Source: Bacteroidota bacterium
Lineage (GTDB): Bacteria > Bacteroidota > Ignavibacteria > UBA10030 > CAVZMI01
Length of the DNA: 64,000 nucleotides
Assembly (NCBI GenBank): GCA_050011775.1
Contig: JBEKIL010000003.1
Location: 154,224-218,223 of the forward strand
Direction of reading: 5' to 3'
Part shown: one piece after another, positions 1 through 64,000 of the stretch
Position numbering within the stretch: position 1 is the first letter of the stretch
Layout: each line of letters begins with the position of its first letter
Program-made: the position numbers and the translations under genes
The notes under the pieces: model-generated
Databases searched by the model: none
The model's input: the letters and a program-made list of their open reading frames with translations, nothing else
Told to the model about the DNA's origin: nothing

Positions 1-2
1 AA

Positions 3-2141
3 GTGGCGATATATGCCGGATCGTTTAGTACCGGCGGGGCAGTGTCGTTCCCGAAGGATAGTATTGTGCTTATTCTTCCGGGAGCATCGAATATGAGCGT
101 TAGAATGAATGTCCCGGTTGTTGCCGCATCTCAATCGGATCTTGCGCAGGTTCCGGATGGCTTCAACGTGGTCGATGCCAGCGGCAATGCTCTCCGCTAT
201 ACTCTACATACATTCGACAAAAATGCTGTTGCTGATTCCAATGCATCATATGCGACGAATGGAATACTGAGACTGGCTACGCATCTTCATACGAACATAC
301 CGACAATAACTCCCTCCGATTTAAATCTCGATGTCGGTGTTATTGTGATCACTCCGAATAGTGTCGAGAGCGTCCAGAGTACCAACCAAATTTCCGCTCA
401 GCTTGAGAAATGGCAACTGGTGAGCAGTGATTGGAGTTTTAATGGTTCCGGCCTGGTGCTTCATACCGGAGCGATGAAAACCGGACTGGTAGATGTTCCG
501 TTCACAAAAGACCTTCCGATCACACCGGTAAAGTTGGAGACGGAGAAGTCGAGTTTTGATTTAAAAAACTTGACGCTGGGCGGAGTAATACCTCTGGTGA
601 TCACCGGAGATGCAAGTTTTGTGTACAACCCCTATGCAGGTATTGATGAACCGAAAGGGCACTGGTCGCTGATGGTGATACCGAAACCGGGGATGAGTGA
701 ATGTGCAATGATCAATACGCTTCCCGGCATGAGTCAAGGCGATAAAATTTCGTTCGGTTCATTTTATGTGTTGAGTAACGGGGAGACGGGATTTGCCGCG
801 GATCCTAATGCTCCGCCCATTACACTCTATAATACAGTGTCGTTCACACCGGTCAAGATCGTTGTATATCCGAATCGTGTGAATGTTCCAGGTTCGTTTG
901 ATCTTCATATTCCACTTGACGGCGGCGGTAAAACAACGTCGATTGATTACTACAAAGACGTCAATAATAATATCGCCTTTTCGTTCGATCCGATCAATTT
1001 CAAATTTGATACAAAGGGTGTGCATATCGACATTCCGGGTAATGCAAACAATCCGCAAACGCTTGACGAACACGGATTTATCGCGAAAGGAGCGGTCTCC
1101 GAAGCAGGGAAATTTGCTTTTACTATCCATTTATTCCGGACACCCGATTCGACGTCACTCTGGATTGATCCGGGACAGTCGCTTGATATCGCGGCTAACA
1201 GTTCATCGAAGCTGAATGCGATTGCCGGTAATATGCATGTGGAGAGCGGTACCTGGACTAATCTATGGTTCGCCGGAGACATGACGGGAACTGAAGGAGC
1301 CACCGGCAGACTCGCCTTCACAGTGTATGGTGAGATTCTTGCCAATAATCAACAGGTTGGTGTAAAAAATATTCCTTTACCATTCGGAAATATCACCCTC
1401 ACGTATGATTTTGTCAATCACCGTCTTTTCGGATCGGTCGATTTCAGTCAGGGAATCAATCTCGGACCTACAGAGGTTGCAGGTGTTGCTGAGGTGTTGA
1501 TTGATAACGATGGGTGGTATTTCCTGGCCGGAGCAAACCTGAAACTTGTAGGATTCGGCGGACAGGCCGCTGTGATTTTTGGCAATTACCCCATGACGGA
1601 TCATATTAAAAATCTATTCGGCCAATTCTCCTGGATTTATCAACACAAAGGTGAGTTTCCCACTGCATTTCCGGCGCATATCAAGGGATTTTATGGCGAA
1701 GGCGAGATGCAAATGCCATTCATTCCAAGTCTAGGATTCAATTTCTTCATCGTTTCGGGTGAGTTATATGTCAACATCGGCGGTGATCAAAGCATAGGTA
1801 TGAATTTTGACGGCGGAATATCATACTCCACGGGAGTAAACATCTTCGGAGAAGCTGGAGCAGGAATTGGCGGGTCGATCGGAATTGCATGTGCCGGACT
1901 CAAAGCATCCGCTATTGTGATTGCCGGATATGGAGGGCAGATCAGCACCAATGGCGACTGGTTTGTCGAAGGCGATGCTTCGTTATCTTTATGCGGCTCG
2001 GCGTATGCCGGATGGGGAGTATGCGACTCGGACTGCGATGGGACATTCTGTGATAAACATGAAGTGGGTGGATGTATCACCGTGGGACTAAAGGCGCATT
2101 TCGGAAGTGACGGAAAAAGTATAACTCCATATATAAAATGA
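3..2141 (+). CDS. large secreted/surface protein, 5'-truncated at window edge (712 aa visible), function unknown
   Basis: Long uninterrupted ORF running off the 5' edge. Gly/Cys-rich C-terminus (CDSDCDGTFCDKHEVGGC). Followed 10 bp later by co-oriented Fn3-repeat and outer-membrane barrel genes. No catalytic motif recognised. Confidence 0.55.
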   Translation: MAIYAGSFSTGGAVSFPKDSIVLILPGASNMSVRMNVPVVAASQSDLAQVPDGFNVVDASGNALRYTLHTFDKNAVADSNASYATNGILRLATHLHTNIPTITPSDLNLDVGVIVITPNSVESVQSTNQISAQLEKWQLVSSDWSFNGSGLVLHTGAMKTGLVDVPFTKDLPITPVKLETEKSSFDLKNLTLGGVIPLVITGDASFVYNPYAGIDEPKGHWSLMVIPKPGMSECAMINTLPGMSQGDKISFGSFYVLSNGETGFAADPNAPPITLYNTVSFTPVKIVVYPNRVNVPGSFDLHIPLDGGGKTTSIDYYKDVNNNIAFSFDPINFKFDTKGVHIDIPGNANNPQTLDEHGFIAKGAVSEAGKFAFTIHLFRTPDSTSLWIDPGQSLDIAANSSSKLNAIAGNMHVESGTWTNLWFAGDMTGTEGATGRLAFTVYGEILANNQQVGVKNIPLPFGNITLTYDFVNHRLFGSVDFSQGINLGPTEVAGVAEVLIDNDGWYFLAGANLKLVGFGGQAAVIFGNYPMTDHIKNLFGQFSWIYQHKGEFPTAFPAHIKGFYGEGEMQMPFIPSLGFNFFIVSGELYVNIGGDQSIGMNFDGGISYSTGVNIFGEAGAGIGGSIGIACAGLKASAIVIAGYGGQISTNGDWFVEGDASLSLCGSAYAGWGVCDSDCDGTFCDKHEVGGCITVGLKAHFGSDGKSITPYIK

Positions 2142-2151
2142 GAGCAGACCA

Positions 2152-4182
2152 ATGAAAATATCAACATTGATTGGCATCGTAACCGTTTTCCTTGTCTGCG
2201 GTATCGTAACTGCACAACAACCTCTCAAGGCGGTTGTGGGAGGCGGTCCGCGAGGAATCTATATTCATGTTGGGAATGATATTGTCTCACCGAAAAATCC
2301 TGTGCAAAATGTTGCAGGGTATCGGATTGAGCGTAAGAAAAAAACCGAAAATTCATGGAACCTGATAGCCGATGTTGTATCGGCACAGTCGCTTTACGAA
2401 TTTACCGGCCGCCTCAGCGAAATCATGCCGCTTGTTCCGGAACCGCTGGCGATCGAGAAAATACCAGCGAAGATGTTATGGGAACGTGTGGAAAAATGGA
2501 GACGGATGGATTCGCTAAAGACTTGGGGAGCAATACTGCCGGTTCGGATTGCATTAGGAACGACCTATCTCGATACGACGGCGGAAAAAGGCGTTCAATA
2601 TGAATATCAGGTTTCAAAAATTGATACTTTTAAAAATATCAGGATTATTTTTACGTCACCGGCTGTCTCGTATCCACAGGCGGTTCAATATCCCCGTTTA
2701 CGGCTTGTGGAAAAAAATTCTCAGGGCAATCAGATTGGAATATCATGGGGGATGGGAGCAGGGAAAAAACCTGCAAGCATGGATGTATATAGAAAAGATG
2801 GGATTCACGCTTCATTCATGCATATTTATCCTGTGCGTGTCATTATTCAACGGCGGGATTCTGCCTACTACACGGTTCGTGATACATCAATCCAGATTAA
2901 ACAAATATATGCATATTTTCTCGTACCGAAGGATTTCTACGGCAATACAGGAAACCCGTCGGATACCGTTGTCATTTCATCAACAAGTTTTGCAGCGATA
3001 CGGCTACCCGACCGGTTGAAAGCAGAAAGCCTTGATACACTTGGCGGACTCCGTCTGCGATGGCATATTAATGAACCCGCCGCGGTCAAAAGCCTGAAGA
3101 TTTTCCGGAGTGACGATTGGGATAAGGGATACAAACCGATAGCGACCGTCGCGCCTATGGATTCTGAGTATATCGATCAATCTGTTCAACCGATGGTTCG
3201 ATACTATTATTACATGACGATGACAGGTCCGTTGGGAGAAGAATCAGCGCCGACGGCAAAAGTGATCGGATTATATCGTAGTGCTGATATGCCTCTGCCG
3301 CCAGTCAACCTTCGCGGCGAGGGAATAAAAAACGGTGTTCGTCTTCAATGGGAAGTGAAGGATAAAGATGTCAATGGATTTTATGTGTACAGGGGAAAAG
3401 GAGGAAGCGATCCTCTCGAAGAGATCTCGCCTCTAATTCCTTTTAAAGAAAAAGAGATGGGGGGGATATACGTTGACACAAGCTCTGTACTGGTCGGGAA
3501 AGTTACGTATGTCTACTCCGTCAAGAGCGAGAGTAAGAGTCATGTCCTTGGGGGGTTTGCCGATACGATTTCAATACGACCATTGATACCCACTGTGCCC
3601 CTTACGCCGTTGAAATTCACGGCTGTGATCGACGGAAAAGAAGTACGATTGCACTGGTTAGATATGAAAGCGTCAGATGTGACCATCAAGGGGTATTACA
3701 TCTACAGGCGTGAAGATGCCGGTCAGGGATCGAAACGGCAGGAATTTAAGAAACTTGTTGATTCACTCCTTCCCTACACACTGAATTATTATGTTGATCA
3801 AAGTATCAGTGAAGGGAAAATATTTGAATATGCGGTGCAATCAGTTGATTTTTTCAATGGAGTGAGTTCTCTCAGTGCCAGCGAACGGGTAAATATTCTA
3901 CTTGAACTGCCGTTATCCCCATCGGGTATTCGCGTCGAAAAAACCATGGATGGAGTTATGCTTAGATGGGGTGCCGTCGCTCATCCCGACGTAATGTCAT
4001 ACAAAATCCACAGGACACAGCTTGATGGAAAAGAGGGTGTGGTAGGAACTGTGAAGTCTGATAAACTGGAATTTCTCGATCGCACTGTTAAGAGCGGGCA
4101 ATTATATTTCTATACGGTAACGACGGTATGGAAAAATGGCCGGGAGAGTAATCCAAGCAAGGAGATTTCGATTCGTCCATAA
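2152..4182 (+). CDS. secreted protein with ~6 fibronectin type III-like repeats
   Basis: N-terminal signal peptide (MKISTLIGIVTVFLVCGIVTAQQ). Roughly 100-aa periodic repeats with the Fn3 hallmark pattern (...LRWH / LQWEV / LHWLD / LRWGAV ... GYxIYR...). Starts 10 bp after the upstream gene. Confidence 0.7.
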   Translation: MKISTLIGIVTVFLVCGIVTAQQPLKAVVGGGPRGIYIHVGNDIVSPKNPVQNVAGYRIERKKKTENSWNLIADVVSAQSLYEFTGRLSEIMPLVPEPLAIEKIPAKMLWERVEKWRRMDSLKTWGAILPVRIALGTTYLDTTAEKGVQYEYQVSKIDTFKNIRIIFTSPAVSYPQAVQYPRLRLVEKNSQGNQIGISWGMGAGKKPASMDVYRKDGIHASFMHIYPVRVIIQRRDSAYYTVRDTSIQIKQIYAYFLVPKDFYGNTGNPSDTVVISSTSFAAIRLPDRLKAESLDTLGGLRLRWHINEPAAVKSLKIFRSDDWDKGYKPIATVAPMDSEYIDQSVQPMVRYYYYMTMTGPLGEESAPTAKVIGLYRSADMPLPPVNLRGEGIKNGVRLQWEVKDKDVNGFYVYRGKGGSDPLEEISPLIPFKEKEMGGIYVDTSSVLVGKVTYVYSVKSESKSHVLGGFADTISIRPLIPTVPLTPLKFTAVIDGKEVRLHWLDMKASDVTIKGYYIYRREDAGQGSKRQEFKKLVDSLLPYTLNYYVDQSISEGKIFEYAVQSVDFFNGVSSLSASERVNILLELPLSPSGIRVEKTMDGVMLRWGAVAHPDVMSYKIHRTQLDGKEGVVGTVKSDKLEFLDRTVKSGQLYFYTVTTVWKNGRESNPSKEISIRP

Positions 4183-4207
4183 AAATACCTGACGAAGGAG
4201 TACATCG

Positions 4208-6013
4208 GTGTGTACAACAAGTGATTTTTTCCGGCATTGGATCTTCGGGGGACTTCTTTGCATATTATTCTGTTCGGTTAGCTATGCACAAATTGATACA
4301 GCGCAAGTGAATTCCGGCCGTTCATCGGATTCCCTTCAGTCGGCTACGATCTCGGCGGCGCAAACTTCGGACTCCTTATCGCTACTGGAGAAAATAGTCG
4401 CTTTCAGCGGCGAAATCGGTATGTATGGTGAGTTGTACCATGCGTCCGGGATAGATGATCGCAGACCATCGGCAACTGGAAGACTCTATTTTCAACCGAC
4501 AATTTCATTATTCAAAACCCTTACGATGAATTTCAATCTTCTTCTCTCGACCGAAGGGAGTTCAGCGCGGCAGTCGCTCGATCAGATTGCTATCCATCCC
4601 GAATGGTCATGGGGAAGGGCCGATATCGGCGATTTCAGCAGTTCTTTATCCGATTTTACACTAAATGGAGTTACGATCAGAGGCGGCGGGGTTGAGATAA
4701 ATCCCGGAATATTCCGCTTTGCTGCCATCGGAGGACTCACCCATCGTGCGGTGGAGGGGAACGCCGTCGATGCCGCCTTTGAGCGGGTGATTGCCGCCGG
4801 ACGGATCGGGATCGGCCGAGAAGGAGGGGATTTCTTCGACATTACAGTTCTCCGTGCCCGGGATAATTCGAGTTCGTTGAAAGTTCCCGAGAAACCAGAT
4901 TCTATTCCACATAAGGACAGCACTTCGGTGATCGACTCGCTCTATGCGACGACACAGAACGACCCGTTTCTGACTGTACCGCAGGAAAATCTTGTTGCAG
5001 GGATCAGTACAGGCTTTTCACTTTTCGACGGCGTGTTCACGTTCCGCGGTGAGGCGGCTGGATGTATGTTTACGAGCGATATGAATGCTGCGGAAATCTC
5101 CGATACATCAGCGCTTAAAAACAAGACCGTCTCATCGCTGAAAAATCTCTATACACTGCGCATGAGCACTTCCGCTGACTATGCGCTGAAAACAAGTGTC
5201 GTTCTGGATTTCCAGATCTTCTCGCTTCGCGGGGGATTTACAAGGATCGGCGCAAGTTATACCTCGCTCGGGCTCGCTTCGCAGATCAACGATCGTAAGG
5301 GTTTCGATCTGGGATTCACTACTCAATTGTTAGAGGGGGGAATCTCGCTGAATGCAACATACGATCAATTGTCGGATAATCTTGCCGAACAAAAGCGATT
5401 CACAACGCAGCGATCGACACTCTCGGTCAACCTCGGAGTCCGGCCGACGAATTGGATGTTTACAATGTTAGGCTATGTTGCGAATGGTCTACTGAACGAC
5501 GCATCAAACGATACCATGAAGATTGAAAATACAATGGCATCCTATATGGCTAATCTTTCGTTCCTTATCCCTATAGGGACGGTAGCTAATACGCTGACCC
5601 TGACCGGTTCATTTCAGACATCTGATGATGGAAATATTTTCCGGAAGGATTTTTCTTCCCAGGCGACAACGATGATGGTCAATATTTCGAGTGTGCTGAC
5701 AGAGGATCTGAGTGTGAATCCGTTCGGGGGTGTTACAAGCACACAAATTAGCGGTGAAAAGGATGATATAACGACACTTGGTATCACTATAAATTATCGT
5801 ATGTTTGAAGGAAAATTAAATAATTCATTTACGTTATCCGACGCAAACTCGGCGCAATCAAAAACCCTCAGCGTCACGCTGCAGTCGAGTTATCCAGTCT
5901 GGAATAGTGATACGGTGAATCTTAATGTACGATATTCAGATGTCACTGGATCTGGCGCGGGTGCCAATTTCAACGAAACGCAGGCGGCACTGAGTTATTC
6001 ACATCGGTTTTAA
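4208..6013 (+). CDS. outer-membrane beta-barrel protein (predicted), unknown function
   Basis: Signal peptide ending ...SYAQ. Amphipathic alternating beta-strand pattern throughout. C-terminal ...SYSHRF with terminal Phe, typical of OMP barrels. Confidence 0.6.
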   Translation: MCTTSDFFRHWIFGGLLCILFCSVSYAQIDTAQVNSGRSSDSLQSATISAAQTSDSLSLLEKIVAFSGEIGMYGELYHASGIDDRRPSATGRLYFQPTISLFKTLTMNFNLLLSTEGSSARQSLDQIAIHPEWSWGRADIGDFSSSLSDFTLNGVTIRGGGVEINPGIFRFAAIGGLTHRAVEGNAVDAAFERVIAAGRIGIGREGGDFFDITVLRARDNSSSLKVPEKPDSIPHKDSTSVIDSLYATTQNDPFLTVPQENLVAGISTGFSLFDGVFTFRGEAAGCMFTSDMNAAEISDTSALKNKTVSSLKNLYTLRMSTSADYALKTSVVLDFQIFSLRGGFTRIGASYTSLGLASQINDRKGFDLGFTTQLLEGGISLNATYDQLSDNLAEQKRFTTQRSTLSVNLGVRPTNWMFTMLGYVANGLLNDASNDTMKIENTMASYMANLSFLIPIGTVANTLTLTGSFQTSDDGNIFRKDFSSQATTMMVNISSVLTEDLSVNPFGGVTSTQISGEKDDITTLGITINYRMFEGKLNNSFTLSDANSAQSKTLSVTLQSSYPVWNSDTVNLNVRYSDVTGSGAGANFNETQAALSYSHRF

Positions 6014-6027
6014 GATTTTATCGTAGG

Positions 6028-6837
6028 TTAAAATGACCGTGATTCTACGTTTGATAAGATAATTCCCACCGCTACACTCACTGAAAGCGATTCAACATTC
6101 CCGCCGGGAATTGTAATGCGATGATCGGCCATCGAGACAAACGCGGGGTGAACCCCTTCCGCTTCGTTCCCGAAAAGTAATGCGGCATTCGCGGCGAACC
6201 GGATCTGCTCGATCGGTTCGGCATTTGCGGTAAGAGATGTGTAAATGATATATCCTTGTTTTTTCAGTGCTTGAATTGCTGCTGCGAGGTCAACCTCAAC
6301 GGCAATTGGTATCTTAAACATCCCCCCCATGGTTGCTCTCACCGCTTTCGGATTATAAAGATCGACGCTCTGGCGGCTGATGAAGACCGCAGCTGCTCCG
6401 AACCAGGCACATGTCCTGATGATTGTTCCGAGATTTCCCGGATCGGTGATTCTATCAAGCAAAACAACAGGCGATTCGGTCAGTCGACGCACCAGAATCT
6501 CGGATGGCTCATGATGTTGCGCACAAATCGCTACGATTCCCTGCGATTGTTCTGTAGCTGAGATCGAACCGAACTGTTTCTGTGAAATCCTGTGATGGGA
6601 GATTTCGCGTGCTTTCATGAGACGGAGGAGCTGCTGCTGGCGCTGTTCGCTTGTGCCGAAGTCCGGTGTACACAGAACCGATGCGATCTTGATTGGAGAT
6701 TGAAAGAGCTCTTCACAGAGGCGAACTCCTTCGACTATGTACATCTGTTCCTTCTCACGATATTTTTTTTGTAGGAGGGAACGATATCGCTTTAGCTCTG
6801 CTGCAGTTATTTCATTAGACGAATACCGGTGCTTCAT
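6028..6837 (-). CDS. TrmH/SpoU-family RNA 2'-O-methyltransferase (RlmB-like, with N-terminal substrate-binding domain)
   Basis: SpoU methylase motifs (LLDRITDPGNLGTIIRTCAWFGAAAVFI ... LLFGNEAEGV ... IPGGNVESLSVSVAVGIIL). Confidence 0.85.
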   Translation of the reverse strand: MKHRYSSNEITAAELKRYRSLLQKKYREKEQMYIVEGVRLCEELFQSPIKIASVLCTPDFGTSEQRQQQLLRLMKAREISHHRISQKQFGSISATEQSQGIVAICAQHHEPSEILVRRLTESPVVLLDRITDPGNLGTIIRTCAWFGAAAVFISRQSVDLYNPKAVRATMGGMFKIPIAVEVDLAAAIQALKKQGYIIYTSLTANAEPIEQIRFAANAALLFGNEAEGVHPAFVSMADHRITIPGGNVESLSVSVAVGIILSNVESRSF

Positions 6838-6845
6838 GAGAATCC

Positions 6846-7547
6846 TTAGCGTTTTTTTTGACCACCGGTTTGACCGGCCGGCAGATCTTGTTTTTTGTAG
6901 CCTGCAGGAACGTTGAATATGGATTCAGGCAGCGATTTTCTCTGAATGGATGTCACTGTCATTTCGGCATTTGTCCCCTGTGCATTAATAATCGTTTTCA
7001 TAGGAAAGACTTGCAGTTTATCCAATTCCTTCGACCATTGAGGAACCTTCTGTTTTTGTACCTCGCTCATCGTTTGCATTGCTTTACGGAGAAACGTCAA
7101 TTCTGAGGTTCCCCAGATATCAATCGTGGCTTCACCTTCCTGCAGGATTATCTGCTCGCAGTTGTAACCGAGGATCTTTTGCTTTTTACCAGTCCTTGTA
7201 ACCGTCACCATGTTTGTGTCGTGAGGGAAATTCTTCATCATTTCTTCAATCGTTTTTATCGATAATTCCATGTACACTTTTGCCTGATCGAGGATTGTAA
7301 TGACACGGCCTTTGTCGCCCCGAAAAATAATAATCAAAGAACCCATCTGTTCGCCCGGGGCCGTCATAGCACTCCGAATTTTTTTCCCCTTGATGGATAC
7401 TTCCTGTGTTATTGAAAATGGAGTATTCCCTTCTCTTGTTCCGGTCGTCGTTGTTGTGAACGTCCCTTCAAATTGAGACCATGCCGGTAGCGAGGAAATA
7501 ACCAACACCGTTACAATCCAAATTGCTATTTTGTGGTAAGAGTTCAT
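6846..7547 (-). CDS. hypothetical secreted protein (signal peptide)
   Basis: ORF with N-terminal signal peptide (MNSYHKIAIWIVTVLVISSLPAWSQ). 8 bp from the TrmH gene on the same strand. Confidence 0.6.
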   Translation of the reverse strand: MNSYHKIAIWIVTVLVISSLPAWSQFEGTFTTTTTGTREGNTPFSITQEVSIKGKKIRSAMTAPGEQMGSLIIIFRGDKGRVITILDQAKVYMELSIKTIEEMMKNFPHDTNMVTVTRTGKKQKILGYNCEQIILQEGEATIDIWGTSELTFLRKAMQTMSEVQKQKVPQWSKELDKLQVFPMKTIINAQGTNAEMTVTSIQRKSLPESIFNVPAGYKKQDLPAGQTGGQKKR

Positions 7548-7985
7548 GTGATTACTTTCCTGTTGAAGAATATGATAGTAACTTACGGAGAGAAGCTAAG
7601 AATGTCAATAAGAATGATAACCAATATTACGGAGCACATTTAAAATTCGTAATTCGAAATTTACATGGTGGCCTCGGTATGGCTGTAGAAAAAGTGTTCT
7701 AACTTGGTCACCCGGCTTTCGAAAGGCACATATTCCGAACGCAAATTTCCCGGGAAGATAAGTCTATGCCGAAAACTTATGAACCTCGGGCTCTTGAGGA
7801 ATTCAAGACAGGAAATCGAAAGGAACGCTTCCGGGATTCAATCATTCTATCAGGCTGGCCTGTTACACTGATTACGGACGATAATTTATTACCGTTGTTT
7901 TTCATGAATCCTATTTATTTTCTTGTTTTAATCGCTTATTCATTCGTATATTTAATGAAGTTATCACAATCAAAAGATATCCATT

Positions 7986-8288
7986 ATGGCAAGTACGGCA
8001 AAAGAGATATATAATGATATATTAGCCCGCGCAAATCGAGACGGAAGCGGCTTTGGGAATTGGTATGTCGGTACTACATCAGATCCAAACCGACGCCTAT
8101 TTGAAGAACACAATGTGCAGGAGAAAGACGGATGGTGGATTTATAGAGAAGCCTTATCATATCCTTCTGCACGTAATGTCGAACAAGCGTTATTAAATGC
8201 TGGATTCGACGGTGGAATCGGCGGAGGTGATATTAACACTAAATATGTTTATGCCTATCGAAAAGTCCTGCACGTTACAAATCCATAG
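7986..8288 (+). CDS. small GIY-YIG-like (YhbQ/UPF0213-like) nuclease-family protein
   Basis: Motif ...EIYNDIL...GNWYVGTTSDPNRRLFEEHN... resembles the GIY-x10-YIG ... R ... E..HN core of standalone GIY-YIG proteins. Sits in an AT-rich ~0.9-kb intergenic island. Confidence 0.4.
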   Translation: MASTAKEIYNDILARANRDGSGFGNWYVGTTSDPNRRLFEEHNVQEKDGWWIYREALSYPSARNVEQALLNAGFDGGIGGGDINTKYVYAYRKVLHVTNP

Positions 8289-8491
8289 ATCTATGATAAG
8301 CATCTATTTCTTTCCAATTCTTGTCGACTAATATCTCGTAATTAATAAATTCCATTTGGATATTTCGGTTATCTATCTCTTGGCTTTCAATACCAGAATG
8401 TTTGTTGGACACATTTATCATTTTTTTATGGCTCAATATCAATATTAAGGTTCGTTGATTCTTCTTTCCGTTTTTCTTACTATATAGCTAA

Positions 8492-10414
8492 GTGATGAAA
8501 ATCCCTGAAGATAAAATCGACGAGATACGCAATGCGACCGATATCGTCGAGCTGATCGGTTCTGTGATCTCTTTGAAAAAAAGAGGAAAGAACTACGTCG
8601 GACTCTGCCCGTTTCATCAGGAAAAAACGCCCTCCTTCAATGTCAGTCCCGATCGCCAGATGTATCATTGCTTCGGATGCGGAGTCGGCGGGAATGTATT
8701 CACATTTATGATGCAGCATGAAAAAGTGTCGTTTGTGGAGGTTGTCAGAGTCCTCGCTGAGCGGGCGGGTATTTCACTCCCCACATATCAAAGTGAACAG
8801 GCAGAGCAGACCGCGAGCGAAAATGAACAACTCTTTAATATAATGCGTCTGGCCGGACTATTCTTTTATCATAATCTCACGACGACACCGGAAGGCGAGT
8901 TTGCGTTGAACTACTTCCACCAGCGTGGATTCACCGATGAGACAATTCGCAAGTTTGGCCTCGGGTATTCGCTTCAATCGTGGGACGGACTTCTCGAGTA
9001 TATGCAGCAGCAGGGATTCGCGGATAATCAACTCGAAAAAGTCGGACTCCTAAGGCGGCGTGAGGATCTAAGCTATTATGATTACTTTCGGGGACGTGCG
9101 ATGTTCCCTATTTTTTCACCAACAGGACGCGTCATTGCGTTCGGAGCCCGGAAACTGTACGATGATGATAAACTTTCCAAGTATGTGAATTCTCCCGAAA
9201 CGCCTATCTATAATAAAAGCCGGGTGCTGTACGGTCTCTATAATGCCCGTGAGGCTGTACGCCGCGAGGAAAATGCAATTCTCGTCGAGGGATATGCCGA
9301 CCTTATCTCGGTATTTCAGGCGGGAATTCTCAATGTAGTCGCATCGAGCGGGACCGCCCTGACCCCCGAACAAATCCAGCTAATCGGTAGGTACACACGC
9401 AATATAACGCTGGTCTATGACGCCGATTCTGCCGGTGCACAGGCAATGATGCGCGGCGTCGATCTGGTGATTGAAAACGGACTCGATGTCCGTGTCGCGG
9501 AATTACCCGAAGGCGATGACCCGGATACATTCGTTAGAAAAAATAGTGCGGAGGTATTCCGGCAATTAATAAAAAATTCAATCTCTTTTATCGAGTTTAA
9601 AGCTCGGACGTTCGATCGGCGGGGAAAACTGGCGACTCCCGAGGGGCAGGCCGAGGCAATCCGATCGATCGTCCAGACAATTGCAAAAATTCCTGATGAG
9701 CTTCGGCGGAATTTTTTTATCAAAGATGTGGCGGAGCGTTACGGGTTGTACGAATCGGTTCTCTACCGTGAACTCGAGAAGGATCTGCAGTCAGACAGAA
9801 GTCGTTCAATGAATGAAACTCGAAGCTCGATTAAGTCCAGAGATCAGGATCCGACTGAAGGACTTCGGGTTCCGGTGGTCAGCGTTTCGATATCGGATGT
9901 CACACCCCGGAAGGAACGCGAAATATCCGTCGCGGAACGCGATCTGGTCAAACTCATGCTCGAAGAACCGAGAACAATGATCGAGTTTATTCTCTCTCAT
10001 GTCTCGGTTGATGAGTTTGAACATCCTCACACTCGAGCGGTTGCACAACTGCTCCTTGATAAATACCGAGCCGGAGAGATTATCGATCCGCATATGCTGC
10101 TTGAAAGCGAGCTGGACGTACCGTTGAAAAACCTTATCACCGATGTCGTTATCAGTAAATACGAAATAAGTCCGGGATGGACTGAGCAAAAACCTATTGA
10201 TGAAGCGGATATCTGGCAGGTGGCACAGTCAGCACTCGTTGCAATGATGAAAAGAAAATATGACATGATGATCGAAGAAAACCAACGGAAAATGAAAGAA
10301 GCTGCCCAGCATGGTGAGGAGGTTTCGGCGTTTGTAACGCGGCATCAGGAATTATTGCTGAAGAGAATGCAGATTGAAAAGGAAGGATTTCCGGCGAAGA
10401 AAGAATCGTTATAA
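8492..10414 (+). CDS. dnaG: DNA primase
   Basis: CHC2 zinc finger (CPFHQEKTPSFNVSPDRQMYHCFGCGVGGNVFTFMM), TOPRIM region (LVEGYADLISV...VYDADSAGAQA), DnaB-interaction C-terminus. Confidence 0.95.
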   Translation: MMKIPEDKIDEIRNATDIVELIGSVISLKKRGKNYVGLCPFHQEKTPSFNVSPDRQMYHCFGCGVGGNVFTFMMQHEKVSFVEVVRVLAERAGISLPTYQSEQAEQTASENEQLFNIMRLAGLFFYHNLTTTPEGEFALNYFHQRGFTDETIRKFGLGYSLQSWDGLLEYMQQQGFADNQLEKVGLLRRREDLSYYDYFRGRAMFPIFSPTGRVIAFGARKLYDDDKLSKYVNSPETPIYNKSRVLYGLYNAREAVRREENAILVEGYADLISVFQAGILNVVASSGTALTPEQIQLIGRYTRNITLVYDADSAGAQAMMRGVDLVIENGLDVRVAELPEGDDPDTFVRKNSAEVFRQLIKNSISFIEFKARTFDRRGKLATPEGQAEAIRSIVQTIAKIPDELRRNFFIKDVAERYGLYESVLYRELEKDLQSDRSRSMNETRSSIKSRDQDPTEGLRVPVVSVSISDVTPRKEREISVAERDLVKLMLEEPRTMIEFILSHVSVDEFEHPHTRAVAQLLLDKYRAGEIIDPHMLLESELDVPLKNLITDVVISKYEISPGWTEQKPIDEADIWQVAQSALVAMMKRKYDMMIEENQRKMKEAAQHGEEVSAFVTRHQELLLKRMQIEKEGFPAKKESL

Positions 10415-10595
10415 AATCTATTGAGGGTATTGCCATTCTAAAAAAATTGATAAAAAGCTTTGAAATTTGATAATTTTATAGTGGGAGGAAGTATTCTGAT
10501 GCACGTCACTGCTTTGAAATAAACTAATTTCTATCTTAAAGTGTCAAATTTGATAATCCGATATCTTTTAATATACGTCAGAAGGGGGCGATACT

Positions 10596-12575
10596 ATGAA
10601 ATCAATCCGTTACTATGTTGTGCTTTTTCTGGTAATTGATCTGTTGAGCGTTGTGGTTCTTTTCGCTAAACCGCATCCAAAAATAGTTTTTATCTCCAAG
10701 CCGATAACAATTGCACATGTTGGGGTTTTGTACAGTTATGACGCAGAGGCAAAGAGCTCCGATTCGGCTGAAACTATAACGTACAAACTTCTATTCCCAC
10801 CGACTGGAATGACGATCGACAGTGTGTCGGGACTTATTCAATGGACTCCGGTGCACAAGGGGTATTTTTCTGTCATGATTCATGCTCGTGGAGATAGCGG
10901 AGGGTCCGGGAATCAATCGTTTGCAATTCGCGTGCTCGACGCCGTCGGAACAATTTCAGGGCAGGTCGTCGATGCCGTAACGCTACTTCCAATTCCATGT
11001 GTAACTGTCCAGCTATTTCCATCCAGCAAGTATACCATTTTAAGCTTCATTGGAATGCCTGTCTTCGGCTATAGTGGTGTAACCGACGACCTCGGTATGT
11101 ATTCTATCTCGAATATTGATACCGGAGTGTATTATGCCCAGGCCGTCAAGGGATGGCGAATTTCCTGGACACTATTGCCCTGGGATCAATATTTACCGGT
11201 CTGGTGGAAGAACTCTCCTACTATCATCGGAGCGGATCCAATTAACATCGTTCCCGATTCCACGATGACAATCAATTTCCAGATGAGAAAAAGAGTAATA
11301 CCACAGAAGATTACGATATCCGGTACGGTAACCGACAGCAGCGGAAAGCCGATCAAGCATGCATTGGTGATTGTCTCAAAGGTTAAGCCCGAACCCGATG
11401 ATCTCGACGAGAATGATGAAGAATCGGCATCTCCGGCTATGCCCGATCTCGGGGAATCGACATGGGGGAGGATCGAAGACGCGTGTGGAAACGGACTTAC
11501 AGATTCCAACGGGGTCTATTCGGCACAGGTATTCGCCGGATTCACTTATATTGCGTCGGCATACGCAAAGGGGTATGTGATTCAATTTTATAATGGGAAA
11601 GTCAATGTACTCGAAGCGGATCGATTTACACCTGCCAACGACACTACGGGAATTGATTTTTCGCTGACCCCGGTACCAAAGGCGACAAGTCTGATTTCGG
11701 GTTCGGTACAGGACAGCAACGGGCAGGGGGTTGTCTCACGGTTGATTCTATTCCCGGCACGGAAACCGTACATTGGGCCGGGCCGGACTGTAAGCACGGA
11801 CTCGAACGGGAATTTCCAATTTGAAAATCTGTATGATGGGAAATATCTTCTGATGGCGGTTCCTTATAAAGAATATTTACCCGCGTTCTACAAGAAAGAT
11901 GCTTTCGGAGTCTGGAATTGGAAAGAAGCCGATACTATTTCGCTTGCCGGACAGGAAACCGGTCTCATTGTTGGTGTGGTGAAAAAACAAAATCAGGGAG
12001 CCGGTTTTGTGCATGGAAGAGTTCGCACAAAAGACGGAAAGCCTGTTGAAGGAGCGATAGTCTATGCAGTACTTCAGCCGAGCGGGGTGAGGGTAAATTA
12101 TGCTGTGACGGGGGCCGATGGTTCCTATGATCTTGGCGGACTTCCACCGGCTGACTACACGCTGGTAGCCGATAAACCCGAGTTCGTAGCAACAGGGACC
12201 GCACAGGCTGCGATTGATTACATCAACGGCGGAGGTGCAGTTGTTCCTGATATCACGTTTGAAGAACTCACGGCGGTTGAACCCGGTGGTGGATCCGGAA
12301 GTGCGATTCCAACGGTAATTGCATTGTATCAGAATTATCCGAATCCATTCAATCCGTCGACGCATATCCGATATGATCTCCCTCATGATGCACATGTATT
12401 ACTGAAGGTGTTTAACATAATCGGCCAGGAAGTGGCGCTTATTCTCGACGGGAATCAAGTAGCGGGAAGCCATACCATCGAGTTCGATGCATCACAATTG
12501 CCGAGCGGGATATATTTCTGTAGAATGCAGGTTGAGAAATCGGTCATAACAAGAAAAATGATAATAATGAGATAA
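10596..12575 (+). CDS. secreted protein with carboxypeptidase-regulatory-like (Ig-like) repeats and T9SS C-terminal sorting domain
   Basis: Signal peptide. Repeated ...GSVQDSNG / GTVTDSSGKP... beta-sandwich modules. C-terminal YQNYPNPFNPSTHIRYDLP...GIYFCRMQ... matches the T9SS Por-secretion tail. Confidence 0.8.
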   Translation: MKSIRYYVVLFLVIDLLSVVVLFAKPHPKIVFISKPITIAHVGVLYSYDAEAKSSDSAETITYKLLFPPTGMTIDSVSGLIQWTPVHKGYFSVMIHARGDSGGSGNQSFAIRVLDAVGTISGQVVDAVTLLPIPCVTVQLFPSSKYTILSFIGMPVFGYSGVTDDLGMYSISNIDTGVYYAQAVKGWRISWTLLPWDQYLPVWWKNSPTIIGADPINIVPDSTMTINFQMRKRVIPQKITISGTVTDSSGKPIKHALVIVSKVKPEPDDLDENDEESASPAMPDLGESTWGRIEDACGNGLTDSNGVYSAQVFAGFTYIASAYAKGYVIQFYNGKVNVLEADRFTPANDTTGIDFSLTPVPKATSLISGSVQDSNGQGVVSRLILFPARKPYIGPGRTVSTDSNGNFQFENLYDGKYLLMAVPYKEYLPAFYKKDAFGVWNWKEADTISLAGQETGLIVGVVKKQNQGAGFVHGRVRTKDGKPVEGAIVYAVLQPSGVRVNYAVTGADGSYDLGGLPPADYTLVADKPEFVATGTAQAAIDYINGGGAVVPDITFEELTAVEPGGGSGSAIPTVIALYQNYPNPFNPSTHIRYDLPHDAHVLLKVFNIIGQEVALILDGNQVAGSHTIEFDASQLPSGIYFCRMQVEKSVITRKMIIMR

Positions 12576-12825
12576 AAAGAAAACATCAATTTTCCCAACG
12601 GGTCCGCAACCCTACGGGTCAATTTAATTGTCAAATCCCAAGCTGAAGAGGCTGAGCGATATCCGATTCAATAATATCAGCTATCAACACTTGGGATTTG
12701 CTATGTAAATATGTAGTAGCAGAATTCATAAAAAACAATGAAGGATATCTTGCATTAGAAGTGGACACTCGCTACATTATCTTCGATAAAATTCATCTGT
12801 CATCCATAATCATATTTAATTTCCT

Positions 12826-13287
12826 TTGACAGACCGAATCAAAATCCGTATTGCCCGCGTCTCGCAGTCCCGACGAAACCCGGATATCCCGCTTCCAGCC
12901 TATGCCACGGAAGGATCGGCGGGAATGGATATTTATGCTGCAGTTGAAAGCGATATCGTTATTCCACCGGGTGAGACAGCTCTTATTCCCACGGGTTTTT
13001 CCATCGAATTACCTCAAGGGCTCGAAGGACAGATCAGACCCCGGAGTGGACTTTCCATTAAACACGGAATCGGAATTCTCAATGCTCCCGGCACAATAGA
13101 TTCCGACTATCGCGGCGAAGTAAAAATCATCCTTACGAATTTTGGGAAACAATCTTTCGTCATTCACCGCGGCGACCGGATCGCGCAGCTCGTTGTCGCT
13201 TCCTATGATCGTGTGGAATGGATAGAAGTTGAGAGACTCGATTCGACCGACCGCGGAGTGGGGGGATTCGGTCATACAGGACAGTAA
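12826..13287 (+). CDS. dut: dUTP diphosphatase
   Basis: dUTPase motifs ([14 protein letters not shown] ... [29 protein letters not shown] ... GDRIAQLVV). TTG start. Confidence 0.92.
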
Positions 13288-13299
13288 GCAGAGGATTGC

Positions 13300-13983
13300 A
13301 TGGCGGGAATACTCTATCTCATTCCAACACCTATCGGTAATTGGGAAGATATTACAATCCGTGCGTTACGTCTCTTCAAAGAAGTCGACCTGATCATATG
13401 CGAGGAATTTAAGGAAGGTAAAGCCCTCTTAAGGAAAATCGGATTCGAAAAACCTCTCGAGAATCTAAACGAACACAATGTTGTAGAAGCAACGAAAAGA
13501 ATCATCGGGCATCTTCTTGATGGAAAATCAATAGCCCTGGTCTCTGACAGCGGCACTCCGGTTTTTTCAGATCCGGGGGCTGAGCTGGTTCAAGCCGCCA
13601 TTCATCATAACGTTCGCGTTGTTCCCTTACCCGGGGCTTCTTCACTCTTGCCGGCGCTCGTTGGATCAGGATTTTCGCTTGATTCATTTCTTTTTGTCGG
13701 GTGGCTTTCACCTAAAAAGGAAATAAGGAGAAGACAGCTGCTTGCCATCAAGAATGAACGGCGGACGTCAGTGATTATGGATACCCCATATCGGTTAAGG
13801 GTTGTGATGGATGATATGATGTCGATTCTCGGTCCGTCGCGTGAAGTCTCGATTGCATTTGATTTAACTATGCCCACCGAACAATTTCTCCGCGGACCCC
13901 TAGGAAAAATCGCCGGCGAAATTACTGCAAAGAAAATGAAAGGCGAATATGTGATCGTTCTTCATGGAGCAAAAGTAAAATAA
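13300..13983 (+). CDS. rsmI: 16S rRNA (cytidine1402-2'-O)-methyltransferase
   Basis: Tetrapyrrole-methylase-family N-terminus (MAGILYLIPTPIGNWEDITIRALRLFKEVDLIICEE ... SDSGTPVFSDPG), typical of RsmI. Confidence 0.88.
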   Translation: MAGILYLIPTPIGNWEDITIRALRLFKEVDLIICEEFKEGKALLRKIGFEKPLENLNEHNVVEATKRIIGHLLDGKSIALVSDSGTPVFSDPGAELVQAAIHHNVRVVPLPGASSLLPALVGSGFSLDSFLFVGWLSPKKEIRRRQLLAIKNERRTSVIMDTPYRLRVVMDDMMSILGPSREVSIAFDLTMPTEQFLRGPLGKIAGEITAKKMKGEYVIVLHGAKVK

Positions 13984-14077
13984 TATTTGTTAGTAAGATG
14001 TGGTTCGGGTATCTTCGGAAAAATAGACATAATTAAAGATTACATTCCTTGCTGTTCGCAAAGAAGTTATCTATATT

Positions 14078-15130
14078 TTGTTAGAAGGGTATCATTTCAT
14101 AAGGAAAGCCATGGTCGAATTCGGTACAAGGTCAGTTCGGGCACCTGAGATTTATGGAGATTTCTGGTTCAATTCTGAACCCCTTCCGCTCGGTGCGCTG
14201 CGAGGACAGATTATTCTAATCGATTTTTGGGATTATAGCTCTGTCAACTGTCTTCGGACGATTCCCTATGTAAAAGAATGGTATCACCGATACCACGGTT
14301 ATGGTCTTGTCGTGATTGGTATTCATGCACCGCAGTTTCCTTTCGGACAGCAGCCCGGGAATATCCAGCGTGCTATTGAACGGTTTGGTATTCAGTATCC
14401 TGTGGTCATGGATAATCAGCAGCTTATCTGGGGTCGATTCAGAAATCGATATCTTCCGGCAAAATATCTTATCGATAAAGACGGTTTCATACGCCATGTG
14501 TTTGTCGGTGAGGGAAATTATATCACACTGGAACATTCACTCCAGTCCCTCCTGATCGAAACCGGTTGCTTCGAACCGCTCCCGCTCCCGATGGAGCCGC
14601 TCCGCGATACAGATCGTCCGGATGCTCTCTGTTATCGGGCGACACCGGAACTACAGACCGGATATGTCCATGGATGTCTCGGTAACAGCGAAGGCTATGC
14701 TCCGGAATCTACGGTGGAATATATAGATCAGCATCAATACATTGAAGGACGTTTTTATCTTGAAGGTAAATGGCGGAGTTCGCGTACTGCCGTCGAAATG
14801 CGGGGTGAGAACAGAGAGAAAGGGCACATTATTTTTCCATATACCGCTGCCGAAGTCCATTGTGTCCTCCAGCCGGGTAGTATTAAGAGTATTGTTGAAA
14901 TTTTTCAGGATGAGTTGCCGCTCGATGAGTTGAATCGGGGAAGCGATGTGACGGTGGAGCCCGACCTGTCGAGCATAATCAGAGTCGATGAGCCGCGATC
15001 GTATTGCATCGTAAAAAATAAAGAGTTTGGTCCGCACCGCCTCCGGATTGAAACAACCTCGTCTGGTTTGATGATCCATTCCATTTCATTCATTTCCGCT
15101 GTTATCCCGGAATTAATCCAGGACAACTGA
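14078..15130 (+). CDS. thioredoxin-fold (TlpA/redoxin-like) protein with C-terminal extra domain
   Basis: Redoxin-like core (ILIDFWDYSSVNCLRTIPYVKEW...GLVVIGIHAPQF...KYLIDKDGFIRHVFVGEG). The usual CxxC is SxxC here (SVNC), so a single-Cys variant. Confidence 0.7.
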   Translation: MLEGYHFIRKAMVEFGTRSVRAPEIYGDFWFNSEPLPLGALRGQIILIDFWDYSSVNCLRTIPYVKEWYHRYHGYGLVVIGIHAPQFPFGQQPGNIQRAIERFGIQYPVVMDNQQLIWGRFRNRYLPAKYLIDKDGFIRHVFVGEGNYITLEHSLQSLLIETGCFEPLPLPMEPLRDTDRPDALCYRATPELQTGYVHGCLGNSEGYAPESTVEYIDQHQYIEGRFYLEGKWRSSRTAVEMRGENREKGHIIFPYTAAEVHCVLQPGSIKSIVEIFQDELPLDELNRGSDVTVEPDLSSIIRVDEPRSYCIVKNKEFGPHRLRIETTSSGLMIHSISFISAVIPELIQDN

Positions 15131-15315
15131 TGAAAACCTGTATAGCCGCTCTTTTCGGAAATAGGCATCCGGTTATTCATGCCGCTCTGGTCGGGACTTC
15201 CGGATATAATCTTGCTCCCACTTTATCAAACGTCAGCGGACTGATGGGCGCCTTTGACTTTAACATAGGCGTAAATGAAACTGGAATTGCTTAGAGAACA
15301 TATCGGATACCGAGA

Positions 15316-15738
15316 GTGAAAACACTTTTCAATATTATATTAATTATCATAATTATCCTTTTCTTAACTTCGTGCACCCGACAACAACAGGAAGAACAGA
15401 AGCCTTCATCGGATACAACTGCAAAAACGACACCGACTGCAGTGCAAGATACAACTAAATCTTCAACCAATAAATATATGACTTCTTCCCGATCAGGGAA
15501 ATCAAAAACTGTGGCGTCCGATACTCTAGTCGGAGAAATATATGTCGCCGGGAATGAACCTTTCACACGTTTAATGCTGTCGCTTGGACCTACAAAGAGT
15601 ATTAATCTCGAAGCGGATACAATGGTCCTAAAAAAACTCCGGAGAATGCAAGGGGAACGTATCAAGATAGTCGGGACAATAAAGAAATCTATCATGGGTA
15701 AGGCAATCGTGATTAAAAAATATCGGGTTGTCAAGTAA
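15316..15738 (+). CDS. small lipoprotein, unknown function
   Basis: Signal peptide with lipobox (ILFLTSC). Low-complexity Thr/Ser/Lys linker. 16 bp upstream of the metalloprotease gene. Confidence 0.5.
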   Translation: MKTLFNIILIIIIILFLTSCTRQQQEEQKPSSDTTAKTTPTAVQDTTKSSTNKYMTSSRSGKSKTVASDTLVGEIYVAGNEPFTRLMLSLGPTKSINLEADTMVLKKLRRMQGERIKIVGTIKKSIMGKAIVIKKYRVVK

Positions 15739-15754
15739 ATAAGGAGAATGTGCA

Positions 15755-18052
15755 ATGAAGAAACTTCTGATTATTATATCACTGGTACTCGGCTTTATTT
15801 CTCCGGTTTTTGCACAAAAGGCATATATGCCGGCTGCAGCTGAAAGTACGGCGAAAATCCAGCCCTCATATCCCATCGCAGGTTCTCATCTGCTCCACAA
15901 AGATTGGGAAATGCTCAGTCCGATCCTAAAGGAATATGCCCGGACGCACCCGCAGGCGCGAAGCCTGAGGAAAACCGCTTCATGGGATTTTAATGTCGGA
16001 AGCACGCATAGCTGGTACGCAACAGATTTAAGCGGTTCTAATCAACACGAATATCTGGTTCCATCGACATGCCGCGCTGTGGGGACTCACTGCTATATAT
16101 TTGTAGAAGATGCATCGTGGAATACGCGTGCAAACCAGGAAGTGGTAGATTCAGTAATGGCTGCTTTCGATTCAAGAACTCCTGCTGATCCCGTGAAGGG
16201 AATATATGAACTCGATACTCAATACTTTGGAGATCCGCTGGATATCGATGGCGATCCTAAGATCATCATTCTTATCCTGGATATTAAAGATGGATATTCC
16301 GGCTCGGGTGGATATGTCGCCGGTTATTTCTACAGTCTTAATGAAAATTACGACGAGGGTCTTCCAGCCGACCGTCACTCAAATGAAGCCGAAATCTATT
16401 ATGTCGATTGCAATCCTGCCGATTTAAAAACAGCCAGCGGCAGAACAAATGCAGAGTCGACAACCGCGCATGAATTCCAGCATATGATTCATTACCACTA
16501 CGACCCCGATGAGATTTCATTTGTTAATGAAGGCCTGTCTGAATCGGCCATGGTATTATGCGGTTATGCATTTGAAGGTGCGTCGTTGTACTATGCTAAC
16601 ACAAATGTGAATTTTCTCGGATGGAATAATAATAATTCGCTCCCTGAATATTCCCGTGCCGGGTTATTTACATGGTATCTTATCGAGCAATTTGGAACCG
16701 GTATTGCAAAAGATATAGTGCAAAGTGGATATCCGGGCAGCGTACTTCATGGAATGGACGGATATAACGATGGTTTATCCAAGGTAACGACATTACGATT
16801 TTTAGACGTCTTGAAAAATTTTGCCATTGCCGCAGGTTTGAATGACACTACCTATGATTCCAGGTATGGCTTTAAACGGATGAATATTTCAACCTATCCG
16901 TCATCATATCGCACATTTACTAATCCGAATGTTCCCGCGACCTATGATACACTCGAAGCATACGGAACCCGATACATCACTTTTTGGGGCGGCGACTCTT
17001 TAAACGCAACCTTTTCATATGACAACGCTAAGGCCAGCGTTCATGCCATTGCTAAAGGGAGTGCCGGGAAAAAAGTCAGCGACGTTGCACCGGATACTCC
17101 TTATCTTGAGAACGACTTTGGGCAAGGTTATGATAAAGTAATATTCGTTGTCACGAATATTTTTGGAAGTAAAACAATTTATCATTTTACGGCCAGCGGG
17201 ATAAGCGGGGTCCAGCAGCCTATGGAGATTGCATACGACGACGGGAATCCCGAGGGATACTTTACGTGGACAACGGGTGATTCTGTTACAGTACAGTTCG
17301 ATGCTGTCCCCGGCGCCATGCTCGATAGTATAAGAGTTGCCTTCCGACGAGCCGGCTCGTTATCATACGGAATCTGGAAATATTCGGGGGTAATGAGTCC
17401 ATCTCCGTTAGCTCAAAACTATGGCACCGGCACAATGATATGTACCGACAGTACACCTCCGTATCCATATCCGATTCCATATCAAAATTGGGTGAAGACG
17501 GATGTCTCCGGTTGGAACGTCGATCTCAATTATCCATTTGCCGTTGGATTTGCATTCGGAAGTGACGGAACGGCACCCGGCTTGATGATGAGCAAGGAAC
17601 CATATTCAGAGCCGCACTATAGTTTTTCATATTTCAAACCACAGGGTGGAACAACATATCAATGGTATGTCGTTGTAACCAACAATGCACAGGATAGTGC
17701 GGCGAGATATCTTGTCCGTGCGTATATCCATTATGTCACCAATGGAATTGCTAGCACGATCGTGCTTACTCCAAAGGTATTCGATCTTTCACAGAATTAC
17801 CCGAATCCCTTCAATCCCGAGACCAGCATTCGCTATGCAGTCCCGACGAAAAATCCCGTTCGGCTTTCGGTATACGATATGCTTGGCAGAGAAGTGGCTA
17901 TATTAATCGATCAGGTTCAGGATCCTGGCACATATGAAGTGAAATGGGATGGTAAAAATACATCGGGTCTGTCGGTTGGATCGGGTGTCTACTTCTACAG
18001 GCTGCAAGCCGGATCGTTTATAAAAACCAATAAGATGGTGCTGCTGAGGTAG
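15755..18052 (+). CDS. secreted gluzincin-type zinc metalloprotease with T9SS C-terminal sorting domain
   Basis: Signal peptide. HEFQHMIHY...NEGLSES is a thermolysin-like HExxH...NExxSE zinc-binding pattern. C-terminal LSQNYPNPFNPETSIRYAVP...GVYFYRLQAG...KMVLLR is a T9SS tail. Confidence 0.8.
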   Translation: MKKLLIIISLVLGFISPVFAQKAYMPAAAESTAKIQPSYPIAGSHLLHKDWEMLSPILKEYARTHPQARSLRKTASWDFNVGSTHSWYATDLSGSNQHEYLVPSTCRAVGTHCYIFVEDASWNTRANQEVVDSVMAAFDSRTPADPVKGIYELDTQYFGDPLDIDGDPKIIILILDIKDGYSGSGGYVAGYFYSLNENYDEGLPADRHSNEAEIYYVDCNPADLKTASGRTNAESTTAHEFQHMIHYHYDPDEISFVNEGLSESAMVLCGYAFEGASLYYANTNVNFLGWNNNNSLPEYSRAGLFTWYLIEQFGTGIAKDIVQSGYPGSVLHGMDGYNDGLSKVTTLRFLDVLKNFAIAAGLNDTTYDSRYGFKRMNISTYPSSYRTFTNPNVPATYDTLEAYGTRYITFWGGDSLNATFSYDNAKASVHAIAKGSAGKKVSDVAPDTPYLENDFGQGYDKVIFVVTNIFGSKTIYHFTASGISGVQQPMEIAYDDGNPEGYFTWTTGDSVTVQFDAVPGAMLDSIRVAFRRAGSLSYGIWKYSGVMSPSPLAQNYGTGTMICTDSTPPYPYPIPYQNWVKTDVSGWNVDLNYPFAVGFAFGSDGTAPGLMMSKEPYSEPHYSFSYFKPQGGTTYQWYVVVTNNAQDSAARYLVRAYIHYVTNGIASTIVLTPKVFDLSQNYPNPFNPETSIRYAVPTKNPVRLSVYDMLGREVAILIDQVQDPGTYEVKWDGKNTSGLSVGSGVYFYRLQAGSFIKTNKMVLLR

Positions 18053-18285
18053 ACATATGTAGTGACGTTGCAATGTTGCCCATCCCGACTTTCTGCCTGT
18101 GTCCGCCACCGTTGGATTTCGGCGGTCTATGAATCGAAGAGACATTTTGTCGGGATGGGTTTTTATTGACATTCAATAAATGATCTCTGGAGTGGCATAA
18201 GAAAAGAGGTTTCACGACTCCTAATTCAAGTGATAAAACACGTTGAATATCATCGAAAAAAGAAGTAATATTATTAAAATAAAGG

Positions 18286-19134
18286 ATGCCGATGGGCATA
18301 TTAAGTTTTCTAAAGCCGGGGAGAATTACATCGAAGTGGACTTTCACCGCCAAAGGCGTTATCTGGCGAGTTCTTTTTTCTGAAAATGGGGTGATTATAG
18401 GTGAAGACCGGGACGAAGAGGAAAAATCGCTCGTTTACTTCTGTCTCGACGAATTGAGCGGTAAAGTTCTCTGGCGTGAGAAAAAGTACGAAAAAGAATG
18501 GTGGAGCGGGATCGAAACGATCGACGGAAATACCCTCTTCATCCATGGTTATGCTTCGCCGGATATGCCTGAAAATAAAGGAATCGTTGCTCTCGATATT
18601 TTTTCAGGAAGGGTTCTCTGGGAAAATCCGGGCCTTCGATTGCTCTCGGCATATAAGGGCATAATTGTTGCCGAGGGATATTATTTTGGAAAAAGGATTT
18701 TCTGTCGGCTCGATTCAAAGAGCGGAATAATTCAGGAAGAAAGTGCAGATCGGAACAAATTTGATAATTTACATGATTTGGGAATCGATGAACGCCGCTA
18801 TACTTTTCCGGTAACGTTGATCTCCGGCGAAGGTGAACAGGGAAAAATTATTTATGAACATGTCAATACGGAAGAATTGATCGGAAGCGTTGAATTCATC
18901 GAACATGATGACATGCTTCTCTTCAATTACTATGAAAAAAATGTGAAATTGACTCAGAACCGGGATACCCTGAATAATTATTTCAAAATTGTCTCGATTG
19001 CAAATAAACGGTTAATATTTTCCGAGACGCTCAATACAGATGTCTCATATCCCGTGCCGGACGCATTTTTCTTTCATGATGAATTGTTGTTTTATATTAA
19101 AGACCGATCGATCCTTACAGCAGTTCGACTATGA
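18286..19134 (+). CDS. hypothetical protein
   Basis: 282-aa ORF with coding-like composition and no recognisable motif. Confidence 0.55.
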   Translation: MPMGILSFLKPGRITSKWTFTAKGVIWRVLFSENGVIIGEDRDEEEKSLVYFCLDELSGKVLWREKKYEKEWWSGIETIDGNTLFIHGYASPDMPENKGIVALDIFSGRVLWENPGLRLLSAYKGIIVAEGYYFGKRIFCRLDSKSGIIQEESADRNKFDNLHDLGIDERRYTFPVTLISGEGEQGKIIYEHVNTEELIGSVEFIEHDDMLLFNYYEKNVKLTQNRDTLNNYFKIVSIANKRLIFSETLNTDVSYPVPDAFFFHDELLFYIKDRSILTAVRL

Positions 19135-19147
19135 TGGAGAGCAGTCT

Positions 19148-19576
19148 GTGAGTGCCCTGCGGATTGTAACAGATTATATTTCGGTTTCGACGAAGGGGGA
19201 CACCGATATCATCGATATCACGGAACGCGTTGGCGCACTCCTCAAGAAACATAAATATAAAGAAGGGAATGCAACCGTTTTTGTCTCGGGTTCGACTGCA
19301 AGTGTCACGACCGTGGAGTACGAACCGGGACTCAGGGCCGATCTTCCGGAGGCGTTTGAACGAATGGCACCCGTTGCAAAATTGTACCATCATGATTCTA
19401 CCTGGGGAGACGGAAACGGGTACGCTCACGTACGCGCTTCATTGCTGGGGCCGACCCTCATCGTGCCGTTCTTAAAAGGTAAGCTGATGCTCGGAACCTG
19501 GCAGCAAATTGTCCTGATTGATTTTGATAACAGAAGTCGTTCTCGAAAAATAGTTGTTCAACTTATTGGAGAATAG
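19148..19576 (+). CDS. yjbQ: YjbQ/UPF0047-family protein (secondary thiamine-phosphate synthase-like)
   Basis: Conserved YjbQ core (DIIDITERV...GNATVFVSGSTASVTTVEYEPGL..DL...HHDSTWGDGNGYAHVRASLLGPTLIVPF..GKLMLGTWQQIVLIDFD). The tracked ORF starts at 19040 but overlaps the upstream gene. I chose the in-frame GTG at 19148, preceded by GGAGAG, which gives a family-typical ~142 aa. The start is uncertain. Confidence 0.65.
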   Translation: MSALRIVTDYISVSTKGDTDIIDITERVGALLKKHKYKEGNATVFVSGSTASVTTVEYEPGLRADLPEAFERMAPVAKLYHHDSTWGDGNGYAHVRASLLGPTLIVPFLKGKLMLGTWQQIVLIDFDNRSRSRKIVVQLIGE

Positions 19577-19584
19577 GAAGACTT

Positions 19585-20481
19585 ATGACACCAATCTCAG
19601 TATATCAAGTGAATGCGTTTACCGATTCGCCTTATGCAGGAAATCCTGCGGGCGTGGTTCTCGACGGCGATAAGCTCAGCAACGCACAAATGCTTGCTAT
19701 TGCAAAGGTTATGGACTTTTCCGAGACCGCCTTCGTGCTTCTGCCAACCGAACAGGGCGCCGATCTGAAGATTCGGTGGTTTACGCCGGAAGAAGAAGTG
19801 CCGCTGTGCGGACACGCCACGATAGCAAGTTTCTTTACGCTTGCACAATTCCATCGGTACAATATGCTGAAACCGGGAACATACAAATTCCGTCTTCAGA
19901 CAAAATCTGGGATTCTTCCTGTCACGGTCAAGATAGCAAAAAAAACGATCGTGTATTTCGGACTCCCAATACCAAATTTTATTCCCATGAAATGTCAGAA
20001 GAAAGATCTGGCGGCAATTCTGGGAATTCCTACTGAGGCCTTTCTTTTTAAAACGGCCGTTCCCTTTGATACTCATTTATATCTCGAGATATCACGGTTA
20101 CCGCTCCTTCTGTTGATGAAGCCGAATTTTGACAAAATGAAAGAATATTTCACAGCCAGGAAAATCTACGGAATGTGCGTATATACGAGAGAGACTGTCG
20201 AGCCGAACTCGGCGTTTCATTCACGGTTCTTTGCACCGACGGTCGGAATCAACGAAGATCCCGTGACCGGATCGGCTAACGGACCGCTCGGCGCACTCTG
20301 TGTGCTCAATAAGAAAATAAAGCCGACCAACGGCCGCCGGTTTATGATCGGTGAGCAGGGAGATGCAATAGGACGTTCCGGTCGTGTGCTGGTCGACATC
20401 CATGCGAAACGCGGGACAATAACGCGCGTCACGATCGGTGGGAAAGCGGTCGTGGTCAGCGAGCAAATGATCCCTGTGTGA
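19585..20481 (+). CDS. PhzF-family isomerase-like protein
   Basis: N-terminus MTPISVYQVNAFTDSPYAGNPAGVVLDGDKLSNAQMLAIAKVMDFSETAFV is the hallmark of the PhzF/DAP-epimerase-like fold family. Length ~300 aa. Confidence 0.85.
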   Translation: MTPISVYQVNAFTDSPYAGNPAGVVLDGDKLSNAQMLAIAKVMDFSETAFVLLPTEQGADLKIRWFTPEEEVPLCGHATIASFFTLAQFHRYNMLKPGTYKFRLQTKSGILPVTVKIAKKTIVYFGLPIPNFIPMKCQKKDLAAILGIPTEAFLFKTAVPFDTHLYLEISRLPLLLLMKPNFDKMKEYFTARKIYGMCVYTRETVEPNSAFHSRFFAPTVGINEDPVTGSANGPLGALCVLNKKIKPTNGRRFMIGEQGDAIGRSGRVLVDIHAKRGTITRVTIGGKAVVVSEQMIPV

Positions 20482-20837
20482 TCTCGATATGGCTATCTAT
20501 TGCTAATTAACCCAGCCACCTTGATGTTGTTGTTCTGATAAGGATTAGATTATATCACTAGTGCCCGGTCAACTATTATTCCCTATAAAAAAACAGGTCC
20601 TCCCGCTCTCCGAGCGGGATTCCAACTACTAAAAATAGATAGAATTATTTCAAAATATTAGTTGGAACGGCACTGGTAATGAGCGAATCCAGACATTGTC
20701 TGTCGAATCGAGTCGTACTATTATCTGCAATAAAAATCGAGATAGCCTTTACCTCATTCATCTGATAATTTGTCAGAAATTTTTTTGCTGAAATAATCCC
20801 GTAATACTCCGCCGCATTAATTTTTTAAGGAGCCTTC

Positions 20838-22850
20838 ATGACGCTGAAAGCAACTCTGTTCTCACTGATCCTACTCATTGCCTTTAGCGGATTTGTGTAC
20901 AATATCCGGCGGCTTCTGTCATATCTAAAAATTGGGCAGAAGGAAGACCGTAGAGGAAATTTGTCCCGACGGCTCAAGGATGTTCTTGTCATCGCTCTCG
21001 GACAGAAGAAGCTTCTTCGCGATCCGCTTGCCGGTATCCTTCATGCTGCAATTTTCTGGGGATTTTTGGTGCTGATTCTGGCTGTCATAGAATCAATCGG
21101 AGCGGGAGTACTGGCAGCGTTTTCGCTCTCGTTTTTGGGTGGTGTATATTCATTCATAATTTTTTCACAAGAAATATTTTGTCTCTTTGTCGCGATTGCA
21201 GTTATTGTTTCATTATACCGGCGATTTGTTACGCATGTGCCGCGTCTTCAGGTTGACCGTCATGGCTCCATGGATGCCGGCGCGATTTTGTGCATGATTT
21301 TTGTGATTGTGATCTCGCTTCTCCTGCAAAATGCTACACGAATTGCCTCAGGAAAAGCAGCTGCCGGGTTTGATCATCCGGTATCATCTCTGCTTGTCGG
21401 ACTTTATTCGGGAGTTTCATCAGAAAGTGTTCACATCTGGAGTGAAATTTTTTGGTGGATACATATTATTCTGATCCTCGTATTCCTGAATTATTTGCCA
21501 TATTCTAAGCATCTCCATGTTTTGACATCCATACCCAATGTCTATCTCTCATACCGTCGGTCTCATCCGGCATTGAAACCGATTAATCTTGAGGATGAAA
21601 AGCTCGAGCGGTTCGGCGCGCTTGATGTCGATGACCTAACCTGGAAACAGCTTCTCGACGGATATACATGTACGGAGTGCGGACGGTGTACATCGGTCTG
21701 TCCGGCAAACATCACGGGGAAACCGCTCTCGCCTCGAAAAATCATGGTGGATATCCGCGAGCGCCTGATGGAAAAAGCTCCGACGCGGATTGCCGGAGGG
21801 GATATACCTCAGGATATCGCGGAGAAGACGCTCGTCCATGCACATATTACGGATGAGGAGATCTGGTCGTGTACAACCTGTATGGCCTGTATGCAGGAAT
21901 GTCCTGTAATGATCGAACATATCGATGCGATTATAGATATGCGTCGCGGGTTGGTTCTTATGGAATCGCAATTTCCGCAGGAACTACAGAGTGCATTCAA
22001 GAATCTTGAAACGAATTTCTCACCGTGGGCTTTCAGTTCAAGCAGCAGGGCTGATTGGGCGGAAGGTCTCGGAGTAAAAACATACGCTGAAAAACCGGAT
22101 GCAAAAATTCTCTACTGGGTCGGATGTGCCGGTTCTTACGATGCCCGTTATAAAAAAGTATCACAATCGTTTGCCCGGTTGATGCAGATGGCAGGAGTCG
22201 ATTTTGCGATTCTCGGGACGGAAGAGAAATGTACCGGCGATCCTGCCCGTCGTATGGGGAACGAATATCTTGCACAGATGCTTATGAAAGAAAATATTGC
22301 GACGTTCCAGAAATATCATGTCCAAAAAATTGTCACTACATGTCCGCATTGTCTAAATACATTGAAAAACGAATATCCCGATTTCGGCGGAAAATATGAA
22401 GTTGTACACCATTCCGTATTCCTTGAACAGCTAATTGCCGAAGGAAAGCTAAAATTGAAAAAAGGAATTGGCGGTAATACGTTGCCTGCAGGTGAGACAC
22501 GCATAACGTTCCATGATTCGTGTTACCTCGGCCGGTATAACGGGACGTATGACGCTCCGAGGAATATCATACGACACATCCAGGGAGTACGCATTGACGA
22601 AATGAACCGCACGCACGACCGGGGATTTTGCTGCGGGGCGGGGGGCGGGCGCATGTTTATGGAAGAAAATACCGGTAAAAGAGTGAATATTGAACGAACC
22701 GAGGAAGCTCTGGCCGTTAATCCGGACATCATCGGAACTGCTTGCCCATTCTGCATGACCATGCTGGTCGACGGTGTGAAAGAAAAAGAAGCAGGAGAAA
22801 AAGTACGGATAAAGGATATTGCTGAACTGGTATTGGAAGCGGCAGAGTAG
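20838..22850 (+). CDS. DsrMK/HmeCD-like fused membrane-bound Fe-S oxidoreductase (NarI-like membrane domain + HdrD-like CCG domains)
   Basis: N-terminal ~230 aa polytopic membrane region. Ferredoxin-type cluster motifs CTECGRCTSVCP and CTTCMACMQECP. Two Cys-rich CCG domains (WVGCAG...KCTGDP ; HDSCYLGR...GFCCGAGGG). Confidence 0.8.
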   Translation: MTLKATLFSLILLIAFSGFVYNIRRLLSYLKIGQKEDRRGNLSRRLKDVLVIALGQKKLLRDPLAGILHAAIFWGFLVLILAVIESIGAGVLAAFSLSFLGGVYSFIIFSQEIFCLFVAIAVIVSLYRRFVTHVPRLQVDRHGSMDAGAILCMIFVIVISLLLQNATRIASGKAAAGFDHPVSSLLVGLYSGVSSESVHIWSEIFWWIHIILILVFLNYLPYSKHLHVLTSIPNVYLSYRRSHPALKPINLEDEKLERFGALDVDDLTWKQLLDGYTCTECGRCTSVCPANITGKPLSPRKIMVDIRERLMEKAPTRIAGGDIPQDIAEKTLVHAHITDEEIWSCTTCMACMQECPVMIEHIDAIIDMRRGLVLMESQFPQELQSAFKNLETNFSPWAFSSSSRADWAEGLGVKTYAEKPDAKILYWVGCAGSYDARYKKVSQSFARLMQMAGVDFAILGTEEKCTGDPARRMGNEYLAQMLMKENIATFQKYHVQKIVTTCPHCLNTLKNEYPDFGGKYEVVHHSVFLEQLIAEGKLKLKKGIGGNTLPAGETRITFHDSCYLGRYNGTYDAPRNIIRHIQGVRIDEMNRTHDRGFCCGAGGGRMFMEENTGKRVNIERTEEALAVNPDIIGTACPFCMTMLVDGVKEKEAGEKVRIKDIAELVLEAAE

Positions 22851-22953
22851 AAACACCCTCACCAGCTATAGGCTTATACCAAATGCCGAAATTATAAACC
22901 GGTAATTATAAATCGGAAACTGGAAATGTATTTGAATATTTTTACAGGCTTTT

Positions 22954-23718
22954 TTATTTCTGACGATCGACAATAATCCGAACCCCGTCGAGAACGAGCG
23001 AAGGCACGACAAAATCGATTACTGTTGTTTGCAGACTGATCATTGCCGATAATCCACCTGTACCGATCACGGTCGGTTTTTTCCCCAATTCCGCGCCGAT
23101 ACGTTTTACCATTCCCTCGACAGAATCTACAGCACCAAATAAGATTCCCGACTGCATGCTTGTGATGGTCGTTCTTCCTATTGCTTTCTCCGGAAATACC
23201 GTATCGATCTTCGGGAGCTTTGCCGCCCGGCGATGCAGCTCGGCCGAGGAAGTCTCGACTCCGGGTGCGATGACCCCTCCAAGATATTCACCCTGTTCTG
23301 AGACTACGTCATAGGTTGTTGCCGTGCCGAAATCAATGATAATCAAAGGACCACCATATTGTGTGTATCCTGCCACGGCGTTGCACAGACGGTCGGTACC
23401 GACTGCTGAAGGATCTTCATACAGGATGGTAATCCCTAAATTGAGCGCGGGTGAGATAATGGTTGGTTCAATGTCGAAGTATTTCTTTGTCATTTTTTGA
23501 TAGATCGGCGTAAGATTCGGGACGACCGACGATATTCCCGACCGGACGATCAATTCGGGATCAATGGAGGAGTTTTTACAGAATGATTTCACAAATATTC
23601 CGATCTCATCTTCCGTGCGTGCAGTATCGCTCGTAATCCGCCAGTCGCCAATTAGCCGGTCTCGCTCAAACACCCCGATGACGGTGTGAGTATTTCCAAT
23701 ATCGATTGCGAGTAACAT
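22954..23718 (-). CDS. coaX: type III pantothenate kinase
   Basis: MLLAIDIGNTHTVIGVF... acetate/sugar-kinase fold N-terminus. Length 254 aa. Adjacent to birA as in many genomes. Confidence 0.9.
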   Translation of the reverse strand: MLLAIDIGNTHTVIGVFERDRLIGDWRITSDTARTEDEIGIFVKSFCKNSSIDPELIVRSGISSVVPNLTPIYQKMTKKYFDIEPTIISPALNLGITILYEDPSAVGTDRLCNAVAGYTQYGGPLIIIDFGTATTYDVVSEQGEYLGGVIAPGVETSSAELHRRAAKLPKIDTVFPEKAIGRTTITSMQSGILFGAVDSVEGMVKRIGAELGKKPTVIGTGGLSAMISLQTTVIDFVVPSLVLDGVRIIVDRQK

Positions 23719-23731
23719 AATATGATCCCGT

Positions 23732-24514
23732 TTATAAGGTTTCGATTACTGTGACATCGCCTGCAAGTAGGCGGATTTCTTTGTTATGAGATACAACGAC
23801 AAGAGCGCCATCCGGGTCGAGTCGTTTTACGAGACCGCTGATAAACATCCCGTGATGATCGATACGGATTGTTTTATTGAACATAATACATCGTGATTTC
23901 CAGGCTTCAAGAACGTCGGCAAATCCGTCGGTCGATAGATTCATATAGCGTTTTTCAAGACAGCGGATGCATTCCTGTATAAGAGCAACCCGGTTGATTT
24001 CTTTCCTGCATTGGTTCTTTAGTGAAGTTGCTTTCCCCTGTAAGGTGCTGCTGAACTTGGTTTGATTGACATTCAATCCGACACCGACAACTACGAAATC
24101 CGTTGATGTTTGCTGGGATGACGCCTCAAGAAGGATACCGCAAAACTTCTTACCTTCATGTGTGAGATCGTTCGGCCATTTACATTCGACGGTGAGCCCC
24201 GTTACCGTTTCAACTGCTTCAGAAATACTCACTGCGACATAAAATGTAAGGAGGTTGATCTGGGCGATTGTCTCAGGCGGTCGCAGAAGTAATGAAAAGA
24301 GCACGTTTTTAGCTTCCTCGGATTCCCAGGTTCGTCCTACACGACCGCGGCCGGCGCTCTGATATTCCGAATAGACAACAAGTCCTTCTTCTAATCCGGC
24401 ATTTGCCAAAACCTTCACACAATTATTTGTGGAGTCGAGTGTATCGAAGGTGAATACCTTCTTCCCAAAATTTTTTGTCCCCAGATCTCGACGTATTTGC
24501 GCTTGTGAAATCAT
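23732..24514 (-). CDS. birA: biotin--[acetyl-CoA-carboxylase] ligase
   Basis: BirA catalytic motif SAGRGRVGRTWESEE and ligase core. Confidence 0.88.
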   Translation of the reverse strand: MISQAQIRRDLGTKNFGKKVFTFDTLDSTNNCVKVLANAGLEEGLVVYSEYQSAGRGRVGRTWESEEAKNVLFSLLLRPPETIAQINLLTFYVAVSISEAVETVTGLTVECKWPNDLTHEGKKFCGILLEASSQQTSTDFVVVGVGLNVNQTKFSSTLQGKATSLKNQCRKEINRVALIQECIRCLEKRYMNLSTDGFADVLEAWKSRCIMFNKTIRIDHHGMFISGLVKRLDPDGALVVVSHNKEIRLLAGDVTVIETL

Positions 24515-24837
24515 TGAGAGTGAATATCAGATACTCCTGTTTTGACAAGTACTCATCATTCTATGAAAAAACATTTCAAAAGTCAATCAATCTGGTTTCT
24601 ATGACATACTTGCAGGTTTTATTTGATTGGTGCCATTCATGCATATTCCTCTGCCAAGATTGCATAATTGTTCTGAGAAGTCCTTTTTATTATCCTAAGA
24701 ATCCCTTAAAATCAATCGAAATAAAGGGTTAGGAATTGGCACAGGAATTGGTTAATATTTAATAAGAAATTGAAGGAAAATATCTCTTCCAGACAATAGG
24801 AAGAGAGTTTATTTTTTTAGAAGGAGAGTAATAATCA

Positions 24838-26763
24838 ATGAGTAAAATTATCGGAATCGACCTCGGCACCACCAACTCGGTTGTTGCCGTTATGGAAGGA
24901 AACGAACCGGCCGTCATTGCAAATTCCGAAGGTGGACGAACGACTCCATCGGTGGTCGGCTTTGCGAAAAATGGCGAGCGGCTTGTCGGACAGGCTGCAA
25001 AACGTCAGGCTGTTACAAATTCTCAAAACACTGTATTCTCGATCAAGCGTTTCATGGGACGATTTTATGATGAGGTCAATGAAGAAATGAAGCTTGTCCC
25101 TTATAAGGTGGTGCATGGCGATAATAACACGGCACGCGTCCAGATCGGAGACCGGGTATATTCACCACCCGAAGTCAGCGCAATGATTCTGCAGAAGATG
25201 AAACAAACTGCAGAAGATTATTTAGGTCAGAAAGTAACGGAAGCCGTAATTACAGTCCCGGCGTATTTCAACGATGCACAGCGACAGGCGACAAAAGAAG
25301 CGGGAGAAATTGCGGGTTTGAATGTCCGGCGTATCATCAATGAGCCTACAGCAGCCGCACTTGCCTATGGCCTTGATAAAAAACACAAGGATTCAAAAGT
25401 TGCAGTCTTTGACCTCGGCGGCGGCACTTTTGATATATCGATTCTCGAACTTGGTGAAGGAGTTTTCGAGGTAAAATCGACGAATGGCGATACCCATCTC
25501 GGTGGAGATAACTTCGACCAGCGATTGCTCGATTTTGTTGCCGACGAGTTCCAGAAACAGGAAGGGGTCGATCTACGGAAAGATCCAATGTCGCTTCAGC
25601 GTCTTCGCGAAGCATCAGAGAAAGCAAAAATGGAGCTTTCGACAATGATGCAGACCGAAATTAATCTGCCGTTTATTACCGCAACACAGGAAGGTCCAAA
25701 ACATCTGAATATGTCGGTCACACGCGCAAAGTTTGAGCAGCTCGTCGATGATCTTGTGAAGCGATGTATTTCGCCGGTTGAAAAAGCTCTTCATGATGCA
25801 AACCTGCAGCCAAACCAGGTCGATGAAGTGATTCTTGTCGGCGGTATGACCCGTATGCCGCGGGTACAACAACTTGTTAAGGATATTTTTGTGAAAGAAG
25901 GACATAAAGGTGTCAACCCTGATGAAGTAGTAGCTGTCGGTGCTGCAATTCAGGGAGGCGTTCTTGCGGGAGATGTTACGGATGTTCTACTGCTCGATGT
26001 TACACCGCTTTCACTCGGTATTGAAACTCTTGGCGGAGTCTTGACAACGCTCATCACAGCGAACACGACGATCCCGACAAAGAAAAGCGAGATCTTTTCG
26101 ACAGCGTCGGACAGTCAGACATCTGTCGAAATACATATCCTGCAGGGTGAACGTCCGATGGCCGTCGATAACCGTACGCTCGGCCGGTTCCATCTCGATG
26201 GAATTCCACCGGCTCCGCGCGGAATACCTCAGATCGAAGTTGCATTTGATATCGATGCGAACGGTATTTTACATGTATCGGCTAAGGATAAGGGAACAAA
26301 TAAGGAACAGAGCATACGGATTACCTCATCGTCTGGTTTGACGAAGGAAGAAATCGAAAAGATGAAGACTGATGCAACGGCCCATGCCGCTGAAGATAAA
26401 AAGCACAAAGAAGAAGTCGATATGAAAAACCAGGCCGATACGCTGTCGTTTCAGACCGACAGACAATTAAAAGATCTCGGCGATAAAATGACTCCCGAAA
26501 TGAAATCGAAAATCGAGAGCGCAAACAACAGACTCAAAGACGCGATAAAGACGGGAGTCTCGGCTGATATCAAGACTGCAATGGATGGACTCAATGCCGC
26601 CTGGAATGAAGTCTCGACACAAATGTACCAGCAGGCGACTCAACAACAAGCCGCCGGTACTCAACAGAGCGGACAACAGCAGCCGGCCGGCGAGCAAAAG
26701 AAACCCGATGGGAAAGCTGTCGAGGACGCCGACTTTGAAGTTGTAGATGATAAAGATAAATAA
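24838..26763 (+). CDS. dnaK: molecular chaperone DnaK (Hsp70)
   Basis: Canonical Hsp70 signatures ([14 protein letters not shown] ... [12 protein letters not shown] ... [14 protein letters not shown]) and acidic C-terminal tail. Confidence 0.98.
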
Positions 26764-26785
26764 CCGTAATCATAGTGGAATTGAG

Positions 26786-26815
26786 AAGGCGAGGAATTCC
26801 ACCTCGCCTTTTCTA
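26786..26815 (+). terminator. rho-independent terminator after dnaK
   Basis: AAGGCGAGG-aattcca-CCTCGCCTT hairpin followed by TTCT. Confidence 0.7.
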
Positions 26816-26847
26816 TAACATATTTTATAATGCTGTTTATAAGTAAA

Positions 26848-27024
26848 AAGGAAAAAGGAAATCCTTCGACTCCCCCTCGACTCTCCGCCTCCGGCGGATC
26901 GCTCGGGGTCGCTCAGGACGAGAATTTAAAAGTAAAAAAGGTAAAATGATTCCAGCAGGCTCGGTAAAAATTTTATCCTTTTTAATTCTCGTCCCGAGCC
27001 CGTCGAGGGATTTACTTTTTCCTT
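26848..27024. repeat. long imperfect palindrome (MITE-like or structured leader) in the dnaK-clpB intergenic region
   Basis: Outer arms AAGGAAAAAGGAAATCCTTCGAC (26848-26870) and GTCGAGGGATTTACTTTTTCCTT (27002-27024) are reverse complements at 21/23 positions. Inner arms GCTCAGGACGAGAATTTAA and TTAATTCTCGTCCCGAGC also pair. The loop is ~50 nt with an extra GC hairpin CCGCC-tcc-GGCGG. Confidence 0.55.
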
Positions 27025-27073
27025 AGAAAAAGCCATATAAATAATCTTCATTTTAGATAAGGATTAAGATCCT

Positions 27074-28387
27074 ATGAATTTTAATAAATTTACAATTAAA
27101 GCGCAGGAAGCTGTTCAAAATGCTCAGGAGAATGCAACCAGTTATGGCAGTCAGTCTATAGAGCCGGAGCATCTCCTTGCTGCGCTTATCCAGGATTCGG
27201 CCGGGATTACTGTTCCGATTCTACAGAAGGTCGGAGCCAATGTGAATTATATCAAAATAAAGATCAATGAAGCGATCGAGAAACTTCCCAAGATCTCGGG
27301 TGCAGAGCTTGGGAACCAGTTTGTCTCACAATCGCTCGGGCAGGTATTCGAAACGGCACTCAAAGAAGCGAACCAGCTTAAAGATGAATATGTCAGTACC
27401 GAACATCTGCTTCTTGGACTTATTGAAGAAAAGCAAAATAAAGGAGCAAAACTCCTGATTGATCAGGGAGTCAAAAAAGAAGATATCTATAAAGTCCTTA
27501 AAGAAATCCGCGGCAGTCAGCGTGTGACAGATCAAAATGCTGAAGATAAATATCAGGCATTAGAGAAATTCGGACGCGATCTGAACGATCTTGCCCGACG
27601 CGGCAAGCTCGACCCGGTCATCGGACGTGATGATGAAATCCGAAGGGTCCTTCAGGTTCTTTCACGGCGTACAAAAAATAACCCGGTCCTAATCGGTGAA
27701 CCCGGCGTTGGAAAAACTGCAATCGCCGAAGGAATTGCTCAGAGAATTGTCAACGGCGATGTGCCGGAGTCTTTACGAACCAAGCGGATTGTTGCGCTCG
27801 ATATGGGAACGCTTGTCGCAGGGACGAGCTTTCGTGGACAATTTGAAGAGCGATTGAAAGCCGTGTTGAACGAGGTTATTCAATCCAATGGCGAAATCAT
27901 TTTGTTCATTGATGAACTTCATACGCTCGTAGGTGCCGGGGCCGCACAGGGAGCTGTCGATGCCGCGAATATGCTAAAACCCGCCCTGGCACGCGGTGAT
28001 CTCCGGGCTATAGGCGCCACAACGATCGATGAATATCGGAAGCATATTGAAAAAGATGCGGCTCTGGAACGCCGGTTCCAGCCGGTTCTTGTCGATGAGC
28101 CGACAGTCGAGGATACGATTTCGATCCTGCGGGGTCTAAAGGAACGGTATGAAATCCACCACGGCGTGCGGATTACCGACGGTGCGATTGTCGCGGCGGC
28201 ACAACTGAGCCATCGGTATATCTCGGATCGATTCCTTCCCGATAAAGCGATAGACCTGATCGATGAAGCCGCCTCAAAACTGCGCATTGAAATCGATTCA
28301 ATGCCGGAAGAACTCGATGAAATTGAGAGAAAAATTAAACAATTGGAAATAGAACGTGAAGCGTTGAAACGCGAATTACAGGCATAA
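27074..28387 (+). CDS. clpB: ClpB disaggregase, N-terminal part (N-domain + NBD1 + first half of M-domain)
   Basis: Clp N repeats, Walker [14 protein letters not shown], Walker B ILFIDELH. Ends inside the coiled-coil M-domain (...[14 protein letters not shown]). Confidence 0.9.
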
Positions 28388-28403
28388 AAGGATGTGAGGA
28401 ACA

Positions 28404-29762
28404 ATGACTGAATTTACGCAAGAAAAAATGCAGGAAACGACAAAAAAGCGACTCGATGAGATTGAAAAAGAAATTGCCGATCTCAACGAAGTCCGCACTC
28501 AGCTGAAAACACACTGGCAGAATGAGAAGAATCTCATTCAATCTATCCGGACAATGAAATCCGAGATCGAGAAAGCGCGAAATGAGGCTGAAAAGAAAGA
28601 ACGCGAAGGCGATCTAGCAAAGGTCGCCGAACTGCGCTATGGAGTGATTGCTAATCTCGAGAAAAAACTGAAAGCTGCTACCCAGGAGCTCGCAGGAGTT
28701 CAGAAAAATCGGAAAATGTTGAAGGAAGAAGTCGATGCCGAGGACGTTGCAGAGATCGTGGCAAAATGGACCGGTATCCCGGTCAGCCGCATGCTCGAAA
28801 GCGAGCGGTCGAAATTACTGCATCTTGAAGAACGGATACACGAGCGGTTGGTCGATCAGGTCGAGGCAGTCCGGGCGGTGAGCGACGCTGTGCGCCGTGC
28901 ACGAGCGGGATTGCAGGACGAGCGAAGACCGATCGGTTCATTTATTTTCCTTGGCTCGACCGGAGTCGGAAAGACCGAACTCGCCCGCGCACTCGCCGAG
29001 TCGCTCTTCAACGATGAAAATGCAATGGTGCGCATTGATATGAGCGAGTATATGGAGAAATTCTCCGTATCACGTCTCATCGGTGCGCCGCCCGGTTATG
29101 TCGGCTACGAGGAAGGCGGACAGCTTACCGAGTCAGTCCGACGGAAACCATATTCCGTTGTGCTGCTTGATGAAATCGAGAAAGCGCATCCGGAAGTATT
29201 CAACGTGCTTCTTCAAGTACTTGATGAAGGCCGGTTGACCGACAGCAAAGGGCGAACGGTTAATTTCCGGAATACTATCATCATCATGACCTCGAACCTC
29301 GGATCGAATATCATCATGGAGTGGACGCAGAACATGACCGATGTAAACCGCAATGAGGTCATGGAGGCTGTCAGGGTTAAACTATTCGACCTGCTTAAGC
29401 AGACAATTCGTCCGGAGTTCCTTAATCGTGTCGATGAAATCATCATGTTCAAAACCCTTACACGCGACGATATAGTTCAGATTGTCGATTTACAGCTCCG
29501 TCATGTGCAGGTATTGGTGAAAGCAAAGAATATCACGCTCAATTTCACCGATTCGGCAAAAACGTGGCTGGCAAAGGCGGGATACGATTTGCAGTTTGGC
29601 GCCCGTCCGCTTAAACGGATAATTCAAAAACATGTTGTGAATAAATTATCTGAAAAAATTCTTGCCGGAGAAATTGCCGAAGGGAATATGATCTCTGTCG
29701 ACGTCGGCACGGATGGATCGTTTCGATTTATTCCTGTCGTCAAAGTTAAGGATGTTCAATAA
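28404..29762 (+). CDS. clpB: ClpB disaggregase, C-terminal part (second half of M-domain + NBD2 + C-terminal domain)
   Basis: Continues the ClpB alignment exactly where the upstream ORF stops (...[10 protein letters not shown]... ; NBD2 Walker [16 protein letters not shown], Walker [12 protein letters not shown], sensor/arginine region). It is in the +1 frame relative to the first part and is preceded by GAGGA-n3-ATG. Confidence 0.9.
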
Positions 29763-29785
29763 AAAAATTAACGCCTCCATAATAA

Positions 29786-29822
29786 AAGGGAGCCCCTTAA
29801 TGGAGGCTCCCTTCCTGTTTTC
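29786..29822. terminator. bidirectional hairpin terminator between clpB and the convergent OMP gene
   Basis: AAGGGAGCC-ccttaatgga-GGCTCCCTT stem-loop followed by CCTGTTTTCGG. Confidence 0.6.
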
Positions 29823-29848
29823 GGTGTCACTTACAGCTTATGATGGTA

Positions 29849-30523
29849 TTACAATAGAACAGAAAACCCGACAAAGAGTCTGATCATTGAATTTTTATTA
29901 TTGACTGAATATAAGATACAGCCGGTATAATTTTCTGTATAGGTTTGATATCGATAATTCAGCTCTATCTTAAGCGCGACACTTTGAGCGATCAGAAGTT
30001 TTACTCCGGCACCTGCATTGAATGTTTTCACATCGAATTTATCAGAAACAAAAGAGGAAAATGGAAGATTTCCCGTAATAAAGCCGGCATTACCAAGCCC
30101 AAACCCTCCCCGAATGAAAGGAGCCACGATAGAGTGTTCTAGCGGATATGTGAACGAAAGATTTAATAGGACCGATTCTCCCGGCTGGCCTCCCTCATAT
30201 GCAAAGAGGTTCACTTCCGGTTCAAGCGACAGCCAATCGATAAAATAGTATCCGGCTGTAAGAGAGATGGTAGCGAAATTTTCTTTTGATTCATTACCAT
30301 AATTCCAGGAATTCATGGAGGTGGTAGTTTTCGTCGTATATTGTCCGAGCGCTCCGGACATCGTGAGTTCCCAGTCTCCCTGCATAAAAGGCCCTTTTTT
30401 CACCGAGATGTCGATATCTCCGATCCTGGCTTTTGCGCTCTTCGAAGAAATCTCGATATCCTGTGCATGGACGAGAGAGATCATACTTAATGAAATGATA
30501 GTGTGAATGATGAAATTTTTCAT
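29849..30523 (-). CDS. small outer-membrane beta-barrel protein (OmpW/porin-like)
   Basis: Signal peptide (MKNFIIHTIISLSMISLVHAQ). Alternating hydrophobic beta-strand pattern over ~200 aa. Aromatic-rich C-terminus. Confidence 0.6.
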   Translation of the reverse strand: MKNFIIHTIISLSMISLVHAQDIEISSKSAKARIGDIDISVKKGPFMQGDWELTMSGALGQYTTKTTTSMNSWNYGNESKENFATISLTAGYYFIDWLSLEPEVNLFAYEGGQPGESVLLNLSFTYPLEHSIVAPFIRGGFGLGNAGFITGNLPFSSFVSDKFDVKTFNAGAGVKLLIAQSVALKIELNYRYQTYTENYTGCILYSVNNKNSMIRLFVGFSVLL

Positions 30524-30540
30524 GGTACTCTCCCTGTTGT

Positions 30541-30675
30541 TAGAGTGAGTGAACGGTTGATTCTATATGGCGTTCATCCGTCCCACAGAGTCCTCCGAGT
30601 ATTTTGAGTCAAAAAACCTCTACGAAGCGACGCTATCATCTTTCCATAAGTTACCGGATTTTCTCTATCGAGTTA
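30541..30675 (-). pseudogene. frameshifted fragment of the 3' end of a homocysteine S-methyltransferase gene (direct repeat of 38926..39066)
   Basis: ~85% nucleotide identity to the last ~135 bp of the intact gene at 38915..39916. Reverse translation gives ENPVTYGKMIASLRRGF, matching ENPDRFGEMMASLHKDF of the intact copy, and then loses frame. Confidence 0.5.
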
Positions 30676-30855
30676 TTCTTTATCGCTGCAGCTAAGAGAT
30701 ATTTTACGTTTCAAAAATAATGGAGCACGGCTGCGTCCGCCGGCTGGGGATTCTTACCCCGGAAGTTTAACTATCGTTGAGGATAGAATCTCCTTGCCTT
30801 TGGATAAAGCAAGGAGATGATTTATCGAAGCAAGACAAACGTATTGTCTTAACTT

Positions 30856-32112
30856 TTAGTTCGACACGAAAGTCGTCGCACTCGATGAATCAAGAGTAAC
30901 GGTAAAACTACCGTTTGATAAAGTAATATCACTTCCCTGTACACAATTCTTACTACTTGATGTGACATAGGGCGTAAACGTCGTGACTGTCCCGTTCTGG
31001 ATCGTAAATGTTTGATCGATTGAAGATGAATTTCGGTTCAAAACGACGATAACCACCTTGGAGCCGTTTTTATATGCAGTTACATCAACATTTGTCTGAG
31101 GGCTGGCTGTGGCACTTACCCTATAGTATCCCGGACGAACGAATCTGGCGTATTGCGACATGACATAACCTCGTTTGGTTACATTTCCTTTAGTACCTCC
31201 TCTTTCACCATCATCGATCGGTCCGTAGAAGCGAACAATATACCACCAGATATACGCATTCATACTCGCATTCATACAATCATTAATTTGTTTGCCTGTG
31301 GCAAGAACATGAGACCAAGTAGTAATAGTATCAAGATATTCGGTCATCCATAAATCTTTCCCTTTGCTCATAGCTAGGGGATAACTCATTAGCCCTCCTC
31401 CGTACAGATGACCACCGACAATGGAAAGGTTCGCAGCGGCAACAGGATCATTCAATATCGCATCTGTAATGGTGTGGCTGAAATTCATTGACTCATCTGC
31501 GATGATATTGATTCCGATAGAGGGCACATTGTTCTTCACAAAGTTAACCATTTGTGTTGCATTCCAATAGCAGGACTCATAGGTGACCGTTACATCGGGT
31601 TCGTTTTGAACGGATACAGCATACAACAGAACACCGTTGCTCGACATATAATCGCCAAACGCTTTCAGATGCGCCGCATAGGCTGCATAAGAATCAGTCT
31701 TGAGTTCGCCTCCAACGATATTATTGTTGGTCTTCATCGAAGCAGGTGGAGTCCAGGGAGAAGCTATGATTGTCACTCCCTGAGCATGTGCTAACTGAGC
31801 AGTAGCAACCTGAATGGCGAACTGAGATGTGTCAGGCGGTACGCGCAGGCGAAGTATGGTGAAACCTAATTGTCCTGCTCCGGTACCAAAAGCCGTGTTG
31901 ATTTGATCAACAGTCATATCAGGACGCCAGGGAAGTATGTTCGCAGCACCAAAGCCCCTTATCACCTGGTGGGTATTAGCTAAATCAACGGAGGCAGTCC
32001 CCGATTCATCTGAAGGTCCGTTAATTGTGTCTTTCTTTGAACAACCTGCCGCCATCAAAGCAAATAATAGTATAAGGCTTAATAAATTGTTTCTTATCAT
32101 ATTAAGGCACAT
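30856..32112 (-). CDS. secreted glycoside hydrolase family 30 (glucuronoxylanase XynC-like)
   Basis: Signal peptide/lipobox (LMAAGCSK). GH30 TIM-barrel signatures (IRGFGAANI...FTILRLRV...YAVSVQNEPD...WMTEY) and C-terminal beta-sandwich. Confidence 0.78.
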   Translation of the reverse strand: MCLNMIRNNLLSLILLFALMAAGCSKKDTINGPSDESGTASVDLANTHQVIRGFGAANILPWRPDMTVDQINTAFGTGAGQLGFTILRLRVPPDTSQFAIQVATAQLAHAQGVTIIASPWTPPASMKTNNNIVGGELKTDSYAAYAAHLKAFGDYMSSNGVLLYAVSVQNEPDVTVTYESCYWNATQMVNFVKNNVPSIGINIIADESMNFSHTITDAILNDPVAAANLSIVGGHLYGGGLMSYPLAMSKGKDLWMTEYLDTITTWSHVLATGKQINDCMNASMNAYIWWYIVRFYGPIDDGERGGTKGNVTKRGYVMSQYARFVRPGYYRVSATASPQTNVDVTAYKNGSKVVIVVLNRNSSSIDQTFTIQNGTVTTFTPYVTSSSKNCVQGSDITLSNGSFTVTLDSSSATTFVSN

Positions 32113-32499
32113 GGCATTCCCCTTTCTTTTAATTTAATTTTTCAAAATACCTGGTCATCTTCTCTTTAGATAAATCTGGACTGCACCTATGCTCGTTATG
32201 CAAAATGTAAACATTTTCACCGTGCTTTTCAATTAGGCGTTCATTCCGTTAGCTTGTTGAACGTTTTATGTGGAATCACGTGTTATTTGTGGGGAGCGGC
32301 TGGCTAAGTGGCAAATATTTCATGTCCCTATATGACTTGTGCTTCTCCAGTCTGATCATTGACTCTTACTATAAAGCATCCGACGGCCACAGAATCTTCT
32401 ACACGGAAGTCTAACTACCGTAGAGGACAGAATCTCCTTGCCTTTGGATAAAGCAAGGAGATGATTTATCGAAACAACACAAACGTATTGTCTTAACTT

Positions 32500-33735
32500 T
32501 TAGTTCAACACGAAAGTCGTCACACTAGATGAATCAAGAGTAACGGTAAAACTACCGTTTGGTACGGCAATATCACTTCCCTGTGCACAATTCTTAGTAC
32601 TTGATGTGATATAGGGCGTAAACGTCATATATGGTGGCCCGTTCCAGATCGTAAATGTTTGATCGGTTGAAGATGAATTTCTGTTTAAAGCAACGATGAC
32701 CACCTTGGAGCCTTTTTTATATGCAGTGACATCGACATTTGTCTGAGGGCTGGCTGTAGCACTTACCCTATAGAATCCCGGACGAACGAATTTAGCATAT
32801 TGAGACATTACATAACCTCGTTTGGTGACGTTACTGTTGTCGTCGATCAGGCCGTAAAACCTTCTGATATACCACCAGACATAAGCGTTCATATCCGCAT
32901 TCATACAATCATTAATTTCTTTGGCTGTTCCGAGAACAGCAGTCCATGTTCTGGCAGTATCACAATGTTCGGTCATCCACACCTCTTTACCTTTGCTGAT
33001 GGCCAGAGGATAACTTGTGAGCCCTCCTCCGTAAATGTGTCCGCCGATGATGGATACGTTAGCGGCGGCGACAGGATCGTTGAGTATAGGGTCGGAAAAT
33101 GCATGATCGAAATTTCCCACTTCGGGTACGATGATTCTGGTGCCGATTGTCTGCACATTATTTTTGACAAACTTGAGCAATTGTGATGGGGTCCAAACGC
33201 AGGTTTCATATGTTGCCGAGTAATCTGGTTCGTTCTGAACCGATACGGCATATAAAGGAACGCCGTTGTTTGACATATAATCGGCGAAAGATTTTAAATG
33301 GGCCGCATAAGCGGCATAATAATTAGTATCGAGAGCGCCGCCTGCGATATTATTGTTTGTTTTCATTGAAGCCGGAGGTGTCCAGGGTGATGCAAATATT
33401 ATTGCTCCGAGCGATTTTGCCAGCAGTGCAGTGGGAACTTCCAGATTAAATTCCATCGAATCGTAAGAGACGCGAATGCGCAGTATGGTCAGACCAATTT
33501 GACCGGTCCCGGTGCCAAAAGCCTTCTGTACTTGATCAGAAGTCAAATCGGGAATCCACCCAGGCATGTTTACACCGCCAAAACCCCTGATAAGCTGTTG
33601 AGGGACGTTTAAATCAATAGTCGCTACGCCCGGTATTTCTGATGGTCCGGTGGGAGATGGGCAACAACCTGCCGCCATCAAAGTAAATACTAATATAAGG
33701 CTTAATAAATTGTTTCTTATCATATTAAGACACAT
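32500..33735 (-). CDS. secreted glycoside hydrolase family 30 (glucuronoxylanase XynC-like), paralog
   Basis: Same GH30 motifs as 30856..32112, ~75-80% aa identity by eye. Confidence 0.78.
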   Translation of the reverse strand: MCLNMIRNNLLSLILVFTLMAAGCCPSPTGPSEIPGVATIDLNVPQQLIRGFGGVNMPGWIPDLTSDQVQKAFGTGTGQIGLTILRIRVSYDSMEFNLEVPTALLAKSLGAIIFASPWTPPASMKTNNNIAGGALDTNYYAAYAAHLKSFADYMSNNGVPLYAVSVQNEPDYSATYETCVWTPSQLLKFVKNNVQTIGTRIIVPEVGNFDHAFSDPILNDPVAAANVSIIGGHIYGGGLTSYPLAISKGKEVWMTEHCDTARTWTAVLGTAKEINDCMNADMNAYVWWYIRRFYGLIDDNSNVTKRGYVMSQYAKFVRPGFYRVSATASPQTNVDVTAYKKGSKVVIVALNRNSSSTDQTFTIWNGPPYMTFTPYITSSTKNCAQGSDIAVPNGSFTVTLDSSSVTTFVLN

Positions 33736-33947
33736 GACTTTACCCTTTCATTTGATTTATTTTTTCAAAATACCTGATCATCTGCTCTTCGGATAAATTT
33801 GTAATACATCTGCATTCGCCATGTCAAATGTACACAATTACTGTGTGCTTTTCAACGTGGCGCTTATTTGGTTTAAACTTGTTGAACGTTTTGTGTGAAA
33901 TTACGTATTATTTGCGGGGAGCGGCGAGTTAGTCAGCTAACGAGCTT

Positions 33948-34409
33948 TTAGATTGCTATAACATGCCAACCACTTTTCTGAAGTTCTGCAAGCATCTCAC
34001 CGGTATACATAACAGTTATACCAAGCTGTGTAAGTCTGTCAGAGACACCATAAAGATCTGCACAAGCCTTACATGCATATAATTCAACACCTACTTGCTT
34101 AAGATCTTTTAATTTCTCTTGCAGCACGGTATCCTCGGCTAACAATTTTGACGATGGACCCCAAACAAGTAATCTAACATTGTCCATCCATGAATTCTTC
34201 TTGCAGTAATAGGCATACATAAACACCATTTTGAGAGCAACTTCTCGATCCCCACTTGTCCATAGAATTAATTGCTGTTGTTTGATCGTTGAAATTGCTT
34301 TTATTGAATCATTTCCTGAGGACGATTCCACTTTCATTAAATTCTGACAAAGAAGCAAACCGCCAAGTATGAGATTTGCTATGATGAAAAATATTGTAAA
34401 CCTTTTCAT
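33948..34409 (-). CDS. DsrE/DsrF-like family protein (secreted)
   Basis: Signal peptide. C-terminal ...LLVWGPSSKLLAEDTVLQEKLKDLKQVGVELYACKACADLYGV...ITVMYTGEMLAELQKSGWHVIAI resembles the DsrE/DsrF/TusD fold, with conserved Cys in ACKAC. Confidence 0.4.
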   Translation of the reverse strand: MKRFTIFFIIANLILGGLLLCQNLMKVESSSGNDSIKAISTIKQQQLILWTSGDREVALKMVFMYAYYCKKNSWMDNVRLLVWGPSSKLLAEDTVLQEKLKDLKQVGVELYACKACADLYGVSDRLTQLGITVMYTGEMLAELQKSGWHVIAI

Positions 34410-34474
34410 GTTGTTCCTTTCGTTTATTTATATAGTTGTTAGTGGATTAACGGATAACCGCTCCGCCTACGTAA

Positions 34475-34657
34475 ATAACACTCTGTCAGGCAGGTAATAA
34501 CATAAAATGTACCACTGCCAACGAGCTTGGACGTATTGTCTATGCTATGCTCAAAAACCACACTGAATATCAAGACCTTGGCGAACTCTACTACGAACAA
34601 CACTACTTCCACACACTCCTAATCATGAGTTAATTAGGAGGCGGCTATAATTCTTTA
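34475..34657 (+). mobile_element. remnant: ~53-codon C-terminal fragment resembling an IS110-family transposase, plus downstream palindrome
   Basis: Open frame ...ANELGRIVYAMLKNHTEYQDLGELYYEQHYFHTLLIMS* resembles the conserved C-terminal tail of IS110-family transposases (..ARKLARIIWAMLK..TEY..). Followed by CCTAAT-catgagtta-ATTAGG. A second, more degraded copy lies at 37855..37968. Confidence 0.3.
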
Positions 34658-35097
34658 AGAAACTCGTCTGGAGTCAGACCAAAATAGGATGCTTTTTCTA
34701 CAATTACTGTAAAAAATAATTCATCGTGTCCTCGACCATCAAATGTTGGACCATATTTAGCAAATAGTGCTTTGCCTTCTTCTGTCGGCTGATGTACCAT
34801 CTTAATTTGATATTCGTGTAACATTTCATGAACAAGTTCAGTTTGATGAATATACCAGCCAAGCTTGCTCATTGGATGACAATGACCTTGAATTTGGTTC
34901 TCAAAATCTTCAAGATTGCCATCGGCTATGAATATATATAGACAATCTTCGGAAGGGCGATAAAATGTAGTTGACATGCTAAACTCAATTTTAAGTGTGG
35001 CCTTCTTCAAATTGGCATCTGTGGGATACCAATCTTTCCAGAGACGATCATATTCACTTCTCAAAATTGATACAATTTCTGATTTAGTAATAGACAT
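34645..35097 (-). CDS. small HExxHxxQ zincin-like protein (DUF4157/SprT-like metallopeptidase motif), unknown function
   Basis: 150-aa ORF containing ELVHEMLHEYQ (HExxHxxQ). Low-GC cassette. Translationally coupled to the upstream gene (4-bp spacing after its stop). Confidence 0.55.
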   Translation of the reverse strand: MSITKSEIVSILRSEYDRLWKDWYPTDANLKKATLKIEFSMSTTFYRPSEDCLYIFIADGNLEDFENQIQGHCHPMSKLGWYIHQTELVHEMLHEYQIKMVHQPTEEGKALFAKYGPTFDGRGHDELFFTVIVEKASYFGLTPDEFLKEL

Positions 35098-35123
35098 ATT
35101 GATAGCCGCCTAAGGGACCGGAG

Positions 35124-35591
35124 TTAGACCGCACCGATCAACTTTGCCATTTGACTGCGAATTATACTCGATGTGAAGAATATATTGACGGAATAAATCT
35201 GGAACCTTCTAATTTCGTAGAGTATGATGTTTCCTTCTTTCGTATCCCAAATATATTTATTTGAAAACAACGGGTGTTCGCTGTATTTGCCAATCTCGCT
35301 GTTAACGAAGGCTAGAGTTGTCTGCAAAACCATCTTGGCGAGGGTCTTATTCCAGTCATCAAACTGTAAACTGATCTTATATATCTGTCCGTTAGTAGAT
35401 GCAATCATCGTTGAATCCCAGTGGGTGGCAGCAAATTGCACATTGATTCCGTTGAAAAACCTTTCGTTCTCTAAGACTCGTTTCATTCCAGCAAACTCAG
35501 CGGACAGATAATCCTCCTCTGAAAATTCCTTTAATCCTTCAGCCGTGTTGATTTGCTGCGTCAAATAATAGGGGCCAACCGTCAGTATCAT
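35124..35591 (-). CDS. hypothetical protein (155 aa), low-GC cassette
   Basis: Coding-like ORF with no recognisable motif. Its 3' end overlaps the repeated motif CCGCCTAAGGGACCGGAGTTAGACCGCA. Confidence 0.5.
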   Translation of the reverse strand: MILTVGPYYLTQQINTAEGLKEFSEEDYLSAEFAGMKRVLENERFFNGINVQFAATHWDSTMIASTNGQIYKISLQFDDWNKTLAKMVLQTTLAFVNSEIGKYSEHPLFSNKYIWDTKEGNIILYEIRRFQIYSVNIFFTSSIIRSQMAKLIGAV

Positions 35592-35837
35592 AAAATTGCT
35601 TCCGTCGAATGTGCGCCGTGCGGCCTACAGACGGTGATTAGACTGCTGCACTGAAAACTAGCAAATTGTACTATCCGTGCCAAGCCGATAAAATTGAGCC
35701 TCGTCGAAGACGGGTTCATTCGCTGTACTCTCAATTCTTAACTACACCTATACTCGTCATTAATTTACCGCTAAGATCATTGCATCATCTTGATGCGCTG
35801 GTTAGGGGCGGTGTATATTATACCAAAATTATTTTTT

Positions 35838-36029
35838 CTATTTGCTAGAATTTGAATCTCTATCTTGTAAAGATTCCAAAAGTTTGATTACTTCTTGAGT
35901 ACGATGGGCAGGATCATTGTTATTAGCTTTTTTCGAAATACCAAGAAGTCGTTCTGAGGCTTCATTGAGTACTTGCTCACGCCTCGAAGCTTGGCAATCT
36001 GAGTTACTGTTTTTTGGTTCGTTTTTCAT
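35838..36029 (-). CDS. small hydrophilic protein (63 aa from MKNEPKN...), uncertain
   Basis: Short ORF overlapping the 3' end of the 337-aa membrane protein gene. Charged, low complexity. Could be non-coding. Confidence 0.22.
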   Translation of the reverse strand: MKNEPKNSNSDCQASRREQVLNEASERLLGISKKANNNDPAHRTQEVIKLLESLQDRDSNSSK

Positions 36030-37017
36030 TTTTATTTCCTTGAATATTAAGGATATAAAGAACATAAATAAGTTGTGACATTATAAAGAGTTCGTCAATA
36101 CGAAGTTCAGTAAAAACACTTTCTTTACCTGTATAGTCAACAGTGATCGCACCGATATTTGGCACGTCGCTTTGGCTACATGGAACGGGTACTGCAATAA
36201 AGGATTTATACCTACTACTCTTTCGTTTCAAGTAAGGAGCATTGAATTTTTTATCCTTTGGATAAATAAGAGGCCGGCCAGTGAGGATTGCTTGGCCTAC
36301 GAAACTATTATTCACATCAAAACCGCGCATACTATGAGAAGTCCAATCTCTATTGTTTATAGCAATCATATATTCTAATCTATCACCTTTTTGTTCAAAG
36401 AATGCCATGCGAAATTGTTGAAGCTCAGGGCTATCACCAAATGAATACTGTAGAAGAAGCCTTCCAGCAGCATCAACGCTGTCCTTGAAATGTTGCACAC
36501 TATGCTGATGACATCGGATCTCGGATACTAAGGTCTTATGCATGAGACTTAGCACATTAATATGTTTTTCTAAATCTCGAATTCTATTTGCTGCTACCAA
36601 ATCAGGTTGTGCAGTTACATAACGATAAAGGCCGTTACCTAAGATTGTAAAGGCACGACGGGCGGCTTTGCCAAAGGCTTCTGGATCATTAATACGCTTA
36701 TTTCTTAGGAAGTTTGCTGTGAACACAATAATAGTACTTAAAAATAGAGATGAGATAAACACTATAAGAGCAATGTTAAGACCATACAATATTGGCGTAA
36801 AAAGTTTTGCTCCATCAAGAAACTGCTTAACTGCAGCAACCTTGTCACCAGTGAATGATGTAAGACTACCACTCACAGTTGTAATGATTCCACCAATGGT
36901 AAATTTAGATTTCCAATCGGAAAGGGCAAGTGTGAAGCCAAAAATTAAGCCGCATAAAATAGTTGCTACTGCAATTAGATGATTTGGATGAATTGCAGAT
37001 AGAATACTATTATCCAT
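36004..37017 (-). CDS. membrane protein: 3 predicted N-terminal TM helices + cytoplasmic GAF-like domain
   Basis: Hydrophobic segments LIAVATILCGLIFGFTLAL / IGGIITTVSGSL / ILYGLNIALIVFISSLFLSTIIVFTANFL. C-terminal ~170 aa with GAF-like pattern (FVGQAILTGRPLIYPKD ... KSFIAVPVPCSQSDVPNIGAITVDY ... ELFIMSQLI). AAAGGA RBS. Confidence 0.6.
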   Translation of the reverse strand: MDNSILSAIHPNHLIAVATILCGLIFGFTLALSDWKSKFTIGGIITTVSGSLTSFTGDKVAAVKQFLDGAKLFTPILYGLNIALIVFISSLFLSTIIVFTANFLRNKRINDPEAFGKAARRAFTILGNGLYRYVTAQPDLVAANRIRDLEKHINVLSLMHKTLVSEIRCHQHSVQHFKDSVDAAGRLLLQYSFGDSPELQQFRMAFFEQKGDRLEYMIAINNRDWTSHSMRGFDVNNSFVGQAILTGRPLIYPKDKKFNAPYLKRKSSRYKSFIAVPVPCSQSDVPNIGAITVDYTGKESVFTELRIDELFIMSQLIYVLYILNIQGNKNEKRTKKQ

Positions 37018-37043
37018 AACGTTTTATTCCTTTACCGCGCCGC

Positions 37044-37727
37044 CTAACGAACCGGAGTTAAGCTACGGCAACCTGCCTGTCTACCCCGACATGCTTTTAA
37101 TCGTGGAGCGGCGGATTGTTCAGTACTGCAAAGTGACCTAGATGTCTTCTCCAGTTTCTTGTTGATGGATTGGAGACAGGTCGTGATCTTCTTTTGCGCT
37201 GCATCTTGATGATCAATAACTTTATGATACATGTTTTGTCTCAACGCTGGATCCATAACTGCTTGAGGGAAGATTCTGACCTGAATGTATTTATCTAGAA
37301 TAAATTGGTAATTATTGATTGTTGTATACGTTGAGGAGAGAACGCCCAACAGATCGGGATCGTTTAGCCATTGCAACTCTCCGCCGTCAGAAAAAGCCTT
37401 CCAGGATTCTACCCGCACAAGGTATAGTTTGTTATCGAGACTATCACTGAACTGACCGATAGAATCATAATTTTCTTTTAATTCTGCTTGAAGAACTGTG
37501 AGTATCTTCCTTACTCTTTCGGCAGATTCTTTTTTCTTCTCCTTTTCGTTTCTGGATCGAACAATGCGATCTATCCAAAGGGCGATTGGCAGGCCGATTC
37601 CGATACCAACAATCGTTGCAAATAGATTTGCAAGAAAATTTGAATAGAAAGGCTGATCCAAAATGTGGGATTCCTTTGCGCTGCTTAATATAGTTATTAT
37701 CTGGCCACCATCCATTTCGTAACACAA
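37044..37727 (-). CDS. membrane-anchored protein (single TM + coiled-coil region), unknown function
   Basis: TM LFATIVGIGIGLPIALWI, then a Lys/Glu-rich helix and a ~150-aa soluble region. 3' end overlaps repeat motif CCGCCTAACGAACCGGAGTTAAGCTACGGCA. True start may be an internal Met. Confidence 0.5.
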   Translation of the reverse strand: MCYEMDGGQIITILSSAKESHILDQPFYSNFLANLFATIVGIGIGLPIALWIDRIVRSRNEKEKKKESAERVRKILTVLQAELKENYDSIGQFSDSLDNKLYLVRVESWKAFSDGGELQWLNDPDLLGVLSSTYTTINNYQFILDKYIQVRIFPQAVMDPALRQNMYHKVIDHQDAAQKKITTCLQSINKKLEKTSRSLCSTEQSAAPRLKACRGRQAGCRSLTPVR

Positions 37728-37854
37728 CTAGTGGCGGCCCATTCCCGCCCCTTTATCACTCTTCGTTTATACTAAAAGGGGAACTTTAGCTACAAATATA
37801 CAGCAGCTAAACCACCAGAGCAATAGCAGAAAATTGCAAAATCGGAGCTGCTTG

Positions 37855-37968
37855 AAAACGACCGGACTTTCAAACGACTCAAGCATAAAGCAGCTGATCT
37901 CGGGTTCCAACTTGTTCCTCTGGCAACTCCCACTCACTCCTACTCATGAGTTACCTAGGAGGAGGTTT
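37855..37968 (+). mobile_element. second, degraded copy of the IS110-like C-terminal fragment plus TAACTCATGAGTTA palindrome
   Basis: ...TFKRLKHKAADLGFQLVPLATPTHSYS* aligns with copy 1 (...DLGELYYEQHYFHTLLIMS*). Downstream is the perfect 14-bp palindrome TAACTCATGAGTTA and CCTAGGAGGAGG. Confidence 0.25.
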
Positions 37969-38448
37969 TTACGGTTTATATTTGTCGACGAGAGAATCTT
38001 TAAACGCAACAAGCGAATCTAATCCCATAGGCCAACAAGATTTATCACATCGGTAAACACCGGCAATATTCAATGTGTCAGTAATATTATCTTCTTTGAT
38101 AACAATTATCAGGGCTTGCGCACCTACACACAAAGAGGATCCAGTGGGATCGGGTGCTCCGACCAACTTATTATTATTGATGAGTGAAATCATATGATTA
38201 TATTCTTGACTTTGTATCTTGGCAGACCAAGAACTTATCGTAACGCCATTTTGAGATGATACAAAGATTATGTCTTCCTGATCCACAGTAACTAAAGTTG
38301 ATACAGGTTGAGGAACAACAGCACCTTTGTCAAGAAAACTAACGTATGAGGTTGATTTAACCGGCTCAGTAGGCTCAGACTTTTTGCAGCTTCCTAAAAC
38401 AACAACCAAAGATAAAAAGATTGTAATTGAAAATATTCTGTTATACAT
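37969..38448 (-). CDS. lipoprotein, unknown function
   Basis: Signal peptide + lipobox (LVVVLGSC). 159 aa, no motif. Confidence 0.55.
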   Translation of the reverse strand: MYNRIFSITIFLSLVVVLGSCKKSEPTEPVKSTSYVSFLDKGAVVPQPVSTLVTVDQEDIIFVSSQNGVTISSWSAKIQSQEYNHMISLINNNKLVGAPDPTGSSLCVGAQALIIVIKEDNITDTLNIAGVYRCDKSCWPMGLDSLVAFKDSLVDKYKP

Positions 38449-38914
38449 ACAAAACTCCTTACTTACTGGAGTAAAAACCGCCTAACCTATGATTAGGTCG
38501 ACTCAGTCGACCTTAGATTCTGAAATACTGTGGAGTATTTAACGCTCCATTCTTAAAAAGCCGATGCGTTTTCCGGATGAACCTGGAGGAAAAAGTATAA
38601 CGCTTTTATCGGCAAGTTTACCGTATGATAACAATTATTAACGAAATGTCAAATATCCTTTGCCGATAAAATAAAAATCCTCTGGGACTCTTTGAGTCAT
38701 ATGGGTCAATACCTTTAAATAATATATCCGGTTGAAGAAAAATGAATGCAGAATGAATGGCCACGACCTTCAGGTCGTGGATTTTCAAATCTAAAAAGTC
38801 TCGGCGGGCTTTAGCCCTATATCAATTTAATGTGGGGTTAAAACCCCTCATTTTTCTCCTCTTATTTCCCACGAGCTAAAGCTCGTGGCAATAGAGTTTT
38901 TCAGACGTCTCGAA

Positions 38915-39916
38915 TCATTTGTTTTGTATAGTGAGCGAACGAACAATCGACTCTATGTGCCGCTCATCCGTGCCACAGCATCCTCCGAGTATTTTGAGTG
39001 AAAAATCTTTATGAAGCGATGCCATCATTTCGCCAAATCTGTCCGGATTTTCCACGTCGAGCTCTTCCCGGCCGTCGAGTTCTTCCGGACTTCTGAGCGA
39101 TGTGTTCGCCTGAAGTCCAAGGATTCTACATCGCACTTCTCGATCTTGATCTTGACCTCGACCTATTATCGCTTTCCTAAATATTTCCGGATGAACACAA
39201 TTGATCATATATCCTGTAGGCTTAGGTGATACTGTTGTATCGATATTGTTAATCGCATCCGGGAGAAGCATACCGTCAAGGAGTCTACAATTTGCACGAA
39301 TGACAAAGCTCAGTATATACGGACATCCCGAATCGGCCATTGCCTGTGCCATTCCAAGTGCTTCGCTGAAAGCCGGAAGTGTCGACCCTAAAAGAAAATC
39401 AACGCCGGACGACGCAAGTGCACGAACCTGCTCCCGGTGAAAAAAACGTGCTGTCCCGGAAGGTAACGCCTCTTCGGGTTTATACGCATCACCATAACAG
39501 CCCATGAGTCCGCCGATAAATATTTTTTTGGCATATTCACCATAACCGGCTCGTATTTCTGCAAGGAAATCGTAACAATCCTTATTTACATCATGGGCAC
39601 GCCCACCGACGTTCTTTGAACTCTGGTGGGCAGGTAACCCTGCCCGCGAGATTCGTTCGGGATTTGCACGCCAGGTAGGAGTGAGAATGATCATCGGAAG
39701 ATTTCTGCGATATGCACAGTCGATGTATTGACGATAGATTGCTTCAAGATATTTCTTTCCTTCATTATATAATAGAGCGGAATTGAGCAGGTGAGGGTTA
39801 AGGGAAATTCCGGGTGTTCTTCGCAGCCGTTCGATGACGGCTCCCTCGGCGATGATCACCGGTTCTTGCTCAATACAAAGAAGAAATGTTGACATGTGAC
39901 TGGTGTGGAAATACAA
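38915..39916 (-). CDS. homocysteine S-methyltransferase-family protein (zinc-dependent Hcy-binding domain)
   Basis: Hcy-binding domain signatures including ...MINCVHP... and GGCCGTDERHI zinc-ligand motifs. Its last ~135 bp are duplicated at 30541-30675. Confidence 0.82.
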   Translation of the reverse strand: MYFHTSHMSTFLLCIEQEPVIIAEGAVIERLRRTPGISLNPHLLNSALLYNEGKKYLEAIYRQYIDCAYRRNLPMIILTPTWRANPERISRAGLPAHQSSKNVGGRAHDVNKDCYDFLAEIRAGYGEYAKKIFIGGLMGCYGDAYKPEEALPSGTARFFHREQVRALASSGVDFLLGSTLPAFSEALGMAQAMADSGCPYILSFVIRANCRLLDGMLLPDAINNIDTTVSPKPTGYMINCVHPEIFRKAIIGRGQDQDREVRCRILGLQANTSLRSPEELDGREELDVENPDRFGEMMASLHKDFSLKILGGCCGTDERHIESIVRSLTIQNK

Positions 39917-40028
39917 TAAATAAATTACAAAACAGGGAAAGGATAATCAAGCAGTAAAAAGCTGAACGTCGGATTGATTCTTGCCACGAGTTTTTGTATT
40001 ATAGGCGTAATTTAAAGGTATTGCATCA

Positions 40029-40931
40029 ATGATTTCTATTGCAGTACAGGGGGGGGCGTGGGACATTCCTGATGAAATGGTAGATGCTCATCTTCATGGT
40101 GTACGACAGGCGCTGAAAAAAGGGTGGGAAGTCCTGAAAAAAGGAGGGAGTGCGGTCGATGCAGTTGAAAGTGCCATCATGATACTTGAAGACGACCCTA
40201 CCTTCAATGCCGGATACGGATCGGTCATGAATGCCCTCGGTCATATCGAGCTTGATGCAGGAATTATGAATGGGAAGACATTACGCGCAGGTGCAGTCGC
40301 ATGTCTGCAAAACTTTCTGCACCCGATTTCGATTGCGAGAAAAATTATGGAGGAGAGCGAGCACATTCTTCTTGCAGGAGTAGGTGCTGCCCGGTTTGCA
40401 CGTGAACATGGTTTTAAGGTCTGCCCGGCAGACACATTGGTTGTCTCACGCGAACTGGAGCGATGGAAGGTATTATATGCCGGAAATTCTGCTCCGTCGG
40501 AAAAGAAATCTATGGAATATTATGGCGATACCGTGGGCGTGGTGGCAATGGATAAGAAAGGTGTAATTGTTGCAGGTACATCGACGGGCGGAACTCCCCA
40601 TAAGTATCCCGGTCGTATTGGCGATTCTCCGCTCATAGGCTCCGGTGTCTATGCTGATAATGATGTTGGCGGAGTGTCTGCATCGGGGTGGGGAGAAGGG
40701 ATAATTACGATTGTCATGGCGAAAGCTGTGATCGATTCAATGGCATGTAATGGTGGAAATCCTGATGCAGCTGCCAAACACGGAATCGGAATTCTCAAAA
40801 AGAAAGTAAAAGGTACCGGTGGTGTGATCGCTATTAATAGAAAAGGTGAGGTGGGACTGGCATTCAGTACACCGCGAATGGCACATGCGTATATAACCGC
40901 AAAAATGAAAAAACCTGTCGTGGCAATTTGA
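40029..40931 (+). CDS. isoaspartyl peptidase / L-asparaginase (Ntn-hydrolase, plant-type asparaginase family)
   Basis: Autoproteolytic site GDTVGVVAMD with Thr nucleophile, GGTPHKYPGRIGDSPLIGSG. Confidence 0.85.
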   Translation: MISIAVQGGAWDIPDEMVDAHLHGVRQALKKGWEVLKKGGSAVDAVESAIMILEDDPTFNAGYGSVMNALGHIELDAGIMNGKTLRAGAVACLQNFLHPISIARKIMEESEHILLAGVGAARFAREHGFKVCPADTLVVSRELERWKVLYAGNSAPSEKKSMEYYGDTVGVVAMDKKGVIVAGTSTGGTPHKYPGRIGDSPLIGSGVYADNDVGGVSASGWGEGIITIVMAKAVIDSMACNGGNPDAAAKHGIGILKKKVKGTGGVIAINRKGEVGLAFSTPRMAHAYITAKMKKPVVAI

Positions 40932-42265
40932 AGACTTCCTCTCATATCGGACATATTATCGAGCTTGTTGATCAGATACAGAAATCGCCGTTGCCGGCGG
41001 ACCGTGTCGTTGCACATTTTTTTCTTGGACGCCGGTATCTTGGCTCGAGAGACCGTCGGATAATATCGGAGACCACCTACGACCTCTTCCGGCACGCATA
41101 TCGCATTGAACGATTGATGCAGGAAGTGCTCGACCGGTTGAAAAAGCCGATCCCGCCGGTGTATCCGAAAATCTGGATGGTTGCTGCATATGCCGTCGGA
41201 ATTAAGAATGGACCACCTGAAAAAGTCGTCGAGGAAATCGGAGCTCAATGGAATGTTGTCGAACCTAGAATTGATCCGCTCGAATTTTGCCGGAATATCG
41301 AGCTGCAGAAAGACCTGAAATTCATCGGCAATGATCCGGCCGAGCGTATCAGCGTGGAATATTCCTTTCCACGGTGGATGGTGGAATCATGGAATACACA
41401 GTACGGACATGACGAAACCGAAAAGCTCTGCAGTGCACTTCATCAGCAGTCACCGCTGACGATTCGGGTAAACACACTCAAAATAGATGTACCGGGGTGC
41501 ATGAAGCGGCTTGCCGATGAAGGGATTGTGGTAGAACGGACTAGATTATCGCCGTTCGGTCTTGTGTTACCGAAACGTGTAAATTTTCCTGCGCTGATGT
41601 CGTACAGAGAAGGCCTTTACGAGATTCAGGATGAAGGGAGCCAGATTATCTCGCTGCTGGCCGGTCCGCAACCCTCCGACACCGTCATTGATGCCTGTGC
41701 CGGCGGCGGAGGAAAATCGCTGCACCTCGCGGCTCTGATGAACAATCAGGGAACCATTCACGCGCTCGATGTCGGTGAAGAGCGTCTGAAACAACTATCA
41801 CAACGCTTAAAACGTGCGGGTATAAATATTATTTTCCCGCGACTCGTTACCGGTGAGAAGGGAAACACAGACGATCTTTTATCGACGGCCGATCTTGTGA
41901 TTATTGACGCTCCCTGCAGCGGCAGCGGAACGATCCGGAGAAATCCGCTTCTCAAATGGCGCATCACAGGCGATGACGTTAAGAAATATGCCCGTACACA
42001 AAGAGAACTCCTGGAAAGATATTGGCGTTGTTCTAAAGTAGGCGGAATGGTTGTATATGCGACCTGTTCACTATTCCGGCTTGAGAATGATGATGTCATA
42101 GAAGATTTTCTCAAGGATCATCCGGATATTATAATACAAAAACCCCAACCGTTACTTGATCGATGGGGTATCAAGGATTGTAACGGTGGTGACGTTGTTC
42201 GGTTGCTGCCTTCGGTTCATGGAACCGACGGGTTTTTCGCAGCAGCACTTCGTCGTATACGCTAA
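40928..42265 (+). CDS. rsmB: 16S rRNA (cytosine-C5)-methyltransferase RsmB/Sun family
   Basis: NusB-like N-domain. SAM motif IDACAGGGGKS. Catalytic IIDAPCSGSGTIRRNP and ATCS motifs. 4-bp overlap with the upstream gene. Confidence 0.88.
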   Translation: MKTSSHIGHIIELVDQIQKSPLPADRVVAHFFLGRRYLGSRDRRIISETTYDLFRHAYRIERLMQEVLDRLKKPIPPVYPKIWMVAAYAVGIKNGPPEKVVEEIGAQWNVVEPRIDPLEFCRNIELQKDLKFIGNDPAERISVEYSFPRWMVESWNTQYGHDETEKLCSALHQQSPLTIRVNTLKIDVPGCMKRLADEGIVVERTRLSPFGLVLPKRVNFPALMSYREGLYEIQDEGSQIISLLAGPQPSDTVIDACAGGGGKSLHLAALMNNQGTIHALDVGEERLKQLSQRLKRAGINIIFPRLVTGEKGNTDDLLSTADLVIIDAPCSGSGTIRRNPLLKWRITGDDVKKYARTQRELLERYWRCSKVGGMVVYATCSLFRLENDDVIEDFLKDHPDIIIQKPQPLLDRWGIKDCNGGDVVRLLPSVHGTDGFFAAALRRIR

Positions 42266-42274
42266 TGAAGTAAA

Positions 42275-42802
42275 TTGTTCATAAAGCAGAAAGGAAATAC
42301 TATGGTAGCACGTATTCTCGCTGTGGTTGTTCTTATAACGGCGTTCATATCATGCGGAGGGATGTCCGAGGAAGAAATCTGGTCGAAAGTGCAGGAAAGC
42401 AGGCAGAAATCGGACCATAAGGAGACCCTGCGGTATTATCAGCTTCTAATTGATAAATATCCAAATAGCTCGCGTATTCCCGAAGTCCTGTGGAAAGCCG
42501 GTGCGCTTTGCAGTAACGATATAAAGGATTATGAGACTGCTGTGAAATATTACAAGGAATTCGTCAACCGTTTTCCGGATCACCGGGATGTTCCAATGGC
42601 GTTATTTCTCACTGGATTCTTGTACAATAATGAATTGAAGAATGTCGATAGTGCCCGTACATATTACACAGAGTTCATACGTCGGTATCCAACAAACGAG
42701 ATGGTCGAATCAGCCAGGTTTGAGCTGGAACATCTGGGGAAGAATGCCAACGAAATGTTTCTGCAGCCCAAGAGTAAGAGCACTGCGAAGAAGGGGCGAT
42801 AG
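42275..42802 (+). CDS. TPR-repeat lipoprotein (YbgF/BamD-like)
   Basis: Lipobox AFISC. Three TPR-like helical repeats (AVKYYKEFVNRFPDH..., ARTYYTEFIRRYP...). Confidence 0.7.
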   Translation: MFIKQKGNTMVARILAVVVLITAFISCGGMSEEEIWSKVQESRQKSDHKETLRYYQLLIDKYPNSSRIPEVLWKAGALCSNDIKDYETAVKYYKEFVNRFPDHRDVPMALFLTGFLYNNELKNVDSARTYYTEFIRRYPTNEMVESARFELEHLGKNANEMFLQPKSKSTAKKGR

Positions 42803-42863
42803 AAGAACGATCGAAGAATATCGAAAATACCTTACACCCAGCGTAATTGCCCGACTCTCGAAT

Positions 42864-43706
42864 ATGGAGATTGTCGCCCGTCTGGTTGTTGAAGGATTCA
42901 TTACAGGACTTCATAAATCTCCGTATCACGGTTTTAGTGTCGAGTTTGCCGAACACCGACAGTATATGCCGGGAGATGAAATCCGGCATATTGATTGGAA
43001 AATCTACGGAAAGACGGATCGTTATTTCATAAAACAATTTGAAGAAGAAACAAATCTCAAAGCCACCATCATACTTGATGCAAGCTCTTCGATGGGATAT
43101 GCATCGGAAAAAGCAATCACAAAACTCGCCTACGGATCATATCTTGCCGCTGCGCTGTCGTATCTTATGATTCAACAGCGGGATGCTGTCGGACTGGCGG
43201 TATTCGACGAGAAAATCAGATCGTATCTGCCGCCCCGATCGACGCATTCTTATTTACAGCAGCTGCTCAAAGAATTGACTGCCATCGCGCCGGGGAATAA
43301 GACCAACACGGCTCCGTCTTTGCATGAGATCGCCGATCGGATCAAGCGCCGGGGTCTTGTGATCGTGATCAGCGACTTGTTTGACGATCCCAATGCAGTG
43401 ATGGTAGCACTCAAGCATTTTCGTCATACAAAAAACGAAGTCATCGTCATGCACGTACTCGATCCGCTCGAACGTTCGTTCGCCTTTGGGAACGACGCTG
43501 TGTTTAAAGATATGGAAACCGGCGCACAAATCATGACGCACCCATGGCATATTCAACGTTCGTATCAGACGGCGATGAGACAATTCCTCGATCGCTATCG
43601 CAGCGAATGCAGGGAGCATAATATCGATTATGTGCTCCTGGATACGACGACTCCATTCGATAGTGCATTGACAGAATATCTAAGCAAGCGGCAGCGAATT
43701 CATTAA
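42864..43706 (+). CDS. DUF58 (vWA-like, MoxR-associated family) protein
   Basis: Conserved DUF58 core (GLHKSPYHGFSVEFAEHRQYMPGDEIRHIDWKIYGKTDRYFIKQFEEE...ILDASSSMGY). The tracked ORF starts at 42642 inside the TPR gene. I chose the in-frame ATG at 42864, giving a family-typical 280 aa. Confidence 0.72.
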   Translation: MEIVARLVVEGFITGLHKSPYHGFSVEFAEHRQYMPGDEIRHIDWKIYGKTDRYFIKQFEEETNLKATIILDASSSMGYASEKAITKLAYGSYLAAALSYLMIQQRDAVGLAVFDEKIRSYLPPRSTHSYLQQLLKELTAIAPGNKTNTAPSLHEIADRIKRRGLVIVISDLFDDPNAVMVALKHFRHTKNEVIVMHVLDPLERSFAFGNDAVFKDMETGAQIMTHPWHIQRSYQTAMRQFLDRYRSECREHNIDYVLLDTTTPFDSALTEYLSKRQRIH

Positions 43707-43723
43707 GTGATGGAGTTTTTTAT

Positions 43724-44518
43724 TTGATGATAGAATTCTCTTTAGGTGTTGTTCTTGCATTCCTTGTTGTCTTTCTTGCCAGACGATATGGCTGGTTAAC
43801 ACTTCCCGCTGCGATCGGTGCATTCATTCTCGGTATTCTGGTTTTCGGGTTCTGTGGAATTCAATGGTCGGTCCCGCTGCTCGTTTTCTTTTTCACATCC
43901 GTACTGATGACACGATATGGGCGGGAGAAAAAACAAAAGTTTGAATATATCAGTGACATCAAACCGAAACGCCGTCTGCACCAGGTCATAGCAAACGGGG
44001 GAGTAGCGGGTATTCTGATTCTTGTTTCGATTTTTTTCCCACATGATCGATGGTATCTCGTCTACGGGGCAGTCATAGCGTCGGTGACATCCGATGCATG
44101 GTCTACCGAAATCGGATTACTCTCGAACAGTGAACCGCGCAGCATACACAACGGCAGGAAAGTTCCACATGGGACATCGGGCGGATTGACACCGGAAGGA
44201 ATTGCCGCAGGTTTTGCCGGTTGTGTCTGTATTTTTCTAAGCATGACGCCGTGGTTCGGATTTCATTTTCAATCATTCTGTATCATTTGTAGTTCCGGAC
44301 TCTTAGCCAATCTGGTCGATAGTTTTCTCGGTGCAACATTGCAAGTACGATACCGTTGTTCCATGTGTCAACATATTACGGAACGGTCCAGGCACTGTGA
44401 TAACACATCGACAGAGTACTATGGGGGGATCCGTCTGCTCACAAATGATGGTGTCAATTTCTGTGCATCTATCTGTGGTGCTGTATCCGCGTTCCTTTTA
44501 CTTATGGTTTTCTGTTGA
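43724..44518 (+). CDS. DUF92/TMEM19-family integral membrane protein
   Basis: Polytopic membrane protein with the DUF92 conserved stretch (...RYGREKK...VIANGGVAGILIL...SDAWSTEIG...GTSGGLTPEG...). Confidence 0.7.
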   Translation: MMIEFSLGVVLAFLVVFLARRYGWLTLPAAIGAFILGILVFGFCGIQWSVPLLVFFFTSVLMTRYGREKKQKFEYISDIKPKRRLHQVIANGGVAGILILVSIFFPHDRWYLVYGAVIASVTSDAWSTEIGLLSNSEPRSIHNGRKVPHGTSGGLTPEGIAAGFAGCVCIFLSMTPWFGFHFQSFCIICSSGLLANLVDSFLGATLQVRYRCSMCQHITERSRHCDNTSTEYYGGIRLLTNDGVNFCASICGAVSAFLLLMVFC

Positions 44519-44880
44519 ATCAATAATAGTCTTTCTGAACTGCCGGATAGTATAGTCTTTATCTGATTCAGGATAATTTGTTGCCGAAATTCCCAAGGAA
44601 AGTGCCGTTTACTGCTTTATTTTCAAGAAATTAGCTGTTTTTCCAGTTCCGGGGTCTGCCGCAAGATCGGGGTTGTGGGTATTACAGAAAAACCGACCTC
44701 GCCATGAAAAAACTGCAAATGATATGGCAATTTCTTATATTGAACGAAATGCAGAAAAGAGGGATGGGGGCCGTCATTCTAGGATCGAAGAAAAAATAAA
44801 AAAGTTCTTGCACTTTTAATGAATATCGACAATCTTCTCAGATAACAGTATAGTACGTAATCACAAAGGAGGCCAATGTC

Positions 44881-45504
44881 ATGCCAAATCTGAATCTCAA
44901 AGATGATGAGATTGTTCATGAAGAACCGATGACTCCACGACTACGAAGACGGGATGAAGGACCTCACAATAAATCGATGATCATGGTTCTCTATATCGTC
45001 TTGATTTTAGTTGTACTTGGAGGCGCACTGTTTTTCCTGAATAACGCCGGGATCATCAAACTGTGGGGTCCAAAACTAACGGTGAAGAGGATTGCACCCC
45101 CACCTCCAGTCGATACAACAGCAATGGCAGCAAGAGATACGGCGAAACCAGAGGTCGCACCGTCCGAATCAAAGAAAAACGCATCGAAAAAAGGCGAAGC
45201 GAAAAAAGGACAAGCCGTAAAAGAACCGGTAACGAAGAAAGAATTGCCGCCTGTGCAGCCGGCCGGAAGCGGAGAATATGCAGTTCAGATTTCCTCATGG
45301 ACTGATCCGGAAAAAGCCGATGTCCATGTGGCACAGCTCCGGGATGCCGGACTTGATGCATACGTTGTGAAAGCCGAAACGAAAGCGGGCACGCGGTGGA
45401 GTGTGAGAGTTGGTCGATATGCTTCTGAGCAAGAAGCGAAAACAGTCGCTGCTCACCTCGGCGAAAATTCCGAGACCCGTGTCATAGTCGTTAAAGCTCA
45501 ATAA
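44881..45504 (+). CDS. SPOR-domain protein (TM anchor + Lys/Glu-rich linker + C-terminal peptidoglycan-binding SPOR)
   Basis: TM MIMVLYIVLILVVLGGALFFL. C-terminal EYAVQISSWTDPEKADVHVAQLRDAGLDAYVV...RVGRYASEQEAKTVAAHL is a SPOR fold pattern. Confidence 0.78.
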   Translation: MPNLNLKDDEIVHEEPMTPRLRRRDEGPHNKSMIMVLYIVLILVVLGGALFFLNNAGIIKLWGPKLTVKRIAPPPPVDTTAMAARDTAKPEVAPSESKKNASKKGEAKKGQAVKEPVTKKELPPVQPAGSGEYAVQISSWTDPEKADVHVAQLRDAGLDAYVVKAETKAGTRWSVRVGRYASEQEAKTVAAHLGENSETRVIVVKAQ

Positions 45505-45536
45505 CCGGATTACTTGTACTGTGTTGTGAAAAGTAA

Positions 45537-45568
45537 CGGAAGTAGTAACACTTCCGGAGATATTTTTT
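45537..45568 (+). terminator. rho-independent terminator after the SPOR gene
   Basis: CGGAAGT-agtaac-ACTTCCG followed by GAGATATTTTTTG. Confidence 0.65.
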
Positions 45569-45686
45569 GCGGAGGGGTTGTAAATCCGTTATAGTGAGTA
45601 TTGAAAGCATTTAATCATCATCTTTCTGGCGGCGGTGATCGTTGTAAAGAACCACTGCCTCCAGAAGGAAAAACCGTGGATATGTT

Positions 45687-46007
45687 CTACGGTTTTTTTA
45701 TATCCATTTCTTCCACAGGAGGGGAGTGAAGTTTTGTCGGTCCTTTCAAATAGAAATAATAGAAAATTCCCTCACTGATTGTCAGCAGAAGTAATGAAAG
45801 TGCATCCCGATCGAATATACGGCTGAATCCCTTTTCGGGAGTAAACAAACGTATCAGGAACGTTGTAATTGTCCATCCCACTGAAAAAATCAGTGCCATA
45901 AATGCCACGCCGAGAATTCCTTCACCAAATCCTTCATCCTGCCAGCGTTTTGTAAAAGCGGCAATGGCAGCGATTGCGTGAAGGTAAAACACAGCGACTT
46001 CGATCAT
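45687..46007 (-). CDS. small membrane protein, unknown
   Basis: Three hydrophobic helices in 106 aa. Followed by ACGGTTTTT/AAAAACCGT hairpin terminator. Confidence 0.4.
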   Translation of the reverse strand: MIEVAVFYLHAIAAIAAFTKRWQDEGFGEGILGVAFMALIFSVGWTITTFLIRLFTPEKGFSRIFDRDALSLLLLTISEGIFYYFYLKGPTKLHSPPVEEMDIKKP

Positions 46008-46144
46008 TGAAGATTACTCCATCGGGTGTCTCGATTCAAAAATAACTTTAATAAGTCATAACTGATTCTATTGCTATTTCCAGCAGTTTAAAGCTGAGAG
46101 TAGGTTTTCGATCATTAAAGTTATTTTTGGTACTCGACACCTAG

Positions 46145-47587
46145 TTATTCTGCTGAGCGGCTCCACAGTAATTCACGGATTGTACGTAGTAAAATTTTAA
46201 GATCAAACGTGAATGACCAATGTTCGATGTAGTACAGATCATATGAGATTCGATCTTCTAATGAAGTATCACCCCGAAGGCCATTGACCTGCGCCCAACC
46301 GGTCATACCGGTTTTCACACGGTGCCTGTCGAGGTATTTTGGAATGACTTTTTTAAATTTTTCGACATAGTCGGTTCGTTCCGGTCGGGGGCCTACAAGG
46401 CTCATTTCCCCTTTAAGAACATTGATAAGTTGTGGAAGTTCATCAAGGCTTGTTTTTCTCAAGAAGATACCGATCCGTGTTCGTCGTGGATCATTCTTTA
46501 TTCCCAATCGAATCTCCTGTTGGGCCGTTTCCGCGCCTGTTTTCATTGATCTGAACTTTATCATCTGGAAATGTTTACCGTCGAATCCCACGCGCTCCTG
46601 AAGATAAAAAACCGGACCCGACGAATCGAGCTTGATGATAAACGTAATAAGGATAAACAACGGGAGAAGGAGAATTAGAAGCAAGAGAGAGACCAACAGA
46701 TCAAATATACGCTTGAAAATCCCTCCCCAGCTCGACATTGCCATCGCTTTGATGGTGATAAAAGGGATTCCTTCAATCTCTCTCACGCGCAGCCGGCTTG
46801 TAATTATTTCGAGCATATCAGGAACGAACATTACCTCAATATTATATCCCTCGCATTCCCGGGCAAGTTGTACGATTTTTGAATGGTCGGAATAGGGAAG
46901 TGCAATCAGCACTAGCTCGATTTCTTCGCGCTTGAAAATATCGCTTATTCCGGCAATCTGTCCCAGGTAGCGAAAATCCGAGAAACCGGGAAGCGGGCTT
47001 TTCTTATCGGCAGCATAACCTGCAATATCGTACCCGAGAAAAGGAGCCTTTGCGAGTGCGCGCAGAACTCTAAGTGCCGTTTCGCCAGAACCGATAAGCG
47101 CTACGTTTCGAAGCTCTTTTCCGCGCCGATAAAGAGCACGTTCAAACGCAATTGTGGAAAACCGCCCGATGGATAATAGGATGATAGAAAGCAGCCACAT
47201 TAAACCGAATACGACACGCGAATAAGAAAATGCCCTGTAAAAAAATGCCGCGCTCATGACTATTAACATGCCGATCGTGACAACTTTTACAATCGCGAAG
47301 AACTCATCTGTGATATATGTGTTTCGCCGGACGGCGTACATCCGGCGCGATTGAAAAATTAAAAGCCATGCAGGAATGATGAACAGTGTCCCTTCGATAT
47401 AAGCACGAAGTGGCGGGATTTCGGTTACGACCTCGACAATCGAGGTAAACGGCGAGAAAAATCGGATCCAGTAAGAAAGAAGAAATGCCGTTTCAATCGC
47501 AACGGCATCACAAACAAGTGTGAAGAGCGGAACAAGGATATCGTTTCGTCGCGGCTGTGCCATATCAACCATACATCTCTTGTTCAA
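46145..47587 (-). CDS. undecaprenyl-phosphate sugar phosphotransferase (WbaP/EPS-type polyprenyl glycosylphosphotransferase)
   Basis: N-terminal TM bundle. C-terminal bacterial sugar transferase domain (KRIFDLLVSLLLL...GPVFYLQERVG..GK.F.MIKFRSM...DELPQL.NVLKGEMSLVGPRPE). Confidence 0.9.
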   Translation of the reverse strand: MNKRCMVDMAQPRRNDILVPLFTLVCDAVAIETAFLLSYWIRFFSPFTSIVEVVTEIPPLRAYIEGTLFIIPAWLLIFQSRRMYAVRRNTYITDEFFAIVKVVTIGMLIVMSAAFFYRAFSYSRVVFGLMWLLSIILLSIGRFSTIAFERALYRRGKELRNVALIGSGETALRVLRALAKAPFLGYDIAGYAADKKSPLPGFSDFRYLGQIAGISDIFKREEIELVLIALPYSDHSKIVQLARECEGYNIEVMFVPDMLEIITSRLRVREIEGIPFITIKAMAMSSWGGIFKRIFDLLVSLLLLILLLPLFILITFIIKLDSSGPVFYLQERVGFDGKHFQMIKFRSMKTGAETAQQEIRLGIKNDPRRTRIGIFLRKTSLDELPQLINVLKGEMSLVGPRPERTDYVEKFKKVIPKYLDRHRVKTGMTGWAQVNGLRGDTSLEDRISYDLYYIEHWSFTFDLKILLRTIRELLWSRSAE

Positions 47588-48170
47588 CTTGCCAGAATAT
47601 TATGTGTCCGATGGTTATGTGACCTTCCTGGATCCTCTGGACATCGTTGGAGGGAATAATAATTGGCAGATCGCAGAGACCTTTCGATTTACCACCGTCT
47701 TTTCCAAGGAAGCCTATCGTCTTCATGCCCTTCTCACGGGCCTTCTGAAATGCGCGGTTTACACTCTCCGAATTGCCGCTCGTGCTGATGCCTATCAGGA
47801 TATCGCCCGTATTTCCCAGCGCTTCCACATTCCGGGCGAAAACATTATCATAACCGAAATCATTCGAACCGGCAGTAAGATTCGAAACGTCTGTTGAGAG
47901 CGATATCGCAGGAATGCCCGGACGCTTGATGTTGTGGTTCAATCGTATGACAAACTCCGCGGCAAGATGCTGCGCATCGGCTGCACTCCCGCCGTTGCCG
48001 CACAGGAGAACTTTTTTCTTCTTGTTGAGCGCATCGACGATCATATCGATGGCTTTGCTGATATCGCCCGTGCACTGCTCGGCGATCTTCTTCTTCGTCT
48101 CGGCGCTCTCGACAAGCGAGTCCTTGATAAATTTCTGCCGATAGGCGATTGTCAATGGGAGATGAGCCAT
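47565..48170 (-). CDS. gmhA: D-sedoheptulose-7-phosphate isomerase (SIS domain)
   Basis: GmhA signature (KVLLCGNGGSAADAQHLAAEF...GISTSGNSE...). 23-bp overlap with the downstream sugar transferase gene. Confidence 0.88.
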   Translation of the reverse strand: MAHLPLTIAYRQKFIKDSLVESAETKKKIAEQCTGDISKAIDMIVDALNKKKKVLLCGNGGSAADAQHLAAEFVIRLNHNIKRPGIPAISLSTDVSNLTAGSNDFGYDNVFARNVEALGNTGDILIGISTSGNSESVNRAFQKAREKGMKTIGFLGKDGGKSKGLCDLPIIIPSNDVQRIQEGHITIGHIIFWQVEQEMYG

Positions 48171-48212
48171 AATTTAGTTCTCCTTCAACTGGTCATATCT
48201 GACGAATGCTCA

Positions 48213-51038
48213 TTAGAGCATCGATTGTACAATTGATGTCGCTTTCTGGAGTGCTTCATCGAGTTTTGCTATGTCTTTTCCTCCGGCGGTTGCCATGTGA
48301 GGACGTCCGCCTCCGCCTCCGCCCAGAAGTTTTGCCACTTCACCGACGATTTTTCCGGCACTTAATTTTTTTTGTGCGACAAGATCGTCAGTTACAACAC
48401 ATACAAGAGCCACTTTTTCTTCTGTTATTGCCGCCAGTATTCCGATGCCGGTGCCAAGCTTTGCGCGCAGTGTGTCGCCGATCGATTTCAAGGACTCCAT
48501 GTCGTTTGCATCGATTTTCGACACAATAATCTTGATCCCGTTTGTCACAGTTGCCTTTTGAATAAGTGTATCGATGTCGGCTGCCGAAGATTGTATTTTT
48601 TGGCGGGTTAGCTCTTTTTCGAGCTTTTTCTTCACATCGGCAAGCTCCAGAATTGTATCTTCGAGCTTCCGGAACCTTATCCTTTGTTCTTCAAATGCCC
48701 GTTTCATATCGGCAGGAATTACTGAAGAGGGAAGTCCGGGAATATTCTCATACAGCTTCAACTGATTTTCGAATACCCCGGGATCAGTTGTTACTTTGGT
48801 TCCCACCGCGCAGAGGCTCTGTACGAGCGATTCGATATCGGTCAGTATTGTATATCCGTATTCTATTCGCTCGAAGTATGATTTGTTCTGGAGAGCAAGG
48901 AATTCGAGGGCATGATCGTGCGTGAGCGCTTCCACACGGTGTATGCCGCTTGCAATACTTCCTTCAAACCGGAATTTGAAAAAGCCGATCTCTTTCGTAT
49001 TCAGCACATGCGTCCCGCCACAAAATTCCATGCTGAAATCGCCGAATTGACATACATTGACCCGGTCGCCGTATTTATCGCCGAAGAACATCAACGCGCC
49101 CATTTGCTTCGCCTGCTCAAACGGAATATCACGATAATGTTGTAAGGGAATGCTCTCACCGATTTTTTCGTTCACAAGGTCTTCAATTGCATTAAGCTCG
49201 GCATCAGTGACTTTGCTGAAATGCGCGAAGTCGAAACGAAGGTGATCGGGATCGACCAGCGAGCCGGACTGGTGCGTATGAGTGCCGAGGATTTTTCGCA
49301 GTGCCGCGTGCAGCAGATGTGTGGCGCTGTGGTTGCGCATAATATTAATGCGACGATTGACCTCTACACGAGAATATACTTTTTGTCCAGACTCAAGGTT
49401 TTTAACGATATCTATTACATGTACAATTATATCTCCGCTTTTTAAACTATTTAAGACTTTAATCTTATGATCTCCCACTTCGATTTCACCGGTATCGCCG
49501 ACTTGACCACCTGATTCACCATATAATGGTGTGCAATCTAACACTAATTGACCAAATCCGTCACTTCGAATTATTCGTCCTTCATATTCAAGATTATCAT
49601 AACCAACAAAATCAGTTTTCTTGTCCTTCAACTCAGAGGTTATTTGTGCCAAACCTTTTGCGAGTGGATAATGAACACCAGAATGTCCATCAGTGATATC
49701 GTAAGCTCTTTTTAGTTCTGATTGAAACCTTGAATGCTCCCGTTGGTTTTCCATCAACTCCAAAAATTTTTTTGTATCTACAGTTATACTTTTCTCAGAA
49801 CATAATAATTGGGTCAAATCAATGGGGAATCCATATGTATCATAGAGTTTAAAAGCTACATCACCAGGGAGGATTTTTGTATCTCCGATTGAACGAACAG
49901 CATTCTCGAATATCTCGAGCCCGCGATCGAGCGTTTGATTGAATCCTTCTTCTTCACTCTTGATCACACGTTCAATATGTTTTTGATGTTCTTTTATTTC
50001 TGGAAAGACATCCGACATCGTATCGACGAGGGTACCGACAAGCTGATAGAGAAAAGGTTCACGCAATCCAAGTGTATGTCCGAACCGTGCCGCGCGGCGG
50101 AGTATTCTCCGAAGTACGTACCCGCGTCCTTCGTTCGACGGTATCGCGCCGTCTGCGATTGCAAAAGCTAGGGCACGGATATGATCGGAGATGACGCGCA
50201 TTGCTACGTCGTGTTCTTTCTCTTTACCATACGGGAGTCCGGATATTTTCGAGATCATGGTTAAAAGAGGTCTGAAGACATCCGAGTCGTAGTTCGACGG
50301 CGGGCGCTGAAAATTATATTTGATAGCCTCCATGATTCCGCATACACGTTCGAATCCCATTCCGGTATCGACGTGTTTTGCAGGTAGTTCTTCCAGCTCA
50401 CCGCGATCATTACGATTATTCTGGATGAAGACAAGGTTCCAGATTTCGATTAAAAGAGGAGAGCCGGCATTGACGAGCGATGCCGGAGCATCGGCGCCCG
50501 GTGTGAGATCGATATGAATCTCGGAGCAGGGACCGCATGGTCCGGTTTCACCCATTTCCCAAAAATTATCTTTCTCGTCAAAGCGCAGAATGTGGGTCGG
50601 GTCAATATCGGTGGCTGATTTCCAGAGATCGAACGATTCGTCGTCGGTCCGGTAGACGGTCGCCCAGAATCGCTTTTTTGGAAGTTTCCATACGTCTGTT
50701 AGAAGCTTCCATGCCCACTGGATTGCTTCTTTTTTATAGTAATCGCCGAACGACCAGTTGCCGAGCATTTCGAAAAACGTGTGGTGGTATGTATCGCGTC
50801 CGACCTCTTCGAGATCGTTATGTTTTCCACTGACGCGGATGCATTTTTGTGTATCTGCGGCGCGGGTATAGTCGCGTTTTCCGGTTCCGAGAAATACGTC
50901 CTTGAATTGGTTCATCCCGGCATTGGTAAAGAGGAGTGTAGGATCGCCGTGGGGTATGACGGGGGCACTGGGCACGATGCGGTGCTGCTTCGACTCAAAG
51001 TATTTCAAAAAGCTCGCCCGAATTTCCCGAGAGGTCAT
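48213..51038 (-). CDS. alaS: alanine--tRNA ligase
   Basis: Class II AlaRS N-terminus (FLKYFESKQHRIVPSAPVIP..DPTLLFTNAGMNQFK...HHTFFEMLGNWSFGDYYK). Editing domain HxxxH/CxxxH region. C-terminal DHHA1-like GGGGG motif. Confidence 0.97.
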   Translation of the reverse strand: MTSREIRASFLKYFESKQHRIVPSAPVIPHGDPTLLFTNAGMNQFKDVFLGTGKRDYTRAADTQKCIRVSGKHNDLEEVGRDTYHHTFFEMLGNWSFGDYYKKEAIQWAWKLLTDVWKLPKKRFWATVYRTDDESFDLWKSATDIDPTHILRFDEKDNFWEMGETGPCGPCSEIHIDLTPGADAPASLVNAGSPLLIEIWNLVFIQNNRNDRGELEELPAKHVDTGMGFERVCGIMEAIKYNFQRPPSNYDSDVFRPLLTMISKISGLPYGKEKEHDVAMRVISDHIRALAFAIADGAIPSNEGRGYVLRRILRRAARFGHTLGLREPFLYQLVGTLVDTMSDVFPEIKEHQKHIERVIKSEEEGFNQTLDRGLEIFENAVRSIGDTKILPGDVAFKLYDTYGFPIDLTQLLCSEKSITVDTKKFLELMENQREHSRFQSELKRAYDITDGHSGVHYPLAKGLAQITSELKDKKTDFVGYDNLEYEGRIIRSDGFGQLVLDCTPLYGESGGQVGDTGEIEVGDHKIKVLNSLKSGDIIVHVIDIVKNLESGQKVYSRVEVNRRINIMRNHSATHLLHAALRKILGTHTHQSGSLVDPDHLRFDFAHFSKVTDAELNAIEDLVNEKIGESIPLQHYRDIPFEQAKQMGALMFFGDKYGDRVNVCQFGDFSMEFCGGTHVLNTKEIGFFKFRFEGSIASGIHRVEALTHDHALEFLALQNKSYFERIEYGYTILTDIESLVQSLCAVGTKVTTDPGVFENQLKLYENIPGLPSSVIPADMKRAFEEQRIRFRKLEDTILELADVKKKLEKELTRQKIQSSAADIDTLIQKATVTNGIKIIVSKIDANDMESLKSIGDTLRAKLGTGIGILAAITEEKVALVCVVTDDLVAQKKLSAGKIVGEVAKLLGGGGGGRPHMATAGGKDIAKLDEALQKATSIVQSML

Positions 51039-51064
51039 AATAATATCTCAAAAATACATGAACA

Positions 51065-51392
51065 TTTCAGGATGCCCCGTCAGGGGCAACTCCACAAAAA
51101 TATGCCATTTAAAAAACGAATTGCAATCGCGGGATGCCCCGTTAGGGGCAGCTTCATTAGAACTAGCCATTTTAAAAATAATCAGCCATTTCAGGATGCC
51201 CCGTCAGGGGCAGATTCATTAGAACTAGCTATTTAAAAAATAATCAGCCATTTCAGGATGCCCCGTCAGGGGCAGATTCATTAGAACCAGCTATTTAAAA
51301 AATAATCAGCCATTTCAGGATGCCCCGTCAGGGGCAGCCTATTTGTAGCTTTTGATACCGAGGAAAAACTCGTAAGCCCCGTAGGGGCGACC
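51065..51392. repeat. tandem array of 5 GGATGCCCCGT(C/T)AGGGGCAG palindromic (REP-like) units with near-identical ~40-bp linkers, plus a sixth variant hairpin AGCCCCGTAGGGGCGA
   Basis: Hairpins at 51065-51090, 51128-51151, 51190-51213, 51251-51275, 51313-51337 and 51373-51392. Linkers attcattagaactagc(c/t)atttaaaaaataatcagccatttca are nearly identical in units 2-4. Unit period ~62 bp. Confidence 0.85.
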
Positions 51393-51875
51393 TATTCATT
51401 TTTTGCTTGATCCTTCTCTATCCATTCGAACAAATACCGATCATCATATTCAACTGTGAATACGAAAATGCCCAAAAACCTTCCTGCCACGAAAATTTTC
51501 CTTTGAACCATTTCTTTTCATTGATGAAACCCGATGAACCGGCCTTAATGTCACGTACCAAATCAGATATCGCTACATCGGGATTCATTCCAACGAATAC
51601 ATGAATATGATCAGGCATTACATTAATAGCCAGGAGTTTTTGATTACGTTTTCTAACAATACCTGTAATATATTTGTACAACTCTTCCCTTTTTTCTTTA
51701 CGTATTAACACGGTACTATTCTTCACTGTGAAAACAATCTGAATATAAATCTGTGAATACGTATTTACCATAGAGATATTTTTTACTTTTTATAATAGGC
51801 CGCTCCTAACGGAGCTTAGATTCTATTTTCTTATTTTGATTTTCTACAAATAGTCCGCGCCTACGGCGCTAAATA
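51373..51875 (-). mobile_element. IS200/IS605-family element (tnpA only) with flanking end hairpins, inserted between alaS and clpS
   Basis: tnpA ORF flanked by GCCCC-gta-GGGGC (51373-51392) on one side and GCTCC-taac-GGAGC (51802-51815) plus GCGCC-tac-GGCGC (51857-51869) on the other. Boundaries are approximate. Confidence 0.5.
51418..51771 (-). CDS. tnpA: IS200/IS605-family Y1 (HUH) transposase TnpA / RAYT-like
   Basis: 117 aa. HuH motif DHIHVFV. Catalytic Tyr region FWAFSYSQ. Conserved KAGSSGFIN. Typical IS200 size. Confidence 0.88.
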   Translation of the reverse strand: MVNTYSQIYIQIVFTVKNSTVLIRKEKREELYKYITGIVRKRNQKLLAINVMPDHIHVFVGMNPDVAISDLVRDIKAGSSGFINEKKWFKGKFSWQEGFWAFSYSQLNMMIGICSNG

Positions 51876-51883
51876 ATTTGTCG

Positions 51884-52171
51884 TCACATTTCAATTTGTG
51901 TATGGAGCTGGATTTCCTCCAGGATAATGACGACCTTGATGCAGCGCTCCATCGTTCCTTCCCATACGCACGCTTTTCCTTTCGAATGGACCTCCCACGT
52001 CAGGGTTTCAGCCTTTGCCTGACCACATCCCGTCGCCTTTTTTATCTGCGCGATCACTTCATCGAAAGTATGGATCTCGTCGTTGAAAAGGATAGCGCGT
52101 GCCGGCTCATCGGTGTGAGTGGTAGTATCGTCGTCGATTTCAAGTACCGGTTTTGTATTCTCGTCAGTCAT
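51884..52171 (-). CDS. clpS: ATP-dependent Clp protease adaptor ClpS
   Basis: ClpS core (ILFNDEIHTFDEVIAQI...GKACVWEGTMERC). Confidence 0.88.
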   Translation of the reverse strand: MTDENTKPVLEIDDDTTTHTDEPARAILFNDEIHTFDEVIAQIKKATGCGQAKAETLTWEVHSKGKACVWEGTMERCIKVVIILEEIQLHTQIEM

Positions 52172-52427
52172 ACATCAATATAGTAATAAAAAGCCCCGTT
52201 TTCCGGAGGGAAAGACGGGACTTTAGTATACAAAAACAGGGGCATTATTTCAAGTCAAACAATGCAGCTTGACCAAATTATATCTTCGTCATTCCGACCG
52301 GTATCGGAATCTGATCAGGAGCGAATACTCGCTTTCTAAATCCCAGTCCGTCTTGCCCCTGACTGATGATGTGGAACAAAGCGCTACCGTCTTACATGGC
52401 CTCGCGAGCGCATCTCCCTCGGATCTG

Positions 52428-53723
52428 TCACATATTTGCAGCGATCGCATCGCCGAATTCCGAACACTTGATTTCTTTCGCTCCCTCCATCAACCGTGCA
52501 AGATCGTACGTAACGGTTTTTGCAGCAATTGATTTTTCAAGTCCTTTGATGACGAGATCGGCGGCTTCGGTCCATCCCAAATGACGGAGCATCAATTCGC
52601 CGCTTAAAATCAACGAACCCGGATTCACTTTATCAAGACCTGTATACTTCGGTGCAGTTCCATGTGTCGCTTCGAAAATTGCATGGCCCGTTTCGTAATT
52701 AATGTTTGCACCCGGAGCCATTCCGATACCGCCGACTTGCGCTGCAAGAGCATCGCTAATGTAATCGCCGTTGAGATTTAATGTTGAGATTACATCGTAC
52801 TCGGCAGGGCGAGTCAAAATTTGCTGTAGGAACGAATCGGCGATCGCATCTTTGATGAGGATTTTTCCGGCAGGGACATTCCCTCCGCAATCTTCCCAGG
52901 CGATCACCTGTTTGGAAAATTCTTCCTTCGCAAGTTGGTAGCCCCAGTCGCGGAATCCGCCTTCGGTGAATTTCATGATGTTGCCTTTGTGGACGAGCGT
53001 AACCGATTTTCGTTTGTTCCCGATAGCATAATGTATTGCAGCCCGTACCAGCCGCTTTGTTCCTTCTTCCGACACCGGCTTGATACCCAGGCTCGAAGTT
53101 TTCGGGAACCGGATTTTTTTCACCCCCATTTCATTCTGGAGCCACTCGATTACTTTTTTCACTTCGGGCGTGCCCGCCTTCCATTCAATACCGGCATAGA
53201 TGTCTTCGGTGTTCTCACGAAAGATTACCATGTTGATCAATTCCGGATGCTTGACCGGCGAAGGGACTCCCTGAAAATACCGTACGGGACGCAGACAGGT
53301 GTAAAGATCGAGCATCTGACGCAGAGCGACATTAATCGAGCGAATTCCACCGCCGACCGGCGTCGTGAGCGGACCTTTAATCGCGATTCGGTATTCTTTG
53401 ATTGCCTCAAGTGTATCGTCATGGAGCCATGTGTTCGGGCCGTAGACTGTGTTGGCTTTCTCGCCGGCAAAAAGTTCAAACCATACGATCGAACGTTCTT
53501 CTCCATAGGCCTTTTGCACAGCCGCGTCGAATACTTTCCGGGAAGCGCGCCATATATCGGGTCCGGTTCCATCTCCCTCTATGAAGGGAATTATCGGATG
53601 GTCAGGAACAGATAGAGTTCCATTTATAAAAGTAATATGATCTCCTTTTGACGGAGGCACTAATTTCTTATATGATGGCATACATTTTCTCCGTAAGCCA
53701 GAGTTTAAATTTTGTATTGGCAA
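52428..53723 (-). CDS. icd: isocitrate dehydrogenase (NADP-dependent, prokaryotic type)
   Basis: IDH/IMDH family motifs ([14 protein letters not shown]...[20 protein letters not shown]...[26 protein letters not shown]). The real start may be an internal Met (MPSYKK). Confidence 0.93.
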
Positions 53724-53738
53724 GCACGAGCCGGGTTT

Positions 53739-55820
53739 CTATTTTTTCTTTGCATTACGTACGACATTGAGAAGTCCACCCATTCGCAGAATGAGTTTCT
53801 GCCTGGCTGTCAGATCAAACGCCACTACAATCGGGATATTTTTCGTTTTATTGACCAGTGTCAGAGTGCCGTTCTGTGCGGTGGATATTTCCATTTGCTG
53901 CCGTACGTCGGGTATCTCTAGTTCATCGCCGAAATCGATCTTCTCATAGTCTCCGGGATTGACAAACGTCAGGGGAAGGATGCCGAAATTTATGAGATTC
54001 GAGCGGTGAATTCTATTAAACTGCTTTACAATGACCGCTTTTACGCCGAGGAACCGGGGTGATAATGCGGCATGTTCGCGTGAAGAACCCTGTCCGTAAT
54101 TATCTCCGCCGATAACAAAGCCGCCGCCCCATTCTTTTGCGCGGTTTGTGAATTCCTTATCAATCCGGGTGAAAGTAAATTCAGAAATAGCCGGGATATT
54201 TGAACGAAGCGGGAGTACTTTTGCTCCGGCCGGTGAAATATGGTCGGTCGAGATATTGTCGCCTGTCTTCAGCAGTACGCGTCCGGCCAGTGTCTCTGGC
54301 ATGCCGTCAAATTGCGGAATCGGTTTGATGTTGGGTCCACGAACGACCGCGATTTTTTCGGGCGTGGCGGAGGGAGGTATGATCATCGAATCGTTTGTGA
54401 TGTACCTTTCCGGTTCGGTTCTTTGCGGGAAAGCGATGCCGAACTTTTTTGCAACGGTGCGCGGATCGGATATTATTCCTGCAAGCGCCGTTGCCGTTGC
54501 GGTCTCAGGTGAAGAGAGATAGACTTTTGCATCTATTGTTCCGCTCCGCCCTTCGAAATTTCTATTGAACGAGCGTACCGACACGCCGCCTGATGGTGGT
54601 GCCTGTCCCATGCCTATGCACGGACCACAGGCAGACTCGAGAATGCGGGCGCCGCTCGCAATTATATCGGGCAATTGCCCGTATCGTGCGATCATTTCAA
54701 ATACCTGTTTCGAACCGGGTGTGAGCGTGAATGAAGTATTCGGATGAACCGATTGCCCTTTCAGCATATGTGCCGCAATGCGTAAATCGTAATACGAAGA
54801 ATTTGTACAGGAACCGATGCAGGCCTGGTCGGCCCTGATGCTGCGTGCTTCAAGCTCCCGCACGCGAATAACGTTATCGGGAGAGTGAGGTTGTGCAATG
54901 AGAGGTTCCAGCTTATCGAGATCGATTTCGATTCCATCAAATTCAACATTCACAAAATTAGAAGTGTCTGGTTTCGGGATCTTAAGATTTATTGATCCGC
55001 CTTCCTGTAATGCTGCAATCGCACGTGCATCTTTTTCGGCATGGAGTCGAATAGTGATGTGATCGTAGGATGATCCTGCATCGGCGTGTCGTTCGGTCCA
55101 TGCCTCTTCGCGTCCCTGTGCTTTGAGATATGCGCGGGTGATGCCGTCGCTCGGGAAGATCGATGTTGTTGCGCCGAGTTCGGCTCCCATGTTGGTTATG
55201 GTGAACCGGTCGCCCATGGAAAGTGAGGCGACGCCGGGTCCGTGATATTCGATAACGCTATTGATACCTCCTTTGGTTGTCAGACGGCGGAGCATTTCGA
55301 GAATCACATCTTTCCCCGAAACCCAATCCTGAAGCGCTCCCGTGAGTTTAACGCCGAGGATTTTCGGCATTGTGATAACACAGGGTTCGCCGGCCATTGC
55401 GAGTGCGACATCGAGTCCGCCGGCGCCGATAGCAATCATTCCAAGACCGCCGCTTGTCGGTGTGTGGGAGTCGGAACCGATGAGCGTTTCTCCGGGAACG
55501 CCGAACCGTTCACGATGCACCTGATGACAAATTCCATTTCCGGGCCGGGAGAAAAATATTCCATATTTTGCAGCGACGGATTGAAGATACTGATGGTCAT
55601 CTGCATTCATAAAGTCCTGCTGAAGCATATTATGGTCTACATAGCTTACAGAGAGTTTTGTGCGGATGCGCGGTATTCCCATTGCTTCAAATTGAAGATA
55701 TGCCATCGTTCCGGTCGCATCCTGTGTTAGTGTTTGATCGATCCGTATTGAAATCTCATTCCCCGCAATAAGCTCGCCCTGAACAAGATGCTCTGAGAGA
55801 ATCTTGTGTGAAAGATTCAT
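53739..55820 (-). CDS. aconitate hydratase (aconitase family, ~690-aa form)
   Basis: Aconitase catalytic-domain motifs (GSDSHTPTSGGLGM.., ..ACIGSCTNSS..SACGPCIGMGQ) and fused swivel domain. Adjacent to icd. Confidence 0.88.
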   Translation of the reverse strand: MNLSHKILSEHLVQGELIAGNEISIRIDQTLTQDATGTMAYLQFEAMGIPRIRTKLSVSYVDHNMLQQDFMNADDHQYLQSVAAKYGIFFSRPGNGICHQVHRERFGVPGETLIGSDSHTPTSGGLGMIAIGAGGLDVALAMAGEPCVITMPKILGVKLTGALQDWVSGKDVILEMLRRLTTKGGINSVIEYHGPGVASLSMGDRFTITNMGAELGATTSIFPSDGITRAYLKAQGREEAWTERHADAGSSYDHITIRLHAEKDARAIAALQEGGSINLKIPKPDTSNFVNVEFDGIEIDLDKLEPLIAQPHSPDNVIRVRELEARSIRADQACIGSCTNSSYYDLRIAAHMLKGQSVHPNTSFTLTPGSKQVFEMIARYGQLPDIIASGARILESACGPCIGMGQAPPSGGVSVRSFNRNFEGRSGTIDAKVYLSSPETATATALAGIISDPRTVAKKFGIAFPQRTEPERYITNDSMIIPPSATPEKIAVVRGPNIKPIPQFDGMPETLAGRVLLKTGDNISTDHISPAGAKVLPLRSNIPAISEFTFTRIDKEFTNRAKEWGGGFVIGGDNYGQGSSREHAALSPRFLGVKAVIVKQFNRIHRSNLINFGILPLTFVNPGDYEKIDFGDELEIPDVRQQMEISTAQNGTLTLVNKTKNIPIVVAFDLTARQKLILRMGGLLNVVRNAKKK

Positions 55821-56156
55821 GATGACTCCCTAAAAATACGTTTTGTTCTTTTCCGATGGCTATTCTTCAGACGGCGAAGTGTATAGCATCATCTATAAAT
55901 AACAGGTAGATACTATTTGATGTTCCTCAACGATGGTTTATTTCAATATCCCTGTATTTTTGTATGATCACGCTCTGTGAGAATCTGACGTCGGAGAAGT
56001 CGTGGTTTCGGTATGCCATAAGCCAGCTGCGGAACACAACTTTTCCAGATACCGGCCGTACAATACCTAATGTCATGGTACAAAAAAAAGGGTGGAATGT
56101 CAACGGAAAGAAGCGTAACCGAGTGAAATTCAAAGCAAAATTTAGCTTGACTTTGT

Positions 56157-57938
56157 GTGGAAAATGAGTTAACTTGGCATAACTTCCAATATAGTAAGCT
56201 GGTATGGGGAAGGCGAGCTCATATAAAGGAACTCACTGTATATAAACGACGAGTGGATTCTAGAAAAAGAAAAGTATTAGTATTTGATGATCTACAGGGA
56301 GGGGAGAAGTATGTGGTGTATGAGGGGGTGGATACTATCTCCGACAAGCCGTCAATATCACCGACATCCGTCGCATCATTCAAACCGCAAGAGCAACCGA
56401 CCGTGGAGTTTCAGGTGGCAGATTTTTTCGATTTGAATTCAGATCTCTCTCAAACGGAAACTGAACCGAGAGCAGAGTTTGATTTTCTGCTTATGAAAGT
56501 CCTCGCCGTTATCAAGGAGGTTCTTTTCGCCCACACGGTGTCGTTCTTCTGGGCGAATCGTGAGAAACAGGCAATGGTGTGCGAAACGAAAATCACCGAC
56601 AGCGATGTATTCATGAAAGAACGCCGTTATCCGATGGGACACGATCTGGTAAGCCAGATCGCCCAGACCGGTAAACCGGAAGTCATAAGCCGGGTAAATC
56701 CGGTTTCGGAGAAAGAACTCCTCCGCTATTACGAGGGGGTTGATTTCGTCAAGGCGTTTATTGGCGCTCCGGTGTTCTATGAGACAGCCGGCGGTGAACA
56801 AACCGTTGTCGGTGTACTCGCGGTTGATAGTAAGGCGGAAGATGCTTACGGTGTTGAGACTATTTCGCTGATAGGGCAGTGTACAAAACTAATCTCAGCA
56901 TTAATAAAAAGTTATACGGCGAAATATGATCTTCTGCTCGATTCCGAGGTGCTAGCGTCGGTCCGCCGGATGCAGGAGCGATGGAAGCTCGATCTGAGCG
57001 TCCGTTCGATTGTGGATGTGATTGCAGATGAAATTCAAAAGCTAATAAACTTCGATTTTTTATCGATCACGCTCTACGATGAACAGCAACACAGCTGGAT
57101 GATCCGGAAAGTGGTGAATCGAACACCCGAAGGATATGCTATTACAAATCAGGTGATTGATTTTGCGACGAGTATCGTAGGCAGTGTAATCCGATATTCC
57201 CAGCTACAAAAGATTGAAGATCTTGAAACAGAAAGTGTGGTACGCTTTGTCACCGGTGAAAAAATTCGAAACGAAGGATCATTCCTTTGCGTTCCGATCA
57301 ACTCGATGAACAAATGTTACGGTGCCGTGAGCGTCGAGAGCCGCACAAAAAAGAATTTTGGACAGAAAGATATTGATATCCTGGCACGGCTTGCTGAAAA
57401 CACGGCAGCTGCGTTGGAGATCCTGTATCTGAATGATATCGTCAAAGAGTATGTTGTAGTCGATGAATTGACCCGGTCGCTCACACGGAAGCAATTTGTA
57501 CTAATACTTGACCAGGAACTTGCGCGTGCTGTCGATTTCGGCACGGAGCTTTGTTTGATGGTTGTTGCACTAGATTCGATGAATGAGCTGATCAGCCGGT
57601 ATGGTAAAGATGGTTTCGATTTTATTCTATACAGTGTGGCAAAAGTGCTCAGGCGGAGTGTGCGCCTGTATGATGTTGTCGGTCGGCTTGATTTCAACCG
57701 GTTCGGTCTCCTGCTGGTTCAAATAACGCCAAATGAAGCGTACCTTTGGGCCGAGAAAATCCGGAAAGCAATTGCTGCCACAGTGCTGACCGTCGACGAA
57801 AAGAAAATTTCAATCACTATCAGTATCGGAATTTGCGGACTTGGCGAACATATGGATCGCGACGAACTCATCCAGAATGCAACACAGGTACTGCAAAAAT
57901 GCATCGAGACAGGCGGAAATATCGTACGAGTGTTTTAA
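56157..57938 (+). CDS. GAF-domain protein with degenerate GGDEF domain (probably catalytically inactive diguanylate-cyclase-like regulator)
   Basis: C-terminal GGDEF fold alignable. The DxD site reads ALDSM and the GG(D/E)EF motif reads DFNRF (VGRLDFNRFGLLL). Two N-terminal GAF-like regions. Confidence 0.78.
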   Translation: MENELTWHNFQYSKLVWGRRAHIKELTVYKRRVDSRKRKVLVFDDLQGGEKYVVYEGVDTISDKPSISPTSVASFKPQEQPTVEFQVADFFDLNSDLSQTETEPRAEFDFLLMKVLAVIKEVLFAHTVSFFWANREKQAMVCETKITDSDVFMKERRYPMGHDLVSQIAQTGKPEVISRVNPVSEKELLRYYEGVDFVKAFIGAPVFYETAGGEQTVVGVLAVDSKAEDAYGVETISLIGQCTKLISALIKSYTAKYDLLLDSEVLASVRRMQERWKLDLSVRSIVDVIADEIQKLINFDFLSITLYDEQQHSWMIRKVVNRTPEGYAITNQVIDFATSIVGSVIRYSQLQKIEDLETESVVRFVTGEKIRNEGSFLCVPINSMNKCYGAVSVESRTKKNFGQKDIDILARLAENTAAALEILYLNDIVKEYVVVDELTRSLTRKQFVLILDQELARAVDFGTELCLMVVALDSMNELISRYGKDGFDFILYSVAKVLRRSVRLYDVVGRLDFNRFGLLLVQITPNEAYLWAEKIRKAIAATVLTVDEKKISITISIGICGLGEHMDRDELIQNATQVLQKCIETGGNIVRVF

Positions 57939-57953
57939 TATGGAGTAAGAATA

Positions 57954-58145
57954 ATGGCAAAACAACAAACGTTTGCTGATAAAGCAGCGAAACTTGCACA
58001 ACATGGTGCCAAATGTGATAAGTGCGGTCAGCTGAAAGTGCCAACATTGGTCATCGCTTCAGAGAAAGCTCCAAGTGGTTCGATGAAATATACCCAGCGC
58101 CGGGTGCAAGTATGCAAGTGTAATGAGAAGGAGTTGTACGCATAA
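57954..58145 (+). CDS. small zinc-ribbon-like protein (63 aa), hypothetical
   Basis: Strong RBS GGAGTAAGAATA-ATG 15 bp after the upstream stop. Four Cys as CDKCG...CKCNE. Confidence 0.35.
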   Translation: MAKQQTFADKAAKLAQHGAKCDKCGQLKVPTLVIASEKAPSGSMKYTQRRVQVCKCNEKELYA

Positions 58146-58767
58146 ACTTCATGAGCGGTTGTCCTCCATCATGAGGAAATGACAATTCCCAATTCCCAGT
58201 GTACCCACAAACAGTCATCTACATTATCCTTGATGGTGTCGGGATTAGCGAACTCGCCGACGCTGTGCTGCATAACGACCAGAGGAGCGATGCTTTCGGA
58301 AACCTTGGACAGGCCGTCGGTCCCGCATCTTGAACATTCAGGACCGGGGGCCATTTCATTGCATGTAGGCATGAAACAACCGCCATCGTTAGATGCATGC
58401 TCTGAAAAGCTTTCCTAGAACTTGCAGGAAAAAGAGTACAATAAGTACTGGAGGTCGGCCGGACCGATAAGCGAAAAAACGTATTCACTCTATCTCAATG
58501 GATTTGCGGAAAATATCGTTACCACATTTCCGGAAGTCGCTGGCCACCAAGATATCGTGAGGAATATCCCGGTATCAGGCACTGCAATTTTCAATGAATT
58601 GGGGGATGTATACTGCCGAATGGGATTTCCAACCGTCTATATATATATGCTCTTTGGATTTTCATAGGCTCTTGAATACTTTGACACCCAACTTCTTCGT
58701 ATCAAGGAAACGCTTGACTTCGAGGAATTGTTAAAGAGTGTGATGCGAGAATTCAAAAGGAATTAGA

Positions 58768-59625
58768 ATGGTCAAAGTCAGCAAGCAATATACAAATCGC
58801 GAAAGTCAATCTCTCGATAAATACCTTCAGGAGATCGGGAAGGTTGAACTGTTGACCGCAGAAGAAGAGATTGAGCTCGCACGACGAATTAAAAAGCAAG
58901 ATCAAAAAGCACTGGAAAAGCTGACTAAAGCAAATCTCCGATTTGTCGTGAGTGTAGCAAAACAATATCAGAATCAGGGCCTCTCCCTCGGAGACCTTAT
59001 TAATGAAGGTAACCTGGGACTGATAAAAGCAGCAAAGCGTTTCGATGAGACGCGCGGTTTCAAATTTATCTCCTATGCGGTATGGTGGATTCGTCAGTCA
59101 ATTCTTCAGGCACTGGCGGAACAATCACGCATCGTCCGGCTCCCGTTGAATCGTGTGGGTGCATTGAATAAAATCGGAAAAGCCTTCAGCACCCTCGAAC
59201 AGGAATTCGAACGCGAACCGAGCGCAAGTGAGCTTGCTGAAGAACTCGATATGTCGCTCTACGAAGTAGCCGATACTCTGAAAATTTCCGGCAGGCATCT
59301 CTCGATGGATGCTCCGTTTGCTCAGGGTGAAGATAATCGGTTGCTTGATGTCATCCAGGATGAGCGGACTCCAATGCCCGACAGCGACCTGATGAAGGAG
59401 TCATTAAGCCGCGAGGTTGAGCGTGCACTCTCTACATTAAGCGAACGGGAAGCAGAAGTTATTCGCTTATATTTCGGACTCGGCAGGGAACACTCGTTGA
59501 CGCTCGAAGAAATCGGCGAGAAGTTTAATCTCACACGAGAACGTGTACGACAGATCAAGGAAAAAGCAATTCGCCGTTTGCGTCATGCATCGCGCAGTAA
59601 AGCATTACGCGCATACCTCGGATAA
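58768..59625 (+). CDS. rpoD: RNA polymerase primary sigma factor (short Bacteroidota/Ignavibacteria-type sigma-A)
   Basis: Regions 2-4 of sigma-70 ([18 protein letters not shown]...[10 protein letters not shown]..., region 4 [29 protein letters not shown]). ~285 aa with no region 1.1/NCR, as in FCB-group sigma-A. Confidence 0.92.
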
Positions 59626-59642
59626 AACTGCATATAACGGCG

Positions 59643-60176
59643 ATGGCACTTCTCCGATTTCTTATTCTCACAATAATCATTATTAATCTCACAGGGTGCG
59701 CTTCTTCATCGCCCCGTTTTTCATCTTCGTGCTCTGCCTGGAACGATGGTGAAGAAGAACTGTATGATACAAATGCGGCCGCGTCGGATACCGTTTCACC
59801 CTCGCTCGACTCGACGTTGCTGATGCGCACTATCAGTGAATACCTCGGCGTGCCGTATAAACATGGTGGAGAGTCTGTCGAAGGAATCGATTGCTCGGCT
59901 TTCACACGATCGGTGTTCGAAAAGGTTTTTATGCTTACCCTTCCTCGCTCGACGGAAGAGCAATATCGGATGGGGAAAAAAATTCGAAAAAAAAATCTCT
60001 CCCGGGGAGATCTTGTCTTCTTCAGTACAACGGGACGCACTCCGTCACATGTAGGTATTTACATCGGCGATGGACTCTTCGCTCATGCAAGTGTCAATGA
60101 AGGTGTCACAATCTCCTTGCTTTCTACTCCATATTATCAACAGCGATACACCGGTGCCCGCAGAGTAATTGAATAG
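59643..60176 (+). CDS. NlpC/P60-family (C40) peptidoglycan endopeptidase lipoprotein
   Basis: Lipobox NLTGC. Catalytic Cys (GIDCSAFTRSVF) and His (TPSHVGIYIGDGLFAHAS) motifs. Confidence 0.85.
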   Translation: MALLRFLILTIIIINLTGCASSSPRFSSSCSAWNDGEEELYDTNAAASDTVSPSLDSTLLMRTISEYLGVPYKHGGESVEGIDCSAFTRSVFEKVFMLTLPRSTEEQYRMGKKIRKKNLSRGDLVFFSTTGRTPSHVGIYIGDGLFAHASVNEGVTISLLSTPYYQQRYTGARRVIE

Positions 60177-60381
60177 AAAACCTGACCAATTCGTATTATA
60201 TCCCCCGGTTCTCGATCTGTAGACAAATCAACAGGACGGTTCATTGTAACCCGTTATATTCTTGGAGGTTACATCCCAGTGATTTTATTCAAGATTCATA
60301 TGGTTTTAGCCGATAATCTATTATAGTTTGGTGGATTGAGTTCTTCTTTTCACCAAAAGAAATATATATGGTTTTAGGAGG

Positions 60382-62487
60382 ATGGTCATGAAGTGGTTTA
60401 TCAATCTCAATATTCAGGCTAAGCTTCTCTGGACATTCGGAACTCTCGTCTTTATAGCCGCTGTAATAGGTGTCGTCGGGTATATCGGAATGAGAGCAGA
60501 GAAACAGGCACAGGACGATCTGTACGCCAACGATTATATCCCACTCGTCCGACTTGCAGATGCTCATTCCTCGATTGTGTCAGTTCGCAGTGATTTTGCG
60601 AACCTCTTCCTTAAAACGTTGGCGTCAGAACGACAACCATTTGCCCGTGAGATTCAAAGAAAAATACAAAAGATCGATCAGATAATAGTTCAATATGGCA
60701 GCTCCGCATCGTCCGATGAAATAAAACCTCTTCTTGAAAAATTCAACACCTCATGGGATCGGTTGAAACTTGCCGCATCACGTACAATAAATATTGCGCA
60801 AGGGAATCAGAAGAATATACCAAAAACCTTCAACAATGTAGAAGTCGATAGCGAATTGAGCGAATGCCAGCAAGAGCTGACAGATTTGATACGATTCACA
60901 GATCATGATGCTGAGAAAATCAATGCCAAAGGAGAGACAATATCCCAATCCATGATGGTGATACTCATCGTTCTTGTTATTGTCGGCCTTACTATCGCCG
61001 GTGTGGGCGGATTTATAATAGCTTCTGCTATCAGTAAACCAATAACCGCACTCGTCGCCGGTGCTGATGCTCTTGCCTCTGGCGACGTGAATGTCGTGAT
61101 CGAGGTAGCTACTTCGGATGAGATAGGAAAACTGAGCTCTTCATTCAACAGTCTGGCTAAAAATATGAAAGATCAGGCGTATGAAGCTGAACAAATTGCT
61201 CTTGGTAACTTTAATGTTGATGTAAAACAACGTTCGGATGTCGATATTCTTGCAAAAAGCAGAAACAAAGTGGTTGAAATTCTCAGATCTCTACTTGGCG
61301 AAACGAATGCTCTGACGCTTGCCGCTCGTGAAGGTAAGTTAGGTATCCGTGGCAACGCGAATAAGTTCACCGGCGGATACCGGGATATCATCGACGAAAT
61401 GAATAAAACACTAGATGCTATTGTTACTCCGCTTCAGGAAAGTTCGGATGCCCTATCGGCTATGTCAACAGGTGATTTGACCGTAGGGATGAAGGGAGAA
61501 TATAAGGGGGACCATCAGCTTGTTAAAAATAGTGTCAATACATTGGCGGAATCGCTCAGCGCCGCATTAAGGGATGTCTCGGAAGTGATTACGGCAACCG
61601 CCAACGCAAGCGCCGAGATTTCATCGAGTACAGAAGAAATGGCGGCGGGTGCGCAGGAACAGAACTCGCAGACGACCGAAGTAGCCAGCGCGATAGAAGA
61701 AATGGCATCGACCATCCTCGAGAATTCAAAGAACGCCAAACAGGCACTGGAAACGGCCAGAAAAGCCCGGCAGGTGGCGGAAGAGGGGGGAAATGTCGTC
61801 CATGAAACCGTTCACGGTATGAATCGGATCGCTGATGTAGTGAAGAAATCGGCAGGGACAGTACAGGCGCTTGGCAAATCGAGCAACCAGATCGGCGAAA
61901 TTATCCAGGTGATCGATGATATTGCCGATCAGACGAACCTGCTGGCTTTGAATGCCGCGATTGAAGCGGCGCGTGCTGGAGAACAGGGACGAGGATTCGC
62001 AGTCGTGGCTGATGAGGTGCGAAAGCTGGCGGAACGAACCACGAAGGCAACAAAAGAGATAGCACAGATGATCAAGAAAATCCAGGCAGACACAATTGGA
62101 GCGGTGAAGTCGATGGAGGAAGGAACCCAGGAGGTCGACAAGGGGATAGAACTGGCTGAACGGGCAGGATCATCATTGAAAGAAATTGTGTCGGTAGTCT
62201 CCGAATTGACAGATATGGCAACACAAATCGCGACGGCCAGTGAACAGCAATCAGATGCAGCCGAACAAATATCAAAGAACATCGAGGGGATCAGCGGCGT
62301 GACGCACGAGTCGGCTACCGGAACACAACAGATTGCACGTGCGGCAGAAGATTTAAGCCAGTTGACCAATCAGCTGCAGCGTCTGATAACGCAATTTCAG
62401 ATTGGAATTAGATCGTCTGCAGATTCGAAACCGATCACTACTGCTCGTCAAAAAGCTGTAAAAAAAGCACATGATACAAAACAATAA
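60382..62487 (+). CDS. methyl-accepting chemotaxis protein (periplasmic sensor + HAMP + MCP signalling domain)
   Basis: TM1, sensor, TM2, HAMP. Highly conserved MCP hairpin tip ([40 protein letters not shown]). Confidence 0.9.
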
Positions 62488-62578
62488 TGGTGACTGAAGC
62501 ATCCTTGATTTCATTGCGAGTTCTATATATATTTCAATATACCTTCCTTGAATACAATTCTTTATTGTAGTGTCGATC

Positions 62579-64000
62579 ATGAAAGCAACACGTTTCGTAA
62601 TCGCATTATCTGTTGAGCTGTTTCTTCTTTATACGGGGCCGGTCCTTCTCTATGCCCAACTGAGCAAACATATCTCAAATTATACCATCACTGCAAGGCT
62701 CGATGTTACAAAAAGATCCGTGGAGGGAGACGAAATTATAACATGGCTGAACGATTCGCCTGATGAGGTGAATGATATTTATCTCCATTTGTATCTGAAT
62801 GCATATCGCGACAAGAAGAGCACGTTTGCAGTGGAAGATAATACGTATATCACTCCTGAAAATGCGGGAGGGATTGATATTCATTCACTCAAAACAATCG
62901 ATGGGATCGATCTTCTTCAGAATTCATCGTTTGTCCATCCGGACGATGATAATGCCGATGATAAGACTGTACTTTGCGTTCCGCTTCCCCGATCTCTAAA
63001 ACCGTCCGAGTCGATTCAATTACACGTGACGTTTTCAACCAGACTTCCGCTCGCTCTCGGTCGGAGTAACGCTGCGGAGGGATGCGAATTCTATTTCGTG
63101 GCGCAATGGTTTCCGAAAATGGCGGTATACCAGCAGACCCGCCTAAGTCTGGAAGATGTCGGCGGGCAAACCCGCGGCAAGGTGTACGAGTGGAATGCCC
63201 ACCAATTTCATAAAAATACGGAGTTCTTTGCCGATTTTGGTGAATATTGGGTGACTCTAACCGTACCTCGTGATTATGTCGTTGGTGCGACAGGAGTAAG
63301 GGAATCGTTGAAAGAAAATACCGATGGTACTGTCACTGTCGCCTATCATCAGGCTGATGTTCATGATTTTGCATGGACTGCTTCACCGCGTTTTCTTGAA
63401 TTCCACAAGACATTCACTCATCCGACTCTTCCATCGACGGAAATTATTTTGCTCCTACAACCGGAGCATCACGGCCTCCGTGACCGCTATCTCACCGCCG
63501 TCACCAATGCACTGAAATATTTTGGTGAATGGTACGGTGAATATCCATACAAGACAATTACCATAATCGATCCTCCGCGTACAAGCAATGCTGGAGCTAT
63601 GGAATACCCGACTCTCATCACAGGCCGGGCACGCTGGATCTCGCCGGCAGCGATACTGGACCCGGAGGATGTGACAGTCCATGAATTTGGTCATCAGTAC
63701 TGGTACGGAATGGTTGCCAGCAATGAATTTGAAGATCCATGGCTGGATGAGGGATTCACCTCCTATTCGGAAATGCGGATTATGCAAAAGGTTTATGGGT
63801 ACAATATAGGTTCCTTCCGGATTGCCGGAGGTATACCTCTGTACGGTGTCCAGCTGCTGACGCTTGATGGGTTCCCGCTCATTGCAGTGATAGATAAGGT
63901 GCGCGTCGACTATCTCTATTATGGACGAATCATGTTTTTACGAAATATGCGTAACGATCCAATCGCAAAATGGGGATTCAAACAGTACGACCGCGAGACT
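62579..64000 (+). CDS. M1-family (aminopeptidase N-like) zinc metallopeptidase, 3'-truncated at window edge
   Basis: Signal peptide. Gluzincin HEFGHQYWYG...(18 aa)...WLDEGFTSY motif. The ORF runs off the window end, so it is not in the stop-delimited ORF track. Confidence 0.72.
   Translation, partial: MKATRFVIALSVELFLLYTGPVLLYAQLSKHISNYTITARLDVTKRSVEGDEIITWLNDSPDEVNDIYLHLYLNAYRDKKSTFAVEDNTYITPENAGGIDIHSLKTIDGIDLLQNSSFVHPDDDNADDKTVLCVPLPRSLKPSESIQLHVTFSTRLPLALGRSNAAEGCEFYFVAQWFPKMAVYQQTRLSLEDVGGQTRGKVYEWNAHQFHKNTEFFADFGEYWVTLTVPRDYVVGATGVRESLKENTDGTVTVAYHQADVHDFAWTASPRFLEFHKTFTHPTLPSTEIILLLQPEHHGLRDRYLTAVTNALKYFGEWYGEYPYKTITIIDPPRTSNAGAMEYPTLITGRARWISPAAILDPEDVTVHEFGHQYWYGMVASNEFEDPWLDEGFTSYSEMRIMQKVYGYNIGSFRIAGGIPLYGVQLLTLDGFPLIAVIDKVRVDYLYYGRIMFLRNMRNDPIAKWGFKQYDRET

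What the first reader, a model, noticed from the sequence alone, without database searches (positions are those of the whole stretch)
28375..28410. clpB is split into two translationally coupled ORFs inside the M-domain
The ClpB alignment is continuous across 27074..28387 and 28404..29762: ...[14 protein letters not shown] then TAA, then [23 protein letters not shown]... (compare E. coli ...[21 protein letters not shown]...). The second ORF is in the +1 frame. A single indel cannot fuse them, because the three frames carry stops at 28385, 28395 and 28405. The junction reads TAA-aaggatgt-GAGGA-aca-ATG, an SD-like box and start codon right after the stop, as in genuinely coupled genes. No residues are missing. 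Either ClpB is made here as two polypeptides cut at the tip of the M-domain coiled coil, or there is an unusual recoding or assembly artefact. Natural ClpB isoforms arise from internal starts, not from a split.
Basis: seen in the sequence. Interest (0 to 1): 0.55.

Follow-up and report, generated by a model that had tools for sequence, protein, structure and literature searches.

The report
Naturally split two-gene ClpB disaggregase
The heat-shock disaggregase ClpB is encoded here as two adjacent, conserved genes cut at the tip of its regulatory coiled coil; the same cut, with the halves at separate loci, turns up across green sulfur bacteria and related lineages, apparently without published comment.

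Summary
ORF1 (27074-28387, 437 aa) carries the N-domain, AAA-1 and M-domain helix 1. ORF2 (28404-29762, 452 aa) carries the rest of the M-domain and AAA-2. They are separated by TAA, a 16-nt spacer with a GAGGA box, and ATG, with stops in all three frames. An independent Logan assembly gives the identical junction. Relatives at 97% and 79% identity keep the split, with 16- and 22-nt spacers, an SD-like box and an ATG. dN/dS is 0.03 and 0.055.

The cut lies at E. coli ClpB E432|S433, the motif-1 tip that contacts the neighbouring subunit's motif 2. It falls inside a clade-specific nine-residue loop expansion.

Cuts at the same tip exist as stand-alone half-genes. C-halves occur across Chlorobia, including the complete Chloroherpeton thalassium genome. 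N-halves and C-halves occur in MAGs labelled Kapabacteria, Chlorobi or Ignavibacteria. Neighbour-joining trees never join the window's lineage with those forms (0/100 bootstraps, both halves), so its fission looks independent.

Most likely mechanism (inferred): one operon, co-translated halves that reassemble through the motif-1 hairpin into a working ClpB. No paper describing a natural split ClpB was found.

The parts
27074..28387 (+). clpB-N (ORF1, 437 aa, 48.5 kDa): two Clp_N repeats, AAA-1 (Walker A GEPGVGKT at residue 208, Walker B ILFIDE at 276, ERRF arginines at 332, pore loop SFRG at 252), the AAA_lid_9 domain and M-domain helix 1. It ends ...[14 protein letters not shown].
   Evidence: ORF1 E434 aligns with E. 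coli ClpB E432 and T. thermophilus residue 423.
28385..28387 (+). TAA stop codon of clpB-N.
   Evidence: Identical in L179 and L081; L082 has TGA at the equivalent place.
28388..28403 (+). 16-nt intercistronic spacer. It holds an SD-like GAGGA (28396-28400, 3 nt before the ATG), an upstream AAGGA (28388-28392) and an ATG-TGA mini-ORF (28392-28397) whose TGA closes the ORF2 frame.
   Evidence: SD-type 4-mers precede 19 of 42 long ORFs in the window against an 11% background. No plus-strand terminator or sigma-70-like promoter lies between the ORFs. No significant RNA structure.
28404..29762 (+). clpB-C (ORF2, 452 aa, 51.6 kDa): M-domain helices 2-4 (motif-2 Tyr in LRYG at residue 77), by homology the segment that in solved ClpB structures returns to AAA-1, then AAA-2 (Walker A GSTGVGKT at 184, Walker B VVLLDE at 252, pore loop GYVG at 231, GARP at 399) and the D2-small domain. 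No IGF/IGL ClpP-binding loop.
   Evidence: ORF2 residues 8-9 align with E. coli ClpB 432-433.
29802..29825 (+). Terminator-like hairpin with a T-rich tail after clpB-C; probable end of the two-gene transcription unit.
   Evidence: consensus scan only.
24838..26763 (+). dnaK, the Hsp70 partner, immediately upstream. The dnaK - clpB-N - clpB-C order is conserved in L081, L082 and the JGI contig carrying P0122.
26788..26814 (+). Hairpin GGCGAGG-aattcca-CCTCGCC followed by TTTTCT after dnaK. It is a likely dnaK terminator, which would give clpB-N/C a promoter of their own in 26815-27070.
   Evidence: Read directly from the sequence; the pattern scan did not list it.

Best explanation
This is a genuine, evolutionarily fixed gene fission of clpB. 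The gene was cut inside a lineage-specific expansion of the loop at the tip of M-domain motif 1. A stop codon, a short spacer with a ribosome-binding site, and a new ATG now sit there.

Shown here:
- the two-ORF anatomy;
- its reproducibility in independent assemblies;
- its conservation in relatives;
- strong purifying selection on both halves;
- intact catalytic and Hsp70-contact motifs;
- stand-alone halves cut at the same tip in other lineages.

Inferred:
- The two ORFs are transcribed together from a promoter downstream of the dnaK terminator.
- Ribosomes initiate at ORF2 16 nt after terminating ORF1, which would give roughly equal amounts of a 48.5-kDa N-half and a 51.6-kDa C-half.
- Helix 1 of the M-domain (end of the N-half) pairs with helix 2 (start of the C-half) to rebuild the motif-1 coiled coil.
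- By homology with solved ClpB structures, the part of the C-half that follows the M-domain packs back onto AAA-1.
- Six such heterodimers form a normal two-tier ClpB ring that works with the DnaK encoded just upstream.

The window's lineage looks like the early, still-adjacent stage of a process that elsewhere has gone on to unlinked genes.
For: Anatomy and completeness:
- The ClpB match is complete. The two TIGR03346 scores, 691 and 627 bits, add up to 1318, above the 1232 cut-off for a single ClpB.

Reproducibility and conservation:
- The Logan assembly L179 has the identical junction.
- L081 (97-99% aa identity) and L082 (79-88%) keep a 437-aa N-half and a 451/453-aa C-half after dnaK, with spacers of 16 and 22 nt.
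- In L082 the spacer sequence is unrelated, yet it keeps AGGAG 6 nt before the ATG.
- A JGI contig has the same layout, with a 14-nt gap by gene calls.

Selection and motifs:
- Window against L081, dN/dS is 0.030 for the N-half and 0.055 for the C-half.
- Window against L082, pS is about 0.81 (saturated) and pN is 0.08 and 0.14, like dnaK at 0.075.
- Walker A and B motifs, arginine fingers, pore loops and the motif-2 Tyr are all present, and there is no ClpP loop.

Expression signals:
- SD boxes are used genome-wide in this window.
- No terminator lies between the ORFs and the junction has no notable RNA structure.

Position of the cut:
- It falls at E. coli E432|S433, at the end of the M-domain coiled coil (PMC4023160).
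- The loop holds 19 residues here. It holds 17 in intact relatives with the expanded loop, and 5 or 8 in 76 of 77 control ClpBs.
- The heads MTEFTQE and MTEYTQE resemble the intact expanded loop SAEYADE.

Precedent:
- Separately made pieces of T. thermophilus ClpB are reported to give chaperone activity. This rests on the title of Beinker et al. 2005, pmid 16162497, cited in PMC4239642.
- Stand-alone halves cut at the same tip occur in many lineages.
Against: - There is no transcript, proteomic or biochemical evidence of any kind. Co-assembly of the halves is inferred from homology to solved ClpB structures.
- The SD-to-ATG distance in the window (3-4 nt) is shorter than the usual optimum.
- Only 64 kb of this genome was seen, so a second, intact clpB elsewhere cannot be excluded.
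- The halves could have drifted toward separate roles.
- For the lineages with unlinked halves, I did not show both halves in one and the same genome.
- The 14-nt spacer comes from gene-call coordinates without DNA.
Confidence: 0.78

Rival explanations
1. Assembly or sequencing artefact: clpB is really one uninterrupted gene.
For: Broken clpB ORFs that do look like errors or simple frameshifts exist in public assemblies. L094 has A7 instead of A6 in the same loop, with overlapping ORFs and no proper start. L118 and the P0128/P0066 pair are further examples.
Against: - An independent Logan assembly gives the identical junction.
- The split is conserved in strains and species with dS of 0.2 up to saturation.
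- All three frames are closed, so no single indel repairs the gene.
- The junction has a clean stop, SD box and ATG.
- The rest of the window has no broken genes.
Confidence: 0.02
2. Programmed recoding (frameshift, hop or readthrough) makes a full-length ~100-kDa ClpB from the two ORFs.
For: ORF2 is in the +1 frame in the window, L081 and L082, and an SD-like box sits near the stop, superficially like prfB.
Against: - A +1 shift at the TAA runs into TGA 28395, and a -1 shift runs into TGA 28405.
- There is no slippery motif.
- The junction RNA folds no better than shuffled sequence (z = -0.75 and -0.47).
- The spacer sequence and length are not conserved: 16, 22 and, by gene calls, 14 nt.
- In other lineages the halves sit at separate loci, where recoding is impossible.
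Confidence: 0.03
3. A decaying pseudogene: clpB was recently inactivated and the ORFs are remnants.
For: Interrupted reading frames are the usual signature of pseudogenes.
Against: - dN/dS is 0.03-0.055.
- Conservation persists across synonymous saturation, at the same level as dnaK.
- All catalytic motifs are intact.
- The new start codon and SD box are maintained even though the spacer has turned over.
Confidence: 0.02
4. The fission is real, but the halves no longer rebuild a canonical ClpB. They could act separately (an N-domain/AAA-1 ATPase and an AAA-2 ATPase), or form a ClpB with altered regulation because the motif-1 tip that represses the ring is cut.
For: - The cut is at the K431/E432 contact site that holds E. 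coli ClpB in the repressed state. E432A is repressed, and deleting motif 1 gives a hyperactive, toxic protein (PMC4023160).
- A separately expressed T. thermophilus NBD1-M construct is an active ATPase (PMC4239642).
- In other lineages the halves sit in different, conserved gene neighbourhoods.
Against: - In the window's lineage the halves stay adjacent behind dnaK, with a 14-22-nt gap.
- Helix 1, helix 2 and the motif-2 Tyr are conserved as in intact ClpB.
- Both halves evolve at a rate similar to dnaK.
Confidence: 0.15

Closest known systems
Canonical single-chain ClpB (E. coli ClpB, PDB 4D2Q/6OAX; T. thermophilus ClpB, PDB 1QVR)
   Same: The domain order and all functional motifs match: N-domain, AAA-1, M-domain, AAA-2 and D2-small. 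Both halves align end to end with nothing missing. dnaK is the neighbouring gene.
   Different: Here there are two polypeptides instead of one. The break is at E432|S433, and the motif-1 loop holds 19 residues against 8 in E. coli. The AAA-1 pore-loop Tyr is Phe, as in intact relatives.
Stand-alone ClpB half-genes: C-halves of Chlorobia (e.g. Chloroherpeton thalassium ATCC 35110 P0295, Prosthecochloris aestuarii DSM 271, Chlorobium luteolum DSM 273), and N- and C-halves in MAGs labelled Kapabacteria, Chlorobi or Ignavibacteria
   Same: The break is at the same M-domain tip. N-halves of about 438 aa end ...[16 protein letters not shown]-halves of about 440-447 aa start about 10-20 residues (about 5 in Chlorobiaceae) before the conserved RL-EIE.
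   Different: - Those halves have no partner gene within 2.5-10 kb and sit in distinct, conserved neighbourhoods. Here the halves are 16 nt apart.
- Trees never join the window's lineage with them (0/100 bootstraps for each half).
- In the sources searched they carry generic names ('AAA family ATPase', 'ATPase AAA-2 domain protein').
- From memory only, unverified: Swiss-Prot lists 'Probable chaperone protein ClpB 1' and 'ClpB 2' for Chlorobaculum tepidum.
Artificially split T. thermophilus ClpB (Beinker et al. 2005, J Biol Chem 280:37965, pmid 16162497)
   Same: Non-covalently linked ClpB pieces can give chaperone activity. I saw only the title and citation, through PMC4239642.
   Different: From memory, that laboratory construct was cut between the M-domain and NBD2, not at the motif-1 tip. 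It is not a natural gene arrangement.
ClpB M-domain regulatory mutants (E432A repressed, delta-motif-1 hyperactive; Carroni et al. 2014, PMC4023160)
   Same: The same few residues are involved. ORF1 ends three residues after the E432 equivalent.
   Different: Those are point or deletion mutants of a single chain. Here the chain is broken and lengthened at that site, with unknown consequences for repression.
Internal-start ClpB isoforms (e.g. full-length and N-terminally truncated forms in M. tuberculosis, PMC6168691 abstract)
   Same: More than one ClpB polypeptide comes from one locus.
   Different: Those isoforms share one reading frame and both keep AAA-1, the M-domain and AAA-2. Here the two products are complementary halves.

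Membership tests
ClpB/Hsp104 disaggregase (NCBIfam TIGR03346) | N-terminal domain made of two Clp_N repeats | tested here: met
   PF02861 matches ORF1 in two stretches.
ClpB/Hsp104 disaggregase (NCBIfam TIGR03346) | Two AAA+ modules with Walker A and B motifs, arginine fingers and pore-loop aromatic residues | tested here: met
   [18 protein letters not shown] and SFRG in ORF1; [18 protein letters not shown] and GARP in ORF2. Pfam AAA, AAA_lid_9, AAA_2 and ClpB_D2-small all match.
ClpB/Hsp104 disaggregase (NCBIfam TIGR03346) | [quoted passage not shown] | tested here: met
   ORF1 aligns continuously up to E. coli residue 432 (T. thermophilus 423), and ORF2 from E. coli 432 (T. thermophilus 424) onward through the M-domain. 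LRYG is at ORF2 residue 77.
ClpB/Hsp104 disaggregase (NCBIfam TIGR03346) | No ClpP-docking IGF/IGL loop (this separates ClpB from ClpA and ClpC) | tested here: met
   No IG[FL] or LGF in either ORF. ClpB models outscore the ClpA, ClpV, ClpK and ClpG models.
ClpB/Hsp104 disaggregase (NCBIfam TIGR03346) | One polypeptide of about 850-880 aa that reaches the equivalog cut-off (1232 bits) | tested here: not met
   Each half is below the cut-off (691.4 and 626.9 bits); only their sum, 1318, exceeds it. This probably explains the generic names these halves carry in public annotation (my inference).
ClpB/Hsp104 disaggregase (NCBIfam TIGR03346) | DnaK-dependent protein disaggregation | not testable with these tools
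   Only gene adjacency to dnaK and conservation of the motif-2 Tyr bear on it.
Stand-alone (unlinked) ClpB halves of Chlorobia and Kapabacteria-labelled MAGs | Break at the tip of M-domain motif 1 | tested here: met
   compared.
Stand-alone (unlinked) ClpB halves of Chlorobia and Kapabacteria-labelled MAGs | No partner half-gene nearby | tested here: not met
   The window, L081 and L082 have adjacent halves. The other lineages have no partner within 2.5-10 kb.
Stand-alone (unlinked) ClpB halves of Chlorobia and Kapabacteria-labelled MAGs | Common descent from the same fission event | tested here: not met
   Neighbour-joining bootstraps put the window group with the other split forms in 0/100 replicates for the N-half and 0/100 for the C-half. 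The window group sits with intact Ignavibacteria-type ClpB in 77/100. NJ only, so not final.
Programmed ribosomal frameshift genes (prfB and dnaX type) | A slippery or shift-prone site from which the new frame stays open, usually with a stimulatory element | tested here: not met
   Both alternative frames are closed within 10-20 nt. No structure stands out above shuffles. The spacer is not conserved.
Translationally coupled operon gene pairs | Same strand, very short intercistronic gap, ribosome-binding site within or next to the upstream gene's end, no terminator between the genes | tested here: met
   The gap is 16 nt, GAGGA lies 3 nt before the ATG, and there is no plus-strand terminator. 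Whether ORF2 translation actually depends on ORF1 translation is not testable here.
Pseudogene | Relaxed selection (dN/dS approaching 1) and loss of functional motifs | tested here: not met
   dN/dS is 0.030 and 0.055, and the motifs are intact.

The most novel reading that the evidence does not exclude
Cutting ClpB at the motif-1 tip has happened more than once in the Chlorobia-Ignavibacteria-Kapabacteria part of the FCB group, and it is adaptive rather than neutral. A free, lengthened tip could change the head-to-tail M-domain contact that keeps the ring repressed, giving a disaggregase with a different set-point or a different dependence on Hsp70. In the lineages where the halves are unlinked, it could also let the cell regulate the two ATPase tiers separately. 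On this reading the window captures the first, still operon-linked stage of that route.
Probability: 0.2. Interest if true: 0.75.

Novelty: new variant of a known kind. Interest (0 to 1): 0.55.

Why it matters
ClpB/Hsp104 is a textbook tandem AAA+ machine. Its M-domain tip (K431/E432 in E. coli) is the switch that represses the ring until Hsp70 arrives. Here the chain is broken naturally at exactly that switch, and the broken form has been kept under strong selection.

- **A ready-made experiment.** Whole lineages appear to encode their ClpB in two pieces. That tests how much covalent continuity and tip geometry matter for hexamer assembly, repression and Hsp70 coupling.
- **A gene fission caught at two stages.** The halves are adjacent with an SD box in this lineage and have no partner nearby in the others.
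- **An annotation trap.** Each half falls below the ClpB model cut-off, so genomes can look ClpB-less. One comparative paper states that only one Chlorobi species has ClpB (PMC1887533).
- **Testable now.** Cultured green sulfur bacteria carry the stand-alone form, so the idea can be tested at the bench.

Tried and rejected
- **Genome-contig scan with ORF2.** Universal ClpB motifs swamped it (best hit 63% identity). It gave no close relatives. I reused it as a control set, and it happened to reveal the Chloroherpetonaceae stand-alone C-half (L001).
- **Metagenome-contig scan with the ORF2 head.** I reused it to count intact against split loci.
- **Exact look-up of ORF2.** Nothing was returned, although P0001 is identical.
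- **Pairing N- and C-halves of the unlinked lineages in one genome.** I tried matching contig lengths and names. It failed, so co-occurrence in one genome is not shown for them.
- **Representative-library search.** The result was a mix of partial and full proteins and added nothing.
- **Regulatory and RNA searches.** No CIRCE element, no Rfam family in the window, no sigma-70-like promoter before ORF2.
- **Literature.** Six searches found no description of a natural split ClpB. The remembered Swiss-Prot names CLPB1_CHLTE and CLPB2_CHLTE could not be verified.
- **Remnant reading.** I considered treating the ORF1-frame read-through (..NDKKATR*) as a remnant of the intact loop. I rejected it as coincidence, because the true homology lies in the ORF2 frame.
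- **Structure prediction.** Not run. The tool models single chains only, and the question is about a heterodimer.
Full report
**Observation.**
The window holds two same-strand ORFs, 27074..28387 (437 aa) and 28404..29762 (452 aa), directly downstream of dnaK at 24838..26763. ORF2 is in the +1 frame. Stops close all three frames at 28385 (TAA, ORF1 frame), 28395 (TGA, ORF2 frame) and 28405 (TGA, third frame).

Pfam places two Clp_N repeats, AAA and AAA_lid_9 in ORF1, and AAA_2 and ClpB_D2-small in ORF2. On the NCBIfam ClpB equivalog TIGR03346, ORF1 covers profile positions 1-428 and ORF2 covers 428-848. The scores are 691 and 627 bits. Each is below the 1232-bit cut-off and their sum is above it. 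Nothing is missing, and no single-base indel could join the two ORFs.

**The split is not an artefact, a pseudogene or a recoding site.**
- *Independent assemblies.* A Logan assembly of run SRR7028477 (L179) has exactly the same junction. So does L081, a different strain on a 524-kb contig (98.6% and 97% aa identity, dS about 0.2).
- *Conservation in a distant relative.* L082 lies on a 1.8-Mb contig and shares 88% and 79% aa identity. It keeps a 437-aa N-half and a 453-aa C-half behind dnaK. Its 22-nt spacer is unrelated in sequence but still carries AGGAG 6 nt before the ATG. A JGI contig shows the same layout with a 14-nt gap by gene calls.
- *Selection.* dN/dS between the window and L081 is 0.030 for the N-half and 0.055 for the C-half. 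Against L082, synonymous sites are saturated (pS about 0.81) while pN is 0.08 and 0.14, like dnaK at 0.075.
- *Motifs.* Walker A and B motifs, arginine fingers, both pore loops and the motif-2 tyrosine are intact, and there is no ClpP-docking loop.
- *Recoding.* A +1 or a -1 shift at the stop runs into another stop within 20 nt. The junction RNA folds no better than shuffled sequence (z = -0.75 and -0.47).
- *Assembly quality.* The other overlapping ORF pairs in the window are separate genes. In a control set, 70 of 73 diverse species genomes have an open clpB frame across this point.
- *What an error looks like.* L094 has one extra A in a homopolymer in this same loop, with overlapping ORFs and no proper start. 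L118 and the P0128/P0066 pair are similar cases.

**Where the cut lies.**
ORF1 E434 aligns with E. coli ClpB E432 and T. thermophilus residue 423. ORF2 residues 8-9 align with E. coli 432-433. Carroni et al. 2014 (PMC4023160) place E432 at one end of the M-domain coiled coil (motif 1). They report three relevant results:
- E432A gives a repressed ClpB.
- Deleting motif 1 gives a hyperactive, toxic protein that still disaggregates.

The chain is therefore broken at the contact that holds the ring in its repressed, head-to-tail state.

The loop between the E432 equivalent and the L of KKRL holds 5 or 8 residues in 76 of 77 control ClpBs. It holds 8 in most close relatives, 17 in a set of intact relatives (e.g. 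RELSAEYADEADRQAIKTHILEIE, RELTSNYATDVDKKATQKKLEDIE) and 19 in the window. The window group's ends (RELQA* followed by MTEFTQE or MTEYTQE) resemble that expanded loop. The simplest history is loop expansion first, followed by a break between the A and the E of the SAEY-type motif, now occupied by a stop, a spacer and ATG-ACT (about 25 nt in total). This step is inference.

**The same cut elsewhere.**
The homologue searches returned many clean half-proteins. Among the 120 best N-half hits, 76 were classed as ending within 8 residues of the loop. These are 436-441 aa long, and most end ...[15 protein letters not shown] or similar. Three belong to the window group and one is a contig-end truncation. 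They lie on contigs up to 3.2 Mb, with source names such as Kapabacteria, Kapaibacterium, Chlorobi and Ignavibacteriae. Matching C-halves of 440-453 aa start about 10-20 residues (about 5 in Chlorobiaceae) before the conserved RL-EIE.

In these lineages no partner half-gene lies nearby:
- N-half genes follow ispF and a histidine kinase.
- C-half genes precede a conserved macB/ABC/phoU block or sit next to plsY and gpsA.
- tblastn finds no partner within 2.5-5 kb in any of them.

A Chloroherpetonaceae MAG has a stand-alone C-half. Using it as query, 117 of the 120 best hits are proteins of 436-458 aa. They include Chloroherpeton thalassium ATCC 35110, Prosthecochloris aestuarii DSM 271 and Chlorobium luteolum DSM 273. 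In the complete C. thalassium genome no N-half lies within 10 kb of the C-half. Among 80 metagenome loci, 58 are intact and 12 are clean stand-alone C-halves. Only the window's group has the two halves side by side.

One gap remains. For the unlinked lineages I did not show both halves inside one genome.

**One fission or several.**
Neighbour-joining trees with 100 bootstraps gave the following.
- *N-half tree.* The large clade of unlinked N-halves is monophyletic in 99 replicates and the window group in 98. The two are never joined (0). The window group falls with intact Ignavibacteria-type ClpB in 77.
- *C-half tree.* The window group is monophyletic in 100 replicates. It is joined with the unlinked forms in 0, and with Kryptonium-like intact proteins in 42.

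The unlinked forms together are monophyletic in only 2 of 100 replicates, so how many events they represent is unresolved. There were at least two fissions, and the window's is the younger, still operon-linked one. These are NJ trees only. A maximum-likelihood analysis reconciled with a species tree is still needed.

**How it most likely works.**
The conserved two-gene anatomy under selection is shown. The rest is inferred.
- A hairpin with a T-rich tail after dnaK (26788-26814) suggests that the two clpB genes have their own promoter.
- No terminator separates them, and a terminator-like site follows ORF2.
- SD-type boxes precede 19 of 42 long ORFs in the window against an 11% background. The GAGGA before ORF2 is therefore a plausible ribosome-binding site, and the 16-nt gap favours coupled or near-coupled initiation and roughly equal output.
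- The 48.5-kDa N-half ends with M-domain helix 1 and the 51.6-kDa C-half begins with helix 2. Their antiparallel pairing would rebuild motif 1.
- By homology with solved ClpB structures, the chain after the M-domain then packs back onto AAA-1, tying the halves together.
- Beinker et al. 2005 (pmid 16162497, cited in PMC4239642) report that covalent linkage of ClpB's two nucleotide-binding domains is not required for chaperone activity.

It is an open question whether the free, lengthened tip changes repression or DnaK dependence.

**Comparison with what is known, and novelty.**
By every sequence criterion this is a ClpB, except that it is not a single chain. It works like an operon-encoded two-subunit version of ClpB. 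It shares the break point with the stand-alone halves of Chlorobia and related lineages, but neither their gene arrangement nor, on present trees, their origin.

Six literature searches found no description of a natural split ClpB. One comparative study states that only one Chlorobi species has ClpB (PMC1887533), which suggests the halves were overlooked. From memory only, Swiss-Prot names two 'probable ClpB' proteins in Chlorobaculum tepidum; I could not verify this. The halves have been in public annotation for years under generic names.

I therefore rate this a new variant of a known kind rather than categorically new, with moderate interest.

Noticed in passing
L094:3950-4040 (ENA ERZ27245533 k141_590, Kryptonium-like): clpB is interrupted in the same expanded loop by a single extra A (A7 against A6 in ...GAG AAA AAA CTT...). 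This gives overlapping 452- and 444-aa ORFs with no proper start. It could be an assembly error, a recent frameshift, or slippage-prone sequence at the place where fissions occur.
   Followed up: partly
window 28392-28397: An ATG-TGA start-stop mini-ORF sits in the spacer, in the ORF2 frame, just after an AAGGA box. It is present in the window, L179 and L081, but not in L082.
   Followed up: no
window 27827-27838 (ORF1 residues 252-255): The AAA-1 pore-loop aromatic residue is Phe (SFRG) instead of the Tyr of E. coli ClpB (KYRG, Y251). Intact Ignavibacteria-type relatives share this (e.g. P0011, P0028), so it is a lineage trait and not linked to the split.
   Followed up: partly
L083-L086, L091-L093 (C-half loci); L087-L090 (N-half loci): Each stand-alone half keeps its own conserved neighbourhood. 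The C-half is followed by an unknown 278-aa gene, macB/ftsX, two ABC ATPases and phoU. The N-half follows ispF and a PAS histidine kinase; by gene calls its start overlaps the kinase stop by 4 nt in L087-L089 and lies 36 nt after it in L090.
   Followed up: partly
L081:500-2427 and L091:1948-3811: In these assemblies dnaK (361 + 266 aa) and an RNase R-like gene (390 + 216 aa) are each called in two pieces. Close relatives (the window and L082 for dnaK, L092 for the RNase R-like gene) have them intact. These are probably assembly frameshifts and are useful as a contrast to the conserved clpB split.
   Followed up: no
PMC1887533 (Gupta and Lorenzini 2007): The paper states that C. phaeobacteroides is the only Chlorobi species containing ClpB. 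One search shows stand-alone ClpB C-halves across Chlorobia, so the apparent absence probably reflects the split.
   Followed up: partly
L018 and L033 (Prevotella and Bacteroidales MAGs from the control set): The clpB frame is open for only about 300 aa upstream of the C-half match (total ORFs 737 and 726 aa). This suggests N-domain-less ClpB genes or an interruption further upstream.
   Followed up: no
window 26788-26814: A GC-rich hairpin followed by TTTTCT lies directly after dnaK. It looks like an intrinsic terminator that the pattern scan did not list. It would separate dnaK from the clpB-N/C transcription unit.
   Followed up: no
P0219, P0227 and P0215 (N-half proteins): Some stand-alone N-halves end a few residues further into the expanded loop (...REAVGEYE*...RELGTLEV*), keeping the 'EY' of the intact SAEYADE motif. 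The exact break point therefore differs among lineages.
   Followed up: no

Follow-up and report, generated by a model that had tools for sequence, protein, structure and literature searches.

Two diverged copies of the 3' end of a homocysteine S-methyltransferase (HMT) gene bracket about 8.4 kb of DNA in the window, that is, the whole 64-kb stretch of DNA that was analysed. The question raised by this locus was whether the bracketed DNA entered as one site-specific insertion, as the original prediction had it, or was assembled in another way. The explanation that we favour, with somewhat better than even confidence, is that an old insertion scar at the HMT end holds an integron-type cassette array that was assembled piecemeal, with no integrase nearby. 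The features of the locus are shown in Table 1.

Table 1. Features of the HMT locus, with positions given in window coordinates
Feature	Position	Strand	Basis
OMP beta-barrel gene, ancestral downstream neighbour of HMT	29849..30523	-	Pfam OMP_b-brl; HMT-OMP adjacent in outgroup L026
Left repeat copy: displaced, frameshifted relic of original HMT 3' end	30540..30678	-	Repeat search, translation, tblastn, relics in relatives
Tandem GH30 (XynC-like) xylanase genes (32500-33735, 30856-32112)	30707..33886	-	Pfam; repeat search
Cassette F: DsrE-like 153-aa ORF	33887..34450	-	Pfam DsrE 2e-7; own pairing rank 3
Cassette E: 150-aa HExxH protein	34451..35113	-	Own pairing rank 1
Cassette D: 155-aa ORF	35114..35627	-	Own pairing rank 1
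Cassette C: 337-aa ORF and small ORF	35628..37047	-	Own pairing rank 5
Cassette B: 227-aa ORF (tentative boundary)	37048..37727	-	Stop codon within GTTAGGC; own pairing rank 9
Cassette A: 159-aa lipoprotein-like ORF (37969-38448)	37728..38485	-	Own pairing rank 1 of 18
Conserved leader / attI-like region	38486..38624	-	Alignment of window, L001, L014
Predicted outward sigma-70-like promoter into array, TTGACA-16-TG-TATCAT	38625..38652	-	Best promoter match in region, 11/12
Hairpin-rich stretch of ~258 bp, HMT stop to promoter	38657..38914	.	Absent from L001
Homocysteine S-methyltransferase (HMT), intact	38915..39916	-	Pfam PF02574 S-methyl_trans 3e-34; 333-aa ORF
Right repeat copy: functional last ~45 codons of HMT	38933..39067	-	Repeat search, translation

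Duplicated 3' end of the HMT gene

The repeat pair, placed by the original prediction at 30541-30675 and 38926-39066, was recovered at 30543-30678 and 38933-39067. The repeat search returned two segment pairs, 30543-30615 with 38933-39005 (81%) and 30612-30678 with 39001-39067 (72%). Identity between the copies was 74.8% over 131 aligned columns and 77% over 105 nt in blastn, so that the ~85% first given was too high for a measured range of about 75-78%. The match was far above chance, with a local alignment score of 105, while none of 2000 shuffles scored above 29. The longest exact identity was a run of about 19 nt, ACTCAAAATACTCGGAGGA, on the minus strand.

Translation and Pfam confirmed that the right copy is the coding 3' end of the intact gene; an identical protein in a public collection (P0001) begins at 39895. 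The left copy had been described as a frameshifted relic, and its translation agreed: it reads LDRENPVTYGKMIASLRRGF as far as a T run that has gained 1 nt (about 30611-30616), and LKILGGLCGTDERHIESTVHSL* beyond it. The relic is 45 codons long, and 16 nt separate its stop (30542-30540) from the start codon of the OMP gene downstream (30523). When full-length HMT was searched against the whole window by tblastn, only residues 276-321 were found, at 30681-30543, the next match having E=0.28, which shows that the relic does not belong to a longer pseudogene. HMT also carries short internal direct repeats (EELDG/EELDV) near the relic boundary. At synonymous sites, the 3' end of HMT (the right repeat) was more conserved between lineages than the remainder of the gene, which hints at a separate history or a DNA-level constraint for this end.

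Relatives and age of the duplication

A scan of genomes and metagenomes for HMT gave one close relative (L001), and the rest were at 39-67% identity with other neighbours; closer relatives were obtained by protein search and contig look-ups. Synteny was kept across the relatives in the order asparaginase|HMT-variable segment-OMP-clpB. L001 demonstrated 94-97% identity to the window in HMT, the leader and the GH30 genes, and had no cassette in common with it. Both repeats were present in L001 around about 10 kb, the left relic as a cut start.

In L017 (HMT 62% identical), a significant relic of ~150 bp was found directly upstream of OMP. Only ~50 bp separated the copies, in the order intact end, 15-nt hairpin, ~33 nt and relic, with no cargo. 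This relic has the same 5' boundary as the window relic and shares derived residues with it, and its most diverged stretch is the 19-nt run that is identical between the window repeats. The L017 state could equally be a small tandem duplication or an emptied insertion. In L014 (HMT 66% identical), a significant relic of ~45 bp was present in two copies directly upstream of OMP, with about 3.6 kb of different DNA between the copies. A short relic in L016 was left uncounted, as it was not significant alone (p=0.2).

An empty site with a single copy, which the original prediction had suggested looking for in closely related genomes, does exist, though only in a distant outgroup: L026 (HMT 58% identity) has HMT, 96 bp and OMP with no relic (relic test p=0.4-0.96), and is a virgin site. 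The possibility that relatives would show the same organisation, which had been raised against a site-specific insertion, was borne out in part, with L001, L014 and L017 keeping both copies around differing cargo. None of the seven loci had a full-length second HMT directly upstream of OMP.

The window relic was 74.8% identical to its own gene and 74.8% identical to the L014 gene, while the two intact ends were 82% identical. Since the relic has diverged equally from its own gene and from that of L014, the event is old. Relic-to-relic identity was 62%, whereas four-fold sites in the flanking gene reached 36-44%. This better preservation of the relics could reflect constraint or gene conversion, or events that happened several times independently instead of once long ago.

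Predicted promoter and conserved leader ahead of the array

Homology between the window and L001 skips from 38931 to 38652, across the hairpin-rich stretch downstream of HMT, and one Logan contig breaks at a hairpin of this stretch. The predicted promoter beyond it was invariant in the window, L001, L013 and L014, and would be analogous to an integron Pc promoter, if active. The 3' end of the leader carries a hairpin, GGTCGACTGAGTCGACC (38512-38496), and CCTAA-N7-TTAGG. In the leader alignment, the window, L001 and L014 were alike through ...CATAG G|TTAG and unrelated beyond, which places the probable crossover between G38486 and T38485. Nothing in the window reached the Rfam gathering score (one sub-threshold chance match fell in the segment), and consensus folding of the conserved leader showed no covariation; the leader is thus unsupported as a structured RNA.

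Probable integron-type cassettes

The six small ORFs were all on the minus strand, most of them had no Pfam family, and the GC content of the array was low (35-40%, vs 45-50% in the flanks). The start and own 3' box were TTAGGCGGTTTTTAC and GTAAAAACC..CCTA..AAC in Cassette A, TTAGGCGGCGCGG and CCGCCCCTAAC in C, TAGGCCGCACGG and GGTGCGGTCTAAC in D (a short site of ~22 nt), TTAGGCGGCTAT and ATAGCCGCCT..TAA in E, and GTTAATCCACTAAC and GTTAGCTGACTAAC in F (a site of about 62 nt). The 3' site of Cassette B is only ~22 nt long (GCTTAAC-N8-GTTAGGC), and its boundary is tentative because its own start/end pairing is weak. The ORF of Cassette A had no Pfam or PHROG match. Homologs of Cassette E were few and stood beside T4SS/Bil genes elsewhere, not in arrays; no complete integron was found via these homologs in other genomes, and an identical protein occurred only in a 4.5-kb contig that is 100% identical to the window.

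The start of each cassette is reverse-complementary to the 3' end of the same cassette. In a comparison of 18 cassettes with boundaries delimited by eye, own-start/own-end complementarity ranked first in 10 (permutation 0/20000, p<5e-5). Boxes of the GCCGCC..TAAC type at the 3' end and GTTAGGCGGC-type starts were present in the window, L001, L013 and L014. A strict scan for RYYYAAC/GTTRRRY inverted 7-mers gave counts equal to the shuffle expectation, with no enrichment; the start/end alignment test was used instead because the real boxes contain indels. The cassettes are bounded by imperfect inverted repeats with AAC...GTT cores, as at attC-type boundaries, and homology between arrays breaks at G|TT. 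Reconstructed circular sites folded with a closing stem (e.g. 12 bp in L001_g, z -3.8/-4.8). Site lengths ranged from about 22 to about 240 nt, with a TAT bulge in one site. The sequence TTAGGCGG occurred three times, on one strand, in the 5-kb array and four times in the whole window; its occurrence at 63139 was rejected as a second array, being inside a coding region. Many unrelated hairpin repeats were also seen in the array region. Some boundaries were unclean at G|TT or in own-end pairing, namely those of B, L001 f, the glyoxalase cassette and the GH30 unit.

Glyoxalase-like and 128-aa cassettes recurred at ~90% identity in L013, L014 and L016 with differing neighbours, and the 128-aa cassette (L013, L014) begins CC G|(A/T)(T/C)AGGCGGA. 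The six small genes between the repeats of the window behave as integron-type cassettes.

The bracketed DNA had been predicted to lack an integrase, and this held. Comparison of the cassette ORFs and of every large ORF in the 64 kb with Pfam gave housekeeping or unassigned proteins, with no Phage_integrase and no recombinase, tyrosine or other. No integrase remnant was detected by Pfam in intergenic six-frame pieces, where a look for fragments had been advised, or by PHROGs in the cassette ORFs. A complete integron has IntI adjacent to attI; here HMT adjoins the first G|TT site. The array has six cassette boundaries and at least 24 kb free of recombinase genes to each side, and its cassettes lie in one orientation behind a common upstream predicted promoter. 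From its boundary boxes and start/end complementarity, and with no recombinase in the 64 kb, the array was classed as a probable CALIN (cluster of attC sites lacking an integron-integrase), a class that calls for two or more attC sites and no integron-integrase within a few kb.

Tandem GH30 genes

The duplicated GH30 unit spans ~1.63 kb, taking in a 48-nt element upstream of the gene and a terminator hairpin. The GH30 genes are common to the window and L001 (97%) and were not in the available sequence of L013-L017, several of these being short or cut contigs; as sampled, the tandem pair was found only in the window/L001 lineage. The GH30 genes are doubtful as cassettes: they have no start/end pairing of their own, and the window-L001 homology begins 15 nt past the proposed G|TT.

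Proposed course of events

In an ancestor of this uncultured Ignavibacteriota-like clade, the OMP gene would have directly followed HMT. DNA then probably entered HMT about 45 codons before its stop, with a second copy of these 45 codons either brought by the incoming DNA or made by the event itself; HMT would have stayed intact because of that second copy. The original end would have been displaced downstream, where it now decays right next to the ribosome-binding site of OMP. The space between the two copies has probably been a long-lived landing pad since then, filled here in the order hairpin-rich insert, promoter, attI-like leader to G|TTAGGC, six cassettes and GH30 unit. Cassettes were probably gained and lost singly via site-specific recombination at G|TT, which would explain why each starts with the complement of its own 3' box. 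As no integrase is nearby, a trans-acting integrase, or a swapping of arrays by homologous recombination through the conserved flanks, would be needed.

Alternative explanations

The best surviving alternative, possible but in our judgement rather doubtful, is that about the last 140 bp of HMT were locally duplicated in tandem together with junction filler, with no foreign element coming in, and that the spare copy then became a harmless site where cassettes and other DNA collected. L017, which has both copies with its 15-nt hairpin and ~33 nt and no cargo, argues for it, as do the EELDG/EELDV repeats within HMT near the relic boundary and the lack of an integrase anywhere in the 64 kb. However, the hairpin after the intact stop is not repeated after the relic, so this is not a clean tandem repeat. 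The L017 hairpin is also the same as the one before G|TT in the window, L001 and L014, and L017 is therefore possibly an emptied array; the low synonymous divergence of the intact 3' end likewise points away from a simple duplication.

It is unlikely that the locus is an ordinary variable hotspot in which REP/MITE-like hairpins, together with homologous recombination across the conserved flanks, shuffle accessory genes and GTTAGGC is incidental. The missing integrase, the canonical 7-mer scan without enrichment, the many unrelated hairpin repeats, the unclean boundaries and the conjugative-element contexts of Cassette E homologs, outside integrons, are all consistent with such a hotspot, but the complementarity of starts with their own ends (0/20000 permutations) is unexpected from REP elements. 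Breakpoints exactly at G|TTAG, the uniform orientation behind a single upstream promoter and the recurrence of the same cassettes with different neighbours also speak against it.

Insertion of one ~8.4-kb island into the HMT 3' end by a tyrosine or serine recombinase, with the repeats as attL/attR and the integrase since lost, is very improbable, and a single recent island is largely refuted. The duplicated target-gene 3' end with the gene kept intact is a classic island footprint, the interior GC is low and L026 provides a virgin site; this much of the predicted insertion stands, in that the left copy is the displaced HMT 3' end at the point of DNA entry. The 8.4 kb is nevertheless a mosaic and not one element: all six cassettes are replaced in L001, the GH30 pair is lineage-limited, and the GH30 genes and cassettes differ in distribution. 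The same repeats surround ~10 kb in L001, relics stand beside ~50 bp (L017) and ~3.6 kb (L014), the window relic is equally diverged from its own and the L014 genes, and neither an integrase nor a fragment of one is present.

That the left copy is the last remnant of an otherwise deleted paralogous second HMT gene is hardly credible. The copy is indeed frameshifted and matches the live gene at about 75% identity, but tblastn gave no other HMT-like fragment in the window, the relic ends 16 nt short of OMP, at the very place of the only HMT gene in the outgroup, and the relics of two lineages have the same 5' boundary.

Comparison with known systems and significance

Prophage e14 and phage 21 in E. 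coli icd (icdC pseudogene), like other islands that integrate at the 3' end of a gene, bring in a diverged replacement for that end, and the displaced original survives as a short pseudogene on the other side of the insert. The HMT locus is alike in that duplicated 3'-end repeats accompany a gene kept intact, with the original end as a short pseudogene at the far junction. It differs in having no integrase at the junction and no phage genes, in the age of the event, which is common to L017, L014 and the window/L001 lineage, and in cargo that is not a unit; the empty site is found in L026 at 58% identity rather than in a close relative.

Cassette insertion at secondary sites is a proposed origin of integrase-less arrays, and the position of this array at a chromosomal site without an adjacent intI is similar. 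To our knowledge, secondary-site insertion does not duplicate 135 bp of target, and here, unlike in that process, a conserved promoter and leader precede the first G|TT.

CALIN and sedentary chromosomal integrons have been defined by IntegronFinder (Cury 2016; Neron 2022, PMC9024848), CALIN being a defined class, and complete integrons have already been reported in Ignavibacteriae (PMC9024848). The array resembles CALINs in its same-strand, low-GC small genes of mostly unassigned function, its imperfect inverted repeats, which finish in cores of the GTTAGGC type and recombine at G|TT, and its common upstream predicted promoter. It differs from them in complementary boxes that reach 10-15 nt (GCCGCC..TAAC / GTTAGGCGGC) with indels, in site lengths of ~22 to ~240 nt vs about 55-140 nt for the canonical attC, which has the order R''-L''-loop-L'-R' with extrahelical bases, and in a conserved attI-like leader and promoter that abut a metabolic gene instead of intI. 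No cassette is common to the genomes whose flanks are 94-97% identical, contrary to what one would expect of a degraded, inert CALIN.

For island prediction, the locus is a caution that diverged target-gene repeats without an integrase can be an old scar around piecemeal DNA. It also provides a chromosomal cassette array with clear limits, from a phylum that has received little study, and GH30 polysaccharide-degrading xylanases are lineage-specific cargo of the array region. The series of virgin outgroup, near-empty and filled states of about 1 to 10 kb could test if integrase-less arrays stay active. We put forward only tentatively the further proposal that this array, seated in a fossil scar with its own promoter and attI-like leader, continues to be actively worked on by a recombinase acting in trans. 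Were this true, such CALINs would be functioning platforms for accessory genes, not degraded integrons, and the unusually conserved HMT 3' end and leader would be a recombinase docking site.

Repeat pair and organisation of the locus

The repeat search of the window recovered both predicted copies bracketing the segment. As originally predicted, the right copy was the coding 3' end of an intact homocysteine S-methyltransferase gene (HMT) with an open frame, and the left copy was a frameshifted relic, translating as LDRENPVTYGKMIASLRRGF, one extra T, and then LKILGGLCGTDERHIESTVHSL followed by a stop codon 16 nt upstream of the start codon of an outer-membrane beta-barrel gene (OMP). The predicted identity of ~85% was too high, as the copies were 74.8% identical across 131 aligned columns, 77% by blastn, and 81% and 72% in two ungapped halves. 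The similarity is beyond chance, since the local alignment score was 105 while the best of 2000 shuffles scored 29.

Coordinates of the features in the window and in related loci
Feature	Sequence	Position	Strand	Remark
HMT, intact	window	38915-39916	minus	Pfam S-methyl_trans 3e-34
Right copy	window	38933-39067	minus	last ~45 codons of HMT, by translation
Left copy (relic)	window	30543-30678
OMP beta-barrel gene	window	29849-30523		directly downstream of relic
Hairpin-rich insert	window	38657-38914		between HMT stop and promoter
Promoter (predicted)	window	38652-38625		11/12 matches to consensus
Leader core region	window	38515-38624	minus
Leader core region	L001	11106-11187
Leader core region	L013	5582-5645
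Leader core region	L014	1564-1623
Leader core region	L015	6860-6945
Mini-site	window	37039-37064	minus	GCTTAAC-TCCGGTTC-GTTAGGC, ends cassette B
Mini-site	window	35105-35126	minus	GTCTAAC-TCCGGTCC-CTTAGGC, ends cassette D
Cassette E	window	34645-35097	minus	150-aa HExxH protein
clpB, first ORF	window	27074-28387	plus
clpB, second ORF	window	28404-29762	plus	begins MTEF...
clpB, split	L014	7627-9981
Palindromic element	window	26860-26922		between dnaK and clpB
Palindromic element	L001	10771-10860		within HMT
Further repeat family	L014	2240-2300, 4300-4470, 6150-6190
Further repeat family	L013	6660-6750

The minus-strand order was HMT, a 258-bp hairpin-rich stretch, a promoter, a leader of ~140 nt, six small ORFs (cassettes A-F), two tandem GH30 XynC-like genes, the relic, and OMP, with the housekeeping genes dnaK, clpB, asparaginase, and rsmB flanking the locus. 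The promoter was predicted from the sequence to be sigma-70-like and strong. GC was 35-40% across the small ORFs vs 45-50% outside, and no Pfam family was found in these ORFs save in one DsrE-like ORF. The 64-kb window contained no tRNA gene and no recombinase, and its intergenic six-frame pieces, where a search for integrase fragments had been suggested, likewise gave no match, in agreement with the original prediction. The hairpin-rich insert (CCACGAGCTTTAGCTCGTGG, CCACGACCTGAAGGTCGTGG, GGGGTTTTAACCCC) was missing in L001, a related locus, and one of its hairpins is the point at which a separate Logan assembly of the window's organism breaks (start of L027).

The clpB gene comprised two ORFs split within the middle coiled-coil domain; the 16 nt between them contain an RBS-like AAGGA..GAGGA. 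It is a real two-gene ClpB and not an assembly error, because clpB in the related locus L014 (~80% DNA identity) is split at the same place with a different stop codon. A palindromic element of ~65 nt (CCTTCGACTCCCCCTCGACTC...GCTCGGGGTCGCTCAGGAC) was also observed; in L001 it lies in-frame in the HMT coding region and adds ~21 residues, recalling the in-frame palindromic elements known in Rickettsia. The HMT of L014 and L017 also carried extra residues at this place.

Related loci

The frame of asparaginase and HMT on one side and OMP and clpB on the other was kept in all relatives listed except L026.

Relatives of the locus, with HMT identity to the window and the content between HMT and OMP
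Locus	HMT identity	Content
L001 (Ignavibacteriota MAG)	86% protein; DNA 94-97% in HMT and GH30	repeats shared, enclosing ~10 kb, with both GH30 genes; 0/6 small genes in common
L013	69%	small variable genes; contig stops before reaching OMP
L014	66%	small variable genes over ~3.6 kb; two OMP paralogs, both preceded by a ~45-bp relic of own HMT end (p<5e-4)
L016	72%	small variable genes; short relic below significance (p=0.2)
P0003 contig	70%	~1 kb, one gene (read from gene table only)
L017	62%	HMT stop, 15-nt hairpin, ~33 nt, ~150-bp relic
L026 (outgroup)	58%	96-bp gap

The relics of L017 and the window agreed in their 5' boundary and had derived residues in common (LDR/LYR, PVT, HS). An empty single-copy site in related genomes was found in part: L026 is a virgin site, with no relic detectable in its gap (p=0.4-0.96), but it is a distant outgroup.

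Relic-to-relic identity (62%) was higher than identity at HMT four-fold sites (36-44%). Synonymous identity in the last 45 codons of live HMT and its orthologs exceeded that of the first 265-280 codons (82% vs 47% between the window and L016, over ~17 codons; 67% vs 43%, also few codons), which hints at DNA-level constraint or a separate ancestry of the HMT 3' end. Together with the preservation of the relic, this misfits a simple neutral fossil, and constraint, gene conversion, or repeated events may have played a part.

Cassette array

The leader was conserved in the window, L001, and L014 through ...GGTCGACTGAGTCGACCTAATCATAG G|TTAG, where G|TT is the putative crossover, and the three were unrelated beyond it. 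The motif GTTAGGCGGC and its variants lay ahead of most small ORFs in the window, L001, L013, and L014, and of the four copies of TTAGGCGG in the window, three were coding-strand copies within the 5-kb array. Each unit ended in a GCCGCC..TAAC-type box in which the bases past the common core were complementary to that unit's own start (start and own 3' box, respectively: window cassette A, TTAGGCGGTTTTTAC and GTAAAAACC..; window cassette E, TTAGGCGGCTAT and ATAGCCGCC..; L001 ab, GTTAGAACGCA and TGCGTTCTAAC; L001 g, TTAGGCGGCAATT and AATTGCCGCC..). When every start was aligned with every end in 18 units with boundaries set by eye, the own end ranked first in 10, and the observed sum was reached by 0 of 20000 permutations. 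By this analysis, such complementarity is the pattern left in integron cassettes when the circular form is opened at G|TT. The circular sites, once reconstructed, folded with a closing stem (for L001_g, 12 bp within 77 nt and z -3.8/-4.8), and glyoxalase-like and 128-aa cassettes occurred as ~90% identical copies across L013, L014, and L016 with different neighbours.

A strict 7-mer scan for cassette boxes showed no enrichment. Candidate sites ranged from ~22 to ~240 nt, L boxes were not among the features demonstrated, and the boundaries of cassette B, L001 f, and the glyoxalase cassette were unclean. The cassette signature was absent from the GH30 unit, whose left homology edge with L001 lay 15 nt beyond the proposed G|TT.

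Two near-identical mini-sites of ~22 nt were observed, and the ORF B stop codon falls within GTTAGGC of the first. Known attC sites are far longer, and the mini-sites may represent sites that have collapsed or sites of a double-stranded core type. The leader core of ~65 nt (CATMCGGAMAACGCAYCGGYTTTTTTAGAATGGRGCGTGAGATGMTCCACARTATTTCA), conserved across five lineages with saturated synonymous sites, matched nothing in Rfam, showed no fold supported by covariation, and may be a protein-binding (attI-like) region. Cassette E had very few homologs; those traced to longer contigs (L022-L024) lie on a conjugative element, adjoining BilD/JAB genes and a type IV secretion cluster. A further repeat family (GCGACTACCGCC...GGCGGTAGTCGCACCCTTTWNGGGTGCG) had several copies in and beside the L013 and L014 arrays.

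Origin of the locus

The most likely reading, favoured with somewhat better than even confidence, is that one old event within the last 45 codons of HMT left a live and a displaced copy, between which cassettes and other DNA would have accreted over a long time. Cassettes would be exchanged at G|TT by a recombinase encoded elsewhere, or whole arrays swapped via the conserved flanks.

The founding event might equally have been a small tandem duplication, as the near-empty gap between HMT and relic in L017 might suggest, or the integration of an element bringing a replacement 3' end, as e14 in icd. The hairpin that follows the live stop has no second copy behind the relic, which argues against a clean tandem duplication. 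The L017 hairpin is also present at the first G|TT of other arrays, so that L017 may be an emptied array. That the interior is instead a non-integron hotspot is unlikely given the permutation result for unit starts and ends.

The original prediction of a single inserted island, taken as a recent arrival, is very improbable. The window relic was equally distant from its own gene's 3' end and that of L014 (74.8% each) while the two live ends were 82% alike; the duplication therefore dates back at least to the split of these lineages, and on this dating the 8.4 kb cannot have arrived with it as a unit. L001, moreover, has the repeats and GH30 genes with none of the six small genes. Least credible of all is a remnant of a lost HMT paralog: full-length HMT in tblastn matched the window at the relic only (residues 276-321), so the relic is not the tip of a longer paralogous pseudogene, as had been considered. 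Both of these readings are effectively excluded.

Relation to known systems

Integrons have been reported from Ignavibacteriae before, and integrase-less arrays form a defined class, CALIN (PMC9024848). The HMT-OMP locus appears to work like a sedentary integron array and to qualify as a CALIN; it is not a complete integron because no integron-integrase (IntI) is present. With e14/icd it has the duplicated target-gene end in common, but neither an integrase nor cargo behaving as a unit. Its unusual features include the long complementary boxes, sites that are either very short or very long, a promoter and leader of its own beside a metabolic gene, and the replacement of every cassette where the flanks are nearly identical. 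The finding is a solid and instructive one, but no new principle lies in either the scar or the array.

Follow-up and report, generated by a model that had tools for sequence, protein, structure and literature searches.

A candidate CALIN-type cassette array of an Ignavibacteriota lineage, carrying a rare membrane-anchored GAF gene pair downstream of a homocysteine S-methyltransferase gene

In the 64,000-nucleotide stretch of DNA analysed here (the window), a group of small genes lies between a homocysteine S-methyltransferase gene (HcyMT) and a GH30 gene; asparaginase, RsmB, an OMP and ClpB are also encoded next to it. The ORFs listed in an earlier note on this DNA were all found at the positions given there, on the minus strand and strictly co-oriented. 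The DsrE-like gene, which that note had treated as flank, belongs to the island and is absent from this position in the sister strain described below. Cassette limits in the following list are those proposed in this study.

38625..38652, minus strand: candidate Pc-like cassette promoter directed into the array, TTGACA-16 nt-TATCAT plus TG extension
38478..38514, minus strand: first recombination-type site, hairpin AAGGTCGAC-TGA-GTCGACCT, then AATCATAG|GTTAGGCGG (CCTAA...TTAGG inverted boxes)
37911..38485, minus strand: cassette 1, lipoprotein ORF (37969-38448, 159 aa) and RepB-type site (37927-37962)
37048..37910, minus strand: cassette 2, single-TM helical protein (37044-37727, 227 aa; 223 aa counted from ATG, 37044-37715)
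35628..37047, minus strand: cassette 3, TM-GAF ORF (36004-37017, 337 aa), a seventh, conserved small ORF overlapping its end (35838-36029, 63 aa) and a long junction (35816-35628)
35114..35627, minus strand: cassette 4, 155-aa soluble protein (35124-35591)
34451..35113, minus strand: cassette 5, 150-aa HExxH mini-zincin (34645-35097), RepB-type 5' site (34606-34641) and 3' module GGAGCGGTTATCCG|TTAATCC (34483-34444)
33872..34450, minus strand: cassette 6, DsrE/YedF-like exported protein (33948-34409, 153 aa) and partial site (33941-33878); right end of the variable region

The AT-richness noticed earlier was borne out by computation. GC content is 39.4% in 34410-38915 and 39.2% in the island (33872-38482), the lowest-GC stretch in the 64 kb, whereas same-size non-overlapping windows across the 64 kb have a mean of 45.9% (sd 0.97%, minimum 43.1%), which puts the island some 6.9 sd below that mean. 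GC3 is 0.26-0.30 in most island genes versus 0.41-0.54 in flank genes; the 155-aa ORF (GC3 0.51) differs from the genes next to it. The IS remnants proposed to flank the genes were not recovered, as the scanned flanks contain no IS or transposase remnants.

The window was compared with the 21-kb locus of a sister Ignavibacteriota MAG (L020, CAVZMI010000023.1) and with two more distant relatives, L032 and L033. L020 aligns to window 49344-38931 at 94.6-95% and to window 33871-30585 at 97%. Between HcyMT and GH30, however, the 4.6 kb of the window are replaced in L020 by 6.5 kb with eight different co-oriented ORFs, and the two variable regions have nothing in common except short repeats, so that cassette content is wholly different between near-identical strains. 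GC is low in the arrays of both strains (0.39 vs 0.46). On the left, identity stops at ...CCTAATCATAR GTTAG, with the break exactly at G|TTAG; on the right, homology restarts at window 33871, and this boundary shows no clean core site. In L032 and L033, whose HcyMT proteins are about 64-67% identical, HcyMT is likewise followed by an array of small ORFs in one orientation, with Glyoxalase_2, OsmC, OMP beta-barrel and DUF362 among the encoded proteins. The low GC content and the presence of other genes at this place in a strain with 95-97% identical flanks support an accessory and recently exchanged nature of the DNA, in line with the horizontal acquisition claimed before. The position just downstream of HcyMT is best read, from these alignments, as a conserved hotspot in an Ignavibacteriota lineage.

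The TTGACA-16-TATCAT element is the best sigma-70-type match within 33700-39000 (11/12) and is invariant across the four genomes although HcyMT is only 64-67% identical. The first recombination-type site follows it, and window/L020 homology ends directly after its GTTAG. This site is kept in L032, its hairpin folds with a z of -3.55, and the L020 stem carries a compensatory C>T/G>A change. For comparison, attI1 and attC(aadA1) were read from plasmid R100/In2 (L094). Aligned to the attI1 end, the first site (GTCGACCTAATCATAG|GTTAGGC vs GTCGCCCTAAAACAAAG|TTAAAC) has 15 of 23 bases equal and identical box spacing. At the level of sequence, these comparisons show the site to be conserved and attI-like.

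In each putative cassette (0.5-1.4 kb), a repeat-bearing junction comes after a single ORF or a pair of ORFs, and as in integron arrays the co-oriented ORFs each have a following site and their content is strain-variable. The attC features applied to these junctions were taken from PMC5027507. In 7 of 25 cassettes from the four genomes, an exact GTTAGGC precedes the first ORF by 16-41 nt, on the sense strand only, whereas about 0.04 matches per 80 nt are expected for GTTRRRY. In the window it occurs at 38486-38480 and 37048-37042; degenerate cores stand at other junctions (CTTAGGC, 35114; GTTAATC, 34451; GTTGGAA, 37911), and GTTAGAA and GTTAGTT are further versions. At motif level, the R' core GTTRRRY that an integron array requires, where crossover would take place at G|TT, is thus present in exact or degenerate form depending on the junction. 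Inverse cores of the RYYYAAC type lie at or near stop codons: GCTTAAC (37063), GTCTAAC (35129), CCCTAAC (35804), AATTAAC (34633) and GACTAAC (33930). They are complementary to the 5' end of their own cassette, clearly so in about 10 of 24 cassettes, and own-cassette terminal pairing exceeds cross-pairing (p=0.0017 for 13 cassettes, p=0.005 for 24). Terminal-repeat variants covary (GGCGGC/GCCGCC vs GGCAGC/GCTGCC; GAACGCA/TGCGTTC). Such cassette-specific terminal inverted repeats are expected of circularisable cassettes.

Individual cassettes illustrate this pattern. The start of cassette 1, TTAGGCGGTTTTTAC (38485-38471), forms an inverted repeat with GTAAAAACCTCC at the stop codon (37972-), and this own-cassette pairing comes out top of the 24 by row as well as by column; its RepB element was found again after other cassettes, in four genomes. 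Cassette 3 starts with TTAGGCGGCGCGG, opposite an R''-like CACCGCCCCTAAC at 35813-35796, and the start arm of cassette 4, TAGGCCGCAC (35627-35618), has its complement, GTGCGGTCTAAC, at the stop codon (35134-35123), the cassette ending with GTCTAACTCCGGTCC C|TTAGGCGGC (35129-35105). The 5' half-site of cassette 6, CTGACTAACTCGCCGCTCCCCGC, recurs at L020 15030-15083 and window 32306-32248. Cassette 2 begins with TTGGAACCC, which is also present at an L032 cassette junction, and the GTTAGGC core at the junction that follows contains the TAG stop of its ORF. Its 3' site (37063-37039, GCTTAACTCCGGTTCGTTAGGCGGC) shares the L' box GCTTAACTC (9/9) and GTTAG with attC(aadA1) of R100; the L'-R' half reads GCTTAACTC-6 nt-GTTAGGC in the window (37063-37042) and GCTTAACTC-4 nt-GTTAGAT in attC(aadA1), and in both the beginning of the R'' core coincides with the stop codon. 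In contrast, the window sites do not align in their 5' halves with GTCTAAC-AATTC-GTTCAAGC of attC(aadA1).

Folding analysis gave a less uniform picture. Most candidate sites fold no better than shuffled sequence, and the long ones pair weakly end to end (z mostly -1.6 to +1). A few fold with paired ends, namely window 35765-35822 (z -2.55) and L020 15912-16020 (z -2.3). L boxes and extrahelical bases were proposed by eye only, as was a drawing of 37105-37055 in which L'' pairs with L' and two A residues bulge out. Junction lengths are irregular, several being about 185-235 nt and others about 25 nt, whereas 57-141 nt is usual for attC junctions. The junction sites have no match in Rfam, and the one junction motif scanned in metagenomes gave none. 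Repeat families at the junctions include RepB, a 75-nt element and GCGACTACCGCC palindromes; in the four genomes these repeats occur in the arrays and are absent from about 80 kb of flanking DNA.

Clusters of two or more attC sites less than 4 kb apart, recognised with an attC covariance model and without an integron integrase, are known as CALINs (Cury 2016, Néron 2022, PMC9024848), and integrons have been reported in Ignavibacteriae (PMC9024848). We consider it probable (roughly 65%) that the region from 38485 to about 33872 represents a CALIN-type array of about six independently acquired cassettes, the DsrE-like gene included. An integron-type tyrosine recombinase whose gene lies at another place in the genome would insert the cassettes and excise them as circles, crossing over at the G|TT of the GTTRRRY core, and the upstream promoter would drive their transcription. 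The genes (lipoprotein, single-TM helical protein, TM-GAF with its 63-aa partner, 155-aa protein, HExxH mini-zincin and DsrE-like protein) would not cooperate. As in sedentary chromosomal integron arrays and CALINs, small co-oriented ORFs, mostly of unknown function, are each followed by GTTRRRY and RYYYAAC repeats, content varies between close strains, a promoter lies upstream, the 0.5-1.4 kb cassettes are low in GC and no integrase is nearby. A motif regex and tblastn searches with approximate IntI1 and XerC queries revealed no tyrosine recombinase in the 64-kb window or in the 21-kb L020 locus; the intI gene that a complete integron has within about 4 kb of its array is therefore missing, and unlike a class 1 integron, which also belongs to a different phylum, the window has no adjacent intI1-like gene. 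Unlike known CALINs, the array opens with a promoter and a simple, attI-like site although intI is missing, genomes with HcyMT only about 64-67% identical have kept this start at the same place in the chromosome, several junctions are far longer or shorter than 57-141 nt, and hairpins with the canonical attC features (UCS, extrahelical bases, VTS) are at best putative.

Alternatively, the region could be an islet unrelated to integrons, a replacement hotspot between HcyMT and GH30 where homologous recombination in the conserved flanks exchanges the content, e.g., after transformation, and where the junction repeats are REP/MITE-like elements or terminators that play no part in recombination. 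RepB, the 75-nt element and the GCGACTACCGCC palindromes do resemble REP-type intergenic repeats, and the missing integrase, the candidate sites without significant folding and the right boundary would suit such an islet. However, repeats confined to arrays, a homology break exactly at G|TTAG, the strong sense-strand enrichment of GTTAGGC just upstream of cassette ORFs, covarying terminal inverted repeats proper to each cassette, the resemblance to real attI1 and attC(aadA1) sites and the strict co-orientation of all ORFs argue against it, and we regard it as rather unlikely.

Cassette 3 deserves separate attention. The earlier note had described the 337-aa product as a membrane-anchored GAF protein lacking a recognisable output, and structure prediction confirms the GAF alpha/beta fold: a 2-3-helix membrane anchor and a long helical linker are predicted to precede a cytoplasmic GAF domain, and no kinase, cyclase, phosphodiesterase or DNA-binding output domain is recognisable. 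Matches to Pfam GAF (PF01590 / PF13185) stay below the gathering threshold (18.1 bits vs 22.4; 17.0 vs 28.6), and one homologue has a weak precomputed PF13185 match. The family is small (14 clusters in 5.8e9 proteins; 20 representatives in 1.84e9; full-length members of about 300-370 aa), and a profile search recovered only the 20 representatives, with no connection to other GAF families. W225, H228, Y252-P253, Y270-K-S-F, P279-C280 and D294-Y295 form an invariant pocket. On 9 other contigs the sole neighbour kept, present in every one of them, is an overlapping 60-71-aa ORF; on gene context, the TM-GAF gene and its small helical, translationally coupled partner are the only genuine conserved unit in the array. 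The closest known proteins are GAF sensors (stand-alone GAF, fRMsr 4mmn, 1vhm, 3mmh; PtsP GAF 3trc; Geobacter membrane-protein GAF 2qyb), from which TM-GAF differs as an isolated sequence family with an N-terminal membrane anchor, an obligatory small partner ORF and no enzymatic or DNA-binding output. Our best guess is a ligand-sensing membrane protein whose output may be the membrane domain or the small partner.

One could imagine that the pair is a self-contained toxin-antitoxin-like, anti-phage or holin/antiholin-like system, in which a ligand- or partner-controlled GAF domain gates a membrane-damaging N-terminus. Gene overlap and co-conservation are as in toxin-antitoxin pairs; neither protein matches a toxin or antitoxin family, so a type II assignment fails. 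Like the TM effectors of CBASS and Pycsar, TM-GAF joins a small-molecule-binding-type domain to TM helices without enzymatic output; unlike them, the domain is GAF rather than SAVED or cNMP-binding and finds no PADLOC match, and no cyclase or nucleotidyltransferase adjoins it, either in the island, as the earlier note had said, or in any homologous locus. The pair has no match in PHROGs, no member of the family occurs in the phage, plasmid or IMG/VR collections, and holin T is matched at a far lower rank than ordinary GAF domains. Of six sequence-resolved contexts (the window's own left out), one adjoins a known defence system, a restriction-modification pair made up of a D12 methylase and an EcoRV-like partner; the others are not defence-related (T9SS-sorted protein and MacB; Ddl, tRNA and MMPL; iteron-like array and DUF1508; DUF4440). 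Such a role is considered rather unlikely.

A single TM segment in the 223-aa protein, which has no homologues in the other loci, and a signal peptide with LGSC lipobox in the 159-aa protein agree with the earlier description. The DsrE-like protein matches Pfam DsrE (E 2.4e-7). For the 150-aa protein, the zincin-like assignment stands, with HExxH invariant in its family and a zincin fold in the predicted structure, whereas the proposed DUF4157 relationship is not supported, DUF4157 giving no match. By its modelled fold, a mini-zincin is supported; the family (6 clusters in 5.8e9 proteins) has no Pfam/NCBIfam match. SprT/Spartan and Wss1 proteases and the minigluzincins (projannalysin, proabylysin, selecase) are closest; unlike these minimal zincins it belongs to no Pfam/NCBIfam family and its third metal ligand is at the candidate stage (invariant E95 and H124). 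Its homologues are solitary in three unrelated contexts, one beside a Bil system on a conjugative element, and the 155-aa ORF, once regarded as its partner, is absent from all of them.

The earlier proposal of one horizontally acquired six-gene membrane-sensing or abortive-infection module of cooperating GAF sensor, metallopeptidase and membrane partners is very improbable and largely refuted, because apart from the GAF gene and its small ORF no two genes co-occur elsewhere, and recombination-site-like junctions between genes, unequal GC3, eight unrelated genes in the same slot of the sister strain and a PADLOC search of the six proteins without significant match (best E 0.0039, a 14-bit partial CARF, so that no catalogued system is matched, as first stated) outweigh the close, co-oriented, low-GC packing, the lack of housekeeping-family matches and the single homologues beside restriction-modification (GAF pair) and Bil (HExxH). 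Neither a conserved 4-6 gene neighbourhood nor a single module was found; the independent gene contexts and the recombination-site-like repeats between genes indicate that the metallopeptidase, GAF and membrane-partner architecture consists of juxtaposed independent cassettes.

CALINs are usually regarded as decaying remnants. One of the proposed cassettes holds a rare, uncharacterised TM-GAF gene pair. It is tempting to speculate, though on balance rather unlikely, that TM-GAF and its coupled partner of about 63 aa are an undescribed, self-contained two-gene membrane-acting system of anti-phage, abortive-infection or toxin-antitoxin-like type, captured as an integron-type cassette, on an integrase-less platform that is still turning over. 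The GAF pocket would then sense a small molecule or the partner protein and gate permeabilisation by the N-terminal helices, comparable to phage T4 holin T under control of the antiholin RI. If true, a platform with promoter and attI-like site but without integrase would have kept its place in the chromosome throughout a family-level clade and would still be turning over, which would imply an integrase acting in trans.

The low-GC stretch between the homocysteine S-methyltransferase (HcyMT) and GH30 genes was reported in the earlier note to hold co-oriented genes between the DsrE-like gene and HcyMT. All of these minus-strand ORFs are present, together with a small additional ORF:

Minus-strand ORFs of the island
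34645-35097, minus: 150 aa, HExxH mini-zincin
35124-35591, minus: 155 aa
35838-36029, minus: small ORF of 63 aa, overlapping the end of the 337-aa gene
36004-37017, minus: 337 aa, TM-GAF protein
37044-37727, minus: 227 aa (223 aa counted from ATG), one TM segment
37969-38448, minus: 159 aa, lipoprotein signal (LGSC)

The single-TM and lipoprotein predictions for the 223-aa and 159-aa proteins both held, and the GAF and zincin calls for the 337-aa and 150-aa proteins are supported. The GC deviation, previously judged by eye, was confirmed by computation: the island (33872-38482) has 39.2% GC, and non-overlapping windows of the same size across the 64 kb have a mean of 45.9% (sd 0.97%, minimum 43.1%). 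GC3 is 0.26-0.30 in most island genes versus 0.41-0.54 in the flanking genes, which are housekeeping genes (HcyMT, isoaspartyl peptidase/asparaginase, RsmB, two GH30 paralogues, OMP and ClpB). Mobile-element remnants had been proposed in these flanks; neither a transposase nor a recombinase was found there. Searches of the island proteins against Pfam, NCBIfam, PADLOC and PHROGs gave a DsrE match and a sub-threshold GAF match and nothing else significant. No tRNA genes are present, and an Rfam scan of 30-42 kb returned nothing relevant.

The accessory nature of this DNA, as proposed, is supported. In a sister Ignavibacteriota MAG (L020; CAVZMI010000023.1, a GTDB genome) the flanks are 94.6-97% identical to the window (matching window 49344-38931 and 33871-30585), and the interval between them is 6.5 kb of wholly different sequence (array GC 0.387 versus 0.459). 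It contains eight co-oriented ORFs, encoding proteins of 237, 156, 184 and 348 aa, two lipoproteins, an OMP-like protein and a 306-aa protein; the part of the window that varies against L020 takes in the DsrE-like gene. Two more distant relatives (L032 and L033, HcyMT approximately 64-67% identical) carry arrays of small co-oriented ORFs directly after HcyMT, with products including Glyoxalase_2, OsmC, OMP beta-barrel and DUF362 proteins. A search of JGI metagenomes for the locus by HcyMT returned relatives at 67% identity or less only, and therefore no extra alleles. A promoter-like site, TTGACA-16-TATCAT (window 38652-38625), is invariant in all four genomes and scores highest among such matches in the region. 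It is followed by a site at window 38514-38478 (AAGGTCGAC-TGA-GTCGACCTAATCATAG|GTTAGG) that is common to three of the four genomes and shows a compensatory hairpin-stem change in L020. The homology between the window and L020 ends exactly after GTTAG.

Between this promoter and the first recombination-type site, a leader of approximately 110 nt (window 38515-38624, minus) is kept in the four genomes (L020 11095-11195; L032 ~1590-1650; L033 ~5560-5660). It contains CATCCGGAAAACGCATCGGCTTTTT and a GGAGC…GCTCC hairpin, had no Rfam match, and is a candidate attenuator, small RNA or translation element. The HcyMT stop codon is separated from the promoter by a window-specific stretch of approximately 260 nt (38653-38914, minus), absent from L020, with two similar hairpins (CCACGAGCTTTAGCTCGTGG and CCACGACCTGAAGGTCGTGG) that resemble a small REP-type repeat.

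The gene junctions, read on the gene-sense strand, share repeats in the arrays of all four genomes. The 22-mer TAACTCCGGTnnnTTAGGCGGC occurs at 37060-37039 and 35126-35105, and RepB (CCTCCTAnnTAACTCATGAnTAGGAGTG..., ~36-53 nt) lies directly behind two stop codons (37962-37927 and 34641-34606). These and the other shared modules are confined to gene junctions and were not found in the remainder of the window or the other fetched loci. The junction module TAGGCGKAGCGRYYATCCRTTA had no exact match in JGI metagenomes, and the RepB pattern had 59 single chance matches in IMG/VR, none reaching the full repeat. Shortly ahead of the next ORF is a core of the GTTRRRY type: 7 of 25 cassettes have an exact GTTAGGC, against an expectation of ~0.04 matches per region, and the others have degenerate forms. 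Inverse cores of the RYYYAAC type (GCTTAAC, GTCTAAC, CCCTAAC, AATTAAC, GACTAAC) are found at or near the preceding stop codon. In addition, a cassette often begins with 10-15 nt that are complementary to the stretch just past its own last stop codon, as in TTAGGCGGTTTTTAC with GTAAAAACCTCC, TTAGGCGGCTAT with ATAGCCGCC and TTAGAACGCACC with GTTGCGTTCTAA, and the pairs have covarying variants, e.g., GGCAGC with GCTGCC. A permutation test of own- against cross-cassette pairing gave p=0.0017 with 13 cassettes and p=0.005 with 24, of which only approximately 10 had a clear own-cassette repeat. The R and L boxes of attC and its conserved AAC/GTT triplet have been described (PMC5027507), and by that description the junctions look as those of circularisable integron cassettes should. 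With the crossover set at G|TT, the island would divide as follows:

Proposed cassettes of the island
C1, 38485-37911, minus: lipoprotein
C2, 37910-37048, minus: 223-aa TM protein, TAG stop inside the next core
C3, 37047-35628, minus: TM-GAF protein and 63-aa ORF
C4, 35627-35114, minus: 155-aa protein
C5, 35113-34451, minus: mini-zincin
C6, 34450 to ~33872, minus: DsrE-like protein

Several junctions are atypical in length, being either ~25 nt or ~185-235 nt with a shared internal element of ~75 nt, and the right end of the array merges into a half-site ahead of the GH30 genes. When candidate attC sites were folded on both strands, most scored no better than shuffled controls and the pairing of distant ends was weak; therefore, a canonical attC structure is not claimed. 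The ~75-nt element (AATTAATGRCG…TAGGT…TTGAGAG…GTAGTACAWT) lies at window 35765-35690, L020 ~12515-12590 and ~13195-13265, and L033 ~8230-8260, and may be a promoter internal to the cassettes or the signature of a repeat family. At L032 4300-4500 and 6120-6200 and at L033 6660-6750, the palindromic repeat in the junctions is a different one (GCGACTACCGCC…GGCGGTAGTCGC, then ACCCTTTTAGGGTGCG) and may be another attC family within the same arrays.

The neighbouring GH30 (glucuronoxylanase-like) lipoprotein genes are tandem paralogues (window 30856-32112 and 32500-33735, minus; ~76% identical at the DNA level). Upstream of both stands one partial junction repeat, …TAAC-nnGCC-GCTCCCCGCAAAYAATACG…TTTCACACAAAACGTTCAACAAG (32306-32248 and 33941-33878), which is part of a full junction in L020 (15024-15152). 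L032 has no GH30 gene between its array and the OMP/ClpB genes, and thus the GH30 genes may be late additions to the array region. ClpB is apparently split (window 27074-28387, Clp_N+AAA+lid, 437 aa, and 28404-29762, AAA_2+ClpB_D2-small, 452 aa; both plus strand). The counterpart ORFs of L032 (7627-8985 and 9001-9981) have the same boundary for the C-terminal gene, and the split therefore looks conserved rather than an assembly error.

For comparison with known integrons, sites were taken from the class 1 integron of plasmid R100. The window sequence at 37063-37042 (GCTTAACTC-CGGTTC-GTTAGGC) has the L' box (9/9) and GTTAG in common with attC(aadA1) (GCTTAACTC-AAGC-GTTAGAT). The first site of the array matches the end of attI1 (GTCGCCCTAAAACAAAG|TTAAAC) at 15 of 23 positions with equal box spacing. 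No integrase was detected in the window or L020 by motif regex or by tblastn with IntI1 and XerC, so that the array is at best of the CALIN type (a cluster of attC sites lacking an integron integrase; defined in PMC9024848). Integrons have been reported in Ignavibacteriae (PMC9024848). Independent cassettes of one orientation, with different content in near-identical strains, follow a conserved promoter and entry site, and we consider it probable (roughly 0.65) that the island is a cassette array of integron-like (CALIN) type at a hotspot conserved in this Ignavibacteriota lineage. The main rival, a hotspot of flank-mediated replacement with REP-like repeats, seems rather unlikely, as it leaves unexplained the exact break at G|TTAG, the sense-strand enrichment of GTTAGGC, the cassette-specific inverted repeats and the resemblance to real attI and attC sites. 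In an integron-like array, cassettes would be gained and lost via an integron-type tyrosine recombinase encoded elsewhere, with a circular form joining the 3' end ...G to its own TTAGGCGG...; the upstream promoter would transcribe the cassettes, which presumably work independently of one another.

The earlier note had read the six genes as one membrane-sensing/defence module. This reading is not supported: the GAF gene elsewhere keeps a single neighbour, HExxH homologues are solitary, and a PADLOC scan of the island proteins gave no significant match. The HExxH gene had also been paired with the 155-aa ORF, which is never found beside its homologues. These occur in three contexts: on a T4SS-bearing element next to a Bil system (BilD E 6e-164), following a PLD/UDG/NTP_transf_8 cluster, and near a DUF433 gene. 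On the first of these contigs (L011 252-3260), the homologue lies ~550 nt downstream of the Bil (ubiquitin-like conjugation) defence system, with Prok-JAB and BilD, and adjoins a complete T4SS conjugation gene set, which points to an integrative or conjugative element. The lipoprotein, 223-aa and 155-aa proteins had no homologues in any GAF- or HExxH-homologue locus examined. A CapP/IrrE-like peptidase with a GAF regulator was ruled out, because the HExxH and GAF genes lie in separate cassettes and are never co-conserved.

The array carries two rare orphan families. The 337-aa family is tiny (14 clusters in 5.8 billion proteins; 20 representatives in 1.84 billion), and its full-length members of ~300-370 aa have a single common architecture. 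The AlphaFold2 model (mean pLDDT 73; mostly 73-92 over residues 141-330 apart from two lower blocks) has hydrophobic helices at the N-terminus (segments 12-35 and 70-104), then a long helical linker (residues 114-192) and a C-terminal alpha/beta domain. The protein is built of a membrane anchor joined by the helical linker to a cytoplasmic GAF domain, without enzymatic output. Against PDB sequence profiles, a generic GAF stretch alone was matched (3oov, E 0.027). fRMsr structures, which would point to an fRMsr-like enzyme, rank high in the fold comparison, but ordinary sensor GAF domains do likewise. This anatomy suggests a membrane-anchored, probably dimeric sensor whose GAF domain has an invariant pocket.

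The GAF gene is translationally coupled to a small helical partner, forming the only multi-gene unit in the array. Among the homologous contigs compared (L002-L010 and L093 as DNA, P0002 by gene calls alone), only one neighbour is conserved, an overlapping 60-71-aa ORF immediately downstream that is present in each of the other contigs. The partner proteins are alignable, with R17, R43 and L54 invariant, and the closest GAF homologue (P0002) is 72% identical. Hosts vary widely from AT-rich to GC-rich in the sequences inspected, and the remaining neighbours change between contigs: a restriction-modification pair (D12 methylase + EcoRV-like); a T9SS-sorted protein with MacB; Ddl, a tRNA gene and an MMPL transporter; an iteron-like array and DUF1508; or DUF4440. 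The family is absent from IMG/VR, INPHARED phages and PLSDB plasmids. The pair is rare and horizontally spread, and its output might come from the membrane domain itself or else from the small partner.

Repeats were also observed near several of these pairs. Upstream of a GC-rich pair (L010 2600-3130), at least 10 copies of the palindrome GCCTATCGGATAGGC are spaced ~45-60 nt apart; this iteron-like array adjoins the DUF1508 gene, which suggests a plasmid/phage origin or a regulator-binding array. Downstream of another pair (L002 12400-12957), degenerate short repeats (…GGnnAGATAC/GATAGC…; GAAGTTG/GATGATG units) run to the contig end. In the ENA contig L093 the pair follows a DUF4440 lipoprotein gene, and GCNTAACAACC motifs precede both genes (130-170 and 850-870), one within a palindromic site of 33 nt, GCATAACAACCGTGGCCACGGTGGATGTTAAAC, whose ends are RYYYAAC and GTTRRRY; this is a hint of a cassette-like setting there as well.

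On the cassette-array reading, the genes of the island should be handled as six separate cassettes rather than one operon. Recent work has shown sedentary integron cassettes to be rich in compact anti-phage systems (bioRxiv 10.1101/2024.07.02.601686), and the TM-GAF pair and the orphan mini-zincin are thus reasonable single-cassette candidates for functional screens. If our reading is right, the island would be a clear case of a chromosomal cassette array that looks active, from Ignavibacteriota, in which phylum integrons are barely described. An array whose promoter is conserved and which has an attI-like entry site, yet no integrase next to it, would also be relevant to the question of whether a CALIN is a dead remnant or a platform served in trans.

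Follow-up and report, generated by a model that had tools for sequence, protein, structure and literature searches.

Subclass 1.2 of the TnpA_Y1 transposases comprises proteins of ~148 aa with the motifs Y---Q--HH, DH[IV]H and WQ and a conserved C-terminal domain (Quentin, Siguier, Chandler and Fichant 2018, BMC Genomics 19:475; PMC6006769). The genes have been described from Bacteroidetes or Cyanobacteria as low in copy number with divergent paralogs, and as being without REP sequences, without typical terminal secondary structures and without the properties of an IS (PMC6006769). Other described systems with which the present locus can be compared are the IS200/IS605 elements (IS608, ISDra2, IS200) with their PATEs and MITEs, and the REPtrons, BIMEs and REP clusters (Nunvar 2010; Ton-Hoang 2012, PMC3333891; Di Nocera 2013, PMC3733652; Bertels and Rainey 2011). 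For REP systems, both enzyme-driven addition of tandem units and cleavage at CC|T beside the hairpins have been reported (PMC3333891), and REPs may be reiterated in tandem together with flanking DNA (PMC3733652).

We analyzed a tandem array of GC hairpins between tnpA and alaS together with the surrounding 64-kb stretch of DNA, hereafter called the window. We consider it likely that the array arose by tandem amplification of the hairpin module at the right end of an old, decaying IS200-related element, which has a subclass 1.2 enzyme and is inserted between clpS and alaS. The genes immediately around the array are IDH, clpS, tnpA and alaS. The features are listed below in the direction of transcription, where R1 denotes a covariance model of the hairpin+tail motif.

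52171 to 51884, minus strand (51884..52171): clpS, the upstream host gene (Pfam ClpS)
51063..51872, minus strand: whole element, ~810 bp, an inferred extent with an approximate right boundary (comparison with L003, L005, L140/L141 and the empty site L145)
51844..51872, minus strand: left end, TTA + hairpin A (GCGCCgtaGGCGC) + tail GGACTATTTGTAG (R1 match 37.5 bits, E=2e-8)
51789..51815, minus strand: hairpin B (GCTCCgttaGGAGC) + tail GGCCTAT (R1 match 25.4 bits, E=5e-5)
51392..51771, minus strand: tnpA pseudogene, Y1/HUH, subclass 1.2 type (Pfam, protein and DNA alignments, translations, tblastn)
51376..51401, plus strand: hairpin C (GCCCCgtaGGGGC) + tail GACCTAT (R1 match 35.1 bits, E=9.5e-8)
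51322..51348, plus strand: hairpin D (GCCCCgtcaGGGGC, the u1 hairpin) + tail AGCCTATTTGTAG (R1 match 29.8 bits, E=2.8e-6)
51063..51337, minus strand: tandem array (Tandem Repeats Finder, motif search, unit register and identities)
51337-51276, 51275-51214 and 51213-51152, minus strand (tnpA sense): array units u1, u2 and u3
51151-51090, minus strand: unit u4, of a divergent, older type
51089-51063, minus strand: partial unit u5, 27 nt
48213..51038, minus strand: alaS, the downstream host gene (Pfam tRNA-synt_2c, tRNA_SAD, DHHA1)

Array and flanking hairpins

Tandem Repeats Finder identified a single array at 51063-51337, with a period of 62, 4.4 copies, 86% matches and a score of 392. The core GCCCCGTYAGGGGC occurs five times, at 51074, 51136, 51198, 51260 and 51322, with a spacing of exactly 62 nt, and a motif search showed that it is otherwise absent from the 64 kb (chance expectation 0.25). 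The 20-mer GGATGCCCCGTYAGGGGCAG is exact in four of the array copies; the alaS-proximal copy has one mismatch and ends in CAA. An earlier note on this DNA had described five GC hairpins at a ~62-bp period in the alaS-tnpA interval and had argued that the whole unit was amplified, and both observations were confirmed. The unit, in full 62 nt long, follows the plan CT-GCCCC-loop-GGGGC-ATCC, then a linker of ~40 nt. The linkers had also been called nearly identical, which holds for u1-u3 (93-98% mutual identity) but not for u4 (73-77% identity to u1-u3) or for u5, a partial unit. Switches of unit type in the window array (u3/u4/u5) are located at the hairpins, the sole homology shared. Structural support in the units was restricted to the GC hairpin: consensus folding revealed no covariation in the linker, and a second, AT-rich linker stem seen in single-sequence folds was rejected as unsupported by RNAalifold on 17 units.

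The element is ordered as left end (TTA and hairpin A), hairpin B, tnpA pseudogene, hairpins C and D, and array, corresponding to the layout A(B[tnpA]C)D with the array extending hairpin D. The common motif consists of a 5-bp GC stem, a loop that is usually GTA, and then the tail G-R-C-C-T-R-TTTGTAG. In all eight lineages examined, the upstream hairpins A and B precede their tails and the downstream hairpins C and D follow theirs, i.e., the two sides are inverted. Among independent copies, homology begins at TTAG/TTAA and hairpin A; no target sequence emerged from the eight left flanks, which share only the TT of TTAG/TTAA, possibly itself derived from the element. Hairpin B is located ~20 nt 5' of the tnpA start codon and is kept in L003, L005, L141 and L143, while the tail of hairpin C overlaps the ancestral tnpA stop codon (51392-51394), a position kept in all family loci. 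The sixth, variant hairpin that had been noticed beside tnpA, GCCCCGTAGGGGC, was recovered at 51376-51388, where it adjoins the tnpA remnant. Hairpin D, from which the array extends, is the inverted counterpart of hairpin A, and the junction CTACAAATAGGCT-GCCCC is common to the window, L003, L005, L141 and L143. The hairpins on the other flank of tnpA are present as the note described them (51802-51815 and 51857-51869), but they are not of a different kind, as A and B share the hairpin+tail motif in inverted orientation. The proposal that the hairpins belong to the adjacent Y1 (HUH) transposase gene as its cognate flanking structures was also upheld, with an inversion like that of REPs around a RAYT gene.

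The hairpin+tail is kept family-wide, in Flavobacterium and other Bacteroidota (n=33 instances), and distant relatives within Bacteroidota show the layout again, their stems differing by compensatory changes. Stem pair 3 is found as all four Watson-Crick types, and four of the five pairs vary on both sides. The covariation score was 0.47, compared to 0.16 for shuffles (0/500 reach the observed value) and 0.03-0.11 for slid partners. These statistics are subject to ascertainment bias, as a perfect stem was a criterion when the hairpins were first identified.

The transposase gene

The N-terminal tnpA ORF of the window (51418-51771) encodes a truncated protein of 117 aa, which has kept the HUH motif DHIH and covers positions 2-107 of the 121 positions of Pfam Y1_Tnp. 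A clean internal deletion of 103 bp, with its junction between 51457 and 51456, has removed residues 110-138, including the catalytic Tyr of HYIQNQEYHH, and a C-terminal remnant (VEYDDRYLFEWIEKDQAKNE, followed by the stop) is found in another frame at 51392-51460. As the deletion removes the catalytic Tyr, tnpA is a pseudogene, and the transposase gene of the window is dead.

Protein alignment showed that relatives of 153-160 aa carry DHIH, WQEG, YIQNQEYHH and the tail TF..EY..L..F..EYD..YLF. The Y-motif YIQNQEYHH has the subclass 1.2 signature Y---Q--HH and not the Y..NP of RAYTs. The window copy and its relatives scored 26-43 bits with NCBIfam REP_Tyr_transpos, below the cutoff of 80, whereas scores with transpos_IS200 were above the cutoff of 55 (65.9 bits for the window copy, 69-73 for paralogs). 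The PDB sequences closest to the enzyme were the TnpA proteins of ISDra2, Sulfolobus and IS608, and there was no PDB match to the E. coli RAYT at E<=1. The sequence features thus point to a subclass 1.2 Y1/HUH TnpA that is IS200-type and outside the RAYT clade, an assignment made from signature, length and HMM scores; the RAYT identity suggested earlier was not supported by the HMM scores and the Y---Q--HH motif. Named relatives among the protein matches were Bacteroidota, Flavobacterium and Kryptoniota. The name 'RayT' given to relatives in the JGI annotation is a generic COG name only.

The family agrees with the published subclass 1.2 in DH[IV]H, WQ and Y---Q--HH, in length (~150-160 aa here) and in the conserved C-terminal tail, as well as in its low copy number with divergent paralogs (two at 78% identity on one contig) and its Bacteroidota host. 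In contrast to the published description, every member examined here is bracketed by two nested inverted hairpin+tail pairs, the right-hand hairpin is amplified into an array in one lineage, and site polymorphism and tnpA-less copies show past mobility. The hairpin+tail motif around these genes contradicts the description of subclass 1.2, not membership in it.

Copies of the element and distribution of the motif

The contig of the window, 306 kb long, carries at a distance of ~85 kb an intact tnpA paralog (L003), which shares the A-B-tnpA-C-D-array plan and is 78% (amino acid) and 82% (nucleotide) identical to the window copy. The transposase, which the earlier note had taken to be single-copy, is thus represented by a local pseudogene and an intact paralog on the same contig. 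The ends and array of this paralog are the same as those of the window copy. The relative L005 has the same plan at a site syntenic with L003, in addition to a second, tnpA-deleted copy in tandem. In one other organism, tnpA-less copies with array were observed at two sites (L140+L142; L141), which share an internal junction and differ in their flanks. In total, the array is present at both paralogous loci, in L005 (twice), in L143 and in L140/L141, and absent from the empty site L145.

The insertion lies in the interval from the stop codon of clpS (51884) to the start codon of alaS (51038), the latter 24 nt past the partial unit u5. Relatives show this site in other states: alaS follows directly after clpS (L145), or there is an element with different deletions, hairpin D and a unit (L143), or only hairpin A and a terminal remnant (L144). 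The clpS-alaS insertion is lineage-specific, being absent or more decayed in relatives. The LE and C-D segments are 80-89% identical in every comparison, which is compatible both with orthology of the window element to L143 and with its conversion by the paralog L003. A scan for sigma-70 promoters and terminators identified neither a sense-strand terminator between clpS and alaS nor a promoter in the array, and the element is probably transcribed through as part of a clpS-alaS unit.

Units within arrays are identical or 92-100% alike and those of the two loci of one genome are 91-95% alike, compared to 76-84% between the syntenic arrays of L003 and L005; tnpA itself is 80-83% identical at the nucleotide level. 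The greater similarity of units from one genome than of units from orthologous arrays indicates concerted evolution, with the evidence for exchange between the two loci amounting to a few dozen nucleotides. Intact family members occupy syntenic sites that are conserved, and their divergence parallels that of their neighbours, with dN/dS of 0.06-0.14. Together with this strong purifying selection, the synteny fits a resident or domesticated gene better than a hopping IS.

Searches with the covariance model R1 (filters off) gave no motif outside the four tnpA-flanking sites in the 64-kb window, and the covariance model, likewise with filters off, gave none away from element-associated sites in 97 kb of related loci. 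The REP/REPIN-like dispersal that had been expected was accordingly not seen in these sequences, a coverage with which low-density dispersal elsewhere in the source genome is compatible. In a metagenome scan, in which the source contig was not included, the 62-nt unit was found in only two loci of one other organism. A scan of genome contigs with CTGCCCCTN{1,2}CGGGGCATCC gave at least 118 loci, almost all of them single chance matches in GC-rich genomes; the matches listed had no tail or array, and the source genome was not among them. Three matches to the hairpin+tail pattern in viral contigs represent one phage coding sequence without a hairpin and were attributed to chance. Nothing was found when array-derived pseudo-ORFs were used in a protein search for arrays mis-called as genes, and Rfam gave no family that reached the gathering score anywhere on the window, nor any match with E<=1 on the element.

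Origin and meaning of the array

The locus resembles IS200/IS605 elements in its Y1 HUH enzyme, which scores above the cutoff of the NCBIfam IS200 model, and resembles these elements together with PATEs and MITEs in its size of ~0.8 kb, its sub-terminal GC hairpins, the lack of an obvious target duplication, and the occurrence of empty and occupied sites and of internally deleted, non-autonomous copies. However, copies within the genome are ~80% identical instead of nearly identical, intact copies are syntenic across species, and the end hairpins are inverted, whereas the ends of IS608 and ISDra2 are on one strand. Literature searches found no tandem array at the right end as a feature of IS200/IS605. 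With REPtrons, BIMEs and REP clusters, the locus shares inverted palindromes flanking the gene, a GTAG-containing tag, a conserved CC|T beside the hairpin that resembles TnpA_REP cleavage sites, local tandem reiteration of hairpin+linker units, and a low-copy gene that, in its intact members, is probably inherited vertically. It differs from them in its enzyme, which lies outside the RAYT clade, in the position of GTAG (9 nt 3' of the stem, directly 5' of the stem in REPs), in the head-to-tail order of the units, which alternate in BIMEs, and in the lack of visible genome-wide dispersal in the 64-kb window and 97 kb of related loci. Because the hairpin pairs are inverted, unlike those of IS608/ISDra2 and more like those of REPtrons, the term 'IS200-like' suits the enzyme better than the ends.

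If the array is an amplified right-end module, hairpin D and the ~40 nt following it would have been duplicated head-to-tail, giving the 60-64-nt array of this lineage. By analogy with TnpA_REP, the enzyme may bind the hairpins as single-strand DNA and may cleave at the CC|T / ATCC by the hairpin foot, which is nearly invariant. Units may have been added singly in the way modelled for TnpA_REP acting on BIMEs, with the enzyme responsible for cleavage, priming and strand transfer; it is this analogy that suggests the cleavage sites, the strand specificity and the amplification mechanism alike. Slippage or unequal recombination between identical hairpins could alternatively have added the units. 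The window copy could now be changed only in trans, via the intact paralog, or passively.

A REP/REPIN-RAYT system, in which a domesticated RAYT present in single copy spreads the palindromes through the genome and the array represents a local cluster of REPs of the BIME or REPIN type, is an unlikely origin. It would account for motifs inverted around the gene as in REPtrons, for the GTAG in the tail, for the low-copy, syntenic and selectively constrained intact genes, and for tandem reiteration with flanking DNA (PMC3733652), and the JGI name 'RayT', although generic, would agree with it. However, the enzyme falls under the curated RAYT cutoff and over that for IS200 and has Y---Q--HH in place of Y..NP; no copy of the motif was found away from tnpA or its remnants in the 64-kb window and 97 kb of related loci, and the metagenome scan added just the two loci of one organism. 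Moreover, the unit including tnpA is present or absent as a whole at clpS-alaS, and REPtrons do not move as a unit (PMC3333891). We regard as quite improbable a host tandem repeat formed by replication slippage or unequal crossing-over, with no role for the Y1 enzyme and a coincidental position next to the transposase gene. Such an origin is consistent with the perfect head-to-tail periodicity, the 22-nt core that is identical between units and provides ample homology for slippage or unequal exchange, the type switches at hairpins and the dead local enzyme, but the array always begins at hairpin D, travels with the element and is absent from the empty site. Slippage may still maintain the array, and this explanation differs from the amplified right-end module only in the route of unit addition.

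It is highly improbable that the array is a CRISPR or some other locus that gives rise to RNA (small RNAs, for instance, or a leader or attenuator that regulates alaS), despite the short, regularly spaced palindromic repeat and its location directly upstream of an essential gene with which it is probably co-transcribed. CRISPR identity, which the earlier note had already rejected, is contradicted by the 'spacers', which repeat each other (93-98% identity in u1-u3). The lack of Rfam families at either threshold and a consensus fold that supports the GC hairpin only, without covariation in the linker, also argue against an RNA function. The array is not a conserved control element of alaS, since a close relative has clpS and alaS with nothing between them.

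The array is, in the reading of an amplified right-end module, a fairly ordinary remnant of mobile DNA and no pointer to a new biological system. The loci nevertheless form a compact natural record of the decay of an element and of the amplification and homogenisation of its end module. The states represented are a site without the insertion, an element whose gene is intact, the 103-bp deletion, more extensive deletions, remnants reduced to hairpins, and copies that have an array but no transposase gene. Short-read assemblies break at such arrays (L002, L004, L140/L142 and L143 all end within the array), and arrays of this type can be mistaken for CRISPRs or genes, as exemplified by the L003 array, which is called as a 66-aa ORF. 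Taken jointly, the observations could tentatively, and with considerable doubt, be read as a third lifestyle, intermediate between those of IS200 transposases and RAYTs, for the Y1/HUH proteins of subclass 1.2 in Bacteroidota: long-lived, vertically inherited and selected genes with private hairpin+tail sites ('local REPtron'), giving rise to occasional copies and transposase-less derivatives. Arrays would then be uniform within a genome because the intact enzyme adds and exchanges units in cis and in trans, and an array in front of alaS or another essential gene could either be tolerated or have a use as a transcribed, structured spacer. For the poorly characterised subclass 1.2 Y1 HUH proteins, to which the sole description found ascribes no such structures, the locus defines a candidate DNA substrate: a GC hairpin (5-bp stem, GTA loop) with the tail G-R-C-C-T-R-TTTGTAG, arranged in nested inverted pairs. 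The binding and cleavage specificity that this motif suggests for the enzyme is directly testable with oligonucleotides.

Organization of the element and its repeat array

The genes of the region follow one another on the minus strand; the hairpin motifs are given here as they occur on the tnpA-sense strand, in a plan common to the window, the locus of an intact paralog on the same contig (L003) and the locus of the closest relative (L005).

Minus-strand gene order and hairpin motifs of the element
Isocitrate dehydrogenase gene, minus strand
51884-52171, minus strand: clpS
Hairpin A, left end: TTA, GCGCC-gta-GGCGC and the tail GGCCTATTTGTAG
Hairpin B: GCTCC-gtca-GGAGC and GGCCTAT, followed by the tnpA ATG
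51418-51771, minus strand: tnpA
Hairpin C: GCCCC-tac-GGGGC preceded by ATAGG(T/C)C, which holds the tnpA stop codon
Hairpin D: CTACAAATAGGCT, GCCCC-tac-GGGGC and ATCC, from which the array runs on
51063-51337: repeat array
48213-51038, minus strand: alaS

Tandem Repeats Finder detected one strong array, which spans 51063-51337 (period 62, 4.4 copies, 86% matches). Its palindromic core, GCCCCGTYAGGGGC, occurs five times (51074, 51136, 51198, 51260, and 51322) at a spacing of exactly 62 nt and nowhere else in the 64-kb window, where 0.25 copies would be expected by chance. The five-copy hairpin array of ~62-bp period described in an earlier note is thus real, and the additional hairpins reported there were all found (51376-51388, 51802-51815, and 51857-51869); the quoted 20-mer is exact in four copies, with one mismatch in the alaS-proximal copy. 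A CRISPR array was rejected, as the same note had argued, because the "spacers" are copies of one another. On the sense strand each unit consists of CT-GCCCC-loop-GGGGC-ATCC and a linker of ~40 nt. Since the hairpin of the first unit is hairpin D itself, the array consists of the right-end hairpin and the sequence downstream of it, repeated head to tail.

Such arrays, 3-6 units long and with a period of 59-64 nt, were observed at five places: in the window, in L003, twice in L005, in a remnant at the orthologous site of a relative (L143), and in the transposase-less copies L140/L142 and L141 of another organism. Alignment of units across these lineages showed conservation of the hairpin, the ATCC following it, two ATGGC-like boxes, and a T-run. 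The single-stranded DNA centroid fold contains one hairpin per unit and RNAalifold found no conserved stem beyond the GC hairpin in the array units, so that structural support in the unit is confined to this hairpin. No known RNA family matched the window at gathering score or the element at E<=1. The short-read contigs L002, L004, L140/L142, and L143, from several assemblies, stop inside the array, and in L003 the array carries two "gene" calls, of 66 aa and 93 aa; assemblies break at the repeat, and spurious ORFs arise from it.

Comparison of the window, L003, and L005 showed that the hairpins on the other tnpA flank, previously taken to be different, carry the same hairpin and tail motif in inverted orientation, so that the layout is A(B[tnpA]C)D, with one inverted pair nested inside another. 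This plan is kept in distant members from Flavobacterium and other Bacteroidota (L124, L126, L128, and L130), with the tail variant GACCTGTTTGTAG. Among 33 instances the stem varies (GCTCC, GCCCC, GCGCC, GCCTC, GTCCC, GCACC, and ATCC C) with pairing retained, and stem pair 3 occurs as all four Watson-Crick types. In 25 aligned instances, four of the five stem pairs show change on both sides. The covariation score was 0.47 vs. 0.16 in shuffles (reached by 0 of 500), and slid partners scored 0.03-0.11. As the hairpins were initially found by demanding perfect stems, their complete pairing is partly by construction; their linkage in position to the tail and the gene does not depend on this requirement.

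Family members beyond the array lineage are without this array. In L128, from another Bacteroidota genome, an A-type hairpin and tail is multiplied in tandem at 34-48-nt periods (2846-2967 and 3648-3707): tnpA is preceded by three copies with a ~48-nt period and followed by two spaced 34 nt apart. Here a different unit was amplified locally and independently, which makes local multiplication of cognate hairpins a recurrent tendency.

The transposase gene and its enzyme class

The window tnpA encodes an ORF of 117 aa, against 153-160 aa in its relatives, and matches Pfam Y1_Tnp over positions 2-107 of 121 only. Protein and DNA alignments and tblastn agree on a clean internal deletion of 103 bp with its junction between 51457 and 51456, which shifts the frame and takes out residues 110-138, among them the catalytic-tyrosine segment HYIQNQEYHH; the usual C-terminus, VEYDDRYLFEWIEKDQAKNE*, is legible in another frame and ends at 51392. 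The transposase had been regarded as single-copy, but the window gene is dead and a second, intact copy, P0007 (160 aa, 78% identity), lies ~85 kb away at L003 on the same 306-kb MAG contig, labelled Bacteroidota bacterium. Compared with intact copies, the window copy still has a dN/dS of 0.10-0.13, so it was inactivated recently relative to its divergence.

The proposed RAYT-like nature of the enzyme was not borne out. Against the NCBIfam IS200/IS605 model the intact relatives score 69-73 bits, above its cutoff of 55; the model for REP-associated tyrosine transposases gives them 26-42 bits, short of its cutoff of 80. Among proteins of solved structure, those closest in sequence are the TnpAs of ISDra2, Sulfolobus, and IS608, and the E. 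coli RAYT is absent from the PDB sequence matches at E<=1. The DHIH, WQ, and YIQNQEYHH motifs, the protein length, and a conserved tail at the C-terminus agree with "subclass 1.2", described as being without such hairpin structures (Quentin et al. 2018, PMC6006769), and the defining sequence signature places the enzyme there. No later work on this subclass was found in the literature searched, and the conserved hairpin and tail flanks therefore appear to extend, and partly contradict, that description.

States of the clpS-alaS site and spread of the motif

Starting from ClpS orthologs of close relatives (80-86% identical), the clpS-alaS site was found in four states.

States of the clpS-alaS site
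L145: empty; clpS stop, ~20 nt, alaS start
Window: element present, tnpA with the 103-bp deletion
L143: element present; other deletions leave ~110 nt of tnpA; hairpins A, B and D and array unit 1 retained; contig ends within the array
L144: only hairpin A and tail, a further small hairpin, and a terminal unit that is degenerate

A scan of the JGI metagenome collection, which does not hold the source contig, with the 22-base unit pattern matched only three stretches, all from one metagenome. L140 and L142 are halves of one locus broken at the array in assembly, while L141 is a second locus with other flanks. Both have the order A-B-(~35 nt, no tnpA)-C-D-array with an identical internal junction; a non-autonomous derivative was therefore copied to at least two sites. 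The element is, or was, a mobile unit and is now decaying. In L140 (~300-360, reverse strand) the loop of hairpin A holds a 34-nt insertion, GTCCCGTAGG[tctacgatcccgacgagtcgcaagaccgtcgggg]GACGG, with a hairpin of its own (CCCGACG...CGTCGGG); this may represent a small insertion directed at the hairpin. At 9428-9900, L005 has two elements in tandem, a complete copy (A-B-tnpA-C-D-five units) being preceded by one with tnpA precisely removed, its A-tail joined to AATGAATAGG-hairpin C and six units; just a degenerate trace of such an upstream copy is seen in L003 (9740-9800).

The behaviour of intact tnpA genes is that of residents. Two different Flavobacterium orthologs occupy one position (MarR-fadB-tnpA-thiolase-ACAD), with TnpA 84% identical vs. 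87-89% for the neighbours; between the syntenic loci L003 and L005, TnpA identity is 85% vs. 69-81% for the neighbours. The family dN/dS is 0.06-0.14. In this family, then, intact copies persist by vertical descent over long periods, with insertion, decay, and loss occurring from time to time.

The REP- or REPIN-like spread proposed earlier was not observed in the sequence covered, the window and 97 kb of related loci. Perfect-stem scans found no hairpin and tail away from the element, and a covariance model of the motif, run with filters off on the 64-kb window, returned four matches, exactly A, B, C, and D (E 2e-8 to 5e-5), the next score being 9.8 bits (E=1.2). In 97 kb of related loci, significant matches occurred only in elements or remnants, with none at the empty-site locus. 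Of the source contig, 81 kb lie in the window and L003 combined, a length in which several dispersed copies would be expected at usual REP densities; a family of low density may still exist. Matches listed from a scan of genome contigs with the hairpin core were mostly chance matches in GC-rich genomes. Among them, the core CTGCCCCT..CGGGGCATCC recurs on several contigs of a few unrelated genomes, namely the MAG CAYJOG01 (L021, L023, L026, and L073, at extreme contig ends), a Dialister MAG (L054, L105, and L111), and JAOUEW01 (L045, L076, L117, and L119), probably as unrelated REP-like repeats of those genomes.

No sense-strand terminator was found between clpS and alaS in the promoter/terminator scan. 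The interval between the isocitrate dehydrogenase gene and clpS holds, on the minus strand, a terminator-like hairpin (52208-52194) and a sigma-70-like promoter (TTGAAA-17-TATACT, 52253-52225), suggesting that clpS opens a transcription unit running through the element into alaS. As clpS and alaS also abut in L145, alaS is probably transcribed by read-through of the element. A terminator-like hairpin, CTCGGGAAATTCGGG followed by CGAGCTTTTT, lies within the first dozen codons of alaS (51017-51031, minus strand). TATTTTTG, which has the form of the Bacteroidetes -7 promoter box TAnnTTTG and is a candidate only, occurs on the minus strand at 51040-51060, 14 nt before the alaS ATG, and in unit u4 (51100-51112); the motif is common by chance in AT-rich DNA.

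Unit amplification and affinities of the element

Within arrays, units are identical or 92-100% alike; identity is 91-95% across the two source-genome loci and drops to 76-84% for the syntenic L003 and L005 arrays (tnpA nucleotide identity, 80-83%), a pattern characteristic of concerted evolution. In the window the array has a mosaic make-up, u1-u3 being of the L003 type and u4, 73-77% identical to them, nearer to the L143 and L005 types. Though few nucleotides lie behind it, this suggests unit exchange between the window array and that at L003.

The biochemistry of IS608/ISDra2 and TnpA_REP is established (PMC3333891), and by analogy the enzyme would bind hairpins in single-stranded DNA and cut a short site by the hairpin foot. 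C-C-T at tail positions 3-5 is almost invariant (29-32 of 33 instances), and ATCC follows the hairpin in every array unit without exception. TnpA_REP cleaves at CC|T sites beside REPs, e.g. GGCC|TACA (PMC3333891), and the likeness is a lead on a putative cleavage site. Because the pairs are inverted, each strand offers hairpin and tail sites, as in BIMEs. In the BIME growth model of Ton-Hoang et al. (PMC3333891), a cut by the hairpin, 3'-OH extension, a second cut on the new strand, and strand transfer add one unit; such a scheme would give exactly the constant-period head-to-tail array seen here. Alternatively, the identical 22-nt cores could allow units to be added through slippage or unequal exchange, which could also explain the homogenization; sequence alone fits both routes. 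As the window copy is without its own enzyme, ongoing change there could come only from the intact paralog acting in trans or from host recombination.

In layout the element resembles a REPtron with a local REP cluster, whereas enzyme type, site polymorphism, and non-autonomous copies liken it to an IS200-type element. The locus holds what remains of a small mobile element in decay. For an enzyme subclass described without them, it provides both a defined cognate motif in DNA and an array at the right end.
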